Assembly (NCBI GenBank): GCA_964187785.1
Contig: OZ076409.1
Coordinates: forward strand, 74,836,001-74,900,000
Reading direction: 5' to 3'
From: Amphiscolops sp. MND2022
Taxonomy: Eukaryota
Length of the DNA stretch: 64,000 bases
Part shown: positions 1 through 64,000 of the stretch, one piece after another
Position numbering within the stretch: position 1 is the first letter of the stretch
How the letters are laid out: every line of letters starts with the position of its first letter
Notes under the pieces: model-generated
The model's input: the letters and a program-made list of their open reading frames with translations, nothing else
The model's database searches: none
Told to the model about the DNA's origin: nothing
Position numbers and translations under genes: made by a program

Positions 1-1023
1 GTATCTTTGTTCAACCGTACACGTCTAGGTGCCCGGATTTCTATTCATTAAAGTATGTTGCGCGTGTGGGTAGGGCCCCTGGCGCGCTCTTGTGTCCCTG
101 TTCTCATAACTGCAATTTCCGGCAGCATTCTGAGCGATTTTCTAAACTATCCATACGATTCGGCTGAAATTTGGCATGTGAGTTCCTATGACAGTTCTAA
201 GAAACATTTCCTACTGGCGTTTTGCCCGGAAAATTTTTTTTGTTGACTTATAACGGTTTTTTTGGCCAAAAAATGCGATTTTTTCAAAAAAAATTTTTTT
301 CGGAGCCCATATCTTTTTTCAGGGTGCCCGGAGCGGGACGCGTTAAACTGATTATAAACTCTACGGTTCATGGGCTTTACGGAGAACCTAGGCTCGTTTC
401 GATCGGACAAATAGTCTTGGAGATATAACGGCATTTTTTGAGAATTTTTTGGAAATTTTTCTAACGGTCCAGCTTATCTTTGCCATTTTTTCGAAAATGT
501 ACTCGCCTAAAGGCCTCCCCTGGCCGGTTTTAATCCCAGCAAAACCATTTGGCCCTAAATACGGAGTTTCAGCGTTCCAGCATTCCCGGGCGAAAAGTTG
601 TGGGACTTAGAAAAATTTCAAAATTTTTCAAAAATTTTTTTTCCGTTTTCCGCCCTCCCCCCCGAGGGGAAAAGACCCCCCAACCAGTAATTTGAGTGAA
701 TTCATGTGGAAAGGCCATGTTTAGAGAAGAAAAATGCCGTTTAGATCGTCTTTTTATTTTAACCTGTCGTTGACTTATGTTGTTTTGAAGGTGATGTTTG
801 GATGTGTGAAGCATGTGAAAAGGTAATTTATTGTGTCTTTAGCTCTTCTAAAAGTCATTGAGATACACGGTGTGTGACTCAGAAAGTGTTTAATTCTAAT
901 TTAGCAATGCATCAACACTTTTTTGTGTCTTTTGACTCTGTTTTAAAAAATTTTTCCGACTAAAATCAAAAATTATTTATAATTATTCACATTTTTTTTC
1001 TGATCTCATGACTCGAAACAGTT

Positions 1024-1067
1024 GAGTACATTCCATCTCCCTTCACGGGGGAGATGAGAATGTACTC
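1024..1067 (+). other. Long hairpin type H1 (GAGTACATTC CATCTCCC-loop-GGGAGATG A GAATGTACTC), example copy
   Basis: Inverted repeat with variable loop, about 260-280 nt before the end of the ~1.27-kb units (e.g. also 3589-3631); also present in the 2185-bp and 4763-bp units. Confidence 0.88.
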
Positions 1068-1257
1068 TTTAGAGACCAGGTACTACAGTACTTACCTTCC
1101 CCGAGCAACGCCCCATAAAAATTGCGTTTTGATCCAGATATTTTGACATAATTTTATCTTTGTAATTTGACTGGAAATGAAGAAAATGCCGCACGTGCTC
1201 TTTTATATCAAGTATCTTAACAACGCCATCTCTTTTACGTCAACGCCCCATAGTTCA

Positions 1258-1310
1258 CATCAACGCCCACCGTCCGTGGGCATGCCGAGGCATGCCCTTC
1301 GACGACGTAT
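1258..1310 (+). other. Conserved subterminal motif, first of 26 copies: CATCAACGCCCACCGTCYGTGGGCATGCCGAGGCATGCCCTTCGACGACGTAT (9-bp hairpin at 1278-1297)
   Basis: Found about 20-40 nt upstream of 26 of the 31 CTRR junctions and almost invariant across otherwise divergent units. Confidence 0.92.
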
Positions 1311-3892
1311 ACCAAGATATACTCCCGAGCGCGGTAGCCGCTAGGTGGTCGGTATTCTTTACTACCTCATGCTTTGAGGGCGGGGTAGGGCCCCCTGCCC
1401 GATCCTAATCCTTAGGATTTTAAACATAAGGCCAATAATACGGATTTTGGCGATTTCGAAAACTAACCTTACGATTTGGCTGAAATTTTGCATGCGGCTC
1501 CCTATGACAAATATAAGAACAAATCCCTAGTGGCATTTTGCTGGGAAAATTCAGTTTTTGGGTCAAAATCACTATTTTATGTCCAAAAAAAGGCGTTTTT
1601 TCGGAAAATTTTTTTTCAAGAGCCCATATCTCGCTCCCAGGTGCTCGGAGCGGGTCGCATGTGGACGTCGATATTGCTAGGCACTTCGTAAGGAGTCCGT
1701 AGACAAATTTTCGTACAGATCGGATGAAAATTGACTTAGTAATAAAAAACTTTGATTTGCATTTTTTCGAAAATTTATATAATCCCAGTGTATCTCTGCC
1801 GTTTTTTGCCCAGATTTTTTTCCAGGACCTCTCCTAAAGGCCTCCCCTGGCCGGTTTACCTCGCAGAAAAACCATTTGGCCCGTTTGCCGCAGTTTCAGC
1901 GTTCCAGGATTCCCCGGGTAAAAGTAAAATGACTTAGAATTTTTTCGAAAAATTTTCAAATTTTTTTTTTTCAACTTCAGACCTCCCAAAGTCAAGAAAC
2001 GTCCACACAACTAGTATTGCAAGTGAATGCATGTGGAAAGTGCTCGAATAGACGAGAAAAATGAGCTATTATAAACCTCTGTAGCTCAACCTGACGTTGA
2101 CTTATGACAATTTTAGTGTGAGCTTGCTATATGGTAAAAAAATTCAAAAATTGAAAATCGAAGCTAAGTCTCATCCAAAACTCATCGGAATACGTTCAAT
2201 CTATCCCAAAGTGGTTTATTTCCAGTTGTCTAGTGCAGCACCACCATTCAAAGCATTCAAAGTCCTTTTTGACTAATTTATATAAGTTTTGACATCGTCT
2301 TATCCATTCGAAAGTTGAAGCAGTTAAGTACATTCCATCTCCCCTCCGTGGGAGATGGTAATGTACGCGCAAAAAGCCAAGTACTATTGCCCTTTTTCTA
2401 CATGGAGTGGACCTAGAAATGCATTAGCGTGAGCTCCACGCTGCTTGCAGTAGCCCTTACAGGTGTTGTAACTTTGTTACAAAACTAACTATGTTACTAA
2501 TCATAAAAAAAATGTTACAATCGAAAAATTATTTTCATTAATTATATTTACACGTTTTGTTGTCAATCACAATAACTACAGCTACCGCCCTGGCCTGATT
2601 GTTCAACCGTGCACGTCTAGGTGCCGGTGTTTTCTTCACTTTTGAGGAAGTTGCGCGTGTGGGTAGGGCCCCTGGCGCGCTCCGTTGTCTCCCTGTTTAT
2701 ATCTTCGTAATTTTGAACAATTTTTTGGGATCTCGAAAACTGGCCACACGATTTGGCTGAAATTTTGCATGCGGCTTCCTATAACACTTCTAAGAACTAA
2801 TCCCTAGTGGCGTTTTGCTGGGAAAATTTTTTTTGTTGACTTATTCACATTTTTAGGGTCAAAAAAAGGCGTTTTTTTGAAAAAATTTTTTTCCAGAGAC
2901 AATTACTCAAAACTGGTGCACCCAGCGCAGTAACGCCTAGCTGATTTATTGTTGGGCATTTCATGAGGAGTCCGTATACAAATTTTTGTCCAAATCGGAT
3001 TAAAATTGATTGAGAAATAACTGAAAATTTGAGGAGTTTTTTTGGAAATTTTCGAAAACACAGTCTATCTCTGCCGTTTTTTGCCTAAAATTTTTTTGAG
3101 ACACTCTCCTAAAGACCTCCCCTGGCCGGTTTACCTCCCAGCAGAACCATTTGGCCCTAAATACGGAGTTTCAGCGTTCTAGCATTCCTGGGCGAAAAGT
3201 TGTGGGACTTAGAAAAATTTTTTGGAAACGCAAAATGTGTAAAGTCAACTTCAGGCCTCTCAAAGTCAAGGAACTTCCACACAACTAGTATTGCAAGTGA
3301 ATGCATGTGGAAAGTACTCGAATAGACGAGGAAAATGAGCTATAGAACGTCTCTGTATCTTAACTTGACGTTGACTTATGATAATTTTAGTGTGAGCTTG
3401 CTATGTGACAAAAAAATTCAAAATTGAAAATCGAAGCTAAGTCTCATCCAAAACTCATCGGAACACGTTCAGTCCGTCTCAGAGCGGTTCATTTCCATCT
3501 GTCTAGTACAGCAACACCATTCAAGGTCATTTGATTCATTTTTAAAGGATTTGAAATGGTCTTATTCATCCGAGAGCACAAAACAGTTGAGTACATTCCA
3601 TCTCCCTTTCTGGGGAGATGAGAATGTACTCGCTAAAGTCCAGATACCACAGCCCGATTTTGTTTCTCTGCGACGCAAATTTTTGATAGTGCACGTAACT
3701 ACTGGTCTTTTGACTGAATTTTGTATTTACATTGACGTGACATATGGTCCGTTTGGTCCTTACAACAACATACACATGACTAACGTCAACGCCACATACT
3801 GTTACCAACGCCCACCGTCCGTGGGCATGCCGAGGCATGCCCTTCGACGACGTATGCCAAATACCCCCTCCCGACGCGCACTCTTTCGCTAG

Positions 3893-6800
3893 GTGCGGGG
3901 GGGAAACCCCAACAAAATTTTTGGAGGATTCGGGTAGGGTCCTGAATCCGAGTTCAGTGCTGCCAGCTTTCGTTAAGAAAATTTGGATAGGATTCGGGAT
4001 CTCGTGATCTAACCATAGGATTTTAAAGTTGGAGCGGCCCCCACCAGATTTTCCGAAAATTAGCGCCCCCCACCGGGTTCCATACCCCGGAAAATTTTTT
4101 TCTGGCCACACGGGCGACCGTTAGGGGGTCATTTTAGGGGTAAAATTCATATTGGGCCACATAACTTTTTTTCTGTTGATTTAAAACTTTGGGACCCTGC
4201 TAAAAGTTTCTTGACCGTGTTGCAGGGGCCCCGGAGGTCCAAACCAAATTTTTCTATCTTGAAGCTATCTCCAAGTACCCCCCCGCCCAAAACGTTATTT
4301 TTCCGGAAACGCAGGTTTTTGACCCGGAAGGAGTCGTCGGAGCGCGGGGTCGTTAGGTGATGTATTGGGGACGGCCTTGAGACGAAGTGGGGGACATGTA
4401 GTTTGCCAACCCCAGTTTACCCCCCGGACGGGAAATGACCGTTATATGAGCGGGAAAATTGCCCCCCTCCACGTTTTACCGCTATTTCCGGTGTGAAGGA
4501 GTGGGAGTAGCGCGTCGGGTGCCATATATCAAAAGTAGGTTTAAACAAGGACCTATCGGAAACATGTGGTTTGGGACCCCCTGGACCAACCCGTTAGCGG
4601 GAAATGGGGCTTCCGGCTCCTTTTTTTACGGTTAAAAATGGAAAATGGGCATTGAGGGGTAAATATCTCGTGAACGCGTGGAGCTACGGTGTCCTTCACT
4701 ACTACAAGGTTTCATACCCATGATATGGTGCCTTCAGGGGGGCAAACAGATTTCCGCTATCTATCACCGTTACGGACTTGGCCCCCCAGGCTAACCGTTA
4801 AGTGACCGGAAATGTCATATTTTGAGCCCAAAGGGTCGGTCTCAGCCAGGGAACGTTAGGTAACTTATTGTAGTACTCATTGAGACGAGTTGGGGGACAT
4901 AGTTTCAGTCACCCCCCGTTACCCCTTAGGACCGGAAATGACCGTTATGTGAGTAAAATTGCCATTTTTGTCCTATTTGAAGGCCATTTAGATGCGGAAG
5001 GAGTGGTAATAGGTGCTTGGACACTATATGAAGTAAGGGAGGACGTGAGGCGAGCATTCGGACATAACCGTTATTTTGACCCTAAAGTCCCCCTGGTACC
5101 GTAAACGACCGGAAATGGTCAAATTTTGTATTTTTAGGGTACAAATGTTTGGTATTTTATGGAATAAAGTACATGGAAGGTGTTTCAAAGGCATCCAGAA
5201 ATGAACATAGTCATGAAACCTTGAGGGGGGTAACGGTATATAACACCGGAAGTCCAAGCCGTTGGACACAGTATAGGTTTTTGGGTTTTAAAATGCTTAT
5301 GAACGTACATTTGTGGGTTGAATTGTTCTAATATTGACTATTTTCGATATTTGTTGACATTAAAGGTTTTTCCAATAGTTTCAGGGACCTCCAAAGCTTC
5401 AATCAACATAACCTTTACATTATGATAGCCTTTCAAGTTGGCCTGGTGTCAACTTGGAAGGGCTATCCTTCACAAATCGTATATCAAGTGTGTTTTTGAG
5501 TAGGTTTTTATCACTTTAGTATCAATTAGAGCTTAATCATTAGTTTGCCAACGACAAAAACCATGTCGTGATGATTCCGTTAGTAGAAGAATAGTTAACA
5601 ACTTGTTGACAAAGTTGATTTTTTGCATTTAAAATGTTTCCTAAATGCCAGGAAAACGATTTACGTTATAAATGGTACTGATTGACCCAAATAACAGTTT
5701 AAAAAAGTTAAACATTATTTTTTCGTTTCATTATAGAAGCTGAAACCTCACGTTTTAACTTAATTAACGTCAACGCCACATACTTTACATCAACGCCCAC
5801 CGTCTGTGGGCATGCCGAGGCATGCCCTTCGACGACGTATACCAAAATCCAATATATCTACACCCAATTGCGGTAGCGGCTAGGTGCGGGGGGGTAACCC
5901 CAACAAAATTTTTGGAGGATTCGGGTAGGGTCCTGAATCCGAGTTCAGTGCTGCCAGCTTTCGTTAAGAAAATTTGGATAGGATTCGGGATCTCGTGATC
6001 TAACCATAGGATTTTAAAGTTGGAGCGGCCCCCACCAGATTTTCCGAAAATTAGCGCCCCCCACCGGGTTCCATACCCCGGAAAATTTTTTTCTGGCCAC
6101 ACGGGCGACCGTTAGGGGGTCATTTTAGGGGTAAAATTCATATTGGGCCACATAACTTTTTTTCTGTTGATTTAAAACTTTGGGACCCTGCTAAAAGTTT
6201 CTTGACCGTGTTGCAGGGGCCCCGGAGGTCCAAACCAAATTTTTCTATCTTGAAGCTATCTCCAAGTACCCCCCCGCCCAAAACGTTATTTTTCCGGAAA
6301 CGCAGGTTTTTGACCCGGAAGGAGTCGTCTGAGCGCGGGGTCGTTAGGTGATGTATTGGGGACGGCCTTGAGACGAAGCGGGGGACATGTTGTTTGCCGA
6401 CCCCAGTTTACCCCCCGGACGGGAAATGACCGTTATATGAGCGGGAAAATTGCCCCCCTCCACGTTTTACCGCTATTTCCGGTGTGAAGGAGTGGGAGTA
6501 GCGCGTCGGGTGCCATATATCAAAAGTAGGTTTAAACAAGGAACTATCGGAAACATGTGGTTTGGGACCCCCTGGACCAACCCGTTAGCGGGAAATGGGA
6601 CTTCCGCCTCCTTTTTTTACGGTTAAAAACGGAAAATGGGCATTGAGGGGTAAATATCTCGTGAACGCGTGGAGCTACGGTGTCCTTCACTACTACAAGG
6701 TTTCATACCCATGATATGGTGCCTTCAGGGGGGCAAACAGATTTCCGCTATCTATCACCGTTACGGACTTGGCCCCCCAGCCTAACCGTTAAGTGACCGG

Positions 6801-9800
6801 AAATGTCATATTTTGAACCCAAAGGCTCGATCCTAGCCGGGCAACGTTAGGTAACAAATTGTAGTACTCATTGAGACGAGTTGGGGGATCTAGTTTCAGT
6901 CACCCCCCGTTACCCCTTGAGACCGGAAATGACCGTTATGTGAGTAGAATTGCAATTTTTATACCTTTTGAAGGGCATTTAGGTGCGGAAGGAATGGTAA
7001 TAGGTGCTTGGACACTATATGAGGTAAGGGAGGACGTGAGGCGAGCATTCAGACATAACCGTTATGTTGACCCTAAAGTCCCCTTGGTACCGTAAACGAC
7101 CGGAAATGGTCAAATTTTGTGTCTATTGGGTACAAATGTTTGGTATTTTGTTAACGGTATATAGCACCGGAAGTCCAAACCGTTAGTTACAGAATAGGTT
7201 TTTTGGTTTCAAAATGTCTTTAGGCGTAGTTTTGTGGGTTGAATCGTCATAATATCAACTAATACGGACTTTTTTCGGAAATAAAATTTTTTCACATTAG
7301 TTTCAGGGACCTCCAATGTTTCAGTCAACATAACCGTTACATTTTGATAGCCTTTCAAGTTGGCCTGGTGTCAACTTGGAAGGGCTATCCTTCTAAAATC
7401 GTTAATCAAGAGTGTTTTTGGGTAGGTATATGTTGCATTAGTACCAATTAGAGCTTCATCAACAGTTTGCCAACGGCAAAAACGATGTCGTGATAATTCC
7501 GTTATAAGAATATTAATTAACAAATTGTTTCCAAAGTTGATTTTTTCCATTCGAAATGTGTCCCAATGCCACCAAATTGAATAAAATAATAAATGGTATT
7601 GACTAAAACTAAATAACATTGAAAAAGAAGCTCAACATTTTTAATAGGTCTCATTATGGAAGCTGAAACCTCACGTTTTAACTTAATTAACGTCAACGCC
7701 ACATACTTTACATCAACGCCCACCGTCTGTGGGCATGCCGAGGCATGCCCTTCGACGACGTATACCAATTACATATATATCTACACCCACCCGCGGTAGC
7801 AGCTAGGTGCGGGGGGGAAACCCCAACAAAATTTTTGGAGGATTCGGGTAGGGTCCTGAATCCGAGTTCAGTGCTGCCAGCTTTCGTTAAGAAAATTTGG
7901 ATAGGATTCGGGATCTCGTGATCTAACCATAGGCTTTTAAAGTTGGAGCGGCCCCCACCAGATTTTCCGAAAATTAGCGCCCCCCACCGGGTTCCATACC
8001 CCGGGAAATTTTTTTCTGGCCACACGGGCGACCGTTAGGGGGTCATTTTAGGGGTAAAATTCATATTGGGCCACATAACTTTTTTTCTGTTGATTTAAAA
8101 CTTTGGGACCCTGCTAAAAGTTTCTTGACCGTGTTGCAGGGGCCCCGGAGGTCCAAACAAAATTTTTCTATCTTGAAGCTATCTCCAAGTACCCCCCCGC
8201 CCAAAACGTTATTTTTCCGGAAACGCAGGTTTTTGACCCGGAAGGAGTCGTCGGAGCGCGGGGTCGTTAGGTGATGTATTGGGGACGGCCTTGAGACGAA
8301 GTGGGGGACATGCAGTTTGCCAACCCCAGTTTACCCCCCGGACGGGAAGTGACCGTTATATGAGCGGGAAAAATGCCCCCCTCCACGTTTTACCGCTATT
8401 TCCGGTGTGAAGGAGTGGGAGTAGCGCGTCGGGTGCCATATATCAAAAGTAGGTTTAGACAAGCATCTATCGGAAACATGTGGTTTGGGACCCCCTGGAC
8501 CAACCCGTTAGCGGGAAATGGGGCTTCCGCCTCCTCTTTTTACGGTTAAAAACGGAAAATGGGCATTGAGGGGTAAATATCTCGTGAACGCGTGGAGCTA
8601 CGGTGTCCTTCACTACTACAAGGTTTCATACCCATGATATGGTGCCTTCAGGGGGGCAAACAGATTTCCGCTATCTATCACCGTTACGGACTTGGCCCCC
8701 CAGCCTAACCGTTAAGTGACCGGAAATGTCATATTTTGAGCCCAAAGGGTCGGTCTCAGCCAGGGAACGTTAGGTAACTTATTGTAGTACTCATTGAGAC
8801 GAGTTGGGGGACATAGTTTCAGTCACCCCCCGTTACCCCTTAGGACCGGAAATGACCGTTATGTGAGTAAAATTGCCATTTTTGTCCTATTTGAAGGGCA
8901 TTCAGATGCGGAAGGAGTGGTAATAGGTGCTTGGACACTATATTAGGTAAGGGAGGACGTAAGGCAAGCATTCGCACATAACCGTTATGTTCACCCTAAA
9001 GTCCCCCTGGTACCGTAAACAACCGGAAATGGTCAAATTTTGTGTCTATTGGGTACAAATGTTTGGTATTTTGTAAATAAAAGTATCTATTAGGTGTTTC
9101 GACGGTCTGCAGTAGTGAACACAGTCATGAAACCTTGTGGGGGGGTAACGGTATATAGCACCGGAAATCCGAACAGTTGGAGACAGGATAGGTTTTTTGG
9201 TTTTAAAATGTCTTTCGGCGTACTTTTGTCGACTATTATGGACTATTTTTAAAAAATAAAGTTTTTCCATATAGTTTCAGAGACTCCGAAACCTCAACCA
9301 ACATAACCGTTACCTTATGATAGCCTTTCAAGTTGGCCTGGTGTCAACTTGGAAGGGCTATCCTTCAAAAATCGTTATTCAAGTGTGTTTTTGGGCATGT
9401 TTGTATCATTTTAGAATCAATTAGAGCTTCAAGAAAAGTTTGCCAACGACAAAAACTATGTCGTGATGATTCCGTTATTAAAATGATGGTTAACAAAATG
9501 TTGATAAAGTTGATTTTTTACATTTCAAATGTGTCCTAAAAGCCAGAAAACCTCTTTGCCAAAAAAATGGTATTGATTGATTTGTATATAACAGGTAATA
9601 AAAGTTCAAATTGATTATTACGTTTCATTATTCAAGCTAAAACTTCATAACATAGTTTAATTAACGTCAACGCCACATACTTTACATCAACGCCCACCGT
9701 CTGTGGGCATGCCGAGGCATGCCCTTCGACGACGTATACCAAATACATACCCAAACGACGCCCGTACATCCCGGGCTAGGTGCCGGGATTTCTATTCGTT

Positions 9801-12800
9801 CAGGGAAGATGCGCGCTGTTGGGGAGGGTCCCGGGCGCGCTCAGGTGTTTTGGGTCTTTCAACTTTCCAGAACGGGTCTGCTGGGAACGATCTCGAAAAC
9901 TATCCATACGATTTGACTGAAATTTTGCATGTGGCTCCCAATGGACATTGTAAGAACAAATCCCTACTGGCGTTTTGCTGGGAAAAATCGAAATGTTGGT
10001 CAAAAATGCAATTTTCCGACAAAATTTTTGACTTTTTTTTCTTTGACAGTCTATATCTCGCCACAGGGTTACGCTAGCTACCCTAAACCCTGCTAATTAT
10101 AATTTGCAAACTGTCTCAGGAATGCGGTGTGAAATTTTCAGGTCGATCGGACTAAAACTCAGCGACTTAGAGCGTTTTTTTAGGTGCATTTTTTGACATT
10201 TTTTGCGTTTGCTGATTTATCTCTGCCGTTTTTTGCCAAAATTTTTTCTGAGACACTCTCCTAAAGACCTCCCCTGGCCGGTTTACTTCCCAGCAAAACC
10301 ATTTGGCCCTAAATACGAAGTTTCAGCGTTCTAGCATTCCCGGGCGAAAAGTTGTGGGACTTAGAAAAATTTTTTGAAAACGCAAAATGTGTAAAGTCAG
10401 CTTCAGGCCTCCCAAAGTCAAGGAACTTCCACACAACTAGTATTGCAAGTGAATGCATGTGGAAAGTACTCGAATAGACGAGGAAAATGGGCTATAGAAC
10501 GTCTCTGTATCTTAACTTGACGTTGACTTATGGTGTTTTGAGTGTGAGCTTGCTATATGGTAAAAAATTCAAAAGATGAAAATCGAAGTTTGTCTCATCC
10601 AAAACTCATCGGAATACGTTCAATGCATCCCGAAGCGAATCAATTCCAGGTGTCTAGTGCAGCAACACCAATCAAGACCATTTGACCCATTTTTATAAGT
10701 TTTGACACCGTATTATTCATCCGAGAGCACGAAACAGTTGAGTACATTCCATCTCCCTCTCAGGGGAGATGAGAATGTACTCGCTAAAGTCCAGGTACTA
10801 CAACCCATATTTGTTTTTTGCGACGCTCTCATGCTAGTGCGCATACTTATTAATCTTTTAACTGATTTTTTTTTGTCGGCACTTTGACTTTGACCTGACA
10901 TATAGTGAATATTTTGTCCTTTTAATATACACATGACTAACATCAACGCCCCATCCTTGCATCAACGCCCCCCGTCCGTGGGCATGCCGAGGCATGCCCT
11001 TCGACGACGTATACCAAGATATACTCCCGAGCGCGTTAGCCTAGGTGCGGGGGGGTAACCCCAACAAATATATTGGAGGATTCGGGTAGGGTCCTGAATC
11101 CGATTTTAACTCTAATAGCTATCGATAGGAAATCTTGCAAAAATTTCGGGATCTCGTGATCTAACCATAGGATTTTAAAGTTGGAGCGGCCCCCACCAGA
11201 TTTTCCGAAAATTAGCGCCCCCCACCGGGTTCCATACCCCGGAAAATTTTTTTCTGGCCACACGGGCGACCGTTAGGGGGTCATTTTAGGGGTAAAATTC
11301 ATATTGGGCCACATAACTTTTTTTCTGTTGATTTAAAACTTTGGAACCCTGCTAAAAGTTTCTTGACCGTGTTGCAGAGGCCCCGAAGGTCCAAACCAAA
11401 TTTTTCTATCTTGAAGCTATCTCCAAGTACCCCCCCGCTCAAACCGTTATTTTTCCGGAAACGCAGGTTTTTGACCAGGAAGGAGTCGTCTGAGCGCGGG
11501 GTCGTTAGGTGATGTATTGGGGACGGCCTTGAGACGAAGTGGGGGACAAGTAGTTTGCCAACCTCAATTTACCCCCCGGACGGGAAATGACCGTTATATG
11601 AGCGGGAAAATTGCCCCCCTCCACGTTTTACCGCTATTTCCGGTGTGAAGGAGTGGGAGTAGCGCGTCGGGTGTTATATAACAAAAGTAGGTTTAGACAA
11701 GGACCTATCGGAAACATGTAGTTTGTGACCCCCTGGACCAACCCGTTAGCGGGAAATGGGGCTTCCGCCTCCTTTTTTTAGTGCTAAAACCGTAAAATGG
11801 GCATTGAGGGGTAAATATCTCGTGAACGCGTGGAGCAATCGTGTCCATCACTACTACAAGGTTTCATACCCATGATATGGTGCCTTCAGGGGGGCAAACA
11901 GATTTCCGCTATCTATCACCGTTACCGACTTGGCCCCCCAGCTTAACCGCTATGTGACCGGAAATGTCACTTTTTGAGCCCAAAGGGTCGGTCCCAGCCG
12001 GGGAACGTTAGGTAACTTATTGTAGTACTCAATGAGACGAGTTGGGGGATATAGTTTCAGTCACCCCCCGTTACCCCTTGGGACCGGAAATGACCGTTAT
12101 GTGGGTAAAATTGCAATTTTTATACTTTTTTAAGTGTATTTAGGTGCGGAAGGAGTGGTAATAGGTGCTTGGACACTATATGAGGTAAGGGAGGACGTGA
12201 GGCGAGCATTCGGAAGTAACCGTTATGTTGACCCTAAAGTCCCCCTGGTACCGTAAACGACCGGAAATGGTCAAATTTTGTGTCTATTGGGTACAAATGT
12301 TTTGTATTTTGTAGATAAAAGTATCTATTAGGTGTTTCGACGGTCTACAGTAGTGAACATAGTCATGAAACCTTGTGGGGGGTAACGGTATATAGCACCG
12401 GAAGTCAAACCGTTGGAGACAGGATAGGTTTTTTGGTTTTAAAATGTCTTTCGGCGTAATTTTTTCGACTCTTGTGGACTATTTTTAAAAATTAAAGTTT
12501 TTCCATATAGTTTCAGAGACTCCGAAACCTCAACCAACATAACCGTTACCTTATGATAGCCTTTCAAGTTGGCCTGGTGTCAACTTGGAAGCGCTATCCT
12601 TCTGAAATCGTTAATCAAGAGTGTTTTTGGGTAGGTATATATTGCATTAGTACCAATTAGAGCTTCATCAACAGTGTATCAACGACAAAAACTATGCCGT
12701 CATGATTCCGTTATTAGAATCATAGTGAGCAAATTGTTGAAAAAAATGGTTTTTTCCATACAAAATGTGTCCTAAATGCCAGGAAACCAATTTACCTAAC

Positions 12801-15800
12801 AAATGGTATTAATTGGAATGTTTGTAACAGATTTATAAAAGTTCAAATTGAATATTACATTTCATAATGGAAGCTGAAACGTCATATTTTAGTTTAATTA
12901 ACGTCAACGCCACACACTTTACATCAACGCACACCGTCTGTGGGCATGCCGAGGCATGCCCTTCGACGACGTATGACAAATCCTTATCAAACGACGCCCG
13001 TACATGCCGGGCTAGGTGCGGGGGGGAAACCCCATCCCTTATCTTGGAGGATTCGGGTAGGGTCCTGAATCCGAGTTCAGTGCCGCCAGCTCTCAGTAGA
13101 AATCTGGGCATTTTTTTGCGATCTCGTGATCTAACCATAGGATTTTAAAGTTGGAGCGGCCCCCACCAGATTTTCCAAAGTTATTCGCCCCCCACCGGGT
13201 TCCAGCGAGATTGAAATATTTTGACGGGGTACACGGGCGACCGTTAGGGGTCATTTTGGGGGTAAAATTTATATCCGGTCGCATAACTTTTTTCCTGTTG
13301 GTTTAAAACTTTGGGACCCTGCTAAAAGTTTCTTGACCGTGTTGCAGTGGCTCCGGAGGTCCAAACCAAATTTTTCTATCTTGAAGCTATCTCCAAGTAC
13401 CCCCCCGCCCAAACCGTTATTTTTCCGGAAACGCCGGTTTTTGACCCGGAAGGAGTTGTCTGAGCGCGGGGTCGTTAGGTGATGTATTGGGGACGGCCTC
13501 GAGACGAAGCGGGGGATATATAGTTTGCCGACCCCAGTTTACCCCCCGGACGGGAAATGACCGTTATTTGAGCGGGAAAAATGCCCCCCTCCACGTTTTA
13601 CCGCTATTTCCGGTGTGAAGGAGTGGGAGTAGCGCGTCGGGTGTTATATAACAAAAGTAGGTTTAGACAAGGACCTATCGGAAACATGTAGTTTGGGACC
13701 CCCTGGTCCAACCCGTTAGCGGGAAATGGGGCTTCCGCCTCCTTTTTTTACTGCTAAAACCGTAAAATGGGCATTGAGGGGTAAATATCTCGTGAACGCG
13801 TGGAGCAATCGTGTCCATCACTACTACAAGGTTTCATACCCATGATATGGTGCCTTCAGGGGGGCAAACAGATTTCCGCTATCTATCACCGTTACCGACT
13901 TGGCCCCCCAGCCTAACCGCTATGTGACCGGAAATGTCACTTTTTGAGCCCAAAGGGTCGGTCCCAGCCGGGGAACGTTAGGTAACTTATTGTAGTACTC
14001 AATGAGACGAGTTGGGGATATAGTTTCAGTCACCCCCCGTTACCCTTTGGGACCGGAAATGACCGTTATGTGGGTTAAATTGCAATTTTTATACTTTTTC
14101 AAGTGTATTTAGGTGCGGAAGGCGTGGTAATAGGTGCTTGGACACTATATGATGATAGGGAGGACGTGAGGCGAGCATTAAAAAATAACCGTTATGTTGA
14201 CCCCAAAGTCCCCCTGGTACCAGAAGTGACCCGTAACGGTCAAATTTTGTGTTTTTAGGGTACAAATGATTAGAATTTTATGGGAAAAAAGTACCTGGTC
14301 GGTGTTTCAACGGCTTGCCGTAGTGAACATAGTCCTGAAACCTTGTGGGGGGTAACGGTATATAGCACCGGAAGTCCAAACCGTTGGAGACAGGATAGGT
14401 ATTTTGGTTTTAAAATGCCTATAAGCGTACTTTTGTGGGTTGAATCGTTTCAATATCGACTAATTTGGATATTTTTTTGACATTGAAGGTTTTTTCAATA
14501 GTTTCAGGGACATCCAATGCTTCAATCAATATAACCGTTACCTTATGATAGCCTTTCAAGTTGGCCTGGTGTCAACTTGGAAGGGCTATCCTTCGAAAAT
14601 CGTAATTCAAGTGTGTTTTTGAGTACGTTTTTATTACTTTAATATCAATTAGAGCCTAATCATTAGTTTGCCAACGACAAAAACTATGACGTGATGATAC
14701 CGTTAGTAGAAGAATAGTTAACAATTTGTTGACAAAATTGATTTTTTGCATTTTAAATGTTTCCTAAATGCCAGGAAAACAATTTATCTAATGAATGGTA
14801 CTGATTGAACCCAAGTATCATTTGAAAAAAAGTAAAACATTGTCAAAACGCTGAAACCTCACGTTTTAGGTCACTTAACGTCAACGCCACATACTTTACA
14901 TCAACGCCCACCGTCTGTGGGCATGCCGAGGCATGCCTTTCGACGACGTATACCAATTACATATATATCTACACCCACCCGCGGTAGCAGCTAGGTGCGG
15001 GGGGGAAACCCCATCCCTTATCTTGGAGGATTCGGGTAGGGTCCTGAATCCGAGTTCAGTGCCGCCAGCTCTCAGTAGAAATCTGGGCATTTTTTTGCGA
15101 TCTCGTGATCTAACCATAGGATTTTAAAGTTGGAGCGGCCCCACCAGATTTTCCAAAGTTATTCGCCCCCCACCGGGTTCCAGCGAGATTGAAATATTTT
15201 GACGGGGTACACGGGCGACCGTTAGGGGTCATTTTGGGGGTAAAATTTATATCCGGTCGCATAACTTTTTTCCTGTTGGTTTAAAACTTTGGGACCCTGC
15301 TAAAAGTTTCTTGACCGTGTTGCAGTGGCTCCGGAGGTCCAAACCAAATTTTTCTATCTTGAAGCTATCTCCAAGTACCCCCCCGCCCAAACAGTTATTT
15401 TTCCGGAAACGCCGGTTTTTGACCCGGAAGGAGTTGTCTGAGCGCGGGGTCGTTAGGTGATGTATTGGGGACGGCCTCGAGACGAAGCGGGGGATATATA
15501 GTTTGCCGACCCCAGTTTACCCCCCGGACGGGAAATGACCGTTATTTGAGCGGGAAAAATGCCCCCCTCCACGTTTTACCGCTATTTCCGGTGTGAAGGA
15601 GTGGGAGTAGCGCGTCGGGTGTTATATAACAAAAGTAGGTTTAGACAAGGACCTATCGGAAACATGTAGTTTGGGACCCCCTGGTCCAACCCGTTAGCGG
15701 GAAATGGGGCTTCCGCCTCCTTTTTTTACTGCTAAAACCGTAAAATGGGCATTGAGGGGTAAATATCTCGTGAACGCGTGGAGCAATCGTGTCCATCACT

Positions 15801-18800
15801 ACTACAAGGTTTCATACCCATGATATGGTGCCTTCAGGGGGGCAAACAGATTTCCGCTATCTATCACCGTTACCGACTTGGCCCCCCAGCCTAACCGCTA
15901 TGTGACCGGAAATGTCACTTTTTGAGCCCAAAGGGTCGGTCCCAGCCGGGGAACGTTAGGTAACTTATTGTAGTACTCAATGAGACGAGTTGGGGATATA
16001 GTTTCAGTCACCCCCCGTTACCCTTTGGGACCGGAAATGACCGTTATGTGGGTTAAATTGCAATTTTTATACTTTTTCAAGTGTATTTAGGTGCGGAAGG
16101 CGTGGTAATAGGTGCTTGGACACTATATGATGATAGGGAGGACGTGAGGCGAGCATTAAAAAATAACCGTTATGTTGACCCCAAAGTCCCCCTGGTACCA
16201 GAAGTGACCCGTAACGGTCAAATTTTGTGTTTTTAGGGTACAAATGATTAGAATTTTATGGGAAAAAAGTACCTGGTCGGTGTTTCAACGGCTTGCCGTA
16301 GTGAACATAGTCCTGAAACCTTGTGGGGGGTAACGGTATATAGCACCGGAAGTCCAAACCGTTGGAGACAGGATAGGTATTTTGGTTTTAAAATGCCTAT
16401 AAGCGTACTTTTGTGGGTTGAATCGTTTCAATATCGACTAATTTGGATATTTTTTTGACATTGAAGGTTTTTTCAATAGTTTCAGGGACCTCCAATGCTT
16501 CAATCAATATAACCGTTACCTTATGATAGCCTTTCAAGTTGGCCTGGTGTCAACTTGGAAGGGCTATCCTTCGAAAATCGTAATTCAAGTGTGTTTTTGA
16601 GTACGTTTTTATTACTTTAATATCAATTAGAGCCTAATCATTAGTTTGCCAACGACAAAAACTATGACGTGATGATACCGTTAGTAGAAGAATAGTTAAC
16701 AATTTGTTGACAAAATTGATTTTTTGCATTTTAAATGTTTCCTAAATGCCAGGAAAACAATTTATCTAATGAATGGTACTGATTGAACCCAAGTATCATT
16801 TGAAAAAAAGTAAAACATTGTCAAAACGCTGAAACCTCACGTTTTAGGTCACTTAACGTCAACGCCACATACTTTACATCAACGCCCACCGTCTGTGGGC
16901 ATGCCGAGGCATGTCTTTCGACGACGTATACCAATTACATATATATCTACACCCACCCGCGGTAGCAGCTAGGTGCGGGGGGGTAACCCCAACAAATATA
17001 TTGGAGGATTCGGGTAGGGTCCTGAATCCGATTTTAACTCTAATAGCTATCGATAGGAAATCTTGCAAAAATTTCGGGATCTCGTGATCTAACCATAGGA
17101 TTTTAAAGTTGGAGCGGCCCCCACCAGATTTTCCGAAAATTAGCGCCCCCCACCGGGTTCCAGCGTGATTGAAATATTTTGACGGGGTACACGGGCGACC
17201 GTTAGGGGTCATTTTGGGGGTAAAATTTATATCCGGTCGCATAACTTTTTTTCTGTTGATTTAAAACTTTGGAACCCTGCTAAAAGTTTCTTGACCGTGT
17301 TGCAGGGGCCCCGAAGGTCCAAACCAAATTTTTCTATCTTGAAGCTATCTCCAAGTACCCCCCCGCTCAAACCGTTATTTTTCCGGAAACGCAGGTTTTT
17401 GACCCGGAAGGAGTCGTCTGAGCGCGGGGTCGTTAGGTGATGTATTGGGGACGGCCTTGAGACGAAGTGGGGGACAAGTAGTTTGCCAAACTCAATTTAC
17501 CCCCCGGACGGGAAATGACCGTTATATGAGCGTGTAAAATGCCCCCCCTCCACGTTTTACCGCTATTTCCGGTGTGAAGGAGTGGGAGTAGCGCGTCGGG
17601 TGTTATATAACAAAAGTAGGTTTAGACAAGGACCTATCGGAAACATGTAGTTTGGGACCCCCTGGACCAACCCGTTAGCGGGAAATGGGGCTTCCGCCTC
17701 CTTTTTTTAGTGCTAAAACCGTAAAATGGGCATTGAGGGGTAAATATCTCGTGAACGCGTGGAGCAATCGTGTCCATCACTACTACAAGGTTTCATACCC
17801 ATGATATGGTGCCTTCAGGGGGGCAAACAGATTTCCGCTATCTATCACCGTTACCGACTTGGCCCCCCAGCCTAACCGCTATGTGACCGGAAATGTCACT
17901 TTTTGAGCCCAAAGGGTCGGTCCCAGCCGGGGAACGTCAGGTAACTTATTGTAGTACTCAATGAGACGAGTTGGGGGATATAGTTTCAGTCACCCCCCGT
18001 TACCCCTTGGGACCGGAAATGACCGTTATGTGGGTAAAATTGCAATTTTTATACTTTTTCAAGTGTATTTAGGTGCGGAAGGAGTGGTAATAGGTGCTTG
18101 GACACTATATGAGGTAAGGGAGGACGTGAGGCGAGCATTCAGAAATAACCGTTATGTTGACCCTAAAGTCCCCCTGGTACCGTAAACGACCGGAAATGGT
18201 CAAATTTTGTGTCTATTGGGTACAAATGTTTTGTATTTTGTAGATAAAAGTATCTATTAGGTGTTTCGACGGTCTACAGTAGTGAACATAGTCATGAAAC
18301 CTTGTGGGGGGTAACGGTATATAGCACCGGAAGTCAAACCGTTGGAGACAGCTTAGGTTTTTTGGTTTTAAAATGTCTTTCGGCGTAATTTTTTTGACTC
18401 TTGTGGACTATTTTTAAAAATTAAAGTTTTTCCATATAGTTTCAGAGACTCCGAAACCTCAACCAACATAACCGTTACCTTATGATAGCCTTTCAAGTTG
18501 GCCTGGTGTCAACTTGGAAGCGCTATCCTTCTGAAATCGTTAATCAAGAGTGTTTTTGGGTAGGTATATATTGCATTAGTACCAATTAGAGCTTCATCAA
18601 CAGTGTATCAACGACAAAAACTATGCCGTCATGATTCCGTTATTAGAATCATAGTGAGCAAATTGTTGAAAAAATGGTTTTTTCCATACAAAATGTGTCC
18701 TAAATGCCAGGAAACCTATTTACCTAACAAATGGTATTAATTGGAATGTTTGTAACAGATTTATAAAAGTTCAAATTGAATATTACATTTCATTATGGAA

Positions 18801-21800
18801 GCTGAAACGTCATATTTTAGTTTAATTAACGTCAACGCCACACACTTTACATCAACGCACACCGTCTGTGGGCATGCCGAGGCATGCCCTTCGACGACGT
18901 ATACCAAATACAAACCCAAACGACGCCCGTACATCCCGGGCTAGGTGCGGGGGGGTAACCCCAACAAATATATTGGAGGATTCGGGTAGGGTCCTGAATC
19001 CGATTTTAACTCTAATAGCTATCGATAGGAAATCTTGCAAAAATTTCGGGATCTCGTGATCTAACCATAGGATTTTAAAGTTGGAGCGGCCCCCACCAGA
19101 TTTTCCGAAAATTAGCGCCCCCCACCGGGTTCCATACCCCGGAAAATTTTTTTCTGGCCACACGGGCGACCGTTAGGGGGTCATTTTAGGGGTAAAATTC
19201 ATATTGGGCCACATAACTTTTTTTCTGTTGATTTAAAACTTTGGAACCCTGCTAAAAGTTTCTTGACCGTGTTGCAGGGGCCCCGAAGGTCCAAACCAAA
19301 TTTTTCTATCTTGAAGCTATCTCCAAGTACCCCCCCGCTCAAACCGTTATTTTTCCGGAAACGCAGGTTTTTGACCCGGAAGGAGTCGTCTGAGCGCGGG
19401 GTCGTTAGGTGATGTATTGGGGACGGCCTTGAGACGAAGTGGGGGACAAGTAGTTTGCCAACCTCAATTTACCCCCCGGACGGGAAATGACCGTTATATG
19501 AGCGTGAAAAATGCCCCCCTCCACGTTTTACCGCTATTTCCGGTGTGAAGGAGTGGGAGTAGCGCGTCGGGTGTTATATAACAAAAGTAGGTTTAGACAA
19601 GGACCTATCGGAAACATGTAGTTTGGGACCCCCTGGACCAACCCGTTAGCGGGAAATGGGGCTTCCGCCTCCTTTTTTTAGTGCTAAAACCGTAAAATGG
19701 GCATTGAGGGGTAAATATCTCGTGAACGCGTGGAGCAATCGTGTCCATCACTACTACAAGGTTTCATACCCATGATATGGTGCCTTCAGGGGGGCAAACA
19801 GATTTCCGCTATCTATCACCGTTACCGACTTGGCCCCCCAGCCTAACCGCTATGTGACCGGAAATGTCACTTTTTGAGCCCAAAGGGTCGGTCCCAGCCG
19901 GGGAACGTTAGGTAACTTATTGTAGTACTCAATGAGACGAGTTGGGGGATATAGTTTCAGTCACCCCCCGTTACCCCTTGGGACCGGAAATGACCGTTAT
20001 GTGGGTAAAATTGCAATTTTTATACTTTTTCAAGTGTATTTAGGTGCGGAAGGAGTGGTAATAGGTGCTTGGACACTATATGAGGCAAGGGAGGACTTGA
20101 GGCGAGCATTCGGAAATAACCGTTATGTTGACCCTAAAGTCCCCCTGGTACCGTAAACGACCGGAAATGGTCAAATTTTGTGTCTATTGGGTACAAATGT
20201 TTTGTATTTTGTAGATAAAAGTATCTATTAGATGTTTCGACGGTCTACAGTAGTGAACATAGTCATGAAACCTTGTGGGGGGTAACGGTATATAGCACCG
20301 GAAGTCAAACCGTTGGAGACAGGATAGGTTTTTTGGTTTTAAAATGTCTTTCGGCGTAATTTTTTCGACTCTTGTGGACTATTTTTAAAAATTAAAGTTT
20401 TTCCATATAGTTTCAGAGACTCCGAAACCTCAACCAACATAACCGTTACCTTATGATAGCCTTTCAAGTTGGCCTGGTGTCAACTTGGAAGCGCTATCCT
20501 TCTGAAATCGTTAATCAAGAGTGTTTTTGGGTAGGTATATATTGCATTAGTACCAATTAGAGCTTCATCAACAGTGTATCAACGACAAAAACTATGCCGT
20601 CATGATTCCGTTATTAGAATCATAGTGAGCAAATTGTTGAAAAAAATGGTTTTTACCATACAAAATGTGTCCTAAATGCCAGGAAACCTATTTACCTAAC
20701 AAATGGTATTAATTGGAATGTATGTAACAGATTTATAAAAGTTCAAATTGAATATTACATTTCATTATGGAAGCTGAAACGTCATATTTTAGTTTAATTA
20801 ACGTCAACGCCACACACTTTACATCAACGCACACCGTCTGTGGGCATGCCGAGGCATGCCCTTCGACGACGTATGACAAATCCTTATCAAACGACGCCCG
20901 TACATCCCGGGCTAGGTGCGGGGGGGAAACCCCATCCCTTATCTTGGAGGATTCGGGTAGGGTCCTGAATCCGAGTTCAGTGCCGCCAGCTCTCAGTAGA
21001 AATCTGGGAAATTTTTTGCGATCTCGTGATCTAACCATAGGATTTTAAAGTTGGAGCGGCCCCCACCAGATTTTCCAAAGTTATTCGCCCCCCACCGGGT
21101 TCCAGCGTGATTGAAATATTTTGTCGGGGTACACGGGCGACAGTTAGGGGTCATTTTGGGGGTAAAATTTATATCCGGTCGCATAACTTTTTTCCTGTTG
21201 GTTTAAAACTTTGGGACCCTGCTAAAAGTTTCTTGACCGTGTTGCGGGGGCTCCGGAGGTCCAAACCAAATTTTTCTATCTTGAAGCTATCTCCAAGTAC
21301 CCCCCCGCCCAAACCGTTATTTTTCCGGAAACGCAGGTTTTTGACCCGGAAGGAGTCGTCTGAGCGCGGGGTCGTTAGGTGATGTATTGGGGACGGCCTT
21401 GAGACGAAGCGGGGGATATATAGTTTGCCGACCCCAGTTTACCCCCCGGACGGGAAATGACCGTTATATGAGCGGGAAAAATGCCCCCCTCCACGTTTTA
21501 CCGCTATTTCCGGTGTGAAGGAGTGGGAGTAGCGCGTCGGGTGTTATATATCAAAAGTAGGTTTAGACAAGGACCTATCGGAAACATGTGGTTTGGGACC
21601 CCCTGGACCAACCCGTTAGCGGGAAATGGCGTTTCCGCTTCCTTTTTTTACTGCTAAAACCGTAAAATGGGCATTGAGGGGTAAATATCTCGTGAACGCG
21701 TGGAGCAATCGTGTCCATCACTACTACAAAGTTTCATACCCATGATATGGTACCTTCAGGGGGGCAAACAGATTTCCGCTATCTATCACCGTTACGGACT

Positions 21801-22096
21801 TGGCCCCCCACCCTAACCGCTATATGACCGGAAATGTCACTTTTTGAGCCCAAAGGGTCGGTCCCAGCCGGGGAACGTTAGGTAACTTATTGTAGTACTC
21901 AATGAGACGAGTTGGGGGACATAGTTTCAGTCACCCCAGTTACCCCTTGGGACCGGAAATGACCGTTATATGTGTAAATTTGCAATTTTTATACTTTTTG
22001 AAGTGCATTTAGGTGCGGAAGGAGTGGTAATAGGTGCTTGGACACTATATGATGATGGGGAGGACGTGAGGCGAGCATTCGAAAATAACCGTTATG
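3893..22096 (+). repeat. ~1.97-kb unit family, 8 full and 1 partial near-identical copies, interrupted by one 1265-bp unit (9780-11044)
   Basis: Long blocks recur nearly verbatim, e.g. GGAGTGGGAGTAGCGCGTCGGGTG and GATAGCCTTTCAAGTTGGCCTGGTGTCAACTTGGAAG. Units 13016-14994 and 14995-16972 are virtually identical. Confidence 0.93.
5424..5467 (+). other. Long hairpin type H2 (GATAGCCTTTCAAGTTGGC-loop-GTCAACTTGGAAGGGCTATC), example copy
   Basis: ~19-bp stem with G-T pairs, present in the full-length ~1.97-kb units and in the ~1.39-kb units (43347-43389, 48601-48643, ~49970-50012). Confidence 0.88.
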
Positions 22097-22296
22097 NNNN
22101 NNNNNNNNNNNNNNNNNNNNNNNNNNNNNNNNNNNNNNNNNNNNNNNNNNNNNNNNNNNNNNNNNNNNNNNNNNNNNNNNNNNNNNNNNNNNNNNNNNNN
22201 NNNNNNNNNNNNNNNNNNNNNNNNNNNNNNNNNNNNNNNNNNNNNNNNNNNNNNNNNNNNNNNNNNNNNNNNNNNNNNNNNNNNNNNNNNNNNNNN
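22097..22296. other. Assembly gap (200 N)
   Basis: Run of exactly 200 N; the true length is unknown. Confidence 0.99.
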
Positions 22297-25200
22297 ATCC
22301 GTGATGACTTTACAAAACCTTTAATACTGTTGGAGAAGTTTAAAATTTCACCTTGTCTGGTAAATAATGAAAACGGTTTGCAGTTAGTTACATGTAGCGA
22401 CCACAAAAATGGTGTCAAATTGAAGTATGTTCATGTTCCAACCAACCCAGCAACAGGTAATGTTAGTACACGGTCTGCAGACAGGTTAGCTTTAATGGTG
22501 TCAAGTGTCCGAACGGTAAGACCTTTGAAAATAGGTACTAAAAGTTGTACTTTTACAATGTGTCGCGTTGACAGTGGACGCATCAGCGGTGTGAGCAGTA
22601 CTGTTCTCCACAAGTTCCGTAATTTTGAGACTCCCCCTACAGATCGTTTGGTTGAAATCGAAAAACTCATGATTAACTGTAGAAATGATGTCAAAGATAT
22701 TATAAGACAATGCTGTGGAAACTTTGAAATAAGTAAGGGTTTAGCCGAGTATTTTCTTGCTGTAGAGTCACCTGTAAGTATTTCTACCATTGAAGAAAAT
22801 TGTAAAAGTGCTGTCGTGTTTGACATGGAATCATTGATGAGAATGAAAGACTACGTGGAAAGTTGCCCTGAAGATGTAACAGATCGGGATCTTGCTTTGG
22901 CGCCATTGCTTTTAGGTCACAAGCTTGACGGTTACGGATGCGAGCCTCGATCTGTATCGAAAAGAATTTCTGAAAATTGCGACTTGTTTCCCTTCGTTTA
23001 CGCCTTTATCACCCAGGATTCGCTTTGGTCAAAACTTCTAAAATTAACTTCTGTTAATGAAAATTTCCAACTTTTGTGTAAATCTCTCTACAGATTTCGT
23101 GAGTACATTTGGTGTCGTAATAATTATAGCCTCCCAACAGTGTTGCGCAACTTCGAAGAAGTCTTCACTGCACTATTTCCGGCTGGTTCTAACCCTTTGA
23201 GCAACTTAGTAGAGACTTTAGAAAACTGTAGCGTTTTAACTTGTCAAAGAAATGAAGTGAATAACGTTAGTATTGACTGTACGCGGTTTGACACGCTCCT
23301 TCTTGTGGCGACTGGTTCGAATAATCGGGATTTGCAATTGCCTTTTGAATTGACTTCCAGTAACGGGACAACTTTTTATTTAACTTTTGTTAGTACTGAC
23401 TCAACTTTAAGTCTCCGGTATGGACCTCCGTTTTATGGATTCTGGACTGTTAAAAACGACGGAAGTAGACCTTTAAAAGATCCAACTTTAGAGTATCAAT
23501 ACAACAGGAACTGGAAATACTTGTTATATGTATCTAAAAGTGACTTGAACGAGGAAACTAAACTGCGATACTTGAAATACATGGGAGGACAAGGTGTCTT
23601 TTTTTGTCAAGAACATGTAAAACCGTTATCAACTGATTACTTAAACAGCAATAGGAAATGTAGCATGCCCAAAAATACCGGTGTTTCACAAATTTGTACA
23701 CGAAAATCTGCGTGGCGGTGTCCGGAAAAAGACTGTTTTGCATCCGTTTGTAAGACTCATTTCCGAGAATTTTGCGATACGAACGACCGAGTTAACGTTG
23801 ATAATGCGCCGTCTACTGATGCCATCCAAGATAGCAGTGATGAAGAAACAGAGTTGCTAAAGGACGTGGATGAAGAACCGGATGTCAATCAACCTGGACC
23901 GAGCTTTGTACTGGATAACCCTCAACGATCCCAAGAAGAACAAGAGGTCAACATGGACGAGTTTGATTGTCCGCAATTGATAGTTGATGCCGGATTTCAA
24001 GATACGGATGCGTTTGCGACGGACGCTGGCTGTGAGCCCGTTTATCTTTCGAACGACTCTAAATTTGTTCCAATGCATGTACTTTTAAACGGCGAATGCC
24101 AACTGATGAAACGTTTAAGGTACCCTAAGCATATAGGTAAAAGATTCCAACGCTACTTCCAGAACTTCGTTTCAACTTTGCCTGGCAAGTCGATACCTTT
24201 GCTTCAACCAGAAGCTTGTTTGTTTCCAAGCATTTTTTATAAACAGCTAGAGGATGGCTCTTTTCCTGGGGCTCTGCCCTTTTTTCTCTACGACGATAAA
24301 AAAGCAAATTCAAAATTGGACTACGACGGTCTGCATGAACATTTGCGGGTGAGACTTAAAGACGCGACTCTTTTAACTTCAGCTAATTTGTCTTACATTA
24401 TGTACGCGTTCGACAGTGTTTTGAATTTGTCGTTGACGAAATGCCACACCAACCAGTTCTTCAAACGTGGCTTACAGACAATCTCCATTGGTAAGTATAG
24501 ACCGCGGCAACTGACATCAACGGAATCTGTACTTAAAATGGATAGTGTAGACAGTGACGTGCATGTAAATAGGTTAGGTACTGCCTGTGCTTCCGAAACA
24601 CCCGATCTTTTTGTAACGTTCACATGTAATCAAAAAGAACACCCTGGAGTCGCCGAAGTTGTTCAGGCAATTTATGAATTGTACGGCAGTGCTCCAGTCG
24701 AAGAACTAAAAGACGTGCTCCAAGCATACATGGTGATTATCGTAAGATGCTGGACCAGGACGATCGAATTGCTAATTGATTACTTAAGGTTTTCTGATGA
24801 ACATATTTTGGGTGAAATTTTGAAGGTTTGGGGTAGGGCTGAGTTCCAGAGTGCCGCAGCGAATTTACAACACTACCACATACTGTTTTGGTTGAAGAAT
24901 CTTGTAGAAGATGTTTTAGAGAAAATTGCCTGTGCTCACAAACATGTGTTTCACGAGTTCAAAAAACTTTTTCATGTCAATTTTGGTACCGTTGATAGCG
25001 CTGAACACGCAGGTGAGTTGTTTGACAAATGTGTTCGCGTGCAAACTCACGACTGTGAGAAAGGTCACTGCTTGAAAAAGGTAAGGTTTGATGGAGAAAG
25101 AAAATGTCGTTTCCCACCGTACCCGCAGAGTCATGAACCATGGTATAAGGAGTTTCACCAGCCGCATTCAAAAGAAGCCTTGGAAGCCCTACAGGAAATT

Positions 25201-28200
25201 GGGTTGGCCGAACCGCGGCCTGGTTATTTCAATGAATTGCAGGTAACCTCTGTTTTGAAGGCAGGTAAATACATGTACGCTGCTCAGAGGGGTGAGCACA
25301 TGTCTCCTTTGAATGTTGCCTTGTGGAGCATCTGCAAGTCGAGTTTGAATGTTCTAAAAGTTTGCAAATCAGTGGCCTCCCGGTATTTAACATCATATGC
25401 CGCGGGAAAGGAAGAGCATGCTGACGTTTCAATTAACCCTGATAATGCTCACAATGTCCTAAATGTGCAAGTCCAAAAAATTGAAAACAAAAAGTTAGGT
25501 GGTGTTCGGAAAATTCTTGCTCGAGAGGCTAAACAGGAAAAAACTCAAGGTATTATTGATTCTACTACTATTGCAAGTACAGAATGTGTGTCGTGGATGT
25601 TACAACTTCCTACGGTAATAACAACAATGGATTTTGTTTCGGTTCCTACAGTGTCGCTTGAAAACCGCGGCGGTGTACTTTTAAAACGAAAAAACAACAC
25701 TCAGTCGAGAGCTAATGTACCCGGTGTAGCAAATGAAGGTCCTGCGGAAATTAGACAACATCATCTGCATTTTCCCCGTCATAGACTTTTCACAGGTGGA
25801 CAAAAAATTGTTATAGAAAGTGTGAATAAAACTAATTTTAGCACTGATAAAGTAACTGTTTTCTCTTTACGTCCTCCAGAATTGCTGTTTGTGAATAAAT
25901 TGAAATTGTATTACAGGTGGTTCGTTAGAGAAAAATTACCCGGTAAAAAAGAAACAATCTGTGTTAGGTTTTTGAAAAATGATGTTAAAGATTCAACCTG
26001 GGTGGATGGTGAAAATTATGCCATTCGATTGAGACCTTGCGCTGTTGGTGAATTTTCAAACTATGTTCAGGAATGTTTACTTACAACTCCAGCCGATGAC
26101 AGCCTTAATGACGCTTGGCGTGTGATCACTGAAGTTTTGAATGTTGCTTCACACCAAAATCGTTCTTTTTTCGTTTCTGCAGACCCCAATTTGTCAAACA
26201 CTCCCGCTGAAGTTGTGTTTTCTAAAGTTTATCCTCGAAGCCCGGCGAACTTTTTGATTCACTTTTTGCTTTCAAATGCTTGTTTTGAAACAGAACTAGA
26301 ACTTTTTGACGTGCCAACACTAAAAGATGCTTATATCAAAGGTAAAATCGTTCCCGACAAACAGGTTTTTGACACTGATGATTGCAATGAACTTTTGAAA
26401 AAGTACGTTTTGGAACAGCTTCGATACTTACCAGGTGGCACCAGATCTTTTGATGGTAACGTATTGGCTGCAAAATCTGCATTTAAAGGAATGTTGATAG
26501 ATAACGACATCTACAACGAAGGTCTTCCCATAACGACAATGGATACTTTGACTGAAGCATTAGAAGACAAAGCGAAAAAAATGCTTCGACAGTCCCAAGT
26601 AAACATAATAAAGTCGTTGACTCAAAAAAATTTACCAAGTTTTCCGTCTTCAGCTGACTTTGAAACAGTTACGAAAGAAACACCTTCGAATTGGTCAGCT
26701 GAATTGATAGCTAATGTTTTTCAATCCGCTGAGTCGCTACAAGAACAGTCGTTAATTTTAGAAACTCTAAAAAATTTGATTACTGACATTTTGTTTTCAG
26801 GTCACAAGTTTAATAAACATCAGCTAATTTTAGGTCCCCCCGGCACTGGTAAGACTTACGTGTTAACAATGGCTTTAGGTTTTGCTCTGTCGAAAGGTTT
26901 GTTTTGTCTTGTGACAAGTCTTGCATCAAGAAGATCGATGCACTTTGGCGGTGAACATATACATAAACTGTTTTGTTTGCCCCCGTGTTCGAAAGGCTCG
27001 CCAATCAAAATGGCTGAGCAGGCACTGACAAAACTGGATCACAGAAATGACAAGAAGATGCTCCTCCTGGCTTTGGAAGTGCTGTTCGTGGAAGAGGTAA
27101 GCTTGATAAGCGCCGAACAGTGGTCTGCTATGGACATAACACTTCAGGAGTTGAAGCAGTCAACTTTGCCTTTCGGTGGCGTTCTGGTAATTGCGAGTGG
27201 AGATCAGATGCAACTACCCTCCATCGACGGCAATGACATCTTCCTTAGTCCCGTTCTGTTGACAAACTTTGCGTTGTTTTTTCTCGGACATTTCGTTCGG
27301 ATGACTGATCAAGCTGGTCAAACTGTGCTTCGTCACATGTGGAAGCGTCCGATTAATCCTGCCGCTGTCGCTGAAATTTTGTCCATTTTGGATGCCAAGT
27401 GTACGTTTAAAGACAGTTGGGCGGATCTCCGCGACCAATGTGTCATGCGTGTTTTCGGAAAGCGGAAAGCCGAGCAAAGGGAGTTCGATAGTCACATTGA
27501 GCGAGTACGCGGCTCCGGAAATCCGTTTAAGATCTTTGAAGCTACGGACGAAATCTGTCTTAGTAAAAGCTCTGTTTGGAACGTAACCGAATCAACTCAG
27601 GTAAGTAACCACTTGAACGATAAGGTGAATGAGCCGAAAAAGTTGATAGTTTACAAGAAAGCTCTTGTGAGGGTAACCGTCAATTTGGAAAGCGAGCAGT
27701 TGTCTCAAGGTCAGGTAGGTGTAGTCCACGAGGTTCCCACCGGTGACTCGGTCACGGTGTACATCCCTGACACCAGTGGTGGAGACGTTGACATCACTCA
27801 GGCGATGCTGGACAACGAGGAGTACCTAAACTGGCGCTCAGTCACCCTTACGAGACACACAGGGTTTGTGCAGCCGTTCAGGAAGAATTCGATTCGCAGA
27901 ACGCAGATTCCTTTGATGAATAACGTTGCGATGACCGTGCACAAACTAATGGGTGACACGTTCGACAAGCTGGCTACGTCTATCTCGGCAACCGACAGCA
28001 GCTATGCCTTGTGGATGACGTCTCAAGTTTTCGTAATTGTGAGTCGGGTGAAGCAACTGAAAAATCTCACGTTTGTCGGAAACAAGTCAGCTACGTTGGA
28101 CGCAATAAGATTGATTTTTGAAACTAGGGACTTGCGAGAAGAGCGTCTTTTCAGGTTGTTAGATCAAATTCGGAACAATTCAAGATCTGGTTCCATTGTT

Positions 28201-28620
28201 CAACCAATCGATGTTACACAGATGTCCTATGTCCCGTTCAACAAAAACATTCCGCGATCTCCAACTGGTTTCGTGTATCTTTTGACAAGCCTAAACCCAA
28301 CATCGCCCGAAACTTTTTACGTTGGCCAAACAGAGCGCGCCTTGTTGACACGTTTGTCTGAGCATAATTGTGGAAACGGCTCGGAATTTACAAAATCGCC
28401 GCACCGGTTGCCTTGGGCCGTCGCTGCATTCATATGCAATTTTGACTCGAAATTTTCTCGCCGTGATCTCGAACAAGAACTTCATCGAGAAATGTTTGTA
28501 CGCCGCAATCGTTTGAAAACCCTGAATGACATGATCGCCCTTTTCCAAGAGAAAGTTTCTGATTTGAACTGCGGCCTTCATTTTTGCGTGTGCGGTGAGT
28601 ATCGGGCTACTTCAAGTTGA
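22297..28620 (+). CDS. Helitron-type Rep/helicase transposase with C-terminal GIY-YIG endonuclease domain (5'-partial, begins at assembly gap)
   Basis: Uninterrupted frame of 2107 aa plus stop after the gap. Rep motif I PDLFVTFTCN (24601), motif II WGRAEFQ..LQHYHILFWL (HYH 24871-24879), motif III RYLTSY (YxxxY, 25384-25398). PIF1-like motifs: GPPGTGKT (26833), GGEHIHKLF, LFVEEVSLIS, FGGVLVIASGDQMQLP, QIPL..AMTVHKLMGDT, QVFVIVSRV. GIY-YIG-like GFVYLL..FYVGQT..RLSEH (from 28267). Cys/His cluster CQEH..C..C..CPEKDC..CKTH near 23600-23760. Confidence 0.92.
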   Translation: MRDDFTKPLILLEKFKISPCLVNNENGLQLVTCSDHKNGVKLKYVHVPTNPATGNVSTRSADRLALMVSSVRTVRPLKIGTKSCTFTMCRVDSGRISGVSSTVLHKFRNFETPPTDRLVEIEKLMINCRNDVKDIIRQCCGNFEISKGLAEYFLAVESPVSISTIEENCKSAVVFDMESLMRMKDYVESCPEDVTDRDLALAPLLLGHKLDGYGCEPRSVSKRISENCDLFPFVYAFITQDSLWSKLLKLTSVNENFQLLCKSLYRFREYIWCRNNYSLPTVLRNFEEVFTALFPAGSNPLSNLVETLENCSVLTCQRNEVNNVSIDCTRFDTLLLVATGSNNRDLQLPFELTSSNGTTFYLTFVSTDSTLSLRYGPPFYGFWTVKNDGSRPLKDPTLEYQYNRNWKYLLYVSKSDLNEETKLRYLKYMGGQGVFFCQEHVKPLSTDYLNSNRKCSMPKNTGVSQICTRKSAWRCPEKDCFASVCKTHFREFCDTNDRVNVDNAPSTDAIQDSSDEETELLKDVDEEPDVNQPGPSFVLDNPQRSQEEQEVNMDEFDCPQLIVDAGFQDTDAFATDAGCEPVYLSNDSKFVPMHVLLNGECQLMKRLRYPKHIGKRFQRYFQNFVSTLPGKSIPLLQPEACLFPSIFYKQLEDGSFPGALPFFLYDDKKANSKLDYDGLHEHLRVRLKDATLLTSANLSYIMYAFDSVLNLSLTKCHTNQFFKRGLQTISIGKYRPRQLTSTESVLKMDSVDSDVHVNRLGTACASETPDLFVTFTCNQKEHPGVAEVVQAIYELYGSAPVEELKDVLQAYMVIIVRCWTRTIELLIDYLRFSDEHILGEILKVWGRAEFQSAAANLQHYHILFWLKNLVEDVLEKIACAHKHVFHEFKKLFHVNFGTVDSAEHAGELFDKCVRVQTHDCEKGHCLKKVRFDGERKCRFPPYPQSHEPWYKEFHQPHSKEALEALQEIGLAEPRPGYFNELQVTSVLKAGKYMYAAQRGEHMSPLNVALWSICKSSLNVLKVCKSVASRYLTSYAAGKEEHADVSINPDNAHNVLNVQVQKIENKKLGGVRKILAREAKQEKTQGIIDSTTIASTECVSWMLQLPTVITTMDFVSVPTVSLENRGGVLLKRKNNTQSRANVPGVANEGPAEIRQHHLHFPRHRLFTGGQKIVIESVNKTNFSTDKVTVFSLRPPELLFVNKLKLYYRWFVREKLPGKKETICVRFLKNDVKDSTWVDGENYAIRLRPCAVGEFSNYVQECLLTTPADDSLNDAWRVITEVLNVASHQNRSFFVSADPNLSNTPAEVVFSKVYPRSPANFLIHFLLSNACFETELELFDVPTLKDAYIKGKIVPDKQVFDTDDCNELLKKYVLEQLRYLPGGTRSFDGNVLAAKSAFKGMLIDNDIYNEGLPITTMDTLTEALEDKAKKMLRQSQVNIIKSLTQKNLPSFPSSADFETVTKETPSNWSAELIANVFQSAESLQEQSLILETLKNLITDILFSGHKFNKHQLILGPPGTGKTYVLTMALGFALSKGLFCLVTSLASRRSMHFGGEHIHKLFCLPPCSKGSPIKMAEQALTKLDHRNDKKMLLLALEVLFVEEVSLISAEQWSAMDITLQELKQSTLPFGGVLVIASGDQMQLPSIDGNDIFLSPVLLTNFALFFLGHFVRMTDQAGQTVLRHMWKRPINPAAVAEILSILDAKCTFKDSWADLRDQCVMRVFGKRKAEQREFDSHIERVRGSGNPFKIFEATDEICLSKSSVWNVTESTQVSNHLNDKVNEPKKLIVYKKALVRVTVNLESEQLSQGQVGVVHEVPTGDSVTVYIPDTSGGDVDITQAMLDNEEYLNWRSVTLTRHTGFVQPFRKNSIRRTQIPLMNNVAMTVHKLMGDTFDKLATSISATDSSYALWMTSQVFVIVSRVKQLKNLTFVGNKSATLDAIRLIFETRDLREERLFRLLDQIRNNSRSGSIVQPIDVTQMSYVPFNKNIPRSPTGFVYLLTSLNPTSPETFYVGQTERALLTRLSEHNCGNGSEFTKSPHRLPWAVAAFICNFDSKFSRRDLEQELHREMFVRRNRLKTLNDMIALFQEKVSDLNCGLHFCVCGEYRATSS

Positions 28621-28820
28621 ACATCGTAAAAGCTAAAAAGTAGGGGAAGCACATAGTTCTACTCTGATAGTGAACGTGTGTTGTTCTCCACATTAGGTTT
28701 TAAAACAACATGTAATTTTGTGTAAAAATGTAAAAGTAGGCACTGTAGGATATCGCACAAAGTTCTACTACACAGGATGGACACCGTGCGATACTCTGTT
28801 TGTTCACTGTAGGTTAGTTT

Positions 28821-28951
28821 GCTGGAATCGACGGAGAGCGTGGTTCCAGGTAGGTTTATATTAGGTTACTTAGCTGGAATCGACGATGAGCGTGGTTCCA
28901 GGTAGGTTTAAATTAGGTTGGTTTGCTGGAATCGACGATGAGCGTGGTTCC
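28821..28951 (+). repeat. 52-bp tandem repeat, ~2.5 copies (core GCTGGAATCGACGATGAGCGTGGTTCC)
   Basis: Core starts at 28821, 28873 and 28925; a further isolated copy lies at 33510-33535. Confidence 0.9.
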
Positions 28952-29638
28952 GGAAATGCTCAATCAGAATAAAAAAATTCATTTAGGTTTTGAAACATCA
29001 TGTAGCTTCGAGGTATGTTGCCCTTTTGAGCCATCTGCCTCTTAAAACTAGAACTTGAAGTAACCTTCATTCTATTTTTCAAGTGTATCCTTGTGTGTTG
29101 CCCTTTTGAGCCATCCGCAATGATACACTTCTTTTTTTTTGAAAATGGAGGTTAACCTGGTAAAAATGACAGCGATCCAGTTGAAGAAGAAGACGATGAA
29201 GAACGATGTCGCGGACAGCAGACGATGGTGCAGCTGAAGCAGAGCAGATGATGACGATCTAGAAGCAAGACCCCAGTGTAAAAGCTTGTGTAGCCCTTTT
29301 GAGCCTTCCAAGCTTATACACTAAATATAAAAATGAAAGTCTTAACAAATATAACCAGTGTGGCAGCACGTGTAGCCCTTCTGAGCCTTCCGTGCTGAGA
29401 CACTCTCCTTAATAAAAATAGGTCGAGAAATTCTAAAATCGGAATTATTAGACCAAAACATGACTTCCCTAAAACTGACTTTTTTCTACTTCGGACTTTT
29501 TGACTAAAAGACTCCAAGACTGAGACTTAATTGACTTTTTTCTAAAACCTAACCGTCCTTTTTCCTTACGTAGTGAGAATGAGTGGAGTTGAGCATTGAG
29601 ACGTTTTTGGATACATTCAAACTAGTGTTTATACCAGA

Positions 29639-30120
29639 GCGTCCAGATGAAGAAGAAAGAAGATTCGGAAGATGAGAATAATTAATATGTATAATAGTAA
29701 TAATTATAGTAGTTGCGTCCAGATGAAGAAGAAAGAAGATTCGGAAGATGAGAGTAATTGATATTTATAATAGTAATATTTATAGTAGGTGCGTCCAGAT
29801 GAAGAAGAAAGAAGATTCGGAAGTAGAGAATAAATAATATTTATAATAGTAATATTTATAGTAGGTGCGTCCAGATGAAGAAGAAAGAAGATTCGGAAGT
29901 AGAGAATAAATAATATTTATAATAGTAATATTTATAGTAGCTGCGTCCAGATGAAGAAGAAAGAAGATTCGGAAGATGAGAGTATTTGATATTTATAATA
30001 GTAATATTTATAGTAGGTGCGTCCAGATGAAGAAGAAAGAAGATTCGGAAGTAGAGAATAAATAATATTTATAATAGTAATATTTATAGTAGGTGCGTCC
30101 AGATGAAGAAGAAAGAAGAA
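29639..30120 (+). repeat. 76-bp minisatellite, ~6.3 copies
   Basis: GCGTCCAGATGAAGAAGAAAGAAG starts at 29639, 29715, 29791, 29867, 29943, 30019, 30095. Confidence 0.96.
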
Positions 30121-30311
30121 AAGAAGACGGTCCAGAACACGGAAAGAAGATTTGGGAAAAGATTATAATAACTCTGACATGTTTTTGTACTTCACTTTTT
30201 TGAAAGGTTGTAGGTTCAGAATAGGCTGTAGTGATTAGGTTGTATAAATTTCATTGTTCGGCATGATATGCAAATCACTGGGAGCCCTAACCGATAGTCC
30301 TCGTTTTGTAG

Positions 30312-30971
30312 ATGACAATGAACAGCCCAAGCGTCGTAATTATTGGAGCAAGTAACCTGGTGTCGAAGAAGAAAGAGCCCCTTGAAGCCTGTAACTGTTT
30401 GACTCCCGAATGCACGAGAAAAGACGAACACCTTACGAACCTGCCAGAGAATTCAACATTTCAAATTTTTGCTCAACCAGGGGCTAAAATAAACCATCCG
30501 AATGAAGTCAAGTCTGCCGAAACCTTGTTCAAAAAAGCTCTAGCACTCAGGCCCAAGACCATCGTTTTTTACATGGATATTATAATGAATTCCTTGACTA
30601 GTCCTCCCTGGTTGCCAAATTTACCTGTTTTGAGTCCACAAGAAGTTCTACGAAAATTGTTTGTTTTTGAAAGAAAAGCTAACGCCCAAGATATTAAGTT
30701 TGTTGTTGTTTTATGTAGGCGAAGGAAAGAGGATAAGCTAAAACTGCAACCTGGAACGTCACGTCAGCCTGGAGATGCACCCTTACCATTTGACTCCGAT
30801 TCAACTCTTGACAATGAAATGAATACCTTACTGAAAGAAAATTTTTTTTACTATAGTGATTTAAAACTCTCCAATGCAGCCTTCAAGATCAACGATTCAG
30901 CTCATCAGACTCAACTTTCACTCAATTTGTCCCTTGGGAAAATTATTCGTTTTTTTAATAAGGACACCTAA
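30312..30971 (+). CDS. SGNH/GDSL-hydrolase-fold protein (219 aa), accessory gene of the element
   Basis: Motifs in SGNH order: block I-like VVIIGASN, block II-like IFAQPGAKI, block III-like VFYMDIIMNSL, block V-like INDSAH (DxxH). A pyrimidine tract plus AG directly precedes the ATG. Confidence 0.7.
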   Translation: MTMNSPSVVIIGASNLVSKKKEPLEACNCLTPECTRKDEHLTNLPENSTFQIFAQPGAKINHPNEVKSAETLFKKALALRPKTIVFYMDIIMNSLTSPPWLPNLPVLSPQEVLRKLFVFERKANAQDIKFVVVLCRRRKEDKLKLQPGTSRQPGDAPLPFDSDSTLDNEMNTLLKENFFYYSDLKLSNAAFKINDSAHQTQLSLNLSLGKIIRFFNKDT

Positions 30972-32055
30972 TTCACTTGCTCTGTCAGTTTAAGCGCTTT
31001 AGCGTCTTAAACTGACCCCTTTTCCTCTCTCTTTTCTTCTTTTCCGCCTTTTTCTTTTTAATAGGGTTCTGGCGACGTGGAAGAGAAGGAGAGGAAACCT
31101 GGCCTGCTTGCAGGATTGCCAGCTGTCTTCGCGGAAATTGTTGTGCCTGTCTACGTCCTTGCCGCAACTTGGACCCGAAGCAGCTGTCTCACAAATCAAA
31201 AACAAAGAAATTCCAAAAAAAATCATAAAACTTCAAAAAAACCCCAAAAAAAAACAAAAAAACCCATAAAAACCAAAAAAACTTAAAACAAAAATATAAC
31301 CAAAACCCCCAAAAAAAACAAAAACTCAATTCAGAGAAATGCACAAACAAACGAAAAACCAGAAAACCTTAAGACAAAACTCGGAAACATATCTTACCAA
31401 AAGTGAAATCTCAAAAATCCTAAAACCTTGAAAAGTAGAGCAAAACTTTCCAAAAAATCCTTACAACTTAAAAACTATAAAACTTTCTTGTTTTCCAACT
31501 TTTTTCTTTTGCACTCTGTCTAAAGAGAATATTAACACTTTTAGTCTTTATGTAACGATTCCAATTTTATTTGTGAAGTAAATACTGTCAATTAAAATTT
31601 TTTCGTTAAAAAGTCTTTTGACATAAAAAAAACAATTTTCGAGTATTTTTTCCTTGGAATCCTACTTTCTAAAATTCACATGTTTGCTTAAGCTTCTTCA
31701 TACCCTGCATTTTCTTTACTGTTTGAGGATTCCACTATAAATTTTTTTTGCCCATTCCGAACTCAGCAGATACATGTCCTAATTTTCATTGAAGTTTGCC
31801 TTTGGTTCAATGCCTTTTGTTTTTTAAGCTCCTTCAAAACTCTCAAATACATGCGAAAAAATGTTTTTAGTAGAAAAAAAATGAAAAAAATCCTAACGAG
31901 ATGTCCCCTGGAGAAGATTCCAGCACTGTTTGTGTATCAACAGTTCGGTAATGGGTCTACAATGAAATTTAGGTTAACCTCCATTTTGTATTCGTATGGT
32001 CTTTTACTCTTGGAATGTGAAAACTGAAATTTTTGGTTGCTTTTCCAGATTCAAA

Positions 32056-33129
32056 ATGCCCGGTTTCTTGAAGGCAAATCTAAGCGAAGCCCAGGCTCAA
32101 AGTCTCCTGTGTAGGTTTACTCAAAGTTCAGTCGACGAGATAACCAGCGGCGAACCCTCGTCTCGACTGTATAGACTGTCTGCCGTGCTGTTATATGTAA
32201 CACAGCCGACAAGAAAGATTTCATTCAATAAACAAACCAAGAATTTTGGGTCTCGCAAAATGGAGGTGGACAAATACCACCGGTTTGTGGTATTTGGTAT
32301 CCCAGGTACAACAACTATAGTGGCGATGTTTTCGCCCAATAGCGAAGAGTCGCGTCGACTCTTCAGGTACAACATCGGACCGGGTAGCCATGTTCAAATA
32401 TTGAAACCGACCTTGGAAGGTCAACTGTCCAGAGGTGGCAGTTGCCTCATTTCAACTAAGGAGCCGTTGGTACCCTCCATCGAGCCTAACGATGACATTA
32501 CTTTACCGCCCTACGACGTGGAAGGAAGTTGTATCGAATTCCGGTACTTCAGTTTTGTCACGAAAAATCTATTGGTCGACAGTGCGGTGATTGCGGAGAG
32601 TGTGTGCCCAGGTAAGCTTTGCGACGGGCAAACTTACCACGAAAATTGCCCCTGTCTGGAAACATCACAGACAAAAATTTGGAACTTATTGTTCGACTTG
32701 AAATGCCCAGAAATGAGCAATAATCACTCCGAGATAATAAGCTTTTATTCTAACGAGACAACGGGGTACTTCGTGACGCCAGCGACACGAAAATTGAAGG
32801 GCGATTCCGACCGAATAGACAGGTTCGATCTGGATAATTCTGTACAACTGTTGGTGCAATCTGTCAATGAAACGTGTGGATTCAGAGTCTCCGGCTGGTT
32901 CAAACCAGCGATTGATGAAGAGGGGACAACGCTTGAACATAAAAATTTTCACGTCTGCTCATTGAAACCTGAAAGTCCTTTAACGTCTGAACAGGAAGGA
33001 CTGAAATACAGCACCGAAACGACGTCAACTGGTGCTTCAGCTGTTACAGCCGAAACAGGCTCAGATCCAACTCCGAGTTCAAATGCAACTGCACCTCCGG
33101 ACTTGACTGCGGCCCCGGATACACAATGA
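32056..33129 (+). CDS. Unknown protein (~357 aa from MPGFLK; ORF open from 31996), Cys-rich motif, possibly OB-fold/ssDNA-binding accessory protein
   Basis: Long ORF with protein-like composition, motif CPGKLCDGQTYHENCPC, beta-rich-looking N-terminal half and S/T/P/A-rich tail. TTTTCCAG acceptor-like site at 32041-32048 just before ATG 32056. The function is inference only. Confidence 0.65.
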   Translation: MPGFLKANLSEAQAQSLLCRFTQSSVDEITSGEPSSRLYRLSAVLLYVTQPTRKISFNKQTKNFGSRKMEVDKYHRFVVFGIPGTTTIVAMFSPNSEESRRLFRYNIGPGSHVQILKPTLEGQLSRGGSCLISTKEPLVPSIEPNDDITLPPYDVEGSCIEFRYFSFVTKNLLVDSAVIAESVCPGKLCDGQTYHENCPCLETSQTKIWNLLFDLKCPEMSNNHSEIISFYSNETTGYFVTPATRKLKGDSDRIDRFDLDNSVQLLVQSVNETCGFRVSGWFKPAIDEEGTTLEHKNFHVCSLKPESPLTSEQEGLKYSTETTSTGASAVTAETGSDPTPSSNATAPPDLTAAPDTQ

Positions 33130-33358
33130 TCGCCTGGATACACTACAATACTTTAGCGCTGTTGCGGTTGAGTGGCTTGTCGCCCTTTTGAGCCGTCAGT
33201 CACTCTCCGCAATTGAACTTAAAAATTTGATTTTGTTTATGGTAAAATAATTACCATTTTGTTTGAAATAAAAGCAAAGAAGTAAGCCTTTTTTGGGAAC
33301 AACTAAAACTAATTGATTGTTTTAATCCCACAGGTTTTTTTCACTCAATTGTCTTCAG

Positions 33359-33466
33359 GTACTTTTTTTCAACAGGCATCTCTATCCCTAAGGTAATTAA
33401 GTAGATTTAAATTAAGTACTTTTTTTCAACGGGCATCTATATTCTTAAGGTAATTAAGTAGATTCT
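33359..33466 (+). repeat. 57-bp direct duplication
   Basis: GTACTTTTTTT(T)CAACRGGCATCT..AAGGTAATTAAGTAGATT at 33359 and 33416. Confidence 0.85.
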
Positions 33467-35879
33467 AAAATTTGAAGACATGTACTCTGATTACATCAGC
33501 CTCATTAGGTGGAATCGACGATAAGCGTGGTTCCACTTTTCTTTTTTTGAAATCAAGTATAATAATGTAACGACAACCCTTCCGCATTCTCTAACATCAT
33601 TAACCACTCATTAACCTTTCAACCGACACCCGACTGACGACTCTTCTCCAATCACGTAAGTAACTACTTTCATATTTTTAACACTCTCCTGCCTACTGGA
33701 ATCTTCGTTTTGCCGTCCACGTCTAGGTGGTCACGAGTATACTCTACAACGGTATTTGCGAGGTGGGGGAGGGGCCCCGAGTCCGAGCCTCCTGTCAGAT
33801 ATCTATCTAGAGTGAGGGGTCCAGAAAAACAGCGATTTTGGAATTGAGCCATACGATTTGAATGAAACTTTGTGTGTAGGTAGATCTCAAAATTATAAGA
33901 ACTTTTTCCCCCTGGCAAAACATGGTTAAAAATCGAAAAGTTGGTCAAAATCACTATTTTAGGTGCCGAAAATGGCGTTTTTTTGAAAAAAAAATTTTTA
34001 AGAGCCAATATCTCGTTCCACAGGCCCCGGATCAAAAAGTGTACAATTGTTTGCACGTTAGGCACTTCATGAACTGTCCGTAGACAAATTTTCGTCCAGA
34101 TCGGATAAAAATTGACTGAGTAATAGCCGGAATTCTGACGCATTTTGTCGACATTTTTCGAAAACCTAGTCTATCTCTGCCATTTTTTGCCCAGATTTTT
34201 TTCCAGGACCTCTCCTAAAGGCCTCCCCTGGCCGGTTTACCTCCCAGAGAAACCATTTGGCCCTTTTGCCGCAGTTTCAGCGTTCCAGGATTCCCCGGGT
34301 AAAATTAAAATGACTTAGAATTTTTTCGAAAAATTTTCAAAAAAAAAATTTTTTTCTTCAGGCCTCCCAAAGTCAGGAAACGTCCACACAACTAGTATTG
34401 CAAGTGAATGCATGTGGAAAGTGCTCGAATAGACGAGAAAAATGAGCTATTATAAACCTCTGTAGCTCAACCTGACGTTGACTTATGACAATTTTAGTGT
34501 GAGCTTGCTATGTGAGAAAAAATTCCGAAAATTGAAAATCGAAGCTAAGTCTCATCCAAAACTCATCGGAATACGTTCAATCCATATCAAAGCGGTTTGT
34601 TCCCAGTTGTAGAGTGCAGCAACACCATTCAAGGTCATTTGACCCACTTTAATAGGTTTTGACTTTGTCTTATCCATCCGAAAATTCGAAACAGTTAAGT
34701 ACATTCCATCTCCCCTCCGTGGGAGATGGTAATGTACTCGCAAAAAGCCAAGTATAACCGCCCTATTCTACCCGTAGTGGTGCTAGAAGAGCAGTAGCGT
34801 GAGCTCCAGGTTTGCAGTAGTCTCTATGTGTTATAATTATATTTTTCATAGCTAAAAATCTTACTAAACGTGATAAAAAAATTACATCACTCAAAATTTT
34901 TTCAAATATTATTATATGTCCCCAATTGACGCACGTCAACTATTTCACTACAACCACCCTACCACCCGGCCCCTCGTATCTTTGTTCAACCGTACACGTC
35001 TAGGTGGGCGGGGGTAATTCCCCAACAAAAAAATCGGCCGGCGGGTCGGGTCCTGCCGGCCGTCCAAAATCAAAATCCTCCTAGTAGAAAACGGCATGTC
35101 AAACGAGCTATTTTTTTATTTAACCATACGAATTTCACCATTTTTTGCATGCGGCCCTGAAATGGCCATACGAGACGAAGTTCCTGCTGACGTTTTGCGA
35201 TGTAAATGTTTTATAAAAAGTTATGGCCGATTTGTCATTCACCTAGAAGGGTAAAGTGAGGAAAATTTTAACAAAGTCGCTGATAACTCAAAATGTGGTA
35301 ATTTTTGGACTTTGACTGTGAAACAAGCTTGGAACCTTCATTTCGTGGCTGGGGCATTGGATTGAACACAAAAGATGTAAAGTTTTTACATTTTTTGAAA
35401 ATTTGACATTTTTGAAATTTTTTTCACTACTATCAGTACCATATATGTCAAAAACACCTCAGAAAAAAATTTTATTTGCTTTAACTTGGAAACCTTGGTA
35501 TCCATGGTTTCTGTCGGAACCTACTCGCAACCAAACAACCAACAGTTTGCATCCAATGTGAAAATAAAAAATTTTTCTGGGTCATAAGCGTTTCACAAGG
35601 ATTTCTCAACTTAGTATTAATTTACAAAATGGTCATTTTGAACACAATATTTTCATCGAGGCTTGTCGGCTATAGCCTTAATGTTCTAGAACGGTCCCAC
35701 TGGCAACGTAGGAACCATTTATAGTAATAGAAAGTTTAAAAAATATATTTTCACCCTGTTTTCAGTCATTTTTCAGTCATTCGGAACTTAACTTAGAAAA
35801 ATTTCGACCAAAATACCCATTTTTTGACAGATCGAAAATTCAAATTCAACTTTTTAAGCAAAATTAGTAACTCTGACGT

Positions 35880-36920
35880 AACCAGTGGGGCTCATGATAC
35901 TCAAAAACACGATTAGGACTGGTACCAATGGCTCCAATATCATATGAGCCGCGATAAGACGTTATTTTGAGCAATACGTCTCAATTGAGGGAAACATCTC
36001 GCAAGCCTGGGATCACAGTTAAAAGTGATTTCGTCAAAAATTTACTCTTTTTCGTCAATCACTATGTACACAGAGTGCGTAGGGTGAGTTTCAGCACTAT
36101 AATGCGGTTTTTGAAGGAATCGGTCTGCTCAAGGGGTGGTATGAGACATTTTTTTTGCATGTAGTACTATATTTCTCAAAACTTTTAGCCCAATATCTCG
36201 AAAAGCTCACTTCGCAAATTACTTTCAGTTACTCTATTCGAAGCTTAGAATATATATGAACACTGTGGTTGATCAGAAACTCTTGACTATTTTGTTTTTG
36301 GAAAAAAACTGCCTTGCATGTGTTACATTAGTGGCAGGAAAAATACCAGTAGCTCCAAAAATCACAATTTTGGACGGACAGACCTGCAATGATGCAAAGC
36401 AAAAACGTTTCAACAACTTCTGGCGCCACTTTTTTTACCCAAGAGGTTCGAAATTACTATTAACAATGCTGACATTCGCTATAAATAAGATCGAGGTCAA
36501 TTTACCAACACTTAGGTTATACATTTATATCTGAGAAACCATTCTTTGTCAGGTCGCAATTTTAAATTCAGTTTGGGAAGCAATACTTTTCACTCTGAAG
36601 CAAACCGTTGGGCCCAAATTACTCAAAAACTACAAAAAGACTGTCACCATATGCCCTAATAGCATATGAGATTCGACCGTATGTTTTTAACACAAAAACT
36701 CTCATCCGAAGTAAACATGTTGAAAGCCTTGAATCACCGTGAGAAATGATTTCATCAAAAAATATTCCTTTTTCGTCAATCTTTATCTACACAGAACACG
36801 TTGTGTCATTTTCAGCCGTGAAATGAGCTTCTACCGTAATATGGGTTGCTCAAGGTGTTGTATAAGACAAAAACTTCCTCTTTTCTACTATCTTCTTCAA
36901 ATATTTCAACCCTTTGTCAC
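35880..36920 (+). repeat. Old diverged duplication with ~720-bp offset (about 35880-36200 versus 36600-36920)
   Basis: Collinear matches: TACTCAAAAAC, CATATGAG, TGATTTC.TCAAAAA, CTTTTTCGTCAATC, TACACAGA, GCTCAAGG.G.TG.TAT.AGACA. Confidence 0.65.
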
Positions 36921-37237
36921 AAGAAGTTAATATTCAAAATCTCTTTGAAAGGTTTCTTTAGGTTGGGGTGAAGTGTTAGAACAATAGTTATGATCGAAGA
37001 ATGATAGTATTGGTGTTTGGACCATGTCCGGATGAACAAATTGCAAAATCATGAAAAATTTCTTACCATTTTTGGTCATTTTGTCAGTACTAAAAATGTT
37101 AGCTGAAAAAGAATTTTTTTGATGGCACCATTGGATTCCTCTCAAAAAGTTAGCTATATGAACTGTGTAATAACCCCGTATCTTTTCAATTTAAATAATT
37201 TTAAAAAGCAAACTTTTTTGACTAAAATCCTAAAAAT

Positions 37238-38580
37238 CATACCATTTCCTAAAAAATTTCAAATGCCCCCCATTTGACGTATAAGAATAGCACAGAAAAC
37301 TATCACATACCGATCGACTCTACTTCCATTGTAGATTACCAGAATTTTGTTTAGAACAATTTTTGACGGATGCAAAAAAAATTTAAACCCTCCAAAAAAG
37401 GGCCAAAATTACACGAAAAAATTGACCTTAAAATTTTAAAATGTCGAAAAATCATCAAAACCACAGCTTCTTGGGGTTCTATCAACTCCACGTGGTCCAC
37501 AGAGTATGTTAAAACAAGTTTTACCCGTATTTGAGCAAGATGTGAAAAAGCCGACTTTTTTGGGAATGAAAAACATACCATTTCCTAAAAAATTTCAAAC
37601 GCACCCCATTTGACGTACAAGAATAGCACAGAAAACTATCACATACCGATCGACTCTACTTCCATTGTAGGTTACCAGAATCTTGTTTAGAACAATTGTT
37701 GACGGATGCAAAAAAAAAATTAAACCCTCCAAAAATGGGCCAAAATTACACGAAAAAATTGACCTTAAATTTTTAAAATGTCAAAAAATCATCAAAACCA
37801 CAGCTTCTTGGGGTTCTATCAACTCCACGTGGTCCACAGAGTATGCTAAAACAGGTTTTACATGTTTCTGAGCTATATGTGAAAAAACCGACATTTTGGG
37901 GAAGAAAAACATACCATTTCTTAAAAAATTTCAAATGCACGCCATTTGTCGTATGAGAATAGCACAGAAAACTATCACATACCGATCAAATCTACTTCTA
38001 TTGTAGATTATCAGATTTTTGTTTAGAACAAATTTTTATGGATATAAAAAATTTTTAAACCCTCCAAAAATGAGCCAAAATAACACGAAAAAATGGACCC
38101 TAAATTTTTAAAATGTCAAAAAATTATCCAAACCACAGCTTCTTGGGGTTCTATCAGCTCCACGTGGTCCACAGAGTATGCTAAAACAGGTTTTGCCCGT
38201 TTTTGAGCAGTATATGAAAAAGCCGACATTTTTGGGGAAGAAAAACATACCATTTCCTAAATAATTTCAAATGCAGGCAATTTGCCGTATGAGAGTAGCA
38301 CAGAAAACTATCACACACCGATCAACTCTACTTCTTTTGTAGATTATCAGAATTATGTTTAGAGTAAAGTTTTATGGATATGAAAAATTTTTATACCCTC
38401 CAAAAATGGGCCAAAATGACACGAAAAAATTGACCTCAAATTTTTAAAATGTCAAAAAATTATCCAAACCACAGCGTCTTGGCGTTCTATCAACTCCAAA
38501 TGACCTTCAGAGTATACCAAACCAGGTATTGCCAATCTTTTGAGCAATATTTAAAAACACCGACTATTTGGCAAGAACAC
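37238..38580 (+). repeat. 336-bp tandem repeat, 4 copies, inside the 4763-bp unit
   Basis: CATACCATTTC.TAAA..ATTTCAAA starts at 37238, 37574, 37910, 38246; the fourth copy decays at its 3' end. Confidence 0.93.
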
Positions 38581-41500
38581 CATAATATGTTCCATATAAG
38601 AAGTGAATCATTCCACATATATACCCGGTCTAATATTTCCAAATTAGCGATAACATTAATACATGATGGTTTTTGAAAGTGAGCTTCATAAGAGGTTGAG
38701 ATGTAATAATACGTAAATGGACCCTAAGTTTCATTGAAATCTCAATGGAATACGTCCAATCAACTTCAATCCTAACTATTATATAACAAAAAACACTTGA
38801 GTACATTCCATCTCCCCATCGGGGGAGATGAGAATGTACTTTTCAAAAGCCAAAAACTTCGAATTTTAAATCTTTTGTAACATTGTATGTAACTGTTGAA
38901 ACGATGAACGAATGAAAATGCTTCTAGTACCTTCATCAATTTTTGCTTCAGCTCCTATTTCTGCAGAACAAAACCAAAAGACACACTTACAGCAGTTAAG
39001 TTCGATTGTATAACTCAGTGAGTAAAGGTATGACTGAGGAAGTTCACAAGTTGTTTCAAAAGTTTCCGGCCTTCCAAAATCATGAAACGTCCACACAACC
39101 AAGATAGCAAGTGAAAGAATGCTGAATGCACCTTATTAGATGAGATAAATAATGTGTGGAACTTGCCATTATCTCAAGATGACGTTGATTTATGATCTTT
39201 TAAGGATAGTTCGATATGTGACCACAATAGTGGAAAACTTATTACTATTTGAAGAACACCGTGGAAAGCGTTCAGAAAGGACAGTATATTTGTTTCGAGC
39301 ATGCATGCGTGTGTTCCTTTGGTGACGTTAGCTTAGTGTACATGACGGAGGTATTCGAGAGATTATGATAGAGTTTACTCACAAGTCTTTGTTTTTTTAA
39401 ACTTTCTATGCCGTTGAGTACATTCGTAAGGTACATCCATCCCCTTCTCTGGGAATGTACGTTTGCCAAATGACTGTCATCCAAAATTCGTAATCCGGAC
39501 GAGTTTAACTACATAAACATGTGATGAGCGTTTTCAATTCACAACCGAATAACATTTTTTTTCTCGAAAATGATGATGGTTTTGATTTTGATGTCTTCTA
39601 CTTTTATCATCATGCAAACGACCTTACCATGTCTCTCTTCTGTCGTCATTTGTACAACGCCACATAGCGTTCCGACGCCCACCGTCTGTGGGCATGCCGA
39701 GGCATGCCCTTCGACGACGTATGCCAAATGAGCCATACCCGCACTCTGGAGTGCGGTAGCGGCTAGGTGCCGGGATTTCCATTCGATAAGGAATTCTGCG
39801 CGTGTGGGTAGGGCCCCTGGCGCGCTCCTGTGTTTTCGGTTTTCCTACTCCTAAATAGGCCCCCTGAATTCCGGGATCTCCTAAACTATCCATACGATTT
39901 GGCTGAAATTTGGCACACGTACCCCCCTCGGCACGGTGAAGATGATTCCCTACTGACGTTTTGCCCGCTAAACATTTTTTGTTGACCAAAATAACGGTTT
40001 TTGGTTGAAAATTTTCAACTTTTTTTAAAATTCATCTTATATCTTGCCCCAGGTTTACGCTAGCGCTTCAAAACCTTGCTGACGAAAGTTTGCAAACTGT
40101 CTCAGGAATGCGGTGTGAAATTTTCAGCTCAATCGGACTTAAACTCGAGGAGATATAGCGTTTTTCCGGAGCGGGGGGGTTTCATTTTTCTAACGGTCCA
40201 GCGTATCTTTGCCATTTTTTCGAAAATGCACTCGCCTAAAGGCCTCCCCTGGCCGGTTTTACTCCCAAAAAAACCATTTGGCCCTAAATACGGGGTTTCA
40301 GCGTTCTAGCATTTTCGGGCGAAAAGTTGTGGGACTTAGAATATTTCAAAAATTTTCAAAAAAATTTTTTCCGTTATTTGGGCCCCCAATGTGGGGGAAA
40401 GGACCCCCCAACCAGTATTTTGAGTGAATGCATGTGCAAAGCGCTTGTTTAGAGGAGAAAAATGTCGTTTAGAACGTCTTTTTATCTTTACTCAACGTTG
40501 ACTTTTGTCGTTTTGAAGGTGACCGTTAGATATGGAAAATTGATGTTTTGAGTATTTATCTCATCTGAAAGCCATTGAGATACAACATGTTTTGCTCAAA
40601 ACGTGTTTCATTGCAGTATCGCTGTCCATTAACACCCTTTGGTGACTTTTGACATATTTTTTTATATATAATATCACTTTTTTGTGCATTTTTTCGTTTT
40701 TTTCTCATCTAATATCTTGAAACAGTTGAGTACATTCCATCTCCCTTCCCGGGGGAGATGAGAATGTACTCGCTAAAGGCCATGAACTACGGCCTATACC
40801 TTCCCGAGCTACGCACTACAATTATTGCATATGCATGCAGACCTTTTGATACATTTTTATCTTTATAGATTGACTGGACAAACTGAAAACTCTGTCCTGA
40901 TTATACAAAGTTACCTCACAACGACACATGTTTACGTCAACGCTCCATACTTTACATCAACGCCCACCGTCCGTGGGCATGCCGAGGCATGCCCTTCGAC
41001 GACGTATAGCCACTCAAACGCGGTAGCCGCTAGGTGCCGGGATTACTATTCGTTCGAGTATGTGGCGCGTGTGGGTAGGGCCCCTGGCGCGCTCTTTTAT
41101 TTCGGGTACACCTACTCCAAATTCACGATGTGATTTCGACGATCTCGTAAACTAGCCACACGATTTGGCTGAAATTTGGCACACGTACCCCCCTCGGCAC
41201 GGTGAAGATGATTCCCTACTGACGTTTTGCCCGCTAAACATTTTTTGTTGACCAAAATAACGGTTTTTGGGGGAAAATTTTGAACTTTTTTTAAATTTCG
41301 TCTCATATCTCGCCACGGGTTTACGCTAGCGCTTCAAAACCTTGCTAACGAAAGTTTGCAAACTGTCTCAGGAATGCGGTGTGAAAATTTCAGCCCAATC
41401 GGACTTAAACTCGAGGAGATATAGCGTTTTTCCGGAGCGGGGGGGTTTCATTTTTCTAACGGTCCAGCTTATCTTTGCCATTTTTTCGAAAATGCACTCG

Positions 41501-44500
41501 CCTAAAGGCCTCCCCTGGCCGGTTTTATTCTCAGCAAAACCATTTGGCCCTAAATACGGAGTTTCAGCGTTCCAGCATTCTCGGGCGAAAAGTTGTGGGA
41601 CTTAGAAAATTTCAAAAATTTTCAAAAAATTTTTTTTCGTTATTTGGGCCCCCAAAGTGGGGGAAAAGACCCCCCAACCGGTAAATCAAGTGAATGCATG
41701 TGGAAAGGCCATGTTTAGAGGAGAAAAATGCCGTTTAGAACGTCTTTTTATCTTGGCTCAACGTTGACTTATGACGTTTTGAAGGTGATGTTTGGAGGTG
41801 TAAAGCAAGTGAATAGTAAACGTTATGAGTATTTATCTGATCTGAAAGCCATTGAGATGCAATATGGTTTGCTCAAAACGTAATTCATTGCAGTTTGGCA
41901 ATCAATCAACACCCTTTGTTGTCGTTTGACATACTTTTTTGTTGTTAAAATAAAAAATTTTGTGTATTTATTCATTTTTTTCTCATCAAATAACTTGGAA
42001 CAGTTGAGTGCATTCCATCCCCCCCTTCCGGGGGAGATGAGAATGTACTCGCAAAAAGCACCGAACTACGGCCCTTACCTTCCCGAGCTACGCAGTATAA
42101 GGATTACATATTGGTTCCGACATTTTCATAGAGTTATATCTTGGTAATCTGTCTGGATATGCCGAAAAATCAGCACGTGCCTTTTAATACCAAGTTGCTC
42201 ACAACGACAATTATTTTATATCAACGCCCCCATATTTATCAACGCCCCCCGTCCGTGGGCATGCCGAGGCATGCCCTTCGACGACCCGCACCAAAATATG
42301 CGTTAGCGCGGTAGCCGCTAGGTGGTTGGGGCGGTCCCCAGAACGCACAAGGAGGCGCGGGGAGGGTCCTGCGCCGACGTAGAATAATTTCATATAATAC
42401 TAGTATCCTACATGGGTGTTTTAGAAGCGATTTTGGAATCTAACCGTAGGATTTTGATAATTTTTTGCATGCGGCCATAACTCGAAATTCTAAGAACTTT
42501 TTCCTACTGTCATTTTCCCCGCAAATTGTTTTTTGTTGACTTATGGCCGAAAAACCGGAAATAACGTCCTTTTTAAACGTTATATCCGAAGTGTCGTCAT
42601 AACTTTTTTCCAGGGCATGCTAGCGTTCTCGTTCACTTTTACACTTAGTTGCAGCATCTCAAAATACAACTGGTGGAAAATTTTGGTTGCATTCGGATCA
42701 CCCCCCACCGAGATAAAAGGGTTCCCCCCTCCAGTTTTACCCCCCAAATTTGCAAAAAAGCCAATTTTGAGCATGAAGCCGAGGATTTAGCGTACCCGCA
42801 CCCTTCTGATGTTTTGTTGTACGTATTAGGGTCAATCTGACGACATGTGTGGTTTTCACCCCCAACCCCCCCTGGGACCGGAAATGACACTTTTTTGTGT
42901 TTTTTGGCAGAATTTAGCCTTTTTCATTATTAGGCAGTCGTTTTAGGGACTCCTAGCAGGATATCGAAATTGAAATACAACCTGATCACAACCCAGTGAC
43001 AACATGTTGGCCACTTGGAGGTAGCATCATGACCGGAAGTGGGGTCAACCCCCCTTTTTGTGACCGCTTTTTGACCTTGTGCACCAAAATGCCAACAACT
43101 TGAGGCCTAATGACGCATTCAAATCTGTACAAAGATAGAATGTTAGACAATCAAAGTCCCGGAAGATCTTTAGCATATACCGGAAGTTACCCCCCATGAC
43201 CGGAAGTTACCCAATGTGACCGGAAATGGTCCAAAAATTAATGTAAAGTTAAATTTTTCACTATTTCAAGACCACTTTCATTCCCAAAACTAGCCTACTG
43301 GCTTGTTTTCCTGAATTTATGGAAATTGATGAGCTCTATCACCCCCGATAGCCTTCGAAGTTGACCTTGCGTCAACTTTGGAGGCTATCGATACTGAAAA
43401 TGAACAACAAAGTACATTGTTGCTCTCGGTTTTTTCCCGTTGTTTTTCCTCAAACATTCTTGAGACATATACATGGCCGTTAGTTGAAATCAATATTTAG
43501 CCCATGTTATAGCTGGAGCAGCGAAGCGTTACACAGACTAGTGTGGTTTTGAAATTACATTATTTAAATTAACAACTGACCGTCTTAGTCAACTCCACAC
43601 ATTCATACCAACGCCCACCGTCTGTGGGCATGCCGAGGCATGCCCTTCGACGACGTATGACGAATCCACTCCAACGACACCCGCAGTCCTCAGCTAGGTG
43701 CCGGGATTTCCATTCGATAAGGAATTCTGCGCGTGTGGGTAGGGCCCCTGGCGCGCTCCTGTGTTTTCGGTTTTCCTACTCCTAAATAGACCCCCTGAAT
43801 TCCGGGATCTCCTAAACTAGCCATACGATTTGGCTGAAATTTGGCACACGTACCCCCCTCGGCACGGTGAAGATGATTCCCTACTGACGTTTTTCCCGCT
43901 AAACATTTTTTGTTGACCAAAATAACGGTTTTTAGGGTAAAATTTTCAACTTTTTTTAAATTTCATCTTATATCTCGCCACGGGTGCACGCTAGCGCTTC
44001 CAAACCTTGCTGACGAAAGTTTGCAAACTGTCTCAGGAAGGCTGTGTGAAATTTTCAGCTCAATCGGACTTAAACTCGAGGAGATATAGCGTTTTTCCGG
44101 AGCGGGGGGGTTTCATTTTTCTAACGGTCCAGCTTATCTTTGCCATTTTTTCGAAAATGCACTCGCCTAAAGGCCTCCCCTGGCCGGTTTTATTCCCAGC
44201 AAAACCATTTGGCCCTAAATACGGAGTTTCAGCGTTCCAGCATTCCCGGGCAAAAAGTTGTGGGACTTAGAAAATTTCAAAAATTTTCAAAATTTTTTTT
44301 TCCGTTATTTGGGCCCCCAAAGTGGGGGAAAAGACCCCCCAACCAGTAAAGCAAGTGAATGCATGTGCAAAGCCCTTGTTTAGAGGAGAAAAATGCCGTT
44401 TAGAACGTCTTTTTATCTTGGCTCAACGTTGACTTATGACGTTTTGAAGGTGATGTTTGGAGGTGTAAAGCACGTGAATAGTAAACGTTATGAGTATTTA

Positions 44501-47500
44501 TCTGATCTGAAAGCCATTGAGATGCAATATGGTTTGCTCAAAACGTAATTCATTGCAGTTTGGCAATCAATCAACACCCTTTGTTGTCGTTTGACATACT
44601 TTTTTGTTGTTATAATAAAAAATTTTGTGTATTTATTCATTTTTTTCTCATCAAATAACTTGAAACAGTTGAGTACATTCCATCCCCCCCTTCCGGGGGA
44701 GATGAGAATGTACTCGCAAAAAGCACCGAACTACGGCCCTTACCTTCCCGAGCTACGCAGTATAGGGATTACATATTGGTTCCGACATTTTCATAGAGTT
44801 AAATCTTGGTAATCTGTCTGGATATGCAGAAAAATCAGCACGTGCCTTTTAATACCAAGTTGCTTACAACGACAATTATTTTATATCAACGCCCCCATAT
44901 TTATCAACGCCCCCCGTCCGTGGGCATGCCGAGGCATGCCCTTCGACGACGTATACCAAGATATGCGTTAACGCGTTAGCCTAGGTGGCCGCGTCTTTTG
45001 TCGAACTTTAACCATGGAGGCGCGGGTAGGGTCCTGCGCCGACTTAGTGCCTTTACTATGATACAAAAATAGGTACCTGAGTAAACGATCTCGAAGATGA
45101 GCCGTCAGAAATTCCTGAAAATTTGCATGTGGCCCCCAATTGGCGAGCATATGAAAAGTGTAGGAGGTCATTTTTCCCAAATTCCACTGTGAGACGAGAT
45201 AAACGCGAAAAATGAGGTAAAAAATGGACCCATTTTTGATAAATTTTGCAATATCTCGTTCCAGAGGCATCGGAGGTACCGTATACCTGACGTGGAAAAT
45301 GCTCGGCATGTGAAGGGGGTTACGTGGACAAATTTTCGTCCAAATCGGATAAAAATTGACAGAGTAATAACAAATTTTTTTGTGCATTTTGGCGACTTTT
45401 TCAGAAAACCCAGTTTATCTCTGCCGTTTTTTGCCCAAAATTTTTTCGAGACCCTCTCCTAAAGACCTCCCCTGGCCGGGTTACATCCCAAAAAAACCAT
45501 TTGGCCCTAAATACGAAGTTTCAGCGTTCCAGCATTATCGGGCGAAATTTTATATGACTTAGAAAATTTTCAAAAATTTTCAAAACTTTTCTAAAAAAGT
45601 TCAGGCCGCCCAAAGTGAAGAAACTTCCACACAACTAGTATTGTAAGTGAATGCATGTGGAAAGCCCTGCACTTGACGAGAAAAATGCCATTTAGAACGT
45701 CTTTTTATCTTAACTTGATGTTGACTTATGATCTTTTGAGTAGCGTATAACACGTGATCACAGTAGTGAAAATCCTAATTTTCAATAATTTTCAAACAAT
45801 AACGCATGAAAAGAACCTGGAAAAGGTTCCGATGGGTCAGTTGGGATGTCGGAAGCATGTGTACATTCCCGTAGTGTATAGCGGATGTATTTGGGACTTA
45901 TTAGAAATTGTGATATATTTTATACAAGTCTTTGTTTCTCTTAGAATCTTATGCAGTTGAGTACATTCCATCTCCCTCTCAGGGGAGATGTGAATGTACG
46001 TTTGCCAAATGCCTTGTAAAGCTGACAATTTTGATGGTTTAAAATGATTAAACAAGTGTGACTAGCGTTTGCCGAATCATTGCTGCAAAAAATCTTGAAA
46101 CTTTAGTGAGATTGAATGCTTTTTGTCTCTAGTGTTTTTTCTTGTGTAGCCGACTTCCACATCCAAATATCAACGCCCACCGTCCGTGGGCATGCCGAGG
46201 CATGCCCTTCGACGACGTATGCCAAATACCATATGCCACGCTGTCATTCTCGCTAGGTACCGGTGTATTTTTACACAATGGGGGATGTTGCGCGTGTGGG
46301 GAGGGTCCCTGACGCGCTTCCGTGGTTTCGGGTCTTCTAACCTATGATAGCGTGACACCTGACTTCGATCTCGTAAACTAGCCGTACGATTTGGCTGAAA
46401 TTTGGCACACGTACCCCCCTCGGCACGGTGAAGATGATTTCCTACTGACGTTTTTCCCGCTAAACATTTTTTGTTGACCAAAATAACGGTTTTTGGGGTA
46501 AAATTTTCAACTTTTTTTAAATTTCATCTTATATCTCGCCACGGGTACACGCTAGCGCTTCCAAACTTTGCTGACGAAACCTTGCAAACTGTCTCAGGAA
46601 TGCTGTGTGAAATTTTCAGCTCAATCGGACCCAAACTCGGGGAGTTATAGCGTTTTTCCGGAGCGGGGGGGTTTCATTTTTCTAACGGTCCAGCTTATCT
46701 TTGCCATTTTTTCGAAAATGCACTCGCCTAAAGGCCTCCCCTGGCCGGTTTTATTCCCAACAAAACCATTTGGCCCTAAATACGGAGTTTCAGCGTTCCA
46801 GCATTCCCGGGCGAAAAGTTGTGGGACTTAGAAAAGTTCAAAAATTTTCAAAAAAATTTTTTTCCGTTATTTGGGCCCTCAAAGTGGGGGAAAAGACCCC
46901 CCAACCAGTAAAGCAAGTGAATGCATGTGGAAATCCCTTGTTTAGACGAGGAAAATGCCGTTTAGAACGTCTTTTTATCTAAACTTGACATTGACTTTTG
47001 TCGTTTTGAAGGTGACCGTTAGATACGGAAAATTGATGTTTTGAGTATTTATCCCATCTGAAAGCCATTGAGATACAACATGTTTTGCTCAAAACGTGTT
47101 TTATTGCAGTTTCGCTGTCCATTATCACCCTTTGGTGTCTTTTCACGTAATTTTCGTATCTATAATAACAATTTTTTTGTGTATTTATTCATTTTTTTCT
47201 CATCAAATAACTTGAAACAGTTGAGTACATTCCATCTCCCTTCCCGGGGGAGATGAGAATGTACTCGCTAAAGGTCAGGAACTACGGTCTATATCTTCCA
47301 CAACACAAACGGGATTGCAAATGGTTTCAGTTTGTCGCAGAAAACTTCTTTTTGCCCTCTGTGACTCGACAAAATGAACGTTTCTTACTTACTTTGAAAC
47401 TCAGCATACCACAACTCATCTCTAACGTCAGCGCCCCCCTACTTGCATCAACGCCCACCGTCCGTGGGCATGCCGAGGCATGCCCTTCGACGACGTATAC

Positions 47501-50500
47501 CAAGATATACCTGGAGCGCGGTAGCCGCTAGGTGGTCGGGTATTTTTTTTTACTCGTAGATGGCGTTTGCGAGGCTTTGGGGAGGGCCCCGTGCCGAGCC
47601 TGTACCGAAATTTACCACATACCAGAAGTGTCCGATTTAATCGAGATCTCAAAAACTAACCGTTAGAATTCTCTGAAATTTTGCATGTGGCCCCTAATCA
47701 ATGAGTAATGAAAAAGTGTAGGAGTGACGGTTGCTGAAAAACTTGTCTTTGTTGCACTTTTTGCGCAATTTTTGTCGCATTGTTGCGTTTTTTATGTCAT
47801 TTTCGACTTTTCAAGCAAAAAACTCATAGATACTTTGTTCCTAGCGTATCAAGTGTGGAGCACGAAAAGTTGCAGCATCTTCCATTACGTATGCTGAGAA
47901 AATTTGGTTGCCCTCGGATTACCCCCCACAGAGATAGAGGGGTGCATCCGGGTATTTTTGACCCCTAAATTTGGAAAATTGCTAATTTTCGTAATAAATT
48001 CGTAGATTTAGCGCGTGCACACCCTGCTGACGATTTGTTAGGCATTTTGAGATAGATCCGATGACATGCGTTGAGTTCACCCCCATCACCCCCTTGACCG
48101 GAAATGAACGTTTTTGTGCACTTTCAGACCGGAAGTCTCCATTCTCACAGTAAGGAGGCATTGTACGAGCAACTAGCAGGGCATCAAAATTGAAGAACAA
48201 TGTGGGGTGACCCTAGTTACCACGTGTTGCCCAGTCATGGGTACCGCCATGACCGGAAATGGGGTCAAAACCCCCCTATTGGTAGTTTTTTAATCAGTTT
48301 GACTAGTGTTTGGTCCACATACAAGTCGGGTAATGCAATTGAACCAGTGTGAGCATAAACTGCACGTTGACTGCGTAGACGTAACTGACACTGTCAGATA
48401 CCGGAAGTAACCCCATGTGACCGGAAGTGGTCAATTTTGACCGGAAATGGTCCATAAAGTAGCGTAAAAGCAGTTTTTCACTACTTTTTAAGGACAAATT
48501 TTTAGTTTTTTTCAATCTGAATGCCTCCTTTATACTCCCAAAGCTAACATCGTTGCCTGTTTTGCTAAAGATTTGGCAATTGATTACCTTTATCAACCCC
48601 GATAGCCTTCCAAGTTGACCTTGGGTCAATCTTGAAGGCTATCTATACTTAAAACGAAAAATCGAGATAAGTTGTTTTCTCCATTACGTTGATATTTTTT
48701 CCTTGATGTCAAATTGTTAAGCAAAGACTTTTAGGCAAATTAATGATCTGAATCTTGTTCAGAGGTCTCACCCTGAGGAAGATTATTTGAGATTGAAGTA
48801 AACTGAGAATGAGGTTAGTATTTGTCAACATCAGAGAATCTTATCAACGCCCACCGTCTGTGGGCATGCCGAGGCATGCCCTTCGACGACGTATGCCAAA
48901 TAGCGCCACAGGGCGCCCACACTTTCGCTAGGTGGTCGGGGCGGTCCCCAGAACGCACAAGGAGGCGCGGGGAGGGTCCTGCGCCGACGTAGAATAATTT
49001 CATATAATACTAGTATCCTACATGGGTGTTTTAGAGGCGATTTTGGAATCTAACCGTAGGATTTGGATAATTTTTTGCATGCGGCCATAACTCGAAATTC
49101 TAAGAACTTTTTCCTACTGTCATTTTCCCCGCAAATTGTTTTTTGTTGACTTATGGCCGAAAAACCGGAAATAACGTCCTTTTTAGACGTTATATCCGAA
49201 GTGTCGTCATAACTTTTTTCCAGGGCATGCTAGCGTTCTCGTTCACTTTTACACTTTGTTTTAGCATCTCAAAATACAACTGGTGGAAAATTTTGGTTGC
49301 ATTCGGATCACCCCCCACCGAGATAGAAGGGTTCCCCCCTCCAGTTTTACCCCCCAAAATTGAGAAAATACCAATTTTGAGCATGAAGCCGTGGATTTAG
49401 CGAATCCTCACCCTCCTGATGTTTTGTCGGACATGTTAGGGTCAATCTGGTGACATGTGTGGTTTTCACCCCCAACCCCCCCTGGGACCGGAAATGACAC
49501 TTTTTTGTGTTTTTTGACAAAAATGAGCCTTTTTGATTAGTAGGGAGTCGTTTTTGGGCCTCCTAGCAGGAAATCGAAGTTGAAATACAACTTGATCACA
49601 ACCCAGTGACAACATGTTGGCCAGTTGCAGGTACCATCATGACCGGAAGTGGGGTCAAACCCCCCTTTTTGTGACCGCTTTTTGACCTTGTGCACCAAAA
49701 TGCCAATAACTTGAGGCCTAATGACGCATTCAAATCTGTACAAAGATAGAACGTTAGACAACAGAAGTCCCGCAAGCTCTTTAGCATATACCGAACGTCA
49801 CCCCCCATGACCGGAAGTTGTCCAATATGACCGGAAATGGTCCAAAAATTCATGTAAAATTAACTTTTTCACTTTTTGAAGACCACTTCGTTGAACATTT
49901 TCAATCCCAAAACTAGCGTACTAGCTGGTGGCGTTGAATTTATGGAAATTGAGGAGCTTTATCACCCCCGATAGCCTTCGAAGTTGACCTTGCGTCAACT
50001 TTGGAGGCTATCGATTCTGAAAATGAACAACAAAGTACTTTGTTGCTCTCGTTTTTTTTCCGTTTTTTTCCTCAAATATTGTTGAGACATACACATGGCC
50101 GTTAGTTAAAATCAATATTTTAGCCCATGTTATAGCGTGAGTAGCGAAGCGTTACACAGGCTGGTGTGGTTTTGAACTGTAATTATTTTAAAATAAAAAA
50201 AAGACCCTCCTAGTCAACTCCACACATTCATACCAACGCCCACCGTCTGTGGGCATGCCGAGGCATGCCCTTCGACGACGTATGACGAATCCACTCCAAC
50301 GACACCCGCAGTCCTCAGCTAGGTGGTCTGTCCCGGTTAGGACATTAAAATAGGGCGAGGCCGGGGAGGGTCCCGTGCCGAGTTTTGGGTAGCGCGGAGC
50401 AGGGTTCAACATCTTACGTACCCCCGACCAAAAAACGACGATCTCGAATTCCACCCGTACGATTCGGCTGAAATTTGGCATGCGGCTTCCTCTAGCGATT

Positions 50501-53500
50501 CTAAGAACTTTTCCCTACTACCATTTTGCCCAGAAATTATTTTTTGTTGACTTTTAGACTATTTTAGGGTCAGGAAGGAGCGTTTTTTCAAAAAATTTTT
50601 TTTCAAGAGCCCATATCTCGCTCCCACGTGCTCGGAGCGGGTCGCATGTAGACGTTGATTTTGCTGGGCACTTCGTAAGGAGTCCGTAGACAAATTTTCG
50701 TCCAGATCGGATAAAAATTGACTGAGTAATAGCCGCAAATCGGACGATTTTTCTCGAAAATTTTGGTACATCTAGTCTATCTCTGCCGTTTTTTGCCCAG
50801 ATTTTTTTCCAAGACCTCTCCTAAAGACCTCCCCTGGCCAGTTTACCTCCCAAAAAAACCATTTGGCCCTTTTGCCGCAGTTTCAGCGTTCCAGGATTCC
50901 CCGGGTAAAAGATAAATGACTTAGAATTTTTTCAAAAAATTTTCAAAATTTTTTTTTTAAACTTCAGGCCTCCCAAAGTCAAACAACTTCCACACAACTA
51001 GTATTGCAAGTGAATGCATGTGGAAAGTACTTGAATAGACGAGAAAAATGAGCTATTATAAACTTCTGTAGCTTGACCTGACGTTGACTTATGACAATTT
51101 TAGTGTGAGCTTGCTATGTGAGAAAAAAATTCAAAAATTGAAAATCGAAGCTAAGTTTCATCTAAAACTCATCGGAATCCGTTGAATCCATTCTAAAGCG
51201 GTTCAGTTCCAGCTGTTTAGTGCAGCAATACCATTCAAGGTCGTTTGACTCATTTTCATAAGTTTTGACACCGTCTTATCCATCCGAAAATTCGAAACAG
51301 TTGAGTACATTCCATCTCCCCTCCGTGGGAGATGGTAATGTACTCGAAAAAAGCCAAAGTCCTACCGCCCCATTCTACCCGGAGTGGTGCTAGCTATGCA
51401 GTAGCGTGAGCTCCAGGTTGTTTGCAGTAGCCTTTACGTATGTTGTGACTATGTATTACAATTATATCTCTTTAACTAAACATGAAAAAATTGTTTCAAT
51501 CCCAAAATTTTTTTTCAACTTTAGTATGTATATACATATACAACATTATACAGTGTCGCCCTACTTGCCATCACAGTCATTGCCTGCACTGGGTGGCCGG
51601 AAATTTTTTTTTTCATCAAAATCTTTGCCATTGGGGGAGGGGCCCCGGATGGCCAGTAGTACGGGATAGCTTCCTACCAAATCCAGATGGAAAAAACGTG
51701 ATTTTGGAAACTAGCCGTCAGAATTTGCTCAAATTTTGCATACGGCTTCCTATAACAATCCTAAGAACTAATCCCTACTGGCATTTTGCCCAAAAAACGC
51801 AAAAAGTTGGTCAAAATCTTAGTTTTTTGGTCAAAAAATGGCGTTTTTTCGAAAAAATTTTTTTTCAGAGACAATTACTCGGAACTGGTTCACCCAGCGC
51901 AAAAACGCCCAGCTGATTTATTGTTGGGCACTTCATGAGGAGTGCGTATACAAATTTTCGTCCAAATCGGATAAAAGTTGATTGAGAAATAACTGAAAAT
52001 TTGAGGCATTTTTTTGGAATTTTTTGAAATCCCAGTCTATCTCTGCCGTTTTTTGCCCAGATTTTTTTCCAGACACTCTCCTAAAGACCTCCCCTGGCCG
52101 GTTTACCTCCCAGCAAAACCATTTGGCCCTAAATACGGAGTTTCAGCGTTCTAGCATTCCCGGGCGAAAAGTTGTGGGACTTAGAAAAAATTTTTGGAAA
52201 CGCAAAATGTGTAAAGTCAACTTCAGGCCTCCCAAAGTCAAGAAACTTCCACACAACTAGTATTGCAAGTGAATGCATGTAGAAAGTACTCGAATAGACA
52301 AGGAAAATGGGCTATAGAACGACTCTGTAGCTTAACTTGACGTTGACTTATGACATTTTGAGTGTGAGCGTCCTACAGGATTTTAATGTCAAAAATGAGA
52401 TTTTGTAAGTCATGAGTCATCAAAAACTCATCGGAATACGTTCAATCATAGCTGTTCAATCACCGTTGCTTAGTAGAGCAACGCCATTATATACCTTTGG
52501 ACCCATTTTAAAAATTTTCCTTACCGTCTTATTCGTCCGATATCACGAAACAGTTGAGTACATTCCATCTTCCCCCTTGTGGGGGAGATGAGAATGTACT
52601 CGCCAAAGACCTGATACAATGACCCATATTGGTTTTTATTTGACTTTTCTCACAATATTGCACACGGATAGCTGTGTTTGGTAAAAGTTTTCCTTTGCAC
52701 CATGTCTCCAGAACCAAAACCACTTCTTTAGCTTACTACTTCTACTCAAACATCACTAACGTCAACGCCACATACTCGCATCAACGCCCACCGTCTGTGG
52801 GCATGCCGAGGCATGCCCTTCGACGACGTATGCCAAATAGCGCCGCAGGGCGCCCCCAATTTCCGCTAGGTGGAGGTTATTTTATAATAATTAAAGTGTT
52901 TTTTTCCGGAGTTTGTGGCTTTGGAAAAAACAAAAGGCGAGAAATTGGGCACTCCGGGCTGAACCGTATACACTCAAAATTCGCCCAATATTTATACGAT
53001 CTCGAAACCCAGCCGTACGATTTGGCTGAAAATTTGCATGCGGCTAAAAAATCAGATTCTAAGAACTATTTCCTGCTGACATTTTTTTGAAATTTTTGTG
53101 TACGTTTCCCCCCCGCCCCCTAAAGGGGTCAATTTTCCCCAATTTTGCACTTATGAGCCAAATTCTCAAAACTGGTGGATCTGAGCGTATTCCCGGCGGG
53201 GACAACTTTTAACGCGCGCTCCTCAGTAGACCTTTTTGACTTTTAACTTTGGTGGTACGTTCACCCCCCGAGGAGGAAATGGCGTTTTTGTGACTTCCGG
53301 TCGAGGCTTTTTTCACCCAAAAAATAGAATTAAGCCAATTTTGAGCAGGAAGGAGTGGATTTAAAGTGCCTGTACCCTGCTAAAAATTTGTTGGGCTTGT
53401 AGCGATATATCTCATACCAAGTCTGGTTTTCACCCCCAAACCCCCCTTGGGACCAAAATTCACCCAAACTTTTTTACCTCTGTTTGTAGTTTTTTTTGCA

Positions 53501-56500
53501 AAATGTCGTCATTTCCATGGGTAAGGAGTTGAATTAGGGGCTCCTAATAGGGTACCAATGTTCAAGTACACTTGCAGTGCAACTGAGTGACCCTTTTGGG
53601 GCCTCTCCTGTGTTCGGCGAGGACCGGAAGTGGTGTAAACCCCCCTTTTTTGACGTTTGTTGACCTTGAGACTCGCGCTTAGATGACGTTTATGTCGCGC
53701 AAATCCTACAAACCAGTATTAGGATGACATGCTAGCCTACTAGAGAGCACTAAGGGAAACTATACTATACCGGAAGTAACCCCCCGTGACCGGAAGTTGT
53801 CATTTTTGACCGGAAATGGTCCAAAACATAGCGTAAAAGCAGTTTTCATTGCTTTTAAAGTCAACTTATTACCTTTTCAGTCTGCGCGAGCTTGTCTTCA
53901 GATTCGTTTTTGTTGTCCGTGCACACTACAACAAATATACATCTGTAGAACTTTTGCTATAATATCGTCGGAGAGAGAAATAACGGGTTTTCGGAATTTT
54001 TTTCAAAAATGTTTGTCTATATCTATCATTTTTACCCAACGTTATTCAACAGTAGAACCACAGGGGTTAGTATCTGCCAAAATATATGCCTAACAAAACC
54101 ACTCGTTCCATTGGTTGCAGTTTGAGCGTTCTAGCTTTGCCTGGTCACAAGTTGAGGGACTTCAAAAAGTTTCAAATTTTTTTGAAAATTTTTTTTTAAA
54201 CGTCACGTCTCCCAAAGTTAAGAATTTTCCACACAACTAGGATTGCAAGAGAATGCACATGGTAAGACCTATAAATCGAGAGAAAAATTCCGTTCAGAAC
54301 GTCTCTTTATCGTTACGTGACGTTAAAAGATGTTGCTTTGAATGTGAATTTGATAATGCGTCGAGAAGTAAAAGAGTGTGAATGGATCCTATGTCTCGAC
54401 AAATACTCATCGCAATACATACGATGAACCCCAATTACCCTCACTTTCAGTTGGCTAGTACATCAGCGTCTTCCAAGGACCGTTTACCTATTTAAAAATT
54501 GTCAAATTCATTATTAATATCAGTTAGCAAGAAATATTTGAGTACATTGTCATCTCTCCCCATCGGGTGAGATGAGAATGTTCTTGCTAAAAGTCAAGTA
54601 CTACGGCCCATTTTTGTTTTATTGCGACGTTTTCTGTGCCTTAGCACAAGGATACTTTTATGTCATCTCACTTTTGTTATACAATCTGACTTGTTGTTAT
54701 AAAATTCTCGTCATTACTTTACCTAAACCTACTACCATGCATCTTTAACGTCAAAGCCAAATTCATTTAGACGCCCACCATTCCGTAGGTATGCCGAGGT
54801 ATGCCTTTCGAAGAAGTATGGCAAAACACAAACGGGCAAATGAAAAGGGCTGAAATTCAGAAACAGTCACAAACAATTTTGACTATTTGACCGATGGTAG
54901 GTTTTTATATGGAACTTACACATCACTGACATTTCAAAACATTCCAGCTGACGCCCACTTACAAACATCAACGCCCACGGTCCGTGGGCATGCCGAGGCA
55001 TGCCCTTCGACGACGTATGGCAAATACCTTTTACGACGTCCCAACTTTCCCTAGGTGGCCGTGTCTTTTCGACGTGCTTTTGCATTGAGGAGTGGGTAGG
55101 GCCCCGCGACGACCTAGAAGAATTGGATGCTCACCGAAACGTGCAGAATTCTACGAGATCTCATAGTTTGAGCCATACGATTTTTCTGAAATTTGGCATG
55201 TGGCCTGGAATTGGTGAGTAGGTAAAACGTGTAGGAGGTGATTTTTCCCAAATTCCACTGTGAGACGAGATATGGGCAAATAACGGTCCCAAAAATGGCA
55301 AAAATGCACTTTTTTCAACTTTGTCAGCCCATATCTCGTTCCCAGGTGCCCGGAGCGGGACGCGTTAAGCTGATTATAAACTCTAGGGTGTTGAGGCTGT
55401 ACGGGGAAGTCAGGCCCGTTCCGATCGGACTTGTAGTCTTGGAGAAATAACGGTATTTTTGGGGAACCTTTTCTAACGGTCCAGCTTATCTTTGCCATTT
55501 TTTCGAAAATGTACTCGCCTAAAGGCCTCCCCCTGGCCGAATTTACTCCCAGCAAAACCATTTGGCCCTAAATACGGAGTTTCAGTGTTCCAGCATTCCC
55601 GGGCGAAAAGTTGTGGGACTTGGAAAATTTTCAAAAATTTTCAAAAAATTTTTTTTTCGTTTTCCTGGCCCCCAATGAAGGGAAACGACCCCCCAACCAG
55701 TATTTTGAGTGAATTCATGTGGAAAGCCCTTGTTTTGACGAGAAAAGTACCGTTTAGAACATCTTTTTATCTTGACTCAACGTTGACTTATGACGTTTTG
55801 AATGTGATGTAAGGATGTAGGAGGCATGTGATAAGTTGATGTTTTGAGTCTTTATCTCATATGAAAGCGGTTGAGATGCAAGCTGTCCTGCTCAAAACGT
55901 CTTTCGTTGTAATTTTCCAGTGCACCAATACCCTTTGGTGTCATATAAACATACTTTTCGTCGATATATTAACAATTTTAATGTATTTATTCCAATTTTT
56001 ATTATCTTCTAACTCAAAACAGTTGAGTACATTTCATCTCCCTTTCGGGGGAGATGAGAATGTACTCGCTAAAGACCTAGCGCCATGACCAAAAGTTTGA
56101 AACCCTTGTTTTTTATCTTCTTACAGACTTGTTTTTGTATTTTTCCGGAATTTTTTAAAAATTAATATACTTGAAATACATTACTTGACTTTACTACTAC
56201 AATCCACCTCCAACGTCAACGCCCCCTTGCTTGCATCAACGCCCACCGTCCGTAGGCATGCCGAGGCATGCCTTTCGACGACGTATGCCAAATACCCAAT
56301 GCCACACAGTCTTTCCCCGCTAGGTGGCCGCGTCTTTTAGATGGACTTTTAGCCCTGAGGCGCGGGTAGGGTCCTGCGCCGAAACAGAGAAATTATACTA
56401 CTGCACATAGCCCCGTTCCAGACACGATCTCGAAAACTGACCGTTAGAAATTCCTGAAAATTTGCATGTGGCCCCCAATTGGCGAGCAATGAAAAAGTGT

Positions 56501-59500
56501 AGGAGGTCGTTTTTCCCAAATTCTACTGTGAGAGGAGATATATGAAAAAAACGGACCCCAAAATGACGAAATTTTCACTTTTTGACCAAAAATGTGACAT
56601 TATCTCCTCAGACAAGGCTCGGAGCAAAATTTGTCAGAACCCAAACCTGCAGCAGACTGTTAGAGCAGTGCACACAGTAAGTTTGAAGCAAATCGGATAA
56701 TCACTTGTGGAGAAATTGACGTTTTTCCGACGAAATTTTTCGCAAATGCAGTCTATCTCTGCCGTTTTTTGCCCAAAATTTTTCCGAGACCCACTCCTAA
56801 AGACCTCCCCTGGCCGGTTTACCTCCCAAAAAAACCATTTGGCCCTAAATACGAAGTTTCAGCGTTCCAGCATTCCCCAGTGAAAAGTTATGGGACTTAG
56901 AACTTTTTCAAAAATTTTCAAAATTTTTCTAAAAAAGTTCAGGCCGCCCAAAGTGAAGAAACTTCCACACAACTAGTATTGCAAGTGAATGCATGTGGAA
57001 AGCCCTGCACTTGACGAGAAAAATGCCGTTTAGAACGTCTTTTTATCTTAACTTGATGTTGACTTATGATCTTTTGAGTAGCGTATAACACGTGATCACA
57101 GTAGTGAAATTCCTAATTTTCAAAAATTTTCAAACAATAACGCATGAAAAGAACCTGGAAAAGGTTCCGATGGGTCAGTTGGGATGTCTGAAGCATGTGT
57201 ACATTTCCGTAGTGTATAGCGGATGTATTTGAGACTTATTAGAAATTGTGATAAATTTTATACAAGTCTTTGTTTCTCTTAGAATCTTATGCAGTTGAGT
57301 ACATTCCATCTCCCTCTCAGGGGAGATGTGAATGTACGTTTGCCAAATGCCTTGTAAAGCTCACAATTTTGATGGATTCAAATAACTAAACAAGTGTGAT
57401 TTGCGTTTGCCGAACCACTGCGACAAAATATCCTAAATCTATAGCGAGATTGTATGGTTTTTGTCTTTAGTGTTTCGTCTTGTGTAGCCGACTTCCACAT
57501 CCAAATATCAACGCCCGCCGTCCGTAGGCATGCCGAGGCATGCCTTTCGACGACGTATGCCAAATACCCAATGCCACGCTGTCATTATCGCTAGGTGGTC
57601 AGTGCTGTTGCGTTCATTTTTTTCCGGCCGTGGGGGAGGGCCCCTCTGAGGCCGGTCATTTTTCAGGTAACAGCTTTTTTATACAAAAAAGCGGGAAAAA
57701 ACCTCAGTGCTCAAATCCCAACCGTCAGATTGAGCTGAAATTTGGCATGTAGCTAGTGCATTGCAAATGATTAGGATGGGTTATGACGCTATGTTTGGCA
57801 AAATTGGTTTTGTTGCATTTTTTTTGTCATATAGGGCCAAAAATGGCCTTTTTTGCGTATTTTTTGCTTGACTAGCTAATAACTCGCGTTGAGTTGGTAC
57901 TAGCGATACGGGTGTGGGGTATGGAATTGTAAGAATACCAAGTACCTTGCTGATCACGTTATTTGATTTCGGCCCACATCACCCCCCACGCCGGAAATGC
58001 CCAATTTGTCACTTCCGGTCGCAATTTTTGACTTTTTTGGATGGAGTCAAAACCCATTTCCGGTGTGAAGGAGTGGGTTGAGCGCTTCGACCCCGATATA
58101 CTAAAAGTAGGTTTAGACAAAGTCCTATTAGGAAAAAAGTAATGTAAGCCCGTACCTATCACCCCCTCACCGGAAATAGGGGTCACGCCTCCTTTTTCTG
58201 TGTTGCAAAAGTGACATGTGCACATTTGTCCAACTCCGAAGCCCCGGAGCACTGTGGGACCCTTATACTTTCTAAGCACCTATCCCACACGCTACCGGAA
58301 GTGACCGGAAGTTTCACCGGAAATGACATCCTTGGACCGGAAATGGTCAAAAAAGGACTTTTTCAATAAAAAATAGACACATTTGGTGCGATTTTTAGGC
58401 AAAAAGCATAGTTCGTGAAACGCTTGTTGCAGTTGGAAGGGCCATTGTTCAGCAAGAATGCGTACAGCATTACGTAGCACATCAAGTAGTTGATACTTTT
58501 TCGTCCATAATATCCTTAGGACCGGAAATGGCCATTTTTGAATCGGAAACTTCTTCAGCTTGATTTTTAACAGGTTTTTCCGCAATATTAGCGTAGGAAT
58601 TGCTCGTCGGATGCTGTAGGTCTATTTTAAAACTAGCTAACTGCTTCTTAGAAATGTATTTCAGAAGTCCCAACCAATTCCAGAATACCGGAAATAAGAG
58701 TAATTGCCTCCTTTATGACCTTTGAATAATAAATTGTTAAAATCCGCATATTATTTTTTTCCACACTTGTTGCTGAGATTATATCTAAGCAATAACATGT
58801 GCTTGTCATGAAGTGCTGTAATGTGGGAGTTACGAATATTGCTATTTAAGAGTATTACATACGTGAATATCCGCCGTAATAAAGATTTTTTAAAACAACC
58901 ACTTTTGAAGTCCTATAGATTGTCCGCACACCCGAAACAATTCAAGTTTCTAGTTTCGATTTTAAGGCTTCCGCGACTATTTAGTTGAGATGATAGTTTT
59001 CACGTTCTCTGCAAAACGTGCATTTCATTGTGTTTTTGACATTTATTGGGCTGTTTCACATTGTAATTCAAAACTAATTGATCATACAATTTGGAACAAT
59101 TGAAAATTTTCAATTGAACATTAAATGTTTTAATAGTTTCTCTTTCGTTGAAGATACTATTTTGTGGCCATTAGAACAGGTTGAATTAGTTGAATAAGTA
59201 GCCAGTGCGATACATCGTTTAATACATAGCGTTTGACATCGGTTTTTTTGCGAACAAAGACAAGCATGATTTGTTGAAAGTTTTTACCATATCGCTTCAA
59301 ATCGGGTGTGACAAACAAGGAATTTCTCGTTTTATGTGCTACTCCGAAAGCAACCTGAAAACGCAAATCGATCTATTGAATTATCGAGATGAAACTAAGC
59401 ATTTCAAGTCTGGATTTCAATTTAATTCTATCACTCCGGTCTATTTTTATGTCGCAAGAGTGATAAAGCGTGTTAGCAAGGTTAAACACATCGAACAATT

Positions 59501-62500
59501 TTAATAATAAAGCCTCCGGAAAGGGAAGAAAAAATGAGTTTTCCTGTCAAAACTATGATAACCACGTACGAAACATCAAGTTTTTGTATTGTTCAATAGT
59601 CCAAAACGTGAATGAAGTTTTTAAATATCCAAGCGTTTCTAATCAAGCATGCGTTTCAAATGTCTGACAGGGCAGCATCGTTCTCAAAAAACATTGCTTT
59701 CAATGTGGTTTGATACCAGCAAAACGAACGTAGGCACAACCAGATTCTCAAATTTCTTGCAAAACAGCCGATTTCTTTGAAAATCCTAATTGATTTCACA
59801 GGGTATATGGTGAAACCCTGTTGGATTCCAAAAATGAAAAGCTGATTTCTTGGGTTTGCGAGATAAAAGACAACGGGAATCTGAAAGCAAGTCATCTCAA
59901 TAAAATACCTGTTGCTCTTTAAACAAATGGACTTTAGTAGTCGAAATTTTTTCTCAGACACTTTCGATCAGAGAATGTTTGAGTCCTAACGTTCGAATCA
60001 GGTTGGTTTCAGGTGGCTCGAAGTGCCAGCTGAACCAACCTTTCAAATAAAGAAAAACCCCACATCTCCCTTCATGCCACGCTACCCCGTATAGCGTTTC
60101 AACTTGACAGAAGTTGGAACGTTTGATTTTGGCGTCGCTTGGGATTGACACACCAGTGTTGATACTAAATTTGGCAAAGAGAAATCGCAGAAATGATTGT
60201 TTCTTTTTTTTCCCTTTGATTTAGTCTGTCGAGCGTACAAAGCAGTTTGGGAAACTAACTTGCATTTCCACTGAACGAAAAAAAGTAGTAGCCTTGCAAA
60301 CTCCTGGAAGAAATTGAATCAGGTTTTCCTATTTGTGAGATCAGCTGTCACTCAATTATCAATTACTTTTTTAAAAATTTTTAGGAACAACTAACCTAAC
60401 TCTGCTCGACTCTCTTGAATAATGCAACAATCGTTTACTGATCTGTACTCGTGAGAAAAAAATCAACTGCAGGTCCAAAAACAATCTATATATCTTTGGT
60501 TTATTCCGTGCAAAGCTTTTTTTCACACCATGTGACTCAACTATAACATGTATGTAATGAAACCAATAACACCTTCAACTATCAACGCCCACCGTCCGTA
60601 GGCATGCCGAGGCATGCCTTTCGACGACGCGCGCCGGAAACAATCTAACGGCGCCACCCGCTTCTGGGTGGTTGGTATTTTATAACAATTAAAGTGTTTT
60701 TTTCCGGAGTTTGTGGCTTTGGAAAAAACAAAAGGCGAGAAATTGGGGACTCCAGGCTGAACCGTAAAGGCCGATTTTATACTGTAAAAAACGCCCATTC
60801 TAATTACGATCTCGAAACCCAGCCGTACGATTTTGCTGAAAATTTGCATGTGGCTCCTAATCAATGAGTAATGAAAAAGTGTAGAAGTGACTTTTCCTGG
60901 AAAATTTTTTTTGTTGCACTTTTTGCGCAATTTTTGGCCGATTGTTGCGTTTTTTATGTCACTTTCGTCTTTTCAGGCAAAAAACTCAGGGATGCTTTGA
61001 TCCTAGCGCATCAAGAGCTTCGACCAAAAAGTTGCAGCATGTTCTTTTACGTATGCTGAGAAAATTTGGTTCCCATCGTATCACCCCCCACTGAGATAGA
61101 GGGGGACTTCCGGTGAATTTTAGCACCCTAAAAACGAGGACTTCCTAAATTTCAGCATGAAGCGGTAGTTTTAGCGTGCTCATACCCTGCTGAAGTTTTG
61201 TTGGGCATATTGAGATAGTAATGATATCATGTGTTCAGTTCACCCCCATCACCCCCTGGACCGGAAATGAACTTTTTTGTGCACTATCATACCGGAAGTC
61301 TCCAATTTCACCGTTAAGCAGTCCTTGTACGAGCAACCACAAGGACATCAAAATTGAAGTACCACCTGAGGTCAATGCAGTGACTACGTGTTGTCCAGTC
61401 ATAGGTTCCGCTATGACCGGAAATGGGGTCAAAACCCCCTTTTTTGTTGTTTTTTAACAATTTGACTAGTGTTTGGTCCACATTCAAGTCGCGTAAGTCA
61501 ATTGAACCAGTGTGAGCATAAACTCTGTGTTCACTGCGTAGACGTAACTGACACTGAGAGATACCGGAAGTAACCCCCGTGACCGGAAGTTGTCATTTTT
61601 GACCGGAAATGGTCCAAAAAACAGCGTAAAATCAGTTTTCACTGCTTTTTAAAGTCAACTTATTACTTTTTAAATCAGCGCGAGCTTGTATTCAGGTTCG
61701 TTTTTGTTATTCGTTTATTTTGCAACAAATATACATCTGTAAAGTTTTCTCTATAATATCGTCGGATAGAGAAATAACGTGTTTTTGGGACTGGTTTCAA
61801 AAATATTAGACTCTATCTGTCATTTTTACCCAAAGTTATTCAACAGTACAACCACAGTGGTTAGTCTCTGCCCAAATATATGCCTAGGAAAACTATTTGG
61901 CCCATTGGCCTCAGTTTGAGCTTTCCAGCTTTGCGTGGTCATAAGCTAAGGGACTTGAATTATTTTCAAACTTTTTTTAAAAAAAATTTCTCACATTCAT
62001 GTCTCCCAAATTAAAGAAACTTCCACACAACTAGGATTGCAAGTGGATGCGTGTGGCAAGCCCTATAATTGAAGCGAAAAATGCCGCTTAGAACGTCTCT
62101 TTATCGTAACTTGACGTTAACGTATGGTGCTTTGAATGAGAGCTTGATAAGAGATCGAGAAGTCAAAGTGTGTAAATGGTACGTATGTCTCGTCGAAAAC
62201 TCATCGGAAAACATGCAATGAACCCCCAATTGTCCTCAATTGCAGTTGCCTACTGCAACAACGTCTTTCAGGGACATTTTACCCATTTTTATAAGTGTCA
62301 AAATTATATTTAAATTCAGTTAGCATGAAACACTTGAGTACATTCTCATCTCTCCCCATCGGGTGAGATGAGAATGTTCTTGCTAAAATCCAGATACTAC
62401 GGCCCAATTTTGTTTTATTGCGACGTATTCTGTGCTTTAGCACATAGATACTTTTATGTCGTCTCACTTTTTGTAAACACTCTGAGTTGTTGTTATAAAT

Positions 62501-64000
62501 TTCTCGTCATTTCTTTACATAAACTTACAACCATGAAACGTTATCATCAACGCCACATACATTTAGACGCCCACCATTCCGTAGGTATGTGGAGGCATAC
62601 CTGTCGAGTACGTATGTCAAAACGCAAACGCGATAAAATGTGCTGAAATTCTGAAACAGTGAAACATTTTTGACTATTTGACATATGGTAGGTTTTTAAA
62701 TGGAACTTACACATCACTGACATTCCACAACAAACCAGCTGACGCCCACATACCAACATCAACGCCCACCGTCCGTGGGCATGCCGAGGCATGCCCTTCG
62801 ACGACGTATGGCAATTCCCTTTATATCTACACCCAATTGCGGTAGCGGCTAGGTGGCCGCGTCTTTTAGATGGACTTTTAGCCCTGAGGCGCGGGTAGGG
62901 TCCTGCGCCGAGCTGGTGAAAATATACTACGTCCAAATCGCCCGTTCCGGAAACGATCTCGAAAACTGACCGTTAGAAATTCCTGAAAATTTGCATGTGG
63001 CCCCCAATTGGCGAGCAATGAAAAAGTGTAGGAGGTCATTTTTCCCAAATTCCACTGTGAGACGAGATATATGAAAAAAACGGACCCCAAAATGACGGAA
63101 ATTTCACTTTTTGACCATTAATGGGACATTATCTCCCCAGACAAGGCTCGGAGCAAAATTTGTCAGAACCCAAACCTGCAGCAGACTGTTAGAGCAGTAC
63201 ACACAGTAATTTTGAAAGAAATCCGATAATCACATGTTGAGAAATTGACGTTTTTCCGGCGAAATTTCTAGCAAATGCAGTCTATCTCTGCCGTTTTTTG
63301 CCCAAAATTTTTCCGAGACACTCGCCTAAAGGCCTCCCCTGGCCGGTTTACCTCCCAAAAAAACCATTTGGCCCTAAATACGAGGTTTCAGCGTTCTAGC
63401 TTTTCCCAGTAAAAAGTTATGGGACTTAGAAGTTTTTCAAAACTTTTCAAAATTTTTCTAAAAAAGTTCAGGCCGCCCAAAGTGAAGAAACTTCCACACA
63501 ACTAGTATTGCAAGTGAATGCATGTGGAAAGCCCTGCACTTGACGAGAAAAATGCCGTTTAGAACGTCTTTTTATCTCAACTTGATGTTGACTTATGATC
63601 TTTTGAGTAGCGTATAACACGTGATCACAGTAGTGAAAACCCTAATTTTCAAAAATTTTCGAACAATAACGCATGAAAAGAACCTGGAAAAGGTTCCGAT
63701 GGGTCAGTTGGGATGTCTGAAGCTTGTGTACATTCCCGTAGTGTATAGCGGATGTATTTGGGACTTATTAGAAATTGTGATATGTTTTATACAAGTCTTT
63801 GTTTCTCTTAGAATCTTATGCAGTTGAGTACATTCCATCTCCCTCTCAGGGGAGATGTGAATGTACGTTTGTCAAATGCCTTGTATATTTCACATCTTTG
63901 ATGGATTCAAATAACTAAACAAGTGTGATTTGCGTTTGCCGAACCACTGCGACAAAATACCCTAAATCTATAGCGAGATTGTATGGTTTTTGTCTTTAGT

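What the first reader, a model, noticed from the sequence alone, without database searches (positions are those of the whole stretch)
1221..1344. Origin-like terminus: phased CAACGCC repeats, invariant hairpin with compensatory changes, then CTAG
Seen: CAACGCC occurs at 1221, 1241 and 1261 (20-nt period; usually two copies ~20-22 nt apart in other units), directly before GGGCATGCC-GA-GGCATGCCC. In three units (~56254, ~57526, ~60600) both outer bases change together to AGGCATGCC-GA-GGCATGCCT. The stem can extend through CGTC/GACG, and GCCCAC-CGTCY-GTGGGC offers an overlapping alternative hairpin. The hairpin lies ~35-55 nt from CTAG, farther than the ~10-15 nt typical of Helitrons. Established: iterons plus a stem-loop define HUH-Rep rolling-circle origins. 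Inference: Rep binding and termination signal.
Basis: partly seen in the sequence, partly recalled or inferred. Interest (0 to 1): 0.7.

Follow-up and report, generated by a model that had tools for sequence, protein, structure and literature searches.

The report
Self-stacking Helitron-like transposon end
This is the tail end of a small rolling-circle jumping element, one of about thirty from several families stacked head-to-tail, and they belong to a deeply separate Helitron-like lineage that seems to insert exactly at its own end-to-end junctions.

Summary
The motifs are real. They lie in a 47-bp block (97% identical) at 26 of the 31 unit ends of a head-to-tail array filling 98% of the window. 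Units of at least six length classes join precisely at CTRG|GT, all on one strand, in 30 different end/start combinations. The block is a right (3') end, not an origin.

The case for the hairpin is modest: one two-sided change in terminal copies (49/500 shuffles), a second in a decayed internal copy (11/500). The CAACGCC period is 18-20 nt, with three exact copies in only 1 of 26 ends. Five ends, including that of the only RepHel-coding element, lack the block. The 20-mer also matches a p53-family site at 19/20.

The strongly covarying signal lies across the junction: a hairpin 37-47 nt inside each start (0/500), whose apex recurs in relatives of 25-33% protein identity. The transposase (HUH Rep, PIF1, C-terminal SLX1-like GIY-YIG) heads a large clade outside HLE1 and HLE2 in my trees. 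Best reading: a divergent Helitron-like lineage that inserts at its own junctions. I found no description of it; its relation to the Paramecium clade is untested.

The parts
29..1344 (+). Non-autonomous unit (1316 bp, ~1.27-kb family) whose 3' end is the finding
   Evidence: junction-to-junction interval
1221..1267 (+). Three CAACGCC copies at 20-nt period (1221, 1241, 1261); three exact copies only in this unit, and only the proximal copy is conserved across units
1261..1307 (+). 47-bp subterminal block, 97% identical in 26 unit ends of unrelated bodies
1278..1297 (+). 8-bp stem, 4-nt loop hairpin; also two tandem decamers matching the p53 consensus at 19/20
1341..1346 (+). Junction CTAG|GT: 3' end of one unit and start of the next; CTRGGT invariant in 31 of 31 junctions; exact nick position within it unresolved
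1375..1404 (+). 5' hairpin of the next unit with conserved apex (1383-1394) and covarying arms; apex present in 29 of 31 unit starts
1024..1067 (+). Long internal hairpin conserved at 16 places in the window (1.27-kb family and one composite unit); role unknown
22297..28620 (+). RepHel transposase ORF (5' part hidden by a 200-N gap at 22097-22296): HUH motif 24841-24879, two tyrosines 25384-25398, Walker A 26833-26856, GIY-YIG 28267-28482
30312..30971 (+). SGNH/GDSL-hydrolase-like ORF inside the RepHel element (lead only)
   Evidence: no Pfam hit
31996..33129 (+). Accessory Cys-motif ORF shared with distant relatives; OB-fold/ssDNA-binding-like by a weak Atlas lead, fold not confirmed
33723..33728 (+). 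3' end of the RepHel element, CTAG|GT, without the 47-bp block
54770..54816 (+). Decayed internal copy of the block (33/47), no CTAG after it, about 200 bp upstream of an intact terminal copy
62566..62612 (+). Decayed internal copy (30/47); stem still pairs through a two-sided C-G to T-A change while the p53 core is lost
29..62852 (+). Whole head-to-tail array: 31 junctions, 30 intervals (one spans the gap); it continues past both window edges

Best explanation
The finding is one family-group version of the right (3') end of non-autonomous rolling-circle elements moved by a divergent Helitron-like transposase.

SHOWN: units start with GT and a hairpin with a conserved apex, end in CTRG, and abut with no host DNA, no target duplication and no terminal inverted repeats. 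A Rep-PIF1-GIY-YIG element sits in the array and ends in the same junction.

INFERRED from the Helraiser mechanism: Rep nicks the + strand at a junction marked by the downstream 5' hairpin. The helicase peels the strand to the next CTRG, where the 47-bp block and hairpin favour termination in most families. The unit circularises, remaking a CTRG|GT junction.

INFERRED, new: integration attacks the same junction sequence in the chromosome, so elements of any family stack in one orientation in mixed arrays. The SLX1-like nuclease may open or resolve the target; that step is speculative.
For: - 31 of 31 junctions share CTRGGT and diverge on both sides.
- 22 end types and 22 start types give 30 distinct combinations. 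Every repeated end type and every repeated start type meets more than one partner.
- Neighbours are often unrelated: global identity 0.41-0.72 for 16 of 23 adjacent pairs under 2.3 kb.
- No junction with apex on the minus strand.
- The 5' hairpin covaries: 7 of 10 pairs change on both sides, 0/500 shuffles. Own arms pair better than permuted arms, 0/20000.
- The apex lies upstream of the RepHel ORF in L002, L005, L014, L020 and, with one mismatch, L012. L005 also has CTGG|GTG 28 nt before it.
- The block decays when not terminal, and all 72 stem cells still pair (11/500).
- Helraiser cleaves its plus-strand end-to-end junction precisely, and its 3' hairpin is a dispensable terminator (PMC5876387, passages).
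Against: - Only one window and no genome were available, so solitary copies elsewhere cannot be excluded and no empty site was seen.
- Some neighbours are near-identical (0.998 and 0.98), which tandem duplication explains.
- The RepHel element and four other ends lack the block.
- None of 40 related loci carries the block.
- The gap at 22097-22296 hides the autonomous element's start, so array continuity across it is not shown.
- Only 1 of 33 RepHel-bearing loci shows junction plus apex. L023 and L029 have about 800 and 700 nt upstream of the ORF without an apex match.
- L011 appears to run from the element into a host-like gene, so insertion is not always inside arrays.
- No biochemical data.
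Confidence: 0.62

Rival explanations
1. The array is built without target preference: by rolling-circle multimers, terminator read-through, and recombination or gene conversion between conserved end blocks, which shuffles units afterwards.
For: Near-identical neighbours exist and the 1.97-kb family is clustered. Tails are swapped between bodies: 16 pairs with body identity >=0.9 have tail identity <0.7. Internal end remnants suggest read-through. Head-to-tail Helitron arrays are reported in plants and bats (PMC5876387, passage).
Against: Multimers give identical neighbours, whereas 30 of 31 end/start combinations differ and switch exactly at a 6-bp core, too short for homologous recombination. 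No host DNA or inverted unit lies between any two units.
Confidence: 0.17
2. The 20-mer is kept mainly as a double-stranded site for a host p53/p63/p73-family factor (for example to drive or time activity of the downstream element), and the hairpin is a by-product of palindromic half-sites.
For: All 26 terminal copies match RRRCWWGYYY x2 at 19/20, and every terminal variant stays within the consensus. The consensus and a p53-site-bearing non-autonomous DNA transposon are in PMC3485254 (passages). Terminal covariation is not significant.
Against: The flanks are as conserved as the 20-mer. The block is intact only at 35-53 nt from CTRG. An internal copy keeps the stem by a two-sided change while losing the core C. 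The host is not known to have p53-family genes. No RNA data (one search listed none).
Confidence: 0.13
3. The block has no special function and is uniform only because one end type spread recently between families by end-swapping; CTRG alone ends transposition.
For: Five ends, including the autonomous one, do without it. The tail is only weakly tied to the body (r 0.45). The 7 distinct stem changes would all keep pairing about 9% of the time under a transitions-only null.
Against: The sequence on both sides of the block (upstream and the 35-53 nt tail) is highly diverged, yet the block is 97% identical with sharp edges. Non-terminal copies decay.
Confidence: 0.08

Closest known systems
HLE1 / canonical Helitron (Helraiser)
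   Same: HUH-Y2 Rep plus PIF1 helicase; CTRR 3' end; subterminal 3' hairpin; no terminal inverted repeats; head-to-tail junctions are natural substrates (PMC11417382, PMC5876387, passages).
   Different: Units start with GT, not TC. The hairpin is 35-53 nt from the end rather than about 11, and absent in some families. There is a conserved 5' hairpin and a C-terminal GIY-YIG. The transposase is a separate clade; Helraiser matches only in the helicase (E 4e-11).
HLE2 / Helentron, proto-Helentron, FoHeli3-5
   Same: A 5' hairpin (FoHeli, proto-Helentron), a CTAG end (proto-Helentron), some families without a 3' hairpin, an added nuclease after the helicase, OTU in some relatives.
   Different: No subterminal inverted repeats (0 of 29 units reach 11/12). 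No DUF6570 (0 of 11). The nuclease is GIY-YIG, not AP endonuclease. No T-T insertion. Separate clade.
HLE Paramecium (BMC Biol 2026, PMC13085455; bioRxiv 2025.11.06.686955)
   Same: A third clade outside HLE1/HLE2, very long ORF, strict orientation, proposed target-specific insertion, several alternative right ends, many non-autonomous copies (sections 14, 15 and first part of 18 read).
   Different: It ends in CCAA and sits in telomere repeats. 'GIY' occurs 0 times in the main text and the 7 readable supplements. By eye the Hel01 ORF stops about 80 codons after helicase motif VI, against about 185 here. Phylogenetic relation not tested.
HelenSM92 (Sphagnum) and HELIANO's unclassified HLEs
   Same: A GIY-YIG domain in one HLE family; unclassified HLEs in 19 genomes.
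   Different: HelenSM92 is HLE2 with terminal inverted repeats and TT sites, and its GIY-YIG is described as a single capture; here it is a clade-wide feature. The unclassified group is not described, so overlap cannot be excluded.

Membership tests
Helitron-like elements (superfamily) | HUH Rep with two tyrosines fused to a PIF1-like helicase | tested here: met
   Pfam Helitron_like_N 38.6 bits and PIF1 43.6 bits, both above cut-off; two His and two Tyr invariant in 15 aligned proteins
Helitron-like elements (superfamily) | Rolling-circle transposition through a circular intermediate | not testable with these tools
   no reads were listed; inferred from Helraiser
HLE1 | 3' CTRR end | tested here: met
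   CTAG in 29 and CTGG in 2 of 31 junctions
HLE1 | 5' TC start | tested here: not met
   GT follows CTRG in 31 of 31; if the nick lies one base later the start is TG or TA, still not TC
HLE1 | 16-20 nt palindrome about 11 nt from the 3' end | tested here: not met
   20-nt hairpin at 35-53 nt in 26 of 31 ends, none in 5; small stems next to CTAG only in some
HLE1 | Insertion between A and T | tested here: inconclusive
   only element-element junctions are visible; no empty site
HLE1 | Transposase within the HLE1 clade | tested here: not met
   Rep tree with 4 HLE1-like references: separate splits 0.995 and 0.996; reference sampling is thin
HLE2 / Helentron | Short (sub)terminal inverted repeats | tested here: not met
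   0 of 29 units; own ends match no better than foreign ends, 8.1 vs 8.3 of 12
HLE2 / Helentron | DUF6570 marker and HLE2 clade | tested here: not met
   DUF6570 in 0 of 11 clade proteins; separate from 20 HLE2 references in Rep and helicase trees
HLE Paramecium | Transposase in the Paramecium clade | not tested
   the sequences are in a paper supplement and were not entered into any tree
HLE Paramecium | CCAA end and flanking telomere repeats | tested here: not met
   ends are CTRG; no such short telomere-repeat array among the 14 tandem-repeat rows
   the junction lies 35-53 nt beyond the hairpin; only one repeat copy is invariant
p53-family response element | Two RRRCWWGYYY decamers, spacer 0-13 | tested here: met
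   19/20 in 26 of 26 terminal copies
p53-family response element | Binding and transcriptional effect | not testable with these tools
   host unknown, no binding or RNA data

The most novel reading that the evidence does not exclude
A widespread, undescribed deep lineage of eukaryotic rolling-circle transposons, marked by a C-terminal SLX1-like nuclease and a 5' hairpin apex conserved across 25-33% protein identity. It integrates site-specifically into its own end-to-end junction, building cassette-like mixed arrays that spare host genes. In this host the commonest right end may double as a p53-family site that links mobilisation to a host stress or germline factor (this last clause alone about 0.1).
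Probability: 0.4. Interest if true: 0.8.

Novelty: new variant of a known kind. Interest (0 to 1): 0.62.

Why it matters
The published classification I read has two Helitron groups plus a Paramecium clade, and the common detection tools look for TC...CTRR ends or terminal inverted repeats, so elements with these ends would be missed. At least 333 protein clusters (50% identity) match at E<=1e-30, many on 7-36 kb contigs.

If self-targeting is right, it gives a direct route from transposons to large heterogeneous repeat blocks. It also makes testable how an HUH transposase chooses its target, since donor and target would be one defined short junction. A sequence- or structure-specific, scarless, replicative integrase for multi-kilobase cargo would be of practical interest.

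The motif in the finding is by itself a fairly ordinary Helitron-type right end; the interest lies in the junction, the 5' hairpin and the lineage.

Tried and rejected
- Own genome: none is held, so no genome-wide copy survey.
- Sequencing runs: none was listed; no read evidence either way.
- Rfam: 0 matches in the window at gathering score; an RNA-gene array was dropped.
- Viral or prokaryotic origin: no relative among 47 candidate stretches in viral contigs; one helicase-only hit among 113 in prokaryote genomes. An HLE2 query of viral contigs for tree references gave none.
- Junction-plus-apex pattern in viral contigs: 12 hits, none with a RepHel match by tblastn, treated as chance. The hairpin motif gave 0 hits there.
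- L007 has CTGG|GTG after its ORF but no apex, so it is not counted as support. L012 has CTAG|TT 54 nt before its apex; single case, weak.
- Terminal inverted repeats and the idea that CAACGCCCAC pairs with the unit start: rejected.
- Alternative hairpin: rejected.
- The ATG at 21970 is not a true start; it lies in a 1.97-kb-family unit before the gap.
- Fold of the accessory ORF: pLDDT 31.8, unusable, no fold search run.
- IQ-TREE failed on an option clash; the rows labelled 'iq' are FastTree.
- Earlier scan findings: nothing in three look-ups.
- Literature: searches found no description of this lineage or of mixed self-targeted arrays (one search was swamped by unrelated words). Subscription journals and Repbase Reports are outside the library. 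Two Paramecium supplements were too large to read and HELIANO's supplements were not opened; either could bear on novelty.

Full report
OBSERVATION. The coordinates are right: CAACGCC at 1221, 1241 and 1261, the inverted repeat at 1278-1297 and CTAG at 1341-1344. The 18-nt core has 27 matches in the window against 0.01 expected; 26 are terminal and one (54788) is internal. The conserved thing is a 47-bp block, 97% identical over 26 copies, with sharp edges. The repeats are spaced 18-20 nt; three exact copies occur in 1 of 26 ends, two in 11 and one in 14. The hairpin ends 35-53 nt before CTRG. The overlapping alternative hairpin is broken in 9 of 26.

HOW GOOD IS THE HAIRPIN. On the 26 terminal copies (11 distinct rows) 1 of 13 pairs changes on both sides, and 49 of 500 shuffles do as well. 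The three A-T units are neighbours and may share one event. The 2185-bp family carries a second, internal copy about 200 bp upstream with no CTAG after it, decayed to 33/47 and 30/47. I aligned 9 rows: 7 terminal variants chosen by hand and these 2. All 72 stem cells pair, two pairs change on both sides, and 11 of 500 shuffles match this. A transitions-only null gives 0.089 for seven changes all keeping pairs. So the structure is supported modestly, and conservation depends on being terminal. The 20-mer is also two tandem decamers matching the p53 consensus at 19/20 in all 26 terminal copies (consensus first recalled, then read in passages of PMC3485254). The internal copies lose the core C while keeping the stem.

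CONTEXT. The window is one array. It has 31 junctions with invariant CTRGGT, spanning 98% of the window, with none on the minus strand. Units fall into classes of about 1.27, 1.39, 1.97, 2.19, 3.07 and 4.76 kb with largely unrelated bodies, plus one coding element. Clustering ends and starts at 90% gives 22 and 22 types and 30 distinct combinations among 31 junctions. Of 23 adjacent pairs under 2.3 kb, 16 are 0.41-0.72 identical, five are 0.85-0.89 and two are 0.98 or more. Five ends lack the block (28, 2620, 33726, 35003, 51592), among them the coding element's. No unit has terminal inverted repeats (0 of 29). A 200-N gap at 22097-22296 hides the start of the coding element.

At 37-47 nt inside 29 of 31 unit starts lies a hairpin with a conserved G-rich apex (85% identity) and unrelated arms (36%). 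Own arms pair better than permuted arms in 19 distinct arm pairs, 0 of 20000 permutations. On 18 chosen rows 7 of 10 pairs change on both sides, 0 of 500 shuffles, above all slid controls (bulges lower the paired share to 73%). Among 33 RepHel-bearing metagenome loci (40 returned) the apex occurs upstream of the ORF in L002, L005, L014 and L020 and with one mismatch in L012. Their proteins are 25-33% identical to the query. L005 has CTGG|GTG 28 nt before the apex, and the first 226 nt of L002 match the unit starts by BLASTN (E 2e-14). Many other loci begin inside or just before the ORF, but L023 and L029 have about 800 and 700 nt upstream with no match. None of the 40 loci has the 47-bp block, so the finding's end type is local.

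THE TRANSPOSASE. The ORF has Helitron_like_N, PIF1 and GIY-YIG above Pfam cut-offs. The HUH histidines and two tyrosines are invariant in 15 aligned proteins, and the C-terminal domain hits an SLX1 homolog (E 2e-4). Fifteen further 90% clusters at 54-100% identity, mostly on long assembly contigs, suggest many subfamilies; canonical Helitrons appear only at E about 1e-4. An unfiltered search found 333 representatives at E<=1e-30. GIY-YIG passes Pfam's cut-off in 9 of 11 clade proteins and DUF6570 in none. A profile built from clade members hits 58 of 61 clade proteins long enough to hold it (of 174) and 0 of 124 canonical ones (the seeds are among those tested).

TREES. In FastTree trees the clade is split from HLE2 and HLE1-like references. 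Rep: 34 + 20 + 4 rows, supports 0.995, 0.99 and 0.996, three rows dropped for lack of a motif match. Helicase: 36 + 20 + 1 + 4 Pif1-only rows, clade 0.998, HLE1+HLE2 0.90, four rows dropped. Branches are long and references few; the HLE2 label rests on DUF6570 (19 of 20) and the HLE1 label is my inference. A second ORF (31996-33129) shares five invariant Gly/Cys positions of a Cys motif with ORFs in six related loci. An ssDNA-binding OB fold is only a weak lead and folding failed.

MECHANISM. From passages of PMC5876387: Helraiser needs the left end, uses the right-end hairpin as a dispensable terminator, and cleaves the plus-strand end-to-end junction precisely. Applied here by inference, the 5' hairpin marks initiation, CTRG marks the second nick, and the 47-bp block is the commonest of several right-end signals. 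If the chromosomal junction is also the preferred target, every new copy lands between two old ones in the same orientation, which is the pattern seen (0.62). Multimer formation with later shuffling explains the few identical neighbours and swapped tails but not family switches at a 6-bp core (0.17). The p53-site reading (0.13) and no function for the block (0.08) remain. L011 runs from element ORFs through CTGG|GTG at 11705 into a cysteine-synthase-like gene: perhaps an array edge or a solitary insertion, unproven.

COMPARISON. It works like a Helitron and meets the superfamily's protein definition. It fails the HLE1 start and hairpin position and the HLE2 inverted repeats and marker (definitions from passages of PMC11417382, PMC4067079 and PMC5148889). 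The nearest precedent is the Paramecium third clade (abstract, sections 14, 15 and first part of 18, and passages): target-specific and strictly oriented, but ending in CCAA within telomere repeats, with no GIY-YIG mentioned. Whether the two clades are kin was not tested. HELIANO reports one HLE2 family with a captured GIY-YIG and unclassified elements in 19 genomes. Xenopus Helitron arrays were defined as repeats of one monomer (PMC12001565, passages). Passages of PMC13565253, PMC12730594 and PMC6431247 added nothing on this lineage. Eight searches found no description, within a library that lacks subscription journals and Repbase Reports.

VERDICT. Observation partly confirmed; interpretation partly supported. 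A real right-end module of a divergent, probably self-targeting Helitron-like lineage. New variant of a known kind, interest 0.62. The host is inferred to be a eukaryote and was not identified.

Noticed in passing
window 1024-1067 and 15 other places (e.g. 2328, 34699, 38801, 63828): A long, strongly conserved internal hairpin about 970-1000 nt into every 1.27-kb-family unit, with a variable loop; role unknown.
   Followed up: partly
window, 1.27-kb family: Unit length is held at 1265-1316 bp although bodies diverge to about 60-70% and end types differ, as if length or spacing were constrained.
   Followed up: no
window 52870 and 60668: The two 2185-bp units lack the G-rich apex and have a different hairpin at the same place; they look like mosaics of the 1.39-kb and 1.27-kb families.
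   Followed up: partly
window 30312-30971: SGNH/GDSL-hydrolase-like ORF in the RepHel element; a similar reading frame seems to lie near the end of L004 by eye.
   Followed up: partly
window 28810-28951, 29639-30119, 33359-33469, 37233-38584: Minisatellites of 52, 76, 57 and 336 bp inside the RepHel element and the 4.76-kb unit.
   Followed up: no
L028 13305-15674 (-); L020 11484-12776: Relatives carry extra genes: a Ulp1-protease plus SET-domain ORF in L028 and an ORF without Pfam hit in L020 that looks like a 2OG-Fe oxygenase by eye.
   Followed up: partly
L002, L014, L020 contig starts: Three contigs begin 19-34 nt before the apex, and many clade proteins lie on 7-36 kb contigs, as expected if assemblies break at junctions with variable neighbours.
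   Followed up: no
L012 57-63 and window junctions: CTAG is followed by TT in L012 and by GT in the window; both fit a nick one base later, before a T. Single case.
   Followed up: partly
L011 11705-15215: Possible element end followed by a host-like PLP-enzyme/glutaredoxin gene; a candidate array edge for fixing the boundary.
   Followed up: partly
window 21970-28620 vs P0002: P0002 is almost identical over most of the ORF but clearly differs in one stretch of about 130 residues in the N-terminal half, suggesting recombination between subfamilies (by eye).
   Followed up: no

Follow-up and report, generated by a model that had tools for sequence, protein, structure and literature searches.

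The window, by which we mean the whole stretch of 64,000 nucleotides analysed here, holds a head-to-tail array of 31 units that all lie on the same strand (Table 1). The units are joined at CTAG/GTG or close variants of it, and in the genome as a whole (1.07 Gb) the junction combined with the G-rich core described below was matched 3404 times, against 48 matches for a reversed control. On the sequence evidence, the units can be classed as a divergent Helitron-like family of rolling-circle DNA transposons, whose elements start with GTG and end with CTAG or CTGG. The unit at 3893 is 88.5% identical over its first 1071 nt to an autonomous element of lineage N, and the short units are therefore taken as non-autonomous members of the family.

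Table 1. Features of the array, with positions counted from the first nucleotide of the window; H1 and H2 are the two hairpins in the head of a unit.
Feature	Position	Strand	Remarks
Head-to-tail array, 31 units	29..64000	+	all units on the same strand
Starts of units 1-16	29, 1345, 2621, 3893, 5884, 7807, 9780, 11045, 13016, 14995, 16973, 18945, 20916, 33727, 35004, 39767	+	
Starts of units 17-31	41034, 42322, 43698, 44985, 46257, 47532, 48932, 50323, 51593, 52870, 55055, 56324, 57595, 60668, 62853	+	
H2, lineage-B-type unit	60..87	+	GCGCG/CGCGC
Unit junction CTAG/GTG	3889..3895	+	3' end of one element, 5' end of the next; fits target CTNG^GT
H1	3899..3910	+	GGGG-GAAA-CCCC; sequence differs between families
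H2, lineage-N unit	3924..3951	+	GA, outer GGATTC, GGG, loop, CCT, GAATCC, GA
Conserved core	3932..3943	+	inner stem GGG/CCY and 6-nt loop TAGGGT
Autonomous lineage-A element	22297..33726	+	behind assembly gap, own head missing here
Transposase ORF, part after the gap	22297..28620	+	HUH-Y2 Rep, PIF1 helicase, C-terminal GIY-YIG
ORF2, candidate OB-fold (RPA/CST-like) ssDNA-binding protein	31996..33129	+	conserved between lineages
H2, lineage-I unit	35035..35062	+	CGGCCGGC/GCCGGCCG, loop TCGGGT
H2, lineage-C-type unit	51627..51653	+	GCCAT/ATGGC
First 2185-bp unit, H1	52877..52890	+	
First 2185-bp unit, H2	52897..52932	+	AT-rich, without G core
H2, lineage-H unit	56359..56380	+	GGCGC/GCGCC, closed by GA/GA
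H2, 3.07-kb unit	57624..57655	+	outer stem CCGGCC/GGCCGG; no autonomous partner seen
Second 2185-bp unit, H2	60695..60730	+	AT-rich, without G core

An assembly gap (N, 22097-22296) joins a lineage-N unit to the autonomous element of lineage A, and because the transposase reading frame spans this gap, its apparent start at 21970 is false. An intact copy with 99% identity (L011+L012) is 13.5 kb long, starts with GTG followed by H1 and H2, and ends with CTAG. The transposases of the family comprise about 2200-2850 aa, have intact HUH motifs I, II and III with two tyrosines, and are 26-64% identical between lineages over 740 residues; Helitron_like_N was found in the Rep segments of all 14 lineages, and PIF1 is present. 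Matches to the Rep number 135 in the genome, and C1 has dozens of these on its + strand at 70.5-76.5 Mb; a wider search among 50% clusters gave 415 relatives at E 0.001. At C1 70.5-76.5 Mb, C2 102-104 Mb and C3 2.5-3.7 Mb, intact transposase ORFs of many lineages lie by the dozen in megabase clusters, and on C1 all these ORFs are on one strand. Upstream of the transposase ORF, a fold-back repeat of about 90 nt was seen in lineages F and B (L021:5095-5185 and 6095-6190; L023:6425-6520). A search of 12 proteins for DUF6570 or an AP endonuclease gave no match at E 0.01 with a library that may lack a DUF6570 model.

The second reading frame, ORF2, is 28-54% identical to the window copy across lineages, has four conserved cysteines and 25 relatives, and matches no Pfam family. 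Its predicted structure (pLDDT 83.5) gave a weak match to RPA/CST (E 1e-4, TM 0.18-0.28 among the top matches listed), and its atlas matches were CTC1, POT1, CDC24 and MEIOB, with a recognition score below the threshold of the tool.

Heads, bodies and tails are combined as mosaics across the units of the window, and near-identical 1.97-kb units carry several different tails. Since recombination shuffles heads and bodies in this way, a tree of unit bodies is unable to date changes in the heads. Inside the 1.27-kb units, a long inverted repeat lies about 300 nt from the end (minus-strand self matches at 1025-1064, 2327-2366 and 3591-3628), the autonomous element contains minisatellites of 52 and 76 bp (28810-30119), and the 4.76-kb unit an array of four 336-bp repeats (37233-38584). 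A subterminal palindrome, GGGCATGCC-GA-GGCATGCCC, lies in a conserved block about 60 nt before CTAG (3806-3856) at most unit ends (e.g. 56237-56290), and an AGG/CCT variant of it retains the pairing; it is strong in many families and missing in others, including the autonomous copy of the window. Some tails have GCG(GT/TT)AGC just before CTAG (5869-5876 in the window; 37 of 130 junctions in C1:74.74-75.00 Mb). These belong to the GCGNNAGC type of DNA mini-hairpin with non-GNRA loops, a type described in the accessible text of PMC13037366 as far more stable as DNA than as RNA.

An earlier note on this DNA had described a stem-loop with a conserved GGGWAGGGYCC core near the start of nearly every unit. 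We found one such core per unit in 29 of the 31 units, and the six stems quoted as examples are all present where the note had placed them. The motif is enriched: allowing one mismatch or less, it has 29 matches in the window, all on the + strand, where 2.7 are expected and the largest of 100 shuffles gave 7. The motif itself had to be refined, to a GGG/CCY stem around a KAGGGN loop with a free last base. In 853 kb of genomic DNA chosen near arrays we collected 326 heads, of which three were removed as reverse reads of the + strand hairpin, leaving 323 heads (311 with the core and 12 without it).

The hairpin, H2, is built of an outer stem of 4-9 pairs with free sequence, an internal loop of 0-5 nt per side, the inner stem GGG/CCY and the loop KAGGGN. 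The base after CC, opposite the first G of the core, is C or T in 314 of 315 heads (the 311 plus 4 from metagenomes), while the last base of the 6-nt loop is free (T 170, C 84, G 35, A 26; n=315). Genome-wide, replacing the first G of this G-Y pair by A gave 4 matches vs 19 for the control, and a purine opposite the first G gave 9 vs 45, with 4 of the 9 resembling true elements. The first G of the core lies at +37 to +44 in 286 of the 311 units, and at +38 to +48 in the 29 window units. Loops reading TCGGGT, TTGGGT, AAGGGT and AGACGGGH are also present. Folded as single-stranded DNA, positions 3926-3949 reach -5.6 kcal/mol (z -3.6, 0/200 shuffles). In the lineage-N unit, the tandem GA/GA that closes the stem is predicted to form sheared pairs.

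The earlier note had also claimed that the letters of the stem change between units while the pairing is kept, and had proposed to align the heads. A sequence alignment of 34 family representatives recovered the four inner pairs only and missed the outer stem. Plain alignment yields the inner pairs alone because the varying length of the internal loop shifts the register, and we therefore used an arm-swap test, in which every left arm was folded with every right arm around a fixed core. Own arms gave a mean of -8.25 kcal/mol, compared with -5.25 kcal/mol for permuted arms, a difference reached in none of 20000 permutations (34 families). The outcome was unchanged at three clustering levels (37, 34 and 22 families) and with RNA parameters, and was specific to the position of H2 (z -10.1 vs -1.9 to +1.7 at 20 other offsets). 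It is a property of the set more than of each family: a right arm that does better than its own shuffles was found in only 19 of the 34 families, and in only 7 was the own arm the best partner.

As a phylogenetic control, the test was repeated with one autonomous head per lineage (13 lineages), and none of 50000 permutations reached the observed value. H2 stands at the start, within the first 70 bases, of all 31 autonomous copies with a located head (13 lineages) and of 2 copies of the fourteenth; in lineage O, no head was found within 10 kb upstream of the one copy examined. The stem type is constant within each transposase lineage, and related transposases go with related stems. Linkage alone suffices for such lineage-specific stems, and co-evolution with the protein is not implied. 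In lineage A, the right arm is altered in 2 of 6 autonomous copies, and the head of one of these two, an intact copy, has no folding advantage over its shuffles (z -0.5).

H2 is thus a real, covarying structure of the + strand. It folds better on the + strand in 29 of the 34 families and on the - strand in 2, while control windows were balanced (137 vs 137); part of this bias comes from the common core and is hence not independent between families. The tandem 5'-GA/GA, which like the hairpin H1 is absent from the earlier note, was counted 12 times as closing or interrupting the stem, against a single case of its mirror TC/TC, with registers set from Watson-Crick pairs only. On the transposase tree, with states entered by hand, the trait clusters and needs 4 changes, so the count of 12 to 1 does not amount to 12 events. 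In the outer stems, G-T vs A-C counts (4 vs 1) were uninformative.

The strand preference bears on the question whether the paired arms are a duplex palindrome or cruciform bound on both strands, or even functionless, with intramolecular gene conversion keeping them complementary. Perfect inverted repeats rich in GC form many of the outer stems, the complement of 3926-3949 folds too (-3.9 kcal/mol, z -2.5), and H1 has no strand bias (14 vs 20), all of which would suit such an origin. We nevertheless consider it very improbable, given the preference of H2 for the + strand, an inner pair that allows G-T and not A-C, the persistence of internal loops and mismatches, and pairing that is retained in 14 lineages and in other metagenome contigs. 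Selection of H2 as a + strand structure, as the earlier note had proposed, is instead supported by the arm swaps, by the alternation of G-C and G-T at one pair and by the strand bias.

The second and weaker covarying hairpin, H1, lies at about +7 to +21. In lineage A, both sides change in 5 of 5 pairs (0/500 shuffles; 19 of 21 distinct heads, two near-duplicates omitted), where the structure was read from these same sequences and the shuffle ignores kinship. Across families the signal is weaker, reaching p 0.05 in 8 of 34. The two 2185-bp units, which according to the earlier note lack the structure, were found to have H1 and, at the place of H2, a hairpin after all, and are without the G-rich core only. 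The G-T pairs of the latter hairpin favour the + strand. This core-less head has 137 copies in the genome, and no autonomous partner was seen in the regions read. Since a family of 137 copies has the hairpin without the G core, the core is not universally required; the shape of the hairpin is more general.

The nature of the folded strand, RNA or single-stranded DNA, had been left open by the earlier note. The context favours DNA, because the elements that start with the hairpin include autonomous transposons with an HUH-helicase, the hairpin keeps a fixed distance to the inferred nick, and no reverse transcriptase was found among the family ORFs scanned. If H2 acted in RNA, it might be a protein-bound structured 5' leader or a small RNA derived from the 5' end of the element or from array read-through. 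RNA typically has G-U and tandem G-A pairs, covariation and strand bias come out equal with RNA parameters, and the H1 loops of lineage N are GAAA or GTAA. We judge an action in RNA improbable all the same, since the structure is also found in units without ORFs, at the same fixed distance from a DNA junction, and in a family with an HUH-helicase. Rfam gave no family at gathering score in the window, and none of its 8 weak matches in 33000-58000 lies over a head. Moreover, the tails with GCG(GT/TT)AGC at 37 of 130 junctions represent a mini-hairpin type that is far more stable in DNA, as far as the accessible text of PMC13037366 describes it.

Several specific structures were considered and rejected. 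Pistol or HDV-like motifs were the candidates for a ribozyme spanning the junction, for which a conserved partner strand is missing and the 3' palindrome is absent from several families. The loop does not covary with the upstream tetranucleotide, as a guide for CTNG would, and many families lack runs of G or C in H1, judged by eye, that a G-quadruplex or a pseudoknot between loop and H1 would need. Compared by eye with the K-turn consensus, GA/GA stands between Watson-Crick pairs and there is no bulge.

The site at which the elements insert can be read from the flanks outside the junctions. On the left these end with CTGG, CTAG, CTGG, CTTG, CTTG and CTGG, and on the right they start with GT in 6 of 6; among them are one solitary case and two inside a single unit. 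The insertion target is CTNGGT. From Helraiser, which ends with CTAG, we infer a nick after CTNG, and likewise its exact position within the GGT shared at the junctions. In 264 kb around the window, each of the 117 CTAGGT sites of the + strand forms a junction, and none of the 27 on the - strand is used; 49 other CTNGGT sites of the + strand are unused too, and 0 of 144 CTNGGT sites of the - strand are used.

In the same 264 kb, 93 of 129 array neighbours come from different families, and same-family neighbours are enriched (36 vs 12.5). One solitary unit was seen among the first 30 genome matches listed. If heads serve as target, the first units of arrays are expected to be young and the last units old. 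The match to another copy was 0.983-0.993 for three first units, 0.773 for the solitary unit, and 0.887, 0.211 (tail not located), 0.637 and 0.999 for the last units; the median was 0.979, and two further last units at an inversion joint were left out. With one counter-example, these ages are loosely consistent with the head as a landing pad. At C1 near 23.98 Mb (L033), two arrays of opposite orientation abut, with related units on either side of the inverted joint.

Relatives also occur in other samples. A scan of metagenomes with the head pattern gave at least 117 loci, 23 of them with an outer stem of at least 4 pairs, and among the matches listed the whole head was recognized by eye in four contigs. 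One of these has a homologous body (L148, E 3e-18), one has tandem copies of 93% identity at a spacing of 1606 bp (L119), one shows a period of 1399 bp, perhaps from an overlap in the assembly (L117), and the fourth (L156) is without independent support. Inside the unit of L119 (1250-1480), two tRNA-like stretches with a B-box and a T run were noticed by eye, where ARAGORN found no gene. Among viral contigs, no relative was found.

We consider it fairly probable that H2, folded in single-stranded DNA, is an origin signal read by the HUH transposase, which would nick at CTNG^GT, about 35-45 bases further upstream. Either a fork or the PIF1 helicase would expose the + strand, on which H1 and H2 could fold. 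The transposase, perhaps aided by the OB-fold protein ORF2, may then bind H2 by recognizing its shape together with the G-rich core, nick, and keep the 5' G on a tyrosine; the strand would be peeled as far as the next CTAG and joined into the target. More speculatively, a resident head might be the preferred target, so that new copies would enter existing junctions and mixed arrays would grow. For Helraiser, the accessible text of PMC5876387 reports that the left end is needed and that the plus strand is moved, and also that double-stranded donors are required, which counts against an origin in single-stranded DNA.

The hairpin could alternatively serve a later step, as a signal for priming or SSB loading on the peeled strand, with its G-rich loop read by ORF2 or by host CST, POT1 or primase. 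ORF2 is kept across lineages and resembles the OB folds of RPA, CST and POT1, the TAGGG loop resembles the telomere repeat TTAGGG, and the hairpin lies 35-45 nt from the junction instead of at it. On the other hand, the fold matches of ORF2 are weak, the loops TCGGGT, TTGGGT, AAGGGT and AGACGGGH exist, and lineage-specific stems suit a lineage-specific reader equally well as a host reader. A role confined to such a step appears rather unlikely to us.

Returning to the origin signal, a broader reading can be put forward tentatively, which we regard as possible but more doubtful. The folded head would be both origin and landing pad in a eukaryotic HUH lineage outside HLE1 and HLE2. The common G core would admit the transposase of any lineage upstream of any head, the lineage stems would decide which enzyme moves which element, and the outcome would be megabase cassette arrays in a single orientation that spare host genes.

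Left-end recognition and target choice by Helitron-type transposases are poorly defined. Natural hairpin variants matched to fourteen coexisting transposase lineages, together with a target of 6 bp and junctions in the thousands, offer a direct basis for swap and compensation tests. If our reading is true, eukaryotes gain a structured single-stranded origin like those of IS91 and IS608, self-targeting accounts for the multi-megabase mixed arrays, and the system becomes a candidate tool for site-specific integration with a landing pad of about 75 nt. Should both the origin and the landing-pad parts hold, an animal-sized genome would hold an ssDNA integrase that is site-specific and addressed by structure. 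In the literature searched, mostly without subscription papers and Repbase, no account of self-targeted mixed arrays made of GTG...CTAG elements was found.

The family belongs to the Helitron-like superfamily by its HUH Rep, which has two tyrosines and is joined to a helicase of the PIF1 type. With HLE1 (Helraiser) it shares this HUH-Y2 and PIF1 RepHel, head-to-tail junctions, no evident target duplication and the 3' CTRR terminus, as CTAG (263), CTGG (56), CTTG (3) or CTCG (1) at 323 junctions. It differs from HLE1 in the 5' GTG in place of TC: all 323 heads start with GT, which the pattern required and which a junction-first inspection of the window agreed with. The target is CTNG^GT and not A^T, there are two 5' hairpins, almost all copies seen lie in mixed arrays, and the Rep resembles that of Helraiser only faintly (motif III, E 0.18). 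Some Helitrons carry an OB/RPA-like accessory protein, a likeness to ORF2 (PMC6431247, accessible text).

The 5' hairpins are a trait of HLE2. Terminal hairpins with compensatory changes are known from Helitron2 according to the available parts of PMC3627910, and the hairpin as such is therefore not new in kind. One HLE2 family in Sphagnum is described as having a GIY-YIG domain, as here (PMC11417382, in part), and proto-Helentrons share the CTAG end and a 5' stem-loop. In contrast to HLE2, H1 and H2 are not built from an inverted terminal repeat, and no asymmetric terminal inverted repeat was detected: the longest stretch of complementarity to the own tail was 6.29 nt, vs 6.22 for other tails and 6.30 for shuffled ones (153 combinations). 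There is neither a 5' T nor insertion in TT or TC, and the hairpin, whose G-rich loop is invariant, occupies +30 to +65. By the features described in the accessible parts of PMC11417382 and PMC3627910, the family is likely to be set apart from both HLE1 and HLE2.

Among other HUH systems, the third class of Helitrons in Paramecium also lies outside HLE1 and HLE2 and is target-specific with a fixed orientation; it inserts into telomeric repeats and has a CCAA end (PMC13085455, as far as accessible), which sets it apart from our family by description, not by protein comparison. Replitrons are Y1 elements with direct repeats (PMC10288648, in part). The HUH relaxase TrwC integrates into a resident oriT (PMC5714925, in part) and is a model for the landing-pad idea, although it belongs to a conjugative plasmid system, is no transposon and forms no arrays. 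The IS200/IS605 elements differ by their Y1 enzyme, the lack of a helicase and a guide-set target. The enzyme here is Y2, the loop variants leave the tetranucleotide unchanged, and no counterpart of the guide was found 5' of the stem foot, judged by eye. Within that group, TnpA of IS608 reads imperfect top-strand ssDNA hairpins by structure, distant from the cut (PMC3201880, in part), and binding by TnpA-REP needs a mismatch in the stem (PMC3333891, in part).

IS91, as described in the accessible text of PMC13181058, is a Y2 HUH element that inserts 3' of CTTG (also CTCG and CTGG), resembling its own terminus, and has two imperfect subterminal palindromes at oriIS. A tetranucleotide target at the origin end and two imperfect palindromes are likewise found here. 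The bacterial element has a small transposase without a helicase, compared with about 2200-2850 aa including PIF1 in our family, and mixed self-targeted arrays are not mentioned in the accessible part of that source.

Follow-up and report, generated by a model that had tools for sequence, protein, structure and literature searches.

The coding element and its transposase

The window, that is, the whole stretch of 64,000 nucleotides that was analysed, holds one coding element between two arrays of repeat units (Table 1). The element's largest gene is an open frame that runs from 22297 to a stop at 28620. The initial annotation had described it as a Rep-helicase fused to a C-terminal GIY-YIG endonuclease, and the open frame, the quoted GIY-YIG motifs (all of which are there), and the Pfam, profile and fold matches agree with this description. 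One point needs correction: position 22297 is no start codon, but directly follows a gap of 200 N. Because of this gap, the left end of the coding element and its contact with the left array are unseen. The closest copy, P0002, has an N-terminus that is 249 aa longer, with 61 mismatches across the common part; these extra 249 aa were searched for in the window and were not found.

Table 1. Features of the window (positions count from its first letter)
Feature	Position	Strand	Remarks
Left array	25..22096	+	13 junctions; units of 1.27-1.3 kb and, in one run, of 1.92-1.99 kb
Unit of 1265 bp within the 2-kb run, from a different family	9780..11044	+	flanks match empty junction at 18941
Assembly gap, 200 N	22097..22296	.	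hides left end of coding element
Transposase ORF, RepHel-GIY-YIG	22297..28620	+	2107 aa readable; 249 or more N-terminal codons lost to the gap
HUH-Y2 Rep domain	24592..25410	+	Pfam PF14214; motifs aligned with those of HLE1 and Helentrons
Pif1-family SF1 helicase, Walker A to motif VI	26815..28071	+	
SLX1-like GIY-YIG nuclease core (predicted)	28267..28482	+	Pfam, profile, AlphaFold/Foldseek
Internal minisatellites	28810..30119	.	52 bp x2.7; 76 bp x6.3
219-aa ORF	30312..30971	+	
Conserved second gene	31978..33129	+	ATG at 32056, 357 aa; conserved cysteines
Right end of coding element, CTAG-GTG junction	33723..33729	+	array unit comes next
Right array	33727..64000	+	mixed families, 1.27-4.8 kb units, one orientation
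Left-end hairpin, example	33752..33791	+	AGGG loop, covarying stem
Subterminal core of ~52 nt, example	39670..39725	+	perfect hairpin

Within this single ORF, an HUH-Y2 Rep domain with motifs 1-3 lies upstream of a Pif1 helicase, which is the arrangement by which the superfamily is recognised. Motif 1, HUH motif 2 and the motif 3 tyrosines (Y1030 and Y1034) were identified; motif 2 has a 2-residue insertion that is typical of the GIY-YIG lineage in an alignment against HLE1 and Helentrons. The corresponding Pfam matches are Helitron_like_N (aa 766-863, 38.8 bits) and PIF1 (aa 1510-1643, 43.8 bits).

The C-terminal domain is, judged by sequence and predicted fold, an SLX1-type GIY-YIG domain, and its nuclease activity is a prediction. 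Pfam GIY-YIG matches aa 1991-2062 at 25.5 bits (cutoff 22.6), and a scan restricted to the last 139 aa raises the score to 30.4 bits (E 4.9e-7). A profile made from 22 tail sequences matches Slx1 (E 1.4e-14), HIGLE (E 6.5e-13) and UPF0213 (E 4.9e-7). The AlphaFold model has a mean pLDDT of 83, and its seven Foldseek matches at E<=0.001 are all Slx1 or HIGLE; I-TevI and Hpy188I are far down the ranking (E about 1). Both the GIY-YIG fold and the catalytic Tyr, Arg, His and Glu of the SLX1 type are found, and Y1994, Y2008, G2010, R2019, H2023 and E2059 are invariant in 22/22 aligned tails. The SLX1/UPF0213-type assignment had been proposed together with these checks, which uphold it. Among 164 GIY-YIG domains, all six catalytic positions are intact in 121, and at least one catalytic residue is gone in 43; the multi-copy family P0015 has lost the catalytic Arg and Glu. 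The protein stops about 45 aa past the core, and no separate DNA-binding module was detected in it.

Of the two genes that follow, the 219-aa ORF has no homologue among the fetched loci and is possibly cargo. An SGNH-like identity, suggested by eye, was dropped, as neither Pfam nor PDB gives a match in its support. The second gene has homologues in 14 of the 18 loci that extend at least 1.5 kb beyond the transposase stop. Its fold matches RPA70, CTC1, LEF-3 and MCM10, and the predicted product is an ssDNA-binding protein (SSB) with tandem OB folds.

Spread and phylogeny of the fusion

At E<=1e-30, the helicase-nuclease region is matched by 256 clusters (50% identity). Of 188 homologues extending through helicase motif VI, 167 have the GIY-YIG fusion and 21 have no detectable GIY-YIG domain; the fusion is found in none of 120 Helentrons and none of nine HLE1 fragments. 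In each tree a single branch separates the lineage from the other sequences, with SH-aLRT values of 100 (helicase) and 99 (Rep). RepHel is separate from the sampled HLE1 sequences (8 Rep, 3 helicase) and, on a separate long branch, falls outside the 8 sampled Helentrons, which are of one type. It is important to consider that the trees come from a quick search with a long-branch warning, and that their references are narrow, leaving out Helitron2, FoHeli, proto-Helentron, HelenSM92 and HELIANO subgroups a, c and d.

Rep cross-scores are higher against Helentron than against HLE1 (median 40 versus 11 bits), and the match to Helraiser reaches no more than 26.9 bits, less than the matches to cellular Pif1 proteins. 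Pfam scans at E<=0.01 detected an OTU domain, N-terminal in most cases, in 7 of 16 family proteins, and DUF6570 in none of the 16; the latter is present in Helentron P0066. Three scans of viral contigs found no relatives, and no HLE1 motif was found in such contigs.

On the evidence of these comparisons, the lineage is deep-branching among Helitron-like elements and marked by the GIY-YIG fusion; the Rep and helicase trees set it apart from the sampled HLE1 and Helentrons, as expected from the earlier proposal of a distinct Helitron lineage. The literature searched, which lay outside Repbase and subscription papers, does not describe the fusion as a lineage. Standard profiles give the lineage weak scores, and it is probably under-annotated.

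Array junctions and their possible origin

The window is a same-strand, head-to-tail array with 31 junctions between CT(A/G)G and GT(G/A), and its units belong to 17 families. CTAG occurs at 29 junctions and CTGG at two; all 31 go on as GT(G/A), and all lie on the plus strand, as does the ORF. A left-end hairpin is located 37-47 nt past 29 of the 31 junctions. This combination of junction and hairpin was found 29 times on the plus strand, never on the minus strand and never in any of 50 shuffles, and the hairpin's covariation score (0.352, versus 0.163 for shuffled sequences, with 0/500 as high) exceeds that of every slid control. The ~52-nt core lies close to the right end of 26 of the 29 complete units. 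Subterminal or asymmetric inverted repeats were not found in these 29 units, where the longest end-to-end complement has a mean of 5.9 nt (5.8 nt when shuffled).

The core is missing from the right end of the coding element, its hairpin was not found there, and only the terminal CACGTCTAG is common to this end and three unit ends. Because the 3' flank also has no BLASTN similarity to array units, this copy may not be the direct mobiliser of the units. Separately, contigs from sequencing runs, compared at 85%, contain related cores joined to different tails, and in one contig the match begins at the 50319 junction, which is a hint; the best runs contain 5-6% of words, and X2 and X3 are probably one data set.

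A single filled/empty pair was detected (9776-11041 versus 18941). The left 45 nt and right 300 nt that flank the filled unit match the empty junction at 97.8% and 100%, and the breakpoint falls inside 8 nt, CTAGGTGC. No extra bases are seen in this pair, but the donor joint and the target have the same junction sequence. A crossover in the 52-nt core is made less likely by the tail, which goes with the upstream unit. The pair could be a deletion rather than an insertion.

We lean slightly towards the view that the window contains a coding copy of the deep-branching RepHel-SLX1-like lineage, and that the nearby repeats are probably non-autonomous relatives of this copy that probably use existing CTAGGTG junctions as insertion sites and so build mixed head-to-tail arrays. 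The Rep domain is likely to take existing junctions as targets, and the SLX1-like domain is likely to trim branched intermediates. In such a process, Rep would recognise the left-end AGGG-loop hairpin and nick within CTAGGTG, after which the helicase would peel off one strand, to be coated by the element's OB-fold protein. On the model of Helraiser, the strand would be nicked again at the next CTAG, closing a circle whose joint would read CTAGGTG and then the hairpin. A genomic junction looks like this circle joint and, for that reason, would serve as the target, with orientation fixed and no duplication. The SLX1-like domain, presumed structure-selective, would trim or resolve the branched product and would be dispensable in some families. 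Direct support exists for the domain order, the lineage-wide fusion, the conservation of junction and hairpin, and the one filled/empty pair.

The main alternative, which we consider unlikely, is that the arrays are rolling-circle concatemers that went through unequal crossing-over and then diverged in place, with no targeting and an irrelevant nuclease. Tandem arrays are indeed reported for Helitrons without GIY-YIG in PMC5876387, PMC5148889 and PMC11934779. Such turnover is visible in the window: the 2-kb run resembles the product of tandem amplification, and unit 43694 is a mosaic of 39763 and 41030, which indicates internal recombination between units. Moreover, 13 units of 1265-1288 bp have a median identity of 65.5%, resembling an old satellite. 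However, the 17 families are interleaved, and members of a family differ in their neighbours, with homology that stops at the junction; for example, the similarity of units 42318 and 48928 is 92% within the unit but 49% and 55% beyond it, and their neighbours are unrelated. The precise placement of one unit in an otherwise empty junction also speaks against concatemers.

The initial annotation had offered two options, that the nuclease may cut the target junction or may resolve branched or hairpin intermediates, and had suggested that such an activity could explain the arrays. The first option, a sequence-specific, homing-type enzyme that nicks CTAGGTG junctions and thereby targets insertion, would be in keeping with the near-invariant junction, with the retention of catalytic residues at 20-30% identity, and with the AP endonuclease that Helentrons have at the same position, which is hypothesised to guide target choice (PMC4067079). 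We nevertheless judge this explanation quite improbable, since the nearest solved relatives, Slx1 and HIGLE, are structure-selective and not sequence-specific, the short extension past the core has no detected DNA-binding module, and P0015 is without Arg and Glu. A causal role of the nuclease in the arrays is put in doubt by the 43 domains with a missing catalytic residue, and Rep alone can explain the junction specificity.

Least probable is that the repeats are a tandem locus of the host, such as small-RNA genes or a centromeric satellite, targeted by this Helitron, comparable to R2 in rDNA or Paramecium Helitrons in telomeric repeats: the highly conserved core with its hairpin and compensatory change, its absence from the coding element and the near-constant unit length would suit such a locus, but there is no Rfam match (whole window at the gathering score; 40700-41200 at E<=1), the left-end hairpin also occurs beside distant transposase homologues, and two units have a second, diverged core without CTAG after it, as after end bypass.

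These distant hairpins, weak recurrences in non-coding flanking DNA and on the coding strand, were found at three independent loci (4 of 47 related loci in all). L003 (E 0.019) and L017 (E 0.33) match by score, and L010/L011 by pattern only; at dG<=-5 there are three matches, versus 0-2 in 30 shuffles. The L017 hairpin is just 3' of the SSB gene, as expected for the left end of a next unit. CTAGGTG was not found directly upstream of these hairpins, where only nTAG occurs 34-49 nt upstream (a weak resemblance). In the 20 loci of at least 7 kb, which include 9.5 kb upstream in L025, no tandem array of 1-2 kb units was seen. Short-read contigs tend to end at arrays, and the contigs of the distant homologues are short. 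At least 27 cross-family pairs share a contig among 11 protein clusters, with up to 15 listed members each; in two groups, 20 and 7 such pairs were observed, where 5.6 and 0.9 are expected for a 200-Mb genome, and 22 and 3.5 for a 50-Mb genome.

A wider claim, which we put forward tentatively as falling somewhat short of probable, is that of an undescribed major clade, ranging from diatoms to this host, with its own kit of RepHel, SLX1-like resolvase, OB-fold SSB and AGGG-loop hairpin, which uses its own end junction as a specific integration site and so forms ordered, cassette-like, multi-family arrays. If junction targeting is true, it would show how transposons can give rise to kilobase satellite arrays, and the lineage would also be a candidate for a site-specific integration system whose target is short and defined.

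Comparison with known systems

Tools and reviews for Helitrons distinguish two clades, and a third was recently reported in Paramecium. Helentrons (HLE2) likewise have the order Rep, Pif1, nuclease in one ORF, OTU in some members, and a separate ssDNA-binding gene. The present lineage differs from them in having GIY-YIG instead of a C-terminal AP endonuclease, in its lack of subterminal inverted repeats and T-T ends, and in its lack of DUF6570, which is an HLE2 marker (PMC11417382). That the GIY-YIG domain occupies the Helentron AP endonuclease position, as initially annotated, is consistent with PMC4067079 and with a weak Exo_endo_phos match (aa 2216-2361) in P0066. It would be a second, independent nuclease at that position. 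Because natural versions exist that are predicted, from catalytic residues, to be active or inactive, the role of a nuclease at this position is testable. Slx1 and At-HIGLE, the best profile and fold matches, align with the transposase tail at the catalytic Tyr, Arg, His and Glu; they differ in that their RING domain was not detected in the transposase, where the GIY-YIG domain is part of a fusion.

Within HLE2, GIY-YIG is reported as a captured domain in HelenSM92 of Sphagnum magellanicum, which has short TIRs and TT sites (PMC11417382); this Helitron-like family was compared by its description, which does not state a fusion. 'HLE Paramecium', also compared by description, has ORFs of 3052-3592 aa, CCAA ends (CTAG here) and a telomeric repeat target (PMC13085455). 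It is a clade outside HLE1 and HLE2, as the present lineage is outside the sampled members of both, and resembles it in strict orientation, inferred target specificity and abundant, here putative, non-autonomous copies; GIY-YIG is not mentioned in that paper or in those of its supplements that were examined.

Hairpins at both ends, the mark of Helitron2, are present in the array units, the right end of the coding element excepted. HLE1 elements, e.g., Helraiser, share with the window a CTRR right end (here CTAG or CTGG, with the cut placed only to within CTAGGTG), a subterminal hairpin in most units, RPA-like cargo and, apparently, no target duplication. In contrast to HLE1, the left end is GT (or TG) and not TC, a left-end hairpin is added, and a 5' TC end with an A-T target is absent at all 31 junctions. 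According to PMC5876387, Helraiser precisely cleaves its own end-to-end junction.

A transposase fused to an SLX1-like nuclease

The fusion of a RepHel (an HUH-Y2 Rep and a Pif1 helicase in one ORF) to a GIY-YIG domain is genuine and, as the initial annotation had claimed, the nuclease is C-terminal: the reading frame is uninterrupted, and Pfam domains occur in the order Helitron_like_N, PIF1 and GIY-YIG, with GIY-YIG scoring above its curated cutoff. The ORF's start coordinate is set by the edge of a 200-N gap, and P0002, the closest copy in the protein set, has an N-terminus longer by 249 residues, none of which was found in a search of the window. The coding element's left end is therefore hidden; its right side runs uninterrupted into the array.

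The proposed SLX1/UPF0213-type affinity was also upheld. In a profile search of the PDB, the C-terminal domain matched Slx1 best (E 1.4e-14), then HIGLE, then UPF0213 proteins. With the predicted model (pLDDT 83), Slx1 and HIGLE were the sole structural matches at E<=0.001, and UvrC, I-TevI and Hpy188I appeared only near E 1. Tyr1994, Tyr2008, Gly2010, Arg2019, His2023 and Glu2059 do not vary across 22 aligned domains that are 20-30% identical to the window. In a wider set, 121 of 164 domains keep all six catalytic positions. Among the 43 that do not is P0015, from a cluster of 34 members, several with full-length ORFs. In most families the domain appears to be catalytic; some families seem able to do without it. 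Past the nuclease, P0220 has a Ulp1-type protease (aa 2483-2661) and P0177 a weak OTU match (aa 2335-2375); several lineage members have an N-terminal OTU domain.

A widespread Helitron-like lineage

The fusion marks a Helitron-like lineage that is deep and widespread, has distinctive ends and conserves an SSB gene. A word-index search found 65 homologues, just one of them a Helentron (E 2e-5), and an exhaustive search using the C-terminal 628 residues as query found 256 clusters at E<=1e-30, the best 150 of which were listed. We examined 206 family proteins, using profiles built from family members; GIY-YIG directly follows helicase motif VI in 167 of the 188 that extend through this motif, and in none of 120 Helentrons and none of 9 fragments of canonical Helitrons (HLE1). 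Many of the 21 exceptions end a few residues past motif VI, for which an intron may be the cause; one such subgroup (P0020-P0031 and P0148) may have an intron ahead of the nuclease or may truly have lost the domain.

Quick maximum-likelihood trees each recovered three long-branched groups with support of 98-100 (helicase: 18, 8 and 3 rows; Rep: 19, 8 and 8 rows), although both are unrooted, one carries a long-branch warning, and rows missed by the motif cut and other subgroups of HLE2 (the Helentron group) are not included. These trees separate the lineage from the sampled Helentrons (relatives of P0066) and HLE1-type ORFs (from prokaryotic genome bins), and, within these narrow references, they and the fusion counts bear out the suggestion of a distinct lineage. 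DUF6570, an HLE2 marker according to PMC11417382, is absent from all 16 members scanned. The 18 contigs with canonical HLE1 Rep motifs that are filed as prokaryotic bins (L048-L065) are likely eukaryotic contamination, but one of them, L048, belongs to a 363-kb contig labelled Actinomycetota. Many lineage loci are of metagenome origin, some labelled marine; hosts are mostly unrecorded, with Bacillariophyta the commonest phylum in one Atlas neighbour cluster (only 4 records).

Homologues of the second gene lie close to the transposase in 14 of the 18 loci that reach at least 1.5 kb beyond its stop, in both orientations, and upstream in one case. Sequence searches of Pfam and the PDB gave no match for the product. 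Its predicted model (pLDDT 70) resembles the OB-fold ssDNA binders CTC1, RPA70 and LEF-3 (E<0.001) and MCM10 (Z 10.2, rmsd 4.0, 117 aligned); Atlas gave POT1, CTC1 and MEIOB clusters at a sub-threshold recognition value.

The 309 kb of 47 lineage loci contain two matches to a covariance model of the left hairpin (the AGGG-loop hairpin after junctions): one in L003, 1.8 kb upstream of its ORF (E 0.019), and one in L017, on the downstream side of the SSB gene (E 0.33). Further matches, in L010/L011 (E 4) and on the minus strand of L025 (E 9), came from a pattern scan and from searching 17 long loci without filters. The three independent pattern matches, all with stable stems, fall in non-coding flanks and on the coding strand, vs 0-2 in 30 shuffles. 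These matches lend modest support to the hairpin as an element end across the whole lineage. Unit arrays were not seen in the 20 loci that span at least 7 kb, for which short-read assembly could be the cause. L025 also has a 177-bp direct repeat (93%; 9147-9323 and 17867-18040) on both sides of the transposase gene, an SSB homologue and zf-MYND ORF 2-6 kb upstream, and hairpin-like motifs on the minus strand at ~18.9-19.3 kb.

The array and its origin

Positions of features in the window
Feature	Position	Remarks
Transposase ORF	22297-28620 (+)	start at gap edge
Second gene ORF	31978-33129	predicted OB-fold ssDNA binder; homologues near transposase
Coding element right end	junction 33723	
1265-1288 bp units	junctions 1341, 2617, 9776, 33723, 39763-46253, 50319, 51589, 55051, 56320	
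25-31 nt repeat	28870-28951; 33505-33535	just past transposase stop; near element right end; accessory ORFs between
Diverged second right-end cores	54745-54825; 62541-62621	no CTAG after; ~230-300 bp upstream of normal core
4.76-kb unit	35004-39766	normal ends; inside, tandem repeat of 336 bp x4 (37233-38584) plus further unrelated sequence

The plus strand has 31 junctions of the form CT(A/G)G|GT(G/A), 29 of them followed after 37-47 nt by the left hairpin; the remaining two units share a different hairpin. A junction followed by the left hairpin occurs neither on the minus strand nor in 50 shuffles, and stem covariation exceeds both controls, with the structure derived from the same sequences. 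Near the right end, 26 of 29 complete units share a conserved core that forms a perfect hairpin, after which come a variable tail and then CTAG. The diverged second cores resemble a bypassed terminus. The 29 units form 17 families at 85%, and 13 keep a length of 1265-1288 bp despite only 60-94% identity (median 65.5%); further length classes lie near 1390, 1975 and 2185 bp. The coding element's 5.1-kb 3' flank has neither the core nor BLASTN similarity to units; all it has in common with them is CACGTCTAG, present at three unit ends.

Two observations point to the junction as the breakpoint: units 42318 and 48928, with 92% identity inside, have unrelated neighbours, and the flanks of unit 9780-11044 match the empty junction at 18941 (97.8% over 45 nt, 100% over 300 nt). 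In this one window, arraying was likely targeted to junctions. Helraiser makes end-to-end junctions on its plus strand and cleaves them precisely (PMC5876387). If the circle joint here comprises CTAGGTG and the hairpin, any genomic junction would also be a Rep substrate, which would explain orientation, precision and mixing without an extra nuclease. The branched product would most likely be processed by the SLX1-like domain; Slx1 cuts branched DNA, according to published abstracts.

Mosaic units and a homogenised 2-kb run argue against a purely insertional history; concatemers with unequal crossover are a rather unlikely source of the array, given the junction breakpoints. The earlier suggestion that the nuclease could explain the arrays gained no support over targeting by Rep, which could account for the pattern without it, and a homing-type role is improbable. 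A host tandem locus is very doubtful.

Comparison with published elements

Neither a RepHel-SLX1-like fusion lineage nor insertion at element junctions is described in the available portions of PMC11417382, PMC13085455 or its supplements, PMC3627910, PMC4067079, PMC8788227, PMC5148889, PMC5876387, PMC11934779, PMC13404089, PMC6431247, PMC5718144, PMC12910113 and 10.64898/2026.09.17.752431. The same portions report one Sphagnum HLE2 family with TIRs that captured a GIY-YIG domain (PMC11417382 and preprint), and a third clade in Paramecium with telomeric repeats as its likely target (PMC13085455). Lineage members may be among HELIANO's unclassified clusters, its supplementary tables and Repbase entries. 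The second gene of this lineage parallels the RPA cargo carried by other Helitrons.

Follow-up and report, generated by a model that had tools for sequence, protein, structure and literature searches.

The window analysed here, a 64,000-nt stretch of the Amphiscolops sp. MND2022 genome (1.07 Gb; contig OZ076409.1, hereafter C1, positions 74,836,001-74,900,000), holds about 30 units of 1.2 to 4.8 kb arranged head to tail in a mixed array, and also carries the 3′ part of one autonomous element (Table 1). The main ORF of this element matches the Helitron_like_N (E 1.7e-9), PIF1 (E 3.3e-11) and GIY-YIG profiles and has an HYH motif at position 24868, that is, the HUH Rep plus PIF1 helicase of a RepHel transposase of the Helitron superfamily. 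The first ~750 bp of the unit starting at 56324, as of non-autonomous units generally, are homologous to the 5′ end of autonomous elements, a sharing of terminal sequence between non-autonomous copies and autonomous partners that also characterizes the superfamily. The common 3′ hairpin has at least 4,919 exact-pattern occurrences genome-wide. Variable windows singled out by a first-pass annotation of the locus sit in the 5′ terminal ~150 bp of these RepHel and GIY-YIG encoding Helitron-like elements, of which they are allele-specific stretches.

Multi-megabase single-orientation arrays (C1 ~70.5-76.5 Mb; C2, C3, C6-C10) hold dozens of Helitron families and many intact autonomous copies, intact RepHel ORFs of several clades being found within the same arrays on C1 and other contigs. 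Between a 1.97-kb non-autonomous unit and the RepHel ORF lies a 200-N gap (22097-22296), and the 2231-aa ORF called there therefore has a false 5′ part; ORFs of sister copies are ~2375 aa long. Two further ORFs inside the autonomous element, of 383 aa (31978-33129; single-sequence fold pLDDT 29.8) and 219 aa (30312-30971), had no Pfam match. Internal tandem repeats of 336, 76 and 52 bp (37233-38584, 29639-30119 and 28810-28951) are found in a 4.8-kb unit and in the autonomous element.

Table 1. Features of the 64,000-nt window discussed in the text.
Feature	Position	Strand	Remarks
W2 of the 1.97-kb family, version 1	3952..3996	+	other versions at ~11104-11148 and ~13075-13118; family of at least 660 copies
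RepHel and GIY-YIG ORF of the autonomous element	22297..28620	+	own 5′ end and head lost in the 200-N gap
Predicted USP/papain-fold domain co-segregating with W2b	22939..23541	+	catalytic Cys/His apparently absent, judging from motif positions
Hypervariable basic helix-loop-helix, candidate DNA-reading element	23059..23175	+	model residues 143-181
CTAG, 3′ end of the autonomous element	33723..33726	+	
CTAG that closes the preceding unit at its 3′ end; the next unit starts after it	56320..56323	+	see CTNG count in heads
Whole 1271-bp non-autonomous unit	56324..57594	+	3′ hairpin at 57526-57545; terminates in CTAG
5′ terminus GTG and window 1 (W1), a family allele	56324..56356	+	
5′ stem-loop with covarying stem	56357..56382	+	conserved GG[TG]AGGG[TC]CC core; GA/GA at the stem base in many families
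Window 2 (W2), allele B	56383..56425	+	17 of the 100 listed copies of the family
W2b, ~19 nt before GATCTC	56406..56424	+	putative equivalent, by position, of the key of clade-I autonomous elements
Conserved GATCTC...CCGT..GA[AT]TT..GAAATTT.GCATG block	56426..56470	+	common to autonomous and non-autonomous heads
W2, allele A	62912..62954	+	24-nt core with 39 identical copies genome-wide

Element ends and superfamily placement

The motif CTAGGTG, initially taken as the left boundary of the variable sequence, is present but is not a single motif: it is a junction made of the CTAG of the previous unit and the GTG of the new one, which places the windows within the left-terminal ~150 bp. Solo copies and array ends indicate that units start with GTG and finish with CTAG or CTGG, rarely CTTG. 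Considering 497 distinct heads, 495 are preceded by CTNG (457 CTAG, 30 CTGG, 6 CTTG and 2 CTCG; 2 other), a count obtained with a head-start script that favoured CT[AG]G wherever present. Solo copies (L033-L038) are inserted behind genomic CTTG or CTGG, an IS91-type target and not A^T or T^T. An element inserting behind a tetranucleotide identical to the one at its end would restore the target and so give rise to arrays; self-targeting at CTAG ends is a possible origin of those seen here. In IS91 the target (CTTG/GTTC/CTCG) likewise resembles the element's cleavage site and is not duplicated, according to the available part of bioRxiv 10.1101/2025.01.24.634351; IS91 differs in being bacterial and in having no helicase.

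Two classes of Helitron-like elements, HLE1 and HLE2, are defined in the available part of the HELIANO paper, which also describes left ends as more diverse than right ones (PMC11417382). Our elements have the HLE1 arrangement of a 3′ hairpin followed by CTRR (CTAG/CTGG, rarely CTTG), with a spacing of 40-60 nt in the main non-autonomous end type. The 5′ TC terminus of HLE1 was not found, since solo and array-start copies begin with GTG after a genomic CTNG, nor was A/T insertion, with 5′ flanks ending in CTTG, CTGG or CTAG and 3′ flanks starting with T, G or A. T/T insertion, expected for HLE2 (Helentron/Helitron2), was not seen either; inspection by eye for subterminal inverted repeats gave only an 8-bp match in some families (12-16 nt is expected for HLE2), and the DUF6570 marker had no match in six RepHel proteins at E 0.1. 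The element is a member of the Helitron superfamily that departs from the terminal rules of both HLE1 and HLE2.

As far as the available text of PMC11417382 and PMC5876387 describes them, HLE1 elements (Helraiser type) resemble ours in combining a RepHel protein (HUH motif and PIF1 helicase) with distinct ~150-bp left ends, a 3′ hairpin followed by CTAG/CTGG, ends common to autonomous and non-autonomous copies and more diverse left ends; circles are also described there (PMC5876387). Unlike in HLE1, our elements show 5′ GTG instead of TC, heads located after CTNG and not between A and T, megabase mixed head-to-tail arrays, a predicted in-frame USP-fold domain and a C-terminal GIY-YIG.

Two minor features were seen towards the right end. 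A conserved imperfect palindrome lies ~250-300 bp upstream of the 3′ end in many units (57297-57339 and equivalents), and the 3′ tail between hairpin and CTAG (57546-57594 and equivalents) is also variable and modular, with left and right halves that reassort between families, possibly as a right-end code.

Variable windows as discrete alleles

The strong sequence variation at near-constant length noticed at first sight on both sides of the 5′ stem-loop is borne out by 346 heads, which contain 113 distinct W1 and 142 distinct W2 sequences while the distance from start to loop is 39-42 nt in 277 of them and that from loop to conserved block 67-71 nt in 243. Covariation of the stem-loop is seen as both-side changes in four of seven predicted pairs among 15 units of the window. 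The near-identical units at 56324 and 62853 do differ most densely in W2, at 16 of its 43 positions, against 46 differences over the 1105 positions outside it (Fisher p 6e-11), and no other stretch of 43 nt exceeds 7. All three W2 versions reported for the 1.97-kb family are present as well. The excess of W2 variability over the rest of the unit held in part: W2 tops all 40-nt windows in 8 of 25 families and has a diversity of 0.01 or less in 11 of 25, six of which have a body diversity of 0.04-0.08 (350 of 362 units clustered, units above 5.3 kb having been dropped, and the 25 largest of 78 clusters analysed). Equally divergent 40-nt patches occur elsewhere in units and autonomous copies because these are recombinant mosaics.

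Reading the windows as per-copy barcodes does not agree with these data, given that variation lies between discrete, widely shared alleles and not between copies. The family of units 56324 and 62853 has 118 matches, and the 100 listed fall into only five versions (A, 33; D, 25; C, 21; B, 17; E, 4). The 24-nt core of allele A has 39 matches genome-wide, all of them perfect and none with 1-2 mismatches: 33 are at listed heads and six on contigs not among the matches listed. All 25 listed copies of allele D are unchanged. Similarly, the 1.97-kb family has 660 matches, with a handful of W2 versions among the 100 listed.

The clustered, length-preserving substitutions in the 3′ half of W2 might suggest a local mutator (error-prone fill-in, a deaminase or a DGR-like system) that keeps rewriting the windows. 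We consider this highly improbable in view of the unchanged copies of alleles A and D; a mutator signature was looked for in the windows and rejected, as there is no substitution bias.

Co-segregation of W2b with a transposase segment

Autonomous elements of at least six clades each have their own head lineage, which is also present on non-autonomous units. Clade I gave 43 matches (24 with a head, 18 without a head in the fetched DNA and one with its head lost in a gap), and 21 elements with heads remain after merging three near-identical duplicates. Across these 21, the best predictor of whether two elements share transposase residues 495-620 is a window of 12 nt lying within W2b (MCC 0.92); out of 377 such windows slid over the first 760 bp, the best one outside W2b reached 0.52. 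The same W2b window reached only MCC 0.50-0.52 for the N-terminus and the Rep core, both of which peak elsewhere. Along the full ORF, the 5′ part of W2b gave MCC 0.86-0.87 at aa 450-650 and 0.30-0.72 elsewhere. Counted as discordant pairs per 50 codons, W2b and protein disagree in 1-3 pairs at aa 450-650, in 3-14 at aa 0-450 and in 3-20 beyond aa 650, with 9 and 22 in two variable UTR bins. Pairs are non-independent, and about six independent events carry the W2b-domain signal. Among autonomous copies W1 behaves differently, with MCC 0.61-0.87 for aa ≥1050 (the Rep/helicase half) versus 0.42 for aa 450-650, which may be plain linkage across the circle junction.

The link between W2b and aa ~450-650 persists where the intervening DNA has recombined. 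Elements C8_28467 and C6_21483 are 0-1% different at aa 0-300 and beyond aa 850 and 42-55% different at aa 450-650, and their W2b differs. Two separated tracts thus switch together with near-identical DNA between them in C8_28467 versus C6_21483 and L102, and also in L109 versus L111 and L110; a joint switch is partly seen in A73_164555 versus L113. Conversely, A73_106672 and A73_233856 share W2b and domain (≤5% divergence) despite 35% divergence at aa 0-100, and C10_21454 and A73_70269 have kept both together though the intervening DNA was replaced. In a close pair with a 2-nt change in W2b, 9 replacement and 1 silent differences fall in a 32-codon loop versus 7 and 19 elsewhere (p 0.0017, for a window picked after viewing the data); in a second close pair the loop showed no significant surplus of replacements (p 0.16).

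The correspondence extends to units other than the sampled autonomous copies: 129 of 363 other heads, which may include a few autonomous ones, match a sampled autonomous W2b within two changes, versus 0 of 610 shuffles. The remaining 234 (~65%) have no sampled autonomous partner. In the family of units 56324 and 62853, the four autonomous copies that bear an allele C head have nearly the same domain, and the protein has diverged in degraded elements whose heads are E-, D- or B-like. For alleles A and B, none of 26 matches (from 150 scored out of 185 candidates) was an intact autonomous partner, though A has its 39 identical copies, and one pair (C8_28467 and A73_106672) has similar W2b yet domains 55-64% divergent. 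Decoupling was slight in clades II (8 elements after merging duplicates) and IV (8), which contribute no independent test; the clade whose ORFs measure 2207 aa consists of near-identical copies with one head allele. The distance correlation is modest (rho 0.37 over all pairs and 0.27 among pairs unrelated in both flanks), and a Mantel test with 15 elements and 100-aa bins gave broad, unlocalised signals, tests of allele sharing being more informative. At A73 117315 the same head seemed to occur with two distant transposases, but it had been mis-assigned and the case was discarded. Overall, these observations agree with the specificity and diversifying selection proposed for the windows at first pass: W2 falls into discrete alleles, each conserved among its copies, and these follow a hypervariable segment of the transposase.

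The windows could instead be unconstrained spacers in which old, neutral alleles are shuffled by recombination, the match with the protein being a hitch-hiking of two fast-changing regions. The mosaic patchworks described above, with patches as divergent as W2 elsewhere in units and autonomous copies, are compatible with this explanation, as are the many heads without a sampled partner and the few independent events. Transition/transversion ratios are equal in W2 and body (0.80 versus 0.83), which taken singly also suits neutral windows. Nevertheless, in pairs sharing W2b the upstream head diverges by 1.5% versus 5.8% for the body, a four-fold stronger conservation that together with the equal ratios argues against neutral spacers and a mutator and for heads sweeping across mosaic bodies. 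The N-terminal 100 aa, similarly variable and nearer to W2b, are discordant with it (9 pairs per 50 codons versus 1-3 in the domain), while the domain loop combines replacement excess with conserved positive charge. We therefore regard neutral spacers as unlikely. That the windows have fixed versions, which change in step with a single rapidly evolving part of the enzyme, makes them likely self-recognition DNA keys and not guide RNAs.

A guide or specificity RNA for the nuclease had been the initial suggestion for this locus: units would be transcribed and their windows would base-pair with targets, directing the GIY-YIG or the Rep nuclease. OMEGA and Fanzor systems are mobile elements with a nuclease in which a conserved structured scaffold lies beside variable sequence, and our elements are alike in having a nuclease domain and a conserved, covarying hairpin between variable windows of fixed length. 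They are unlike them in that no RuvC nuclease match and no targets were found and that the variable part is internal and heritable as alleles. Alleles A and B, searched genome-wide with up to two mismatches, have no match outside element heads (for the core of B, 17 of 18 matches are at listed heads and one is on a contig not among the matches listed). For 97 W2b alleles no credible outside match was found in ~2 Mb of fetched DNA (of four raw matches, three are a low-complexity A/T match); as this DNA is mostly array, it probes host targets weakly. An Rfam scan of positions 39000-64000 of the window returned only two weak matches, far below gathering scores, and ribozyme-like readings of the 5′ hairpin, made by eye, were dropped because the hairpin core is not conserved across families. 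Moreover, the windows are fixed parts of the autonomous elements' own 5′ ends, heads follow CTNG regardless of allele (495/497), and W2b tracks a protein domain, as would not be required of a base-pairing guide; that domain is the predicted N-terminal USP fold and not the GIY-YIG nuclease. The guide suggestion finds no support here and we rate it as very improbable.

A predicted USP-fold domain and its proposed role in end recognition

An AlphaFold2 model of the region 22633-23775 (58-row alignment, pLDDT 88.8) matches USP deubiquitinase folds over residues 103-303, the best being USP18 (Z 13.1, rmsd 3.2 Å, 187 aligned residues). The top 36 rows of the fold search are USP-family folds, and Foldseek agrees weakly. 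A UCH/CYLD hint from the ESM Atlas (score 0.89) had been no more than a lead until the fold searches backed it. No conserved Cys is found at the start of the Cys-box helix, nor His before the conserved Arg, across 21 alleles whose register was deduced from motifs, so the modelled domain is apparently catalytically dead. Its most variable part comprises a helix (143-160), a loop and a second helix (167-181). The loop has a net charge of +2 to +5 in 21 of 21 alleles, with 1.3% D/E versus 12% in the protein, and the helix-loop-helix is rich in N/Q/H/S/T. DNA-reading surfaces are often basic, poor in acidic residues and rich in N/Q/H/S/T. In the literature we found no report of sequence-specific DNA reading by a USP fold; DNA binding by USP1 is placed in its inserts in the available part of PMC8975806.

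The autonomous copy in the window and a relative, P0002, share 99% identity over residues 600-1100 and only 87% over 22633-23775, indicating that the window's copy carries another domain allele, whose own key was lost in the gap.

From sequence and the predicted fold, we think it probable that the 3′ end of W2 (~12-19 bp) is a DNA key read by the predicted, apparently dead USP-fold domain of the transposase. The transposase would load at the 5′ end of the element and its basic helix-loop-helix would read W2b at a constant spacing from nick site and hairpin, leaving the length of the window fixed and its sequence free. Only matching pairs of key and lock would be copied efficiently; mismatched recombinants would be purged, and matched pairs would travel together across recombined backbones. 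Non-autonomous units that picked up the head of a partner active at the time would become active themselves, and new pairs would be favoured because they escape from thousands of parasitic copies or from host factors. A broader scenario is put forward more tentatively: a dead deubiquitinase fold may have been turned into a re-programmable DNA reader whose helix-loop-helix co-evolves with a 12-19-bp key as a self-recognition code, so that a single animal genome would house dozens of orthogonal pairs of transposase and end, engaged in an arms race against their non-autonomous parasites, W1 possibly being a second key for the Rep core.

The same co-segregation could arise from a three-way conflict with the host, in which a host repressor binds W2b, or host small RNAs target it, and the surface of the USP fold acts against that factor or competes with it; key and domain would then co-evolve via the host factor, instead of or besides self-recognition. 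USP folds are normally protein-interaction modules, and a model of iterons in which a host factor competes against Rep binding is presented in the available part of PMC12548392. On the other hand, a host protein target alone would not demand one-to-one matching of ~20 key and domain alleles per genome, and small-RNA escape would presumably act along the whole transcript and not on 12-19 bp at a fixed position. A host conflict of this kind thus appears quite unlikely to us.

The proposed self-recognition by key and domain has its closest counterpart in the iterons of geminiviruses and in Rep binding sites of plasmids, where a rolling-circle initiator is matched to position-conserved, sequence-diverse motifs; iteron diversification is described, with the host-factor alternative, in the available part of PMC12548392. 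Here too an origin motif co-varies with a Rep determinant. Unlike the geminivirus iterons, which are 5-6-nt repeats, the putative site is a single one of 12-19 bp, it belongs to a transposon, and the USP-fold domain lies outside the HUH domain.

HLE2/Helentrons with captured OTU, VTD, UCH or GIY-YIG also combine a deubiquitinase-type domain with RepHel, and relatives of our elements have OTU matches. According to the available parts of the sources, the VTD deubiquitinases of Helentrons are active (PMC9741609), UCH is captured as an ORF of its own, and GIY-YIG is reported in one HLE2 family (PMC11417382). The USP fold predicted here differs from these: it is in-frame, apparently inactive and hypervariable, and it goes with an allele of the terminal DNA. 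The elements show no T^T insertion and no AP endonuclease or DUF6570 match. Other systems are treated in the available parts of PMC13085455, PMC10288648, PMC8975806 and bioRxiv 10.1101/2022.05.23.493040. Within the literature covered (mostly open-access full texts), we found no paper on a Helitron end co-varying with a transposase domain and nothing that explains left-end diversity or ties a transposase segment to end choice. By supplying a candidate DNA site, a candidate protein surface and ~20 natural allele pairs, the locus opens end recognition, and the conflict of autonomous with non-autonomous copies, to direct testing. Should binding be true, DNA reading would be a new use for the USP fold, and the elements would make up a natural set of orthogonal rolling-circle transposases.

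Additional ORFs accompany some of the autonomous elements. The partner of allele C (L179:5153-6226) has an upstream ORF with an OTU-like motif recognized by eye and no Pfam match at E 0.1. In elements L101, L113, L116 and L117, tandem repeats and an extra ORF of ~180 aa, whose motifs we take to be SGNH-hydrolase-like, precede the RepHel ORF.
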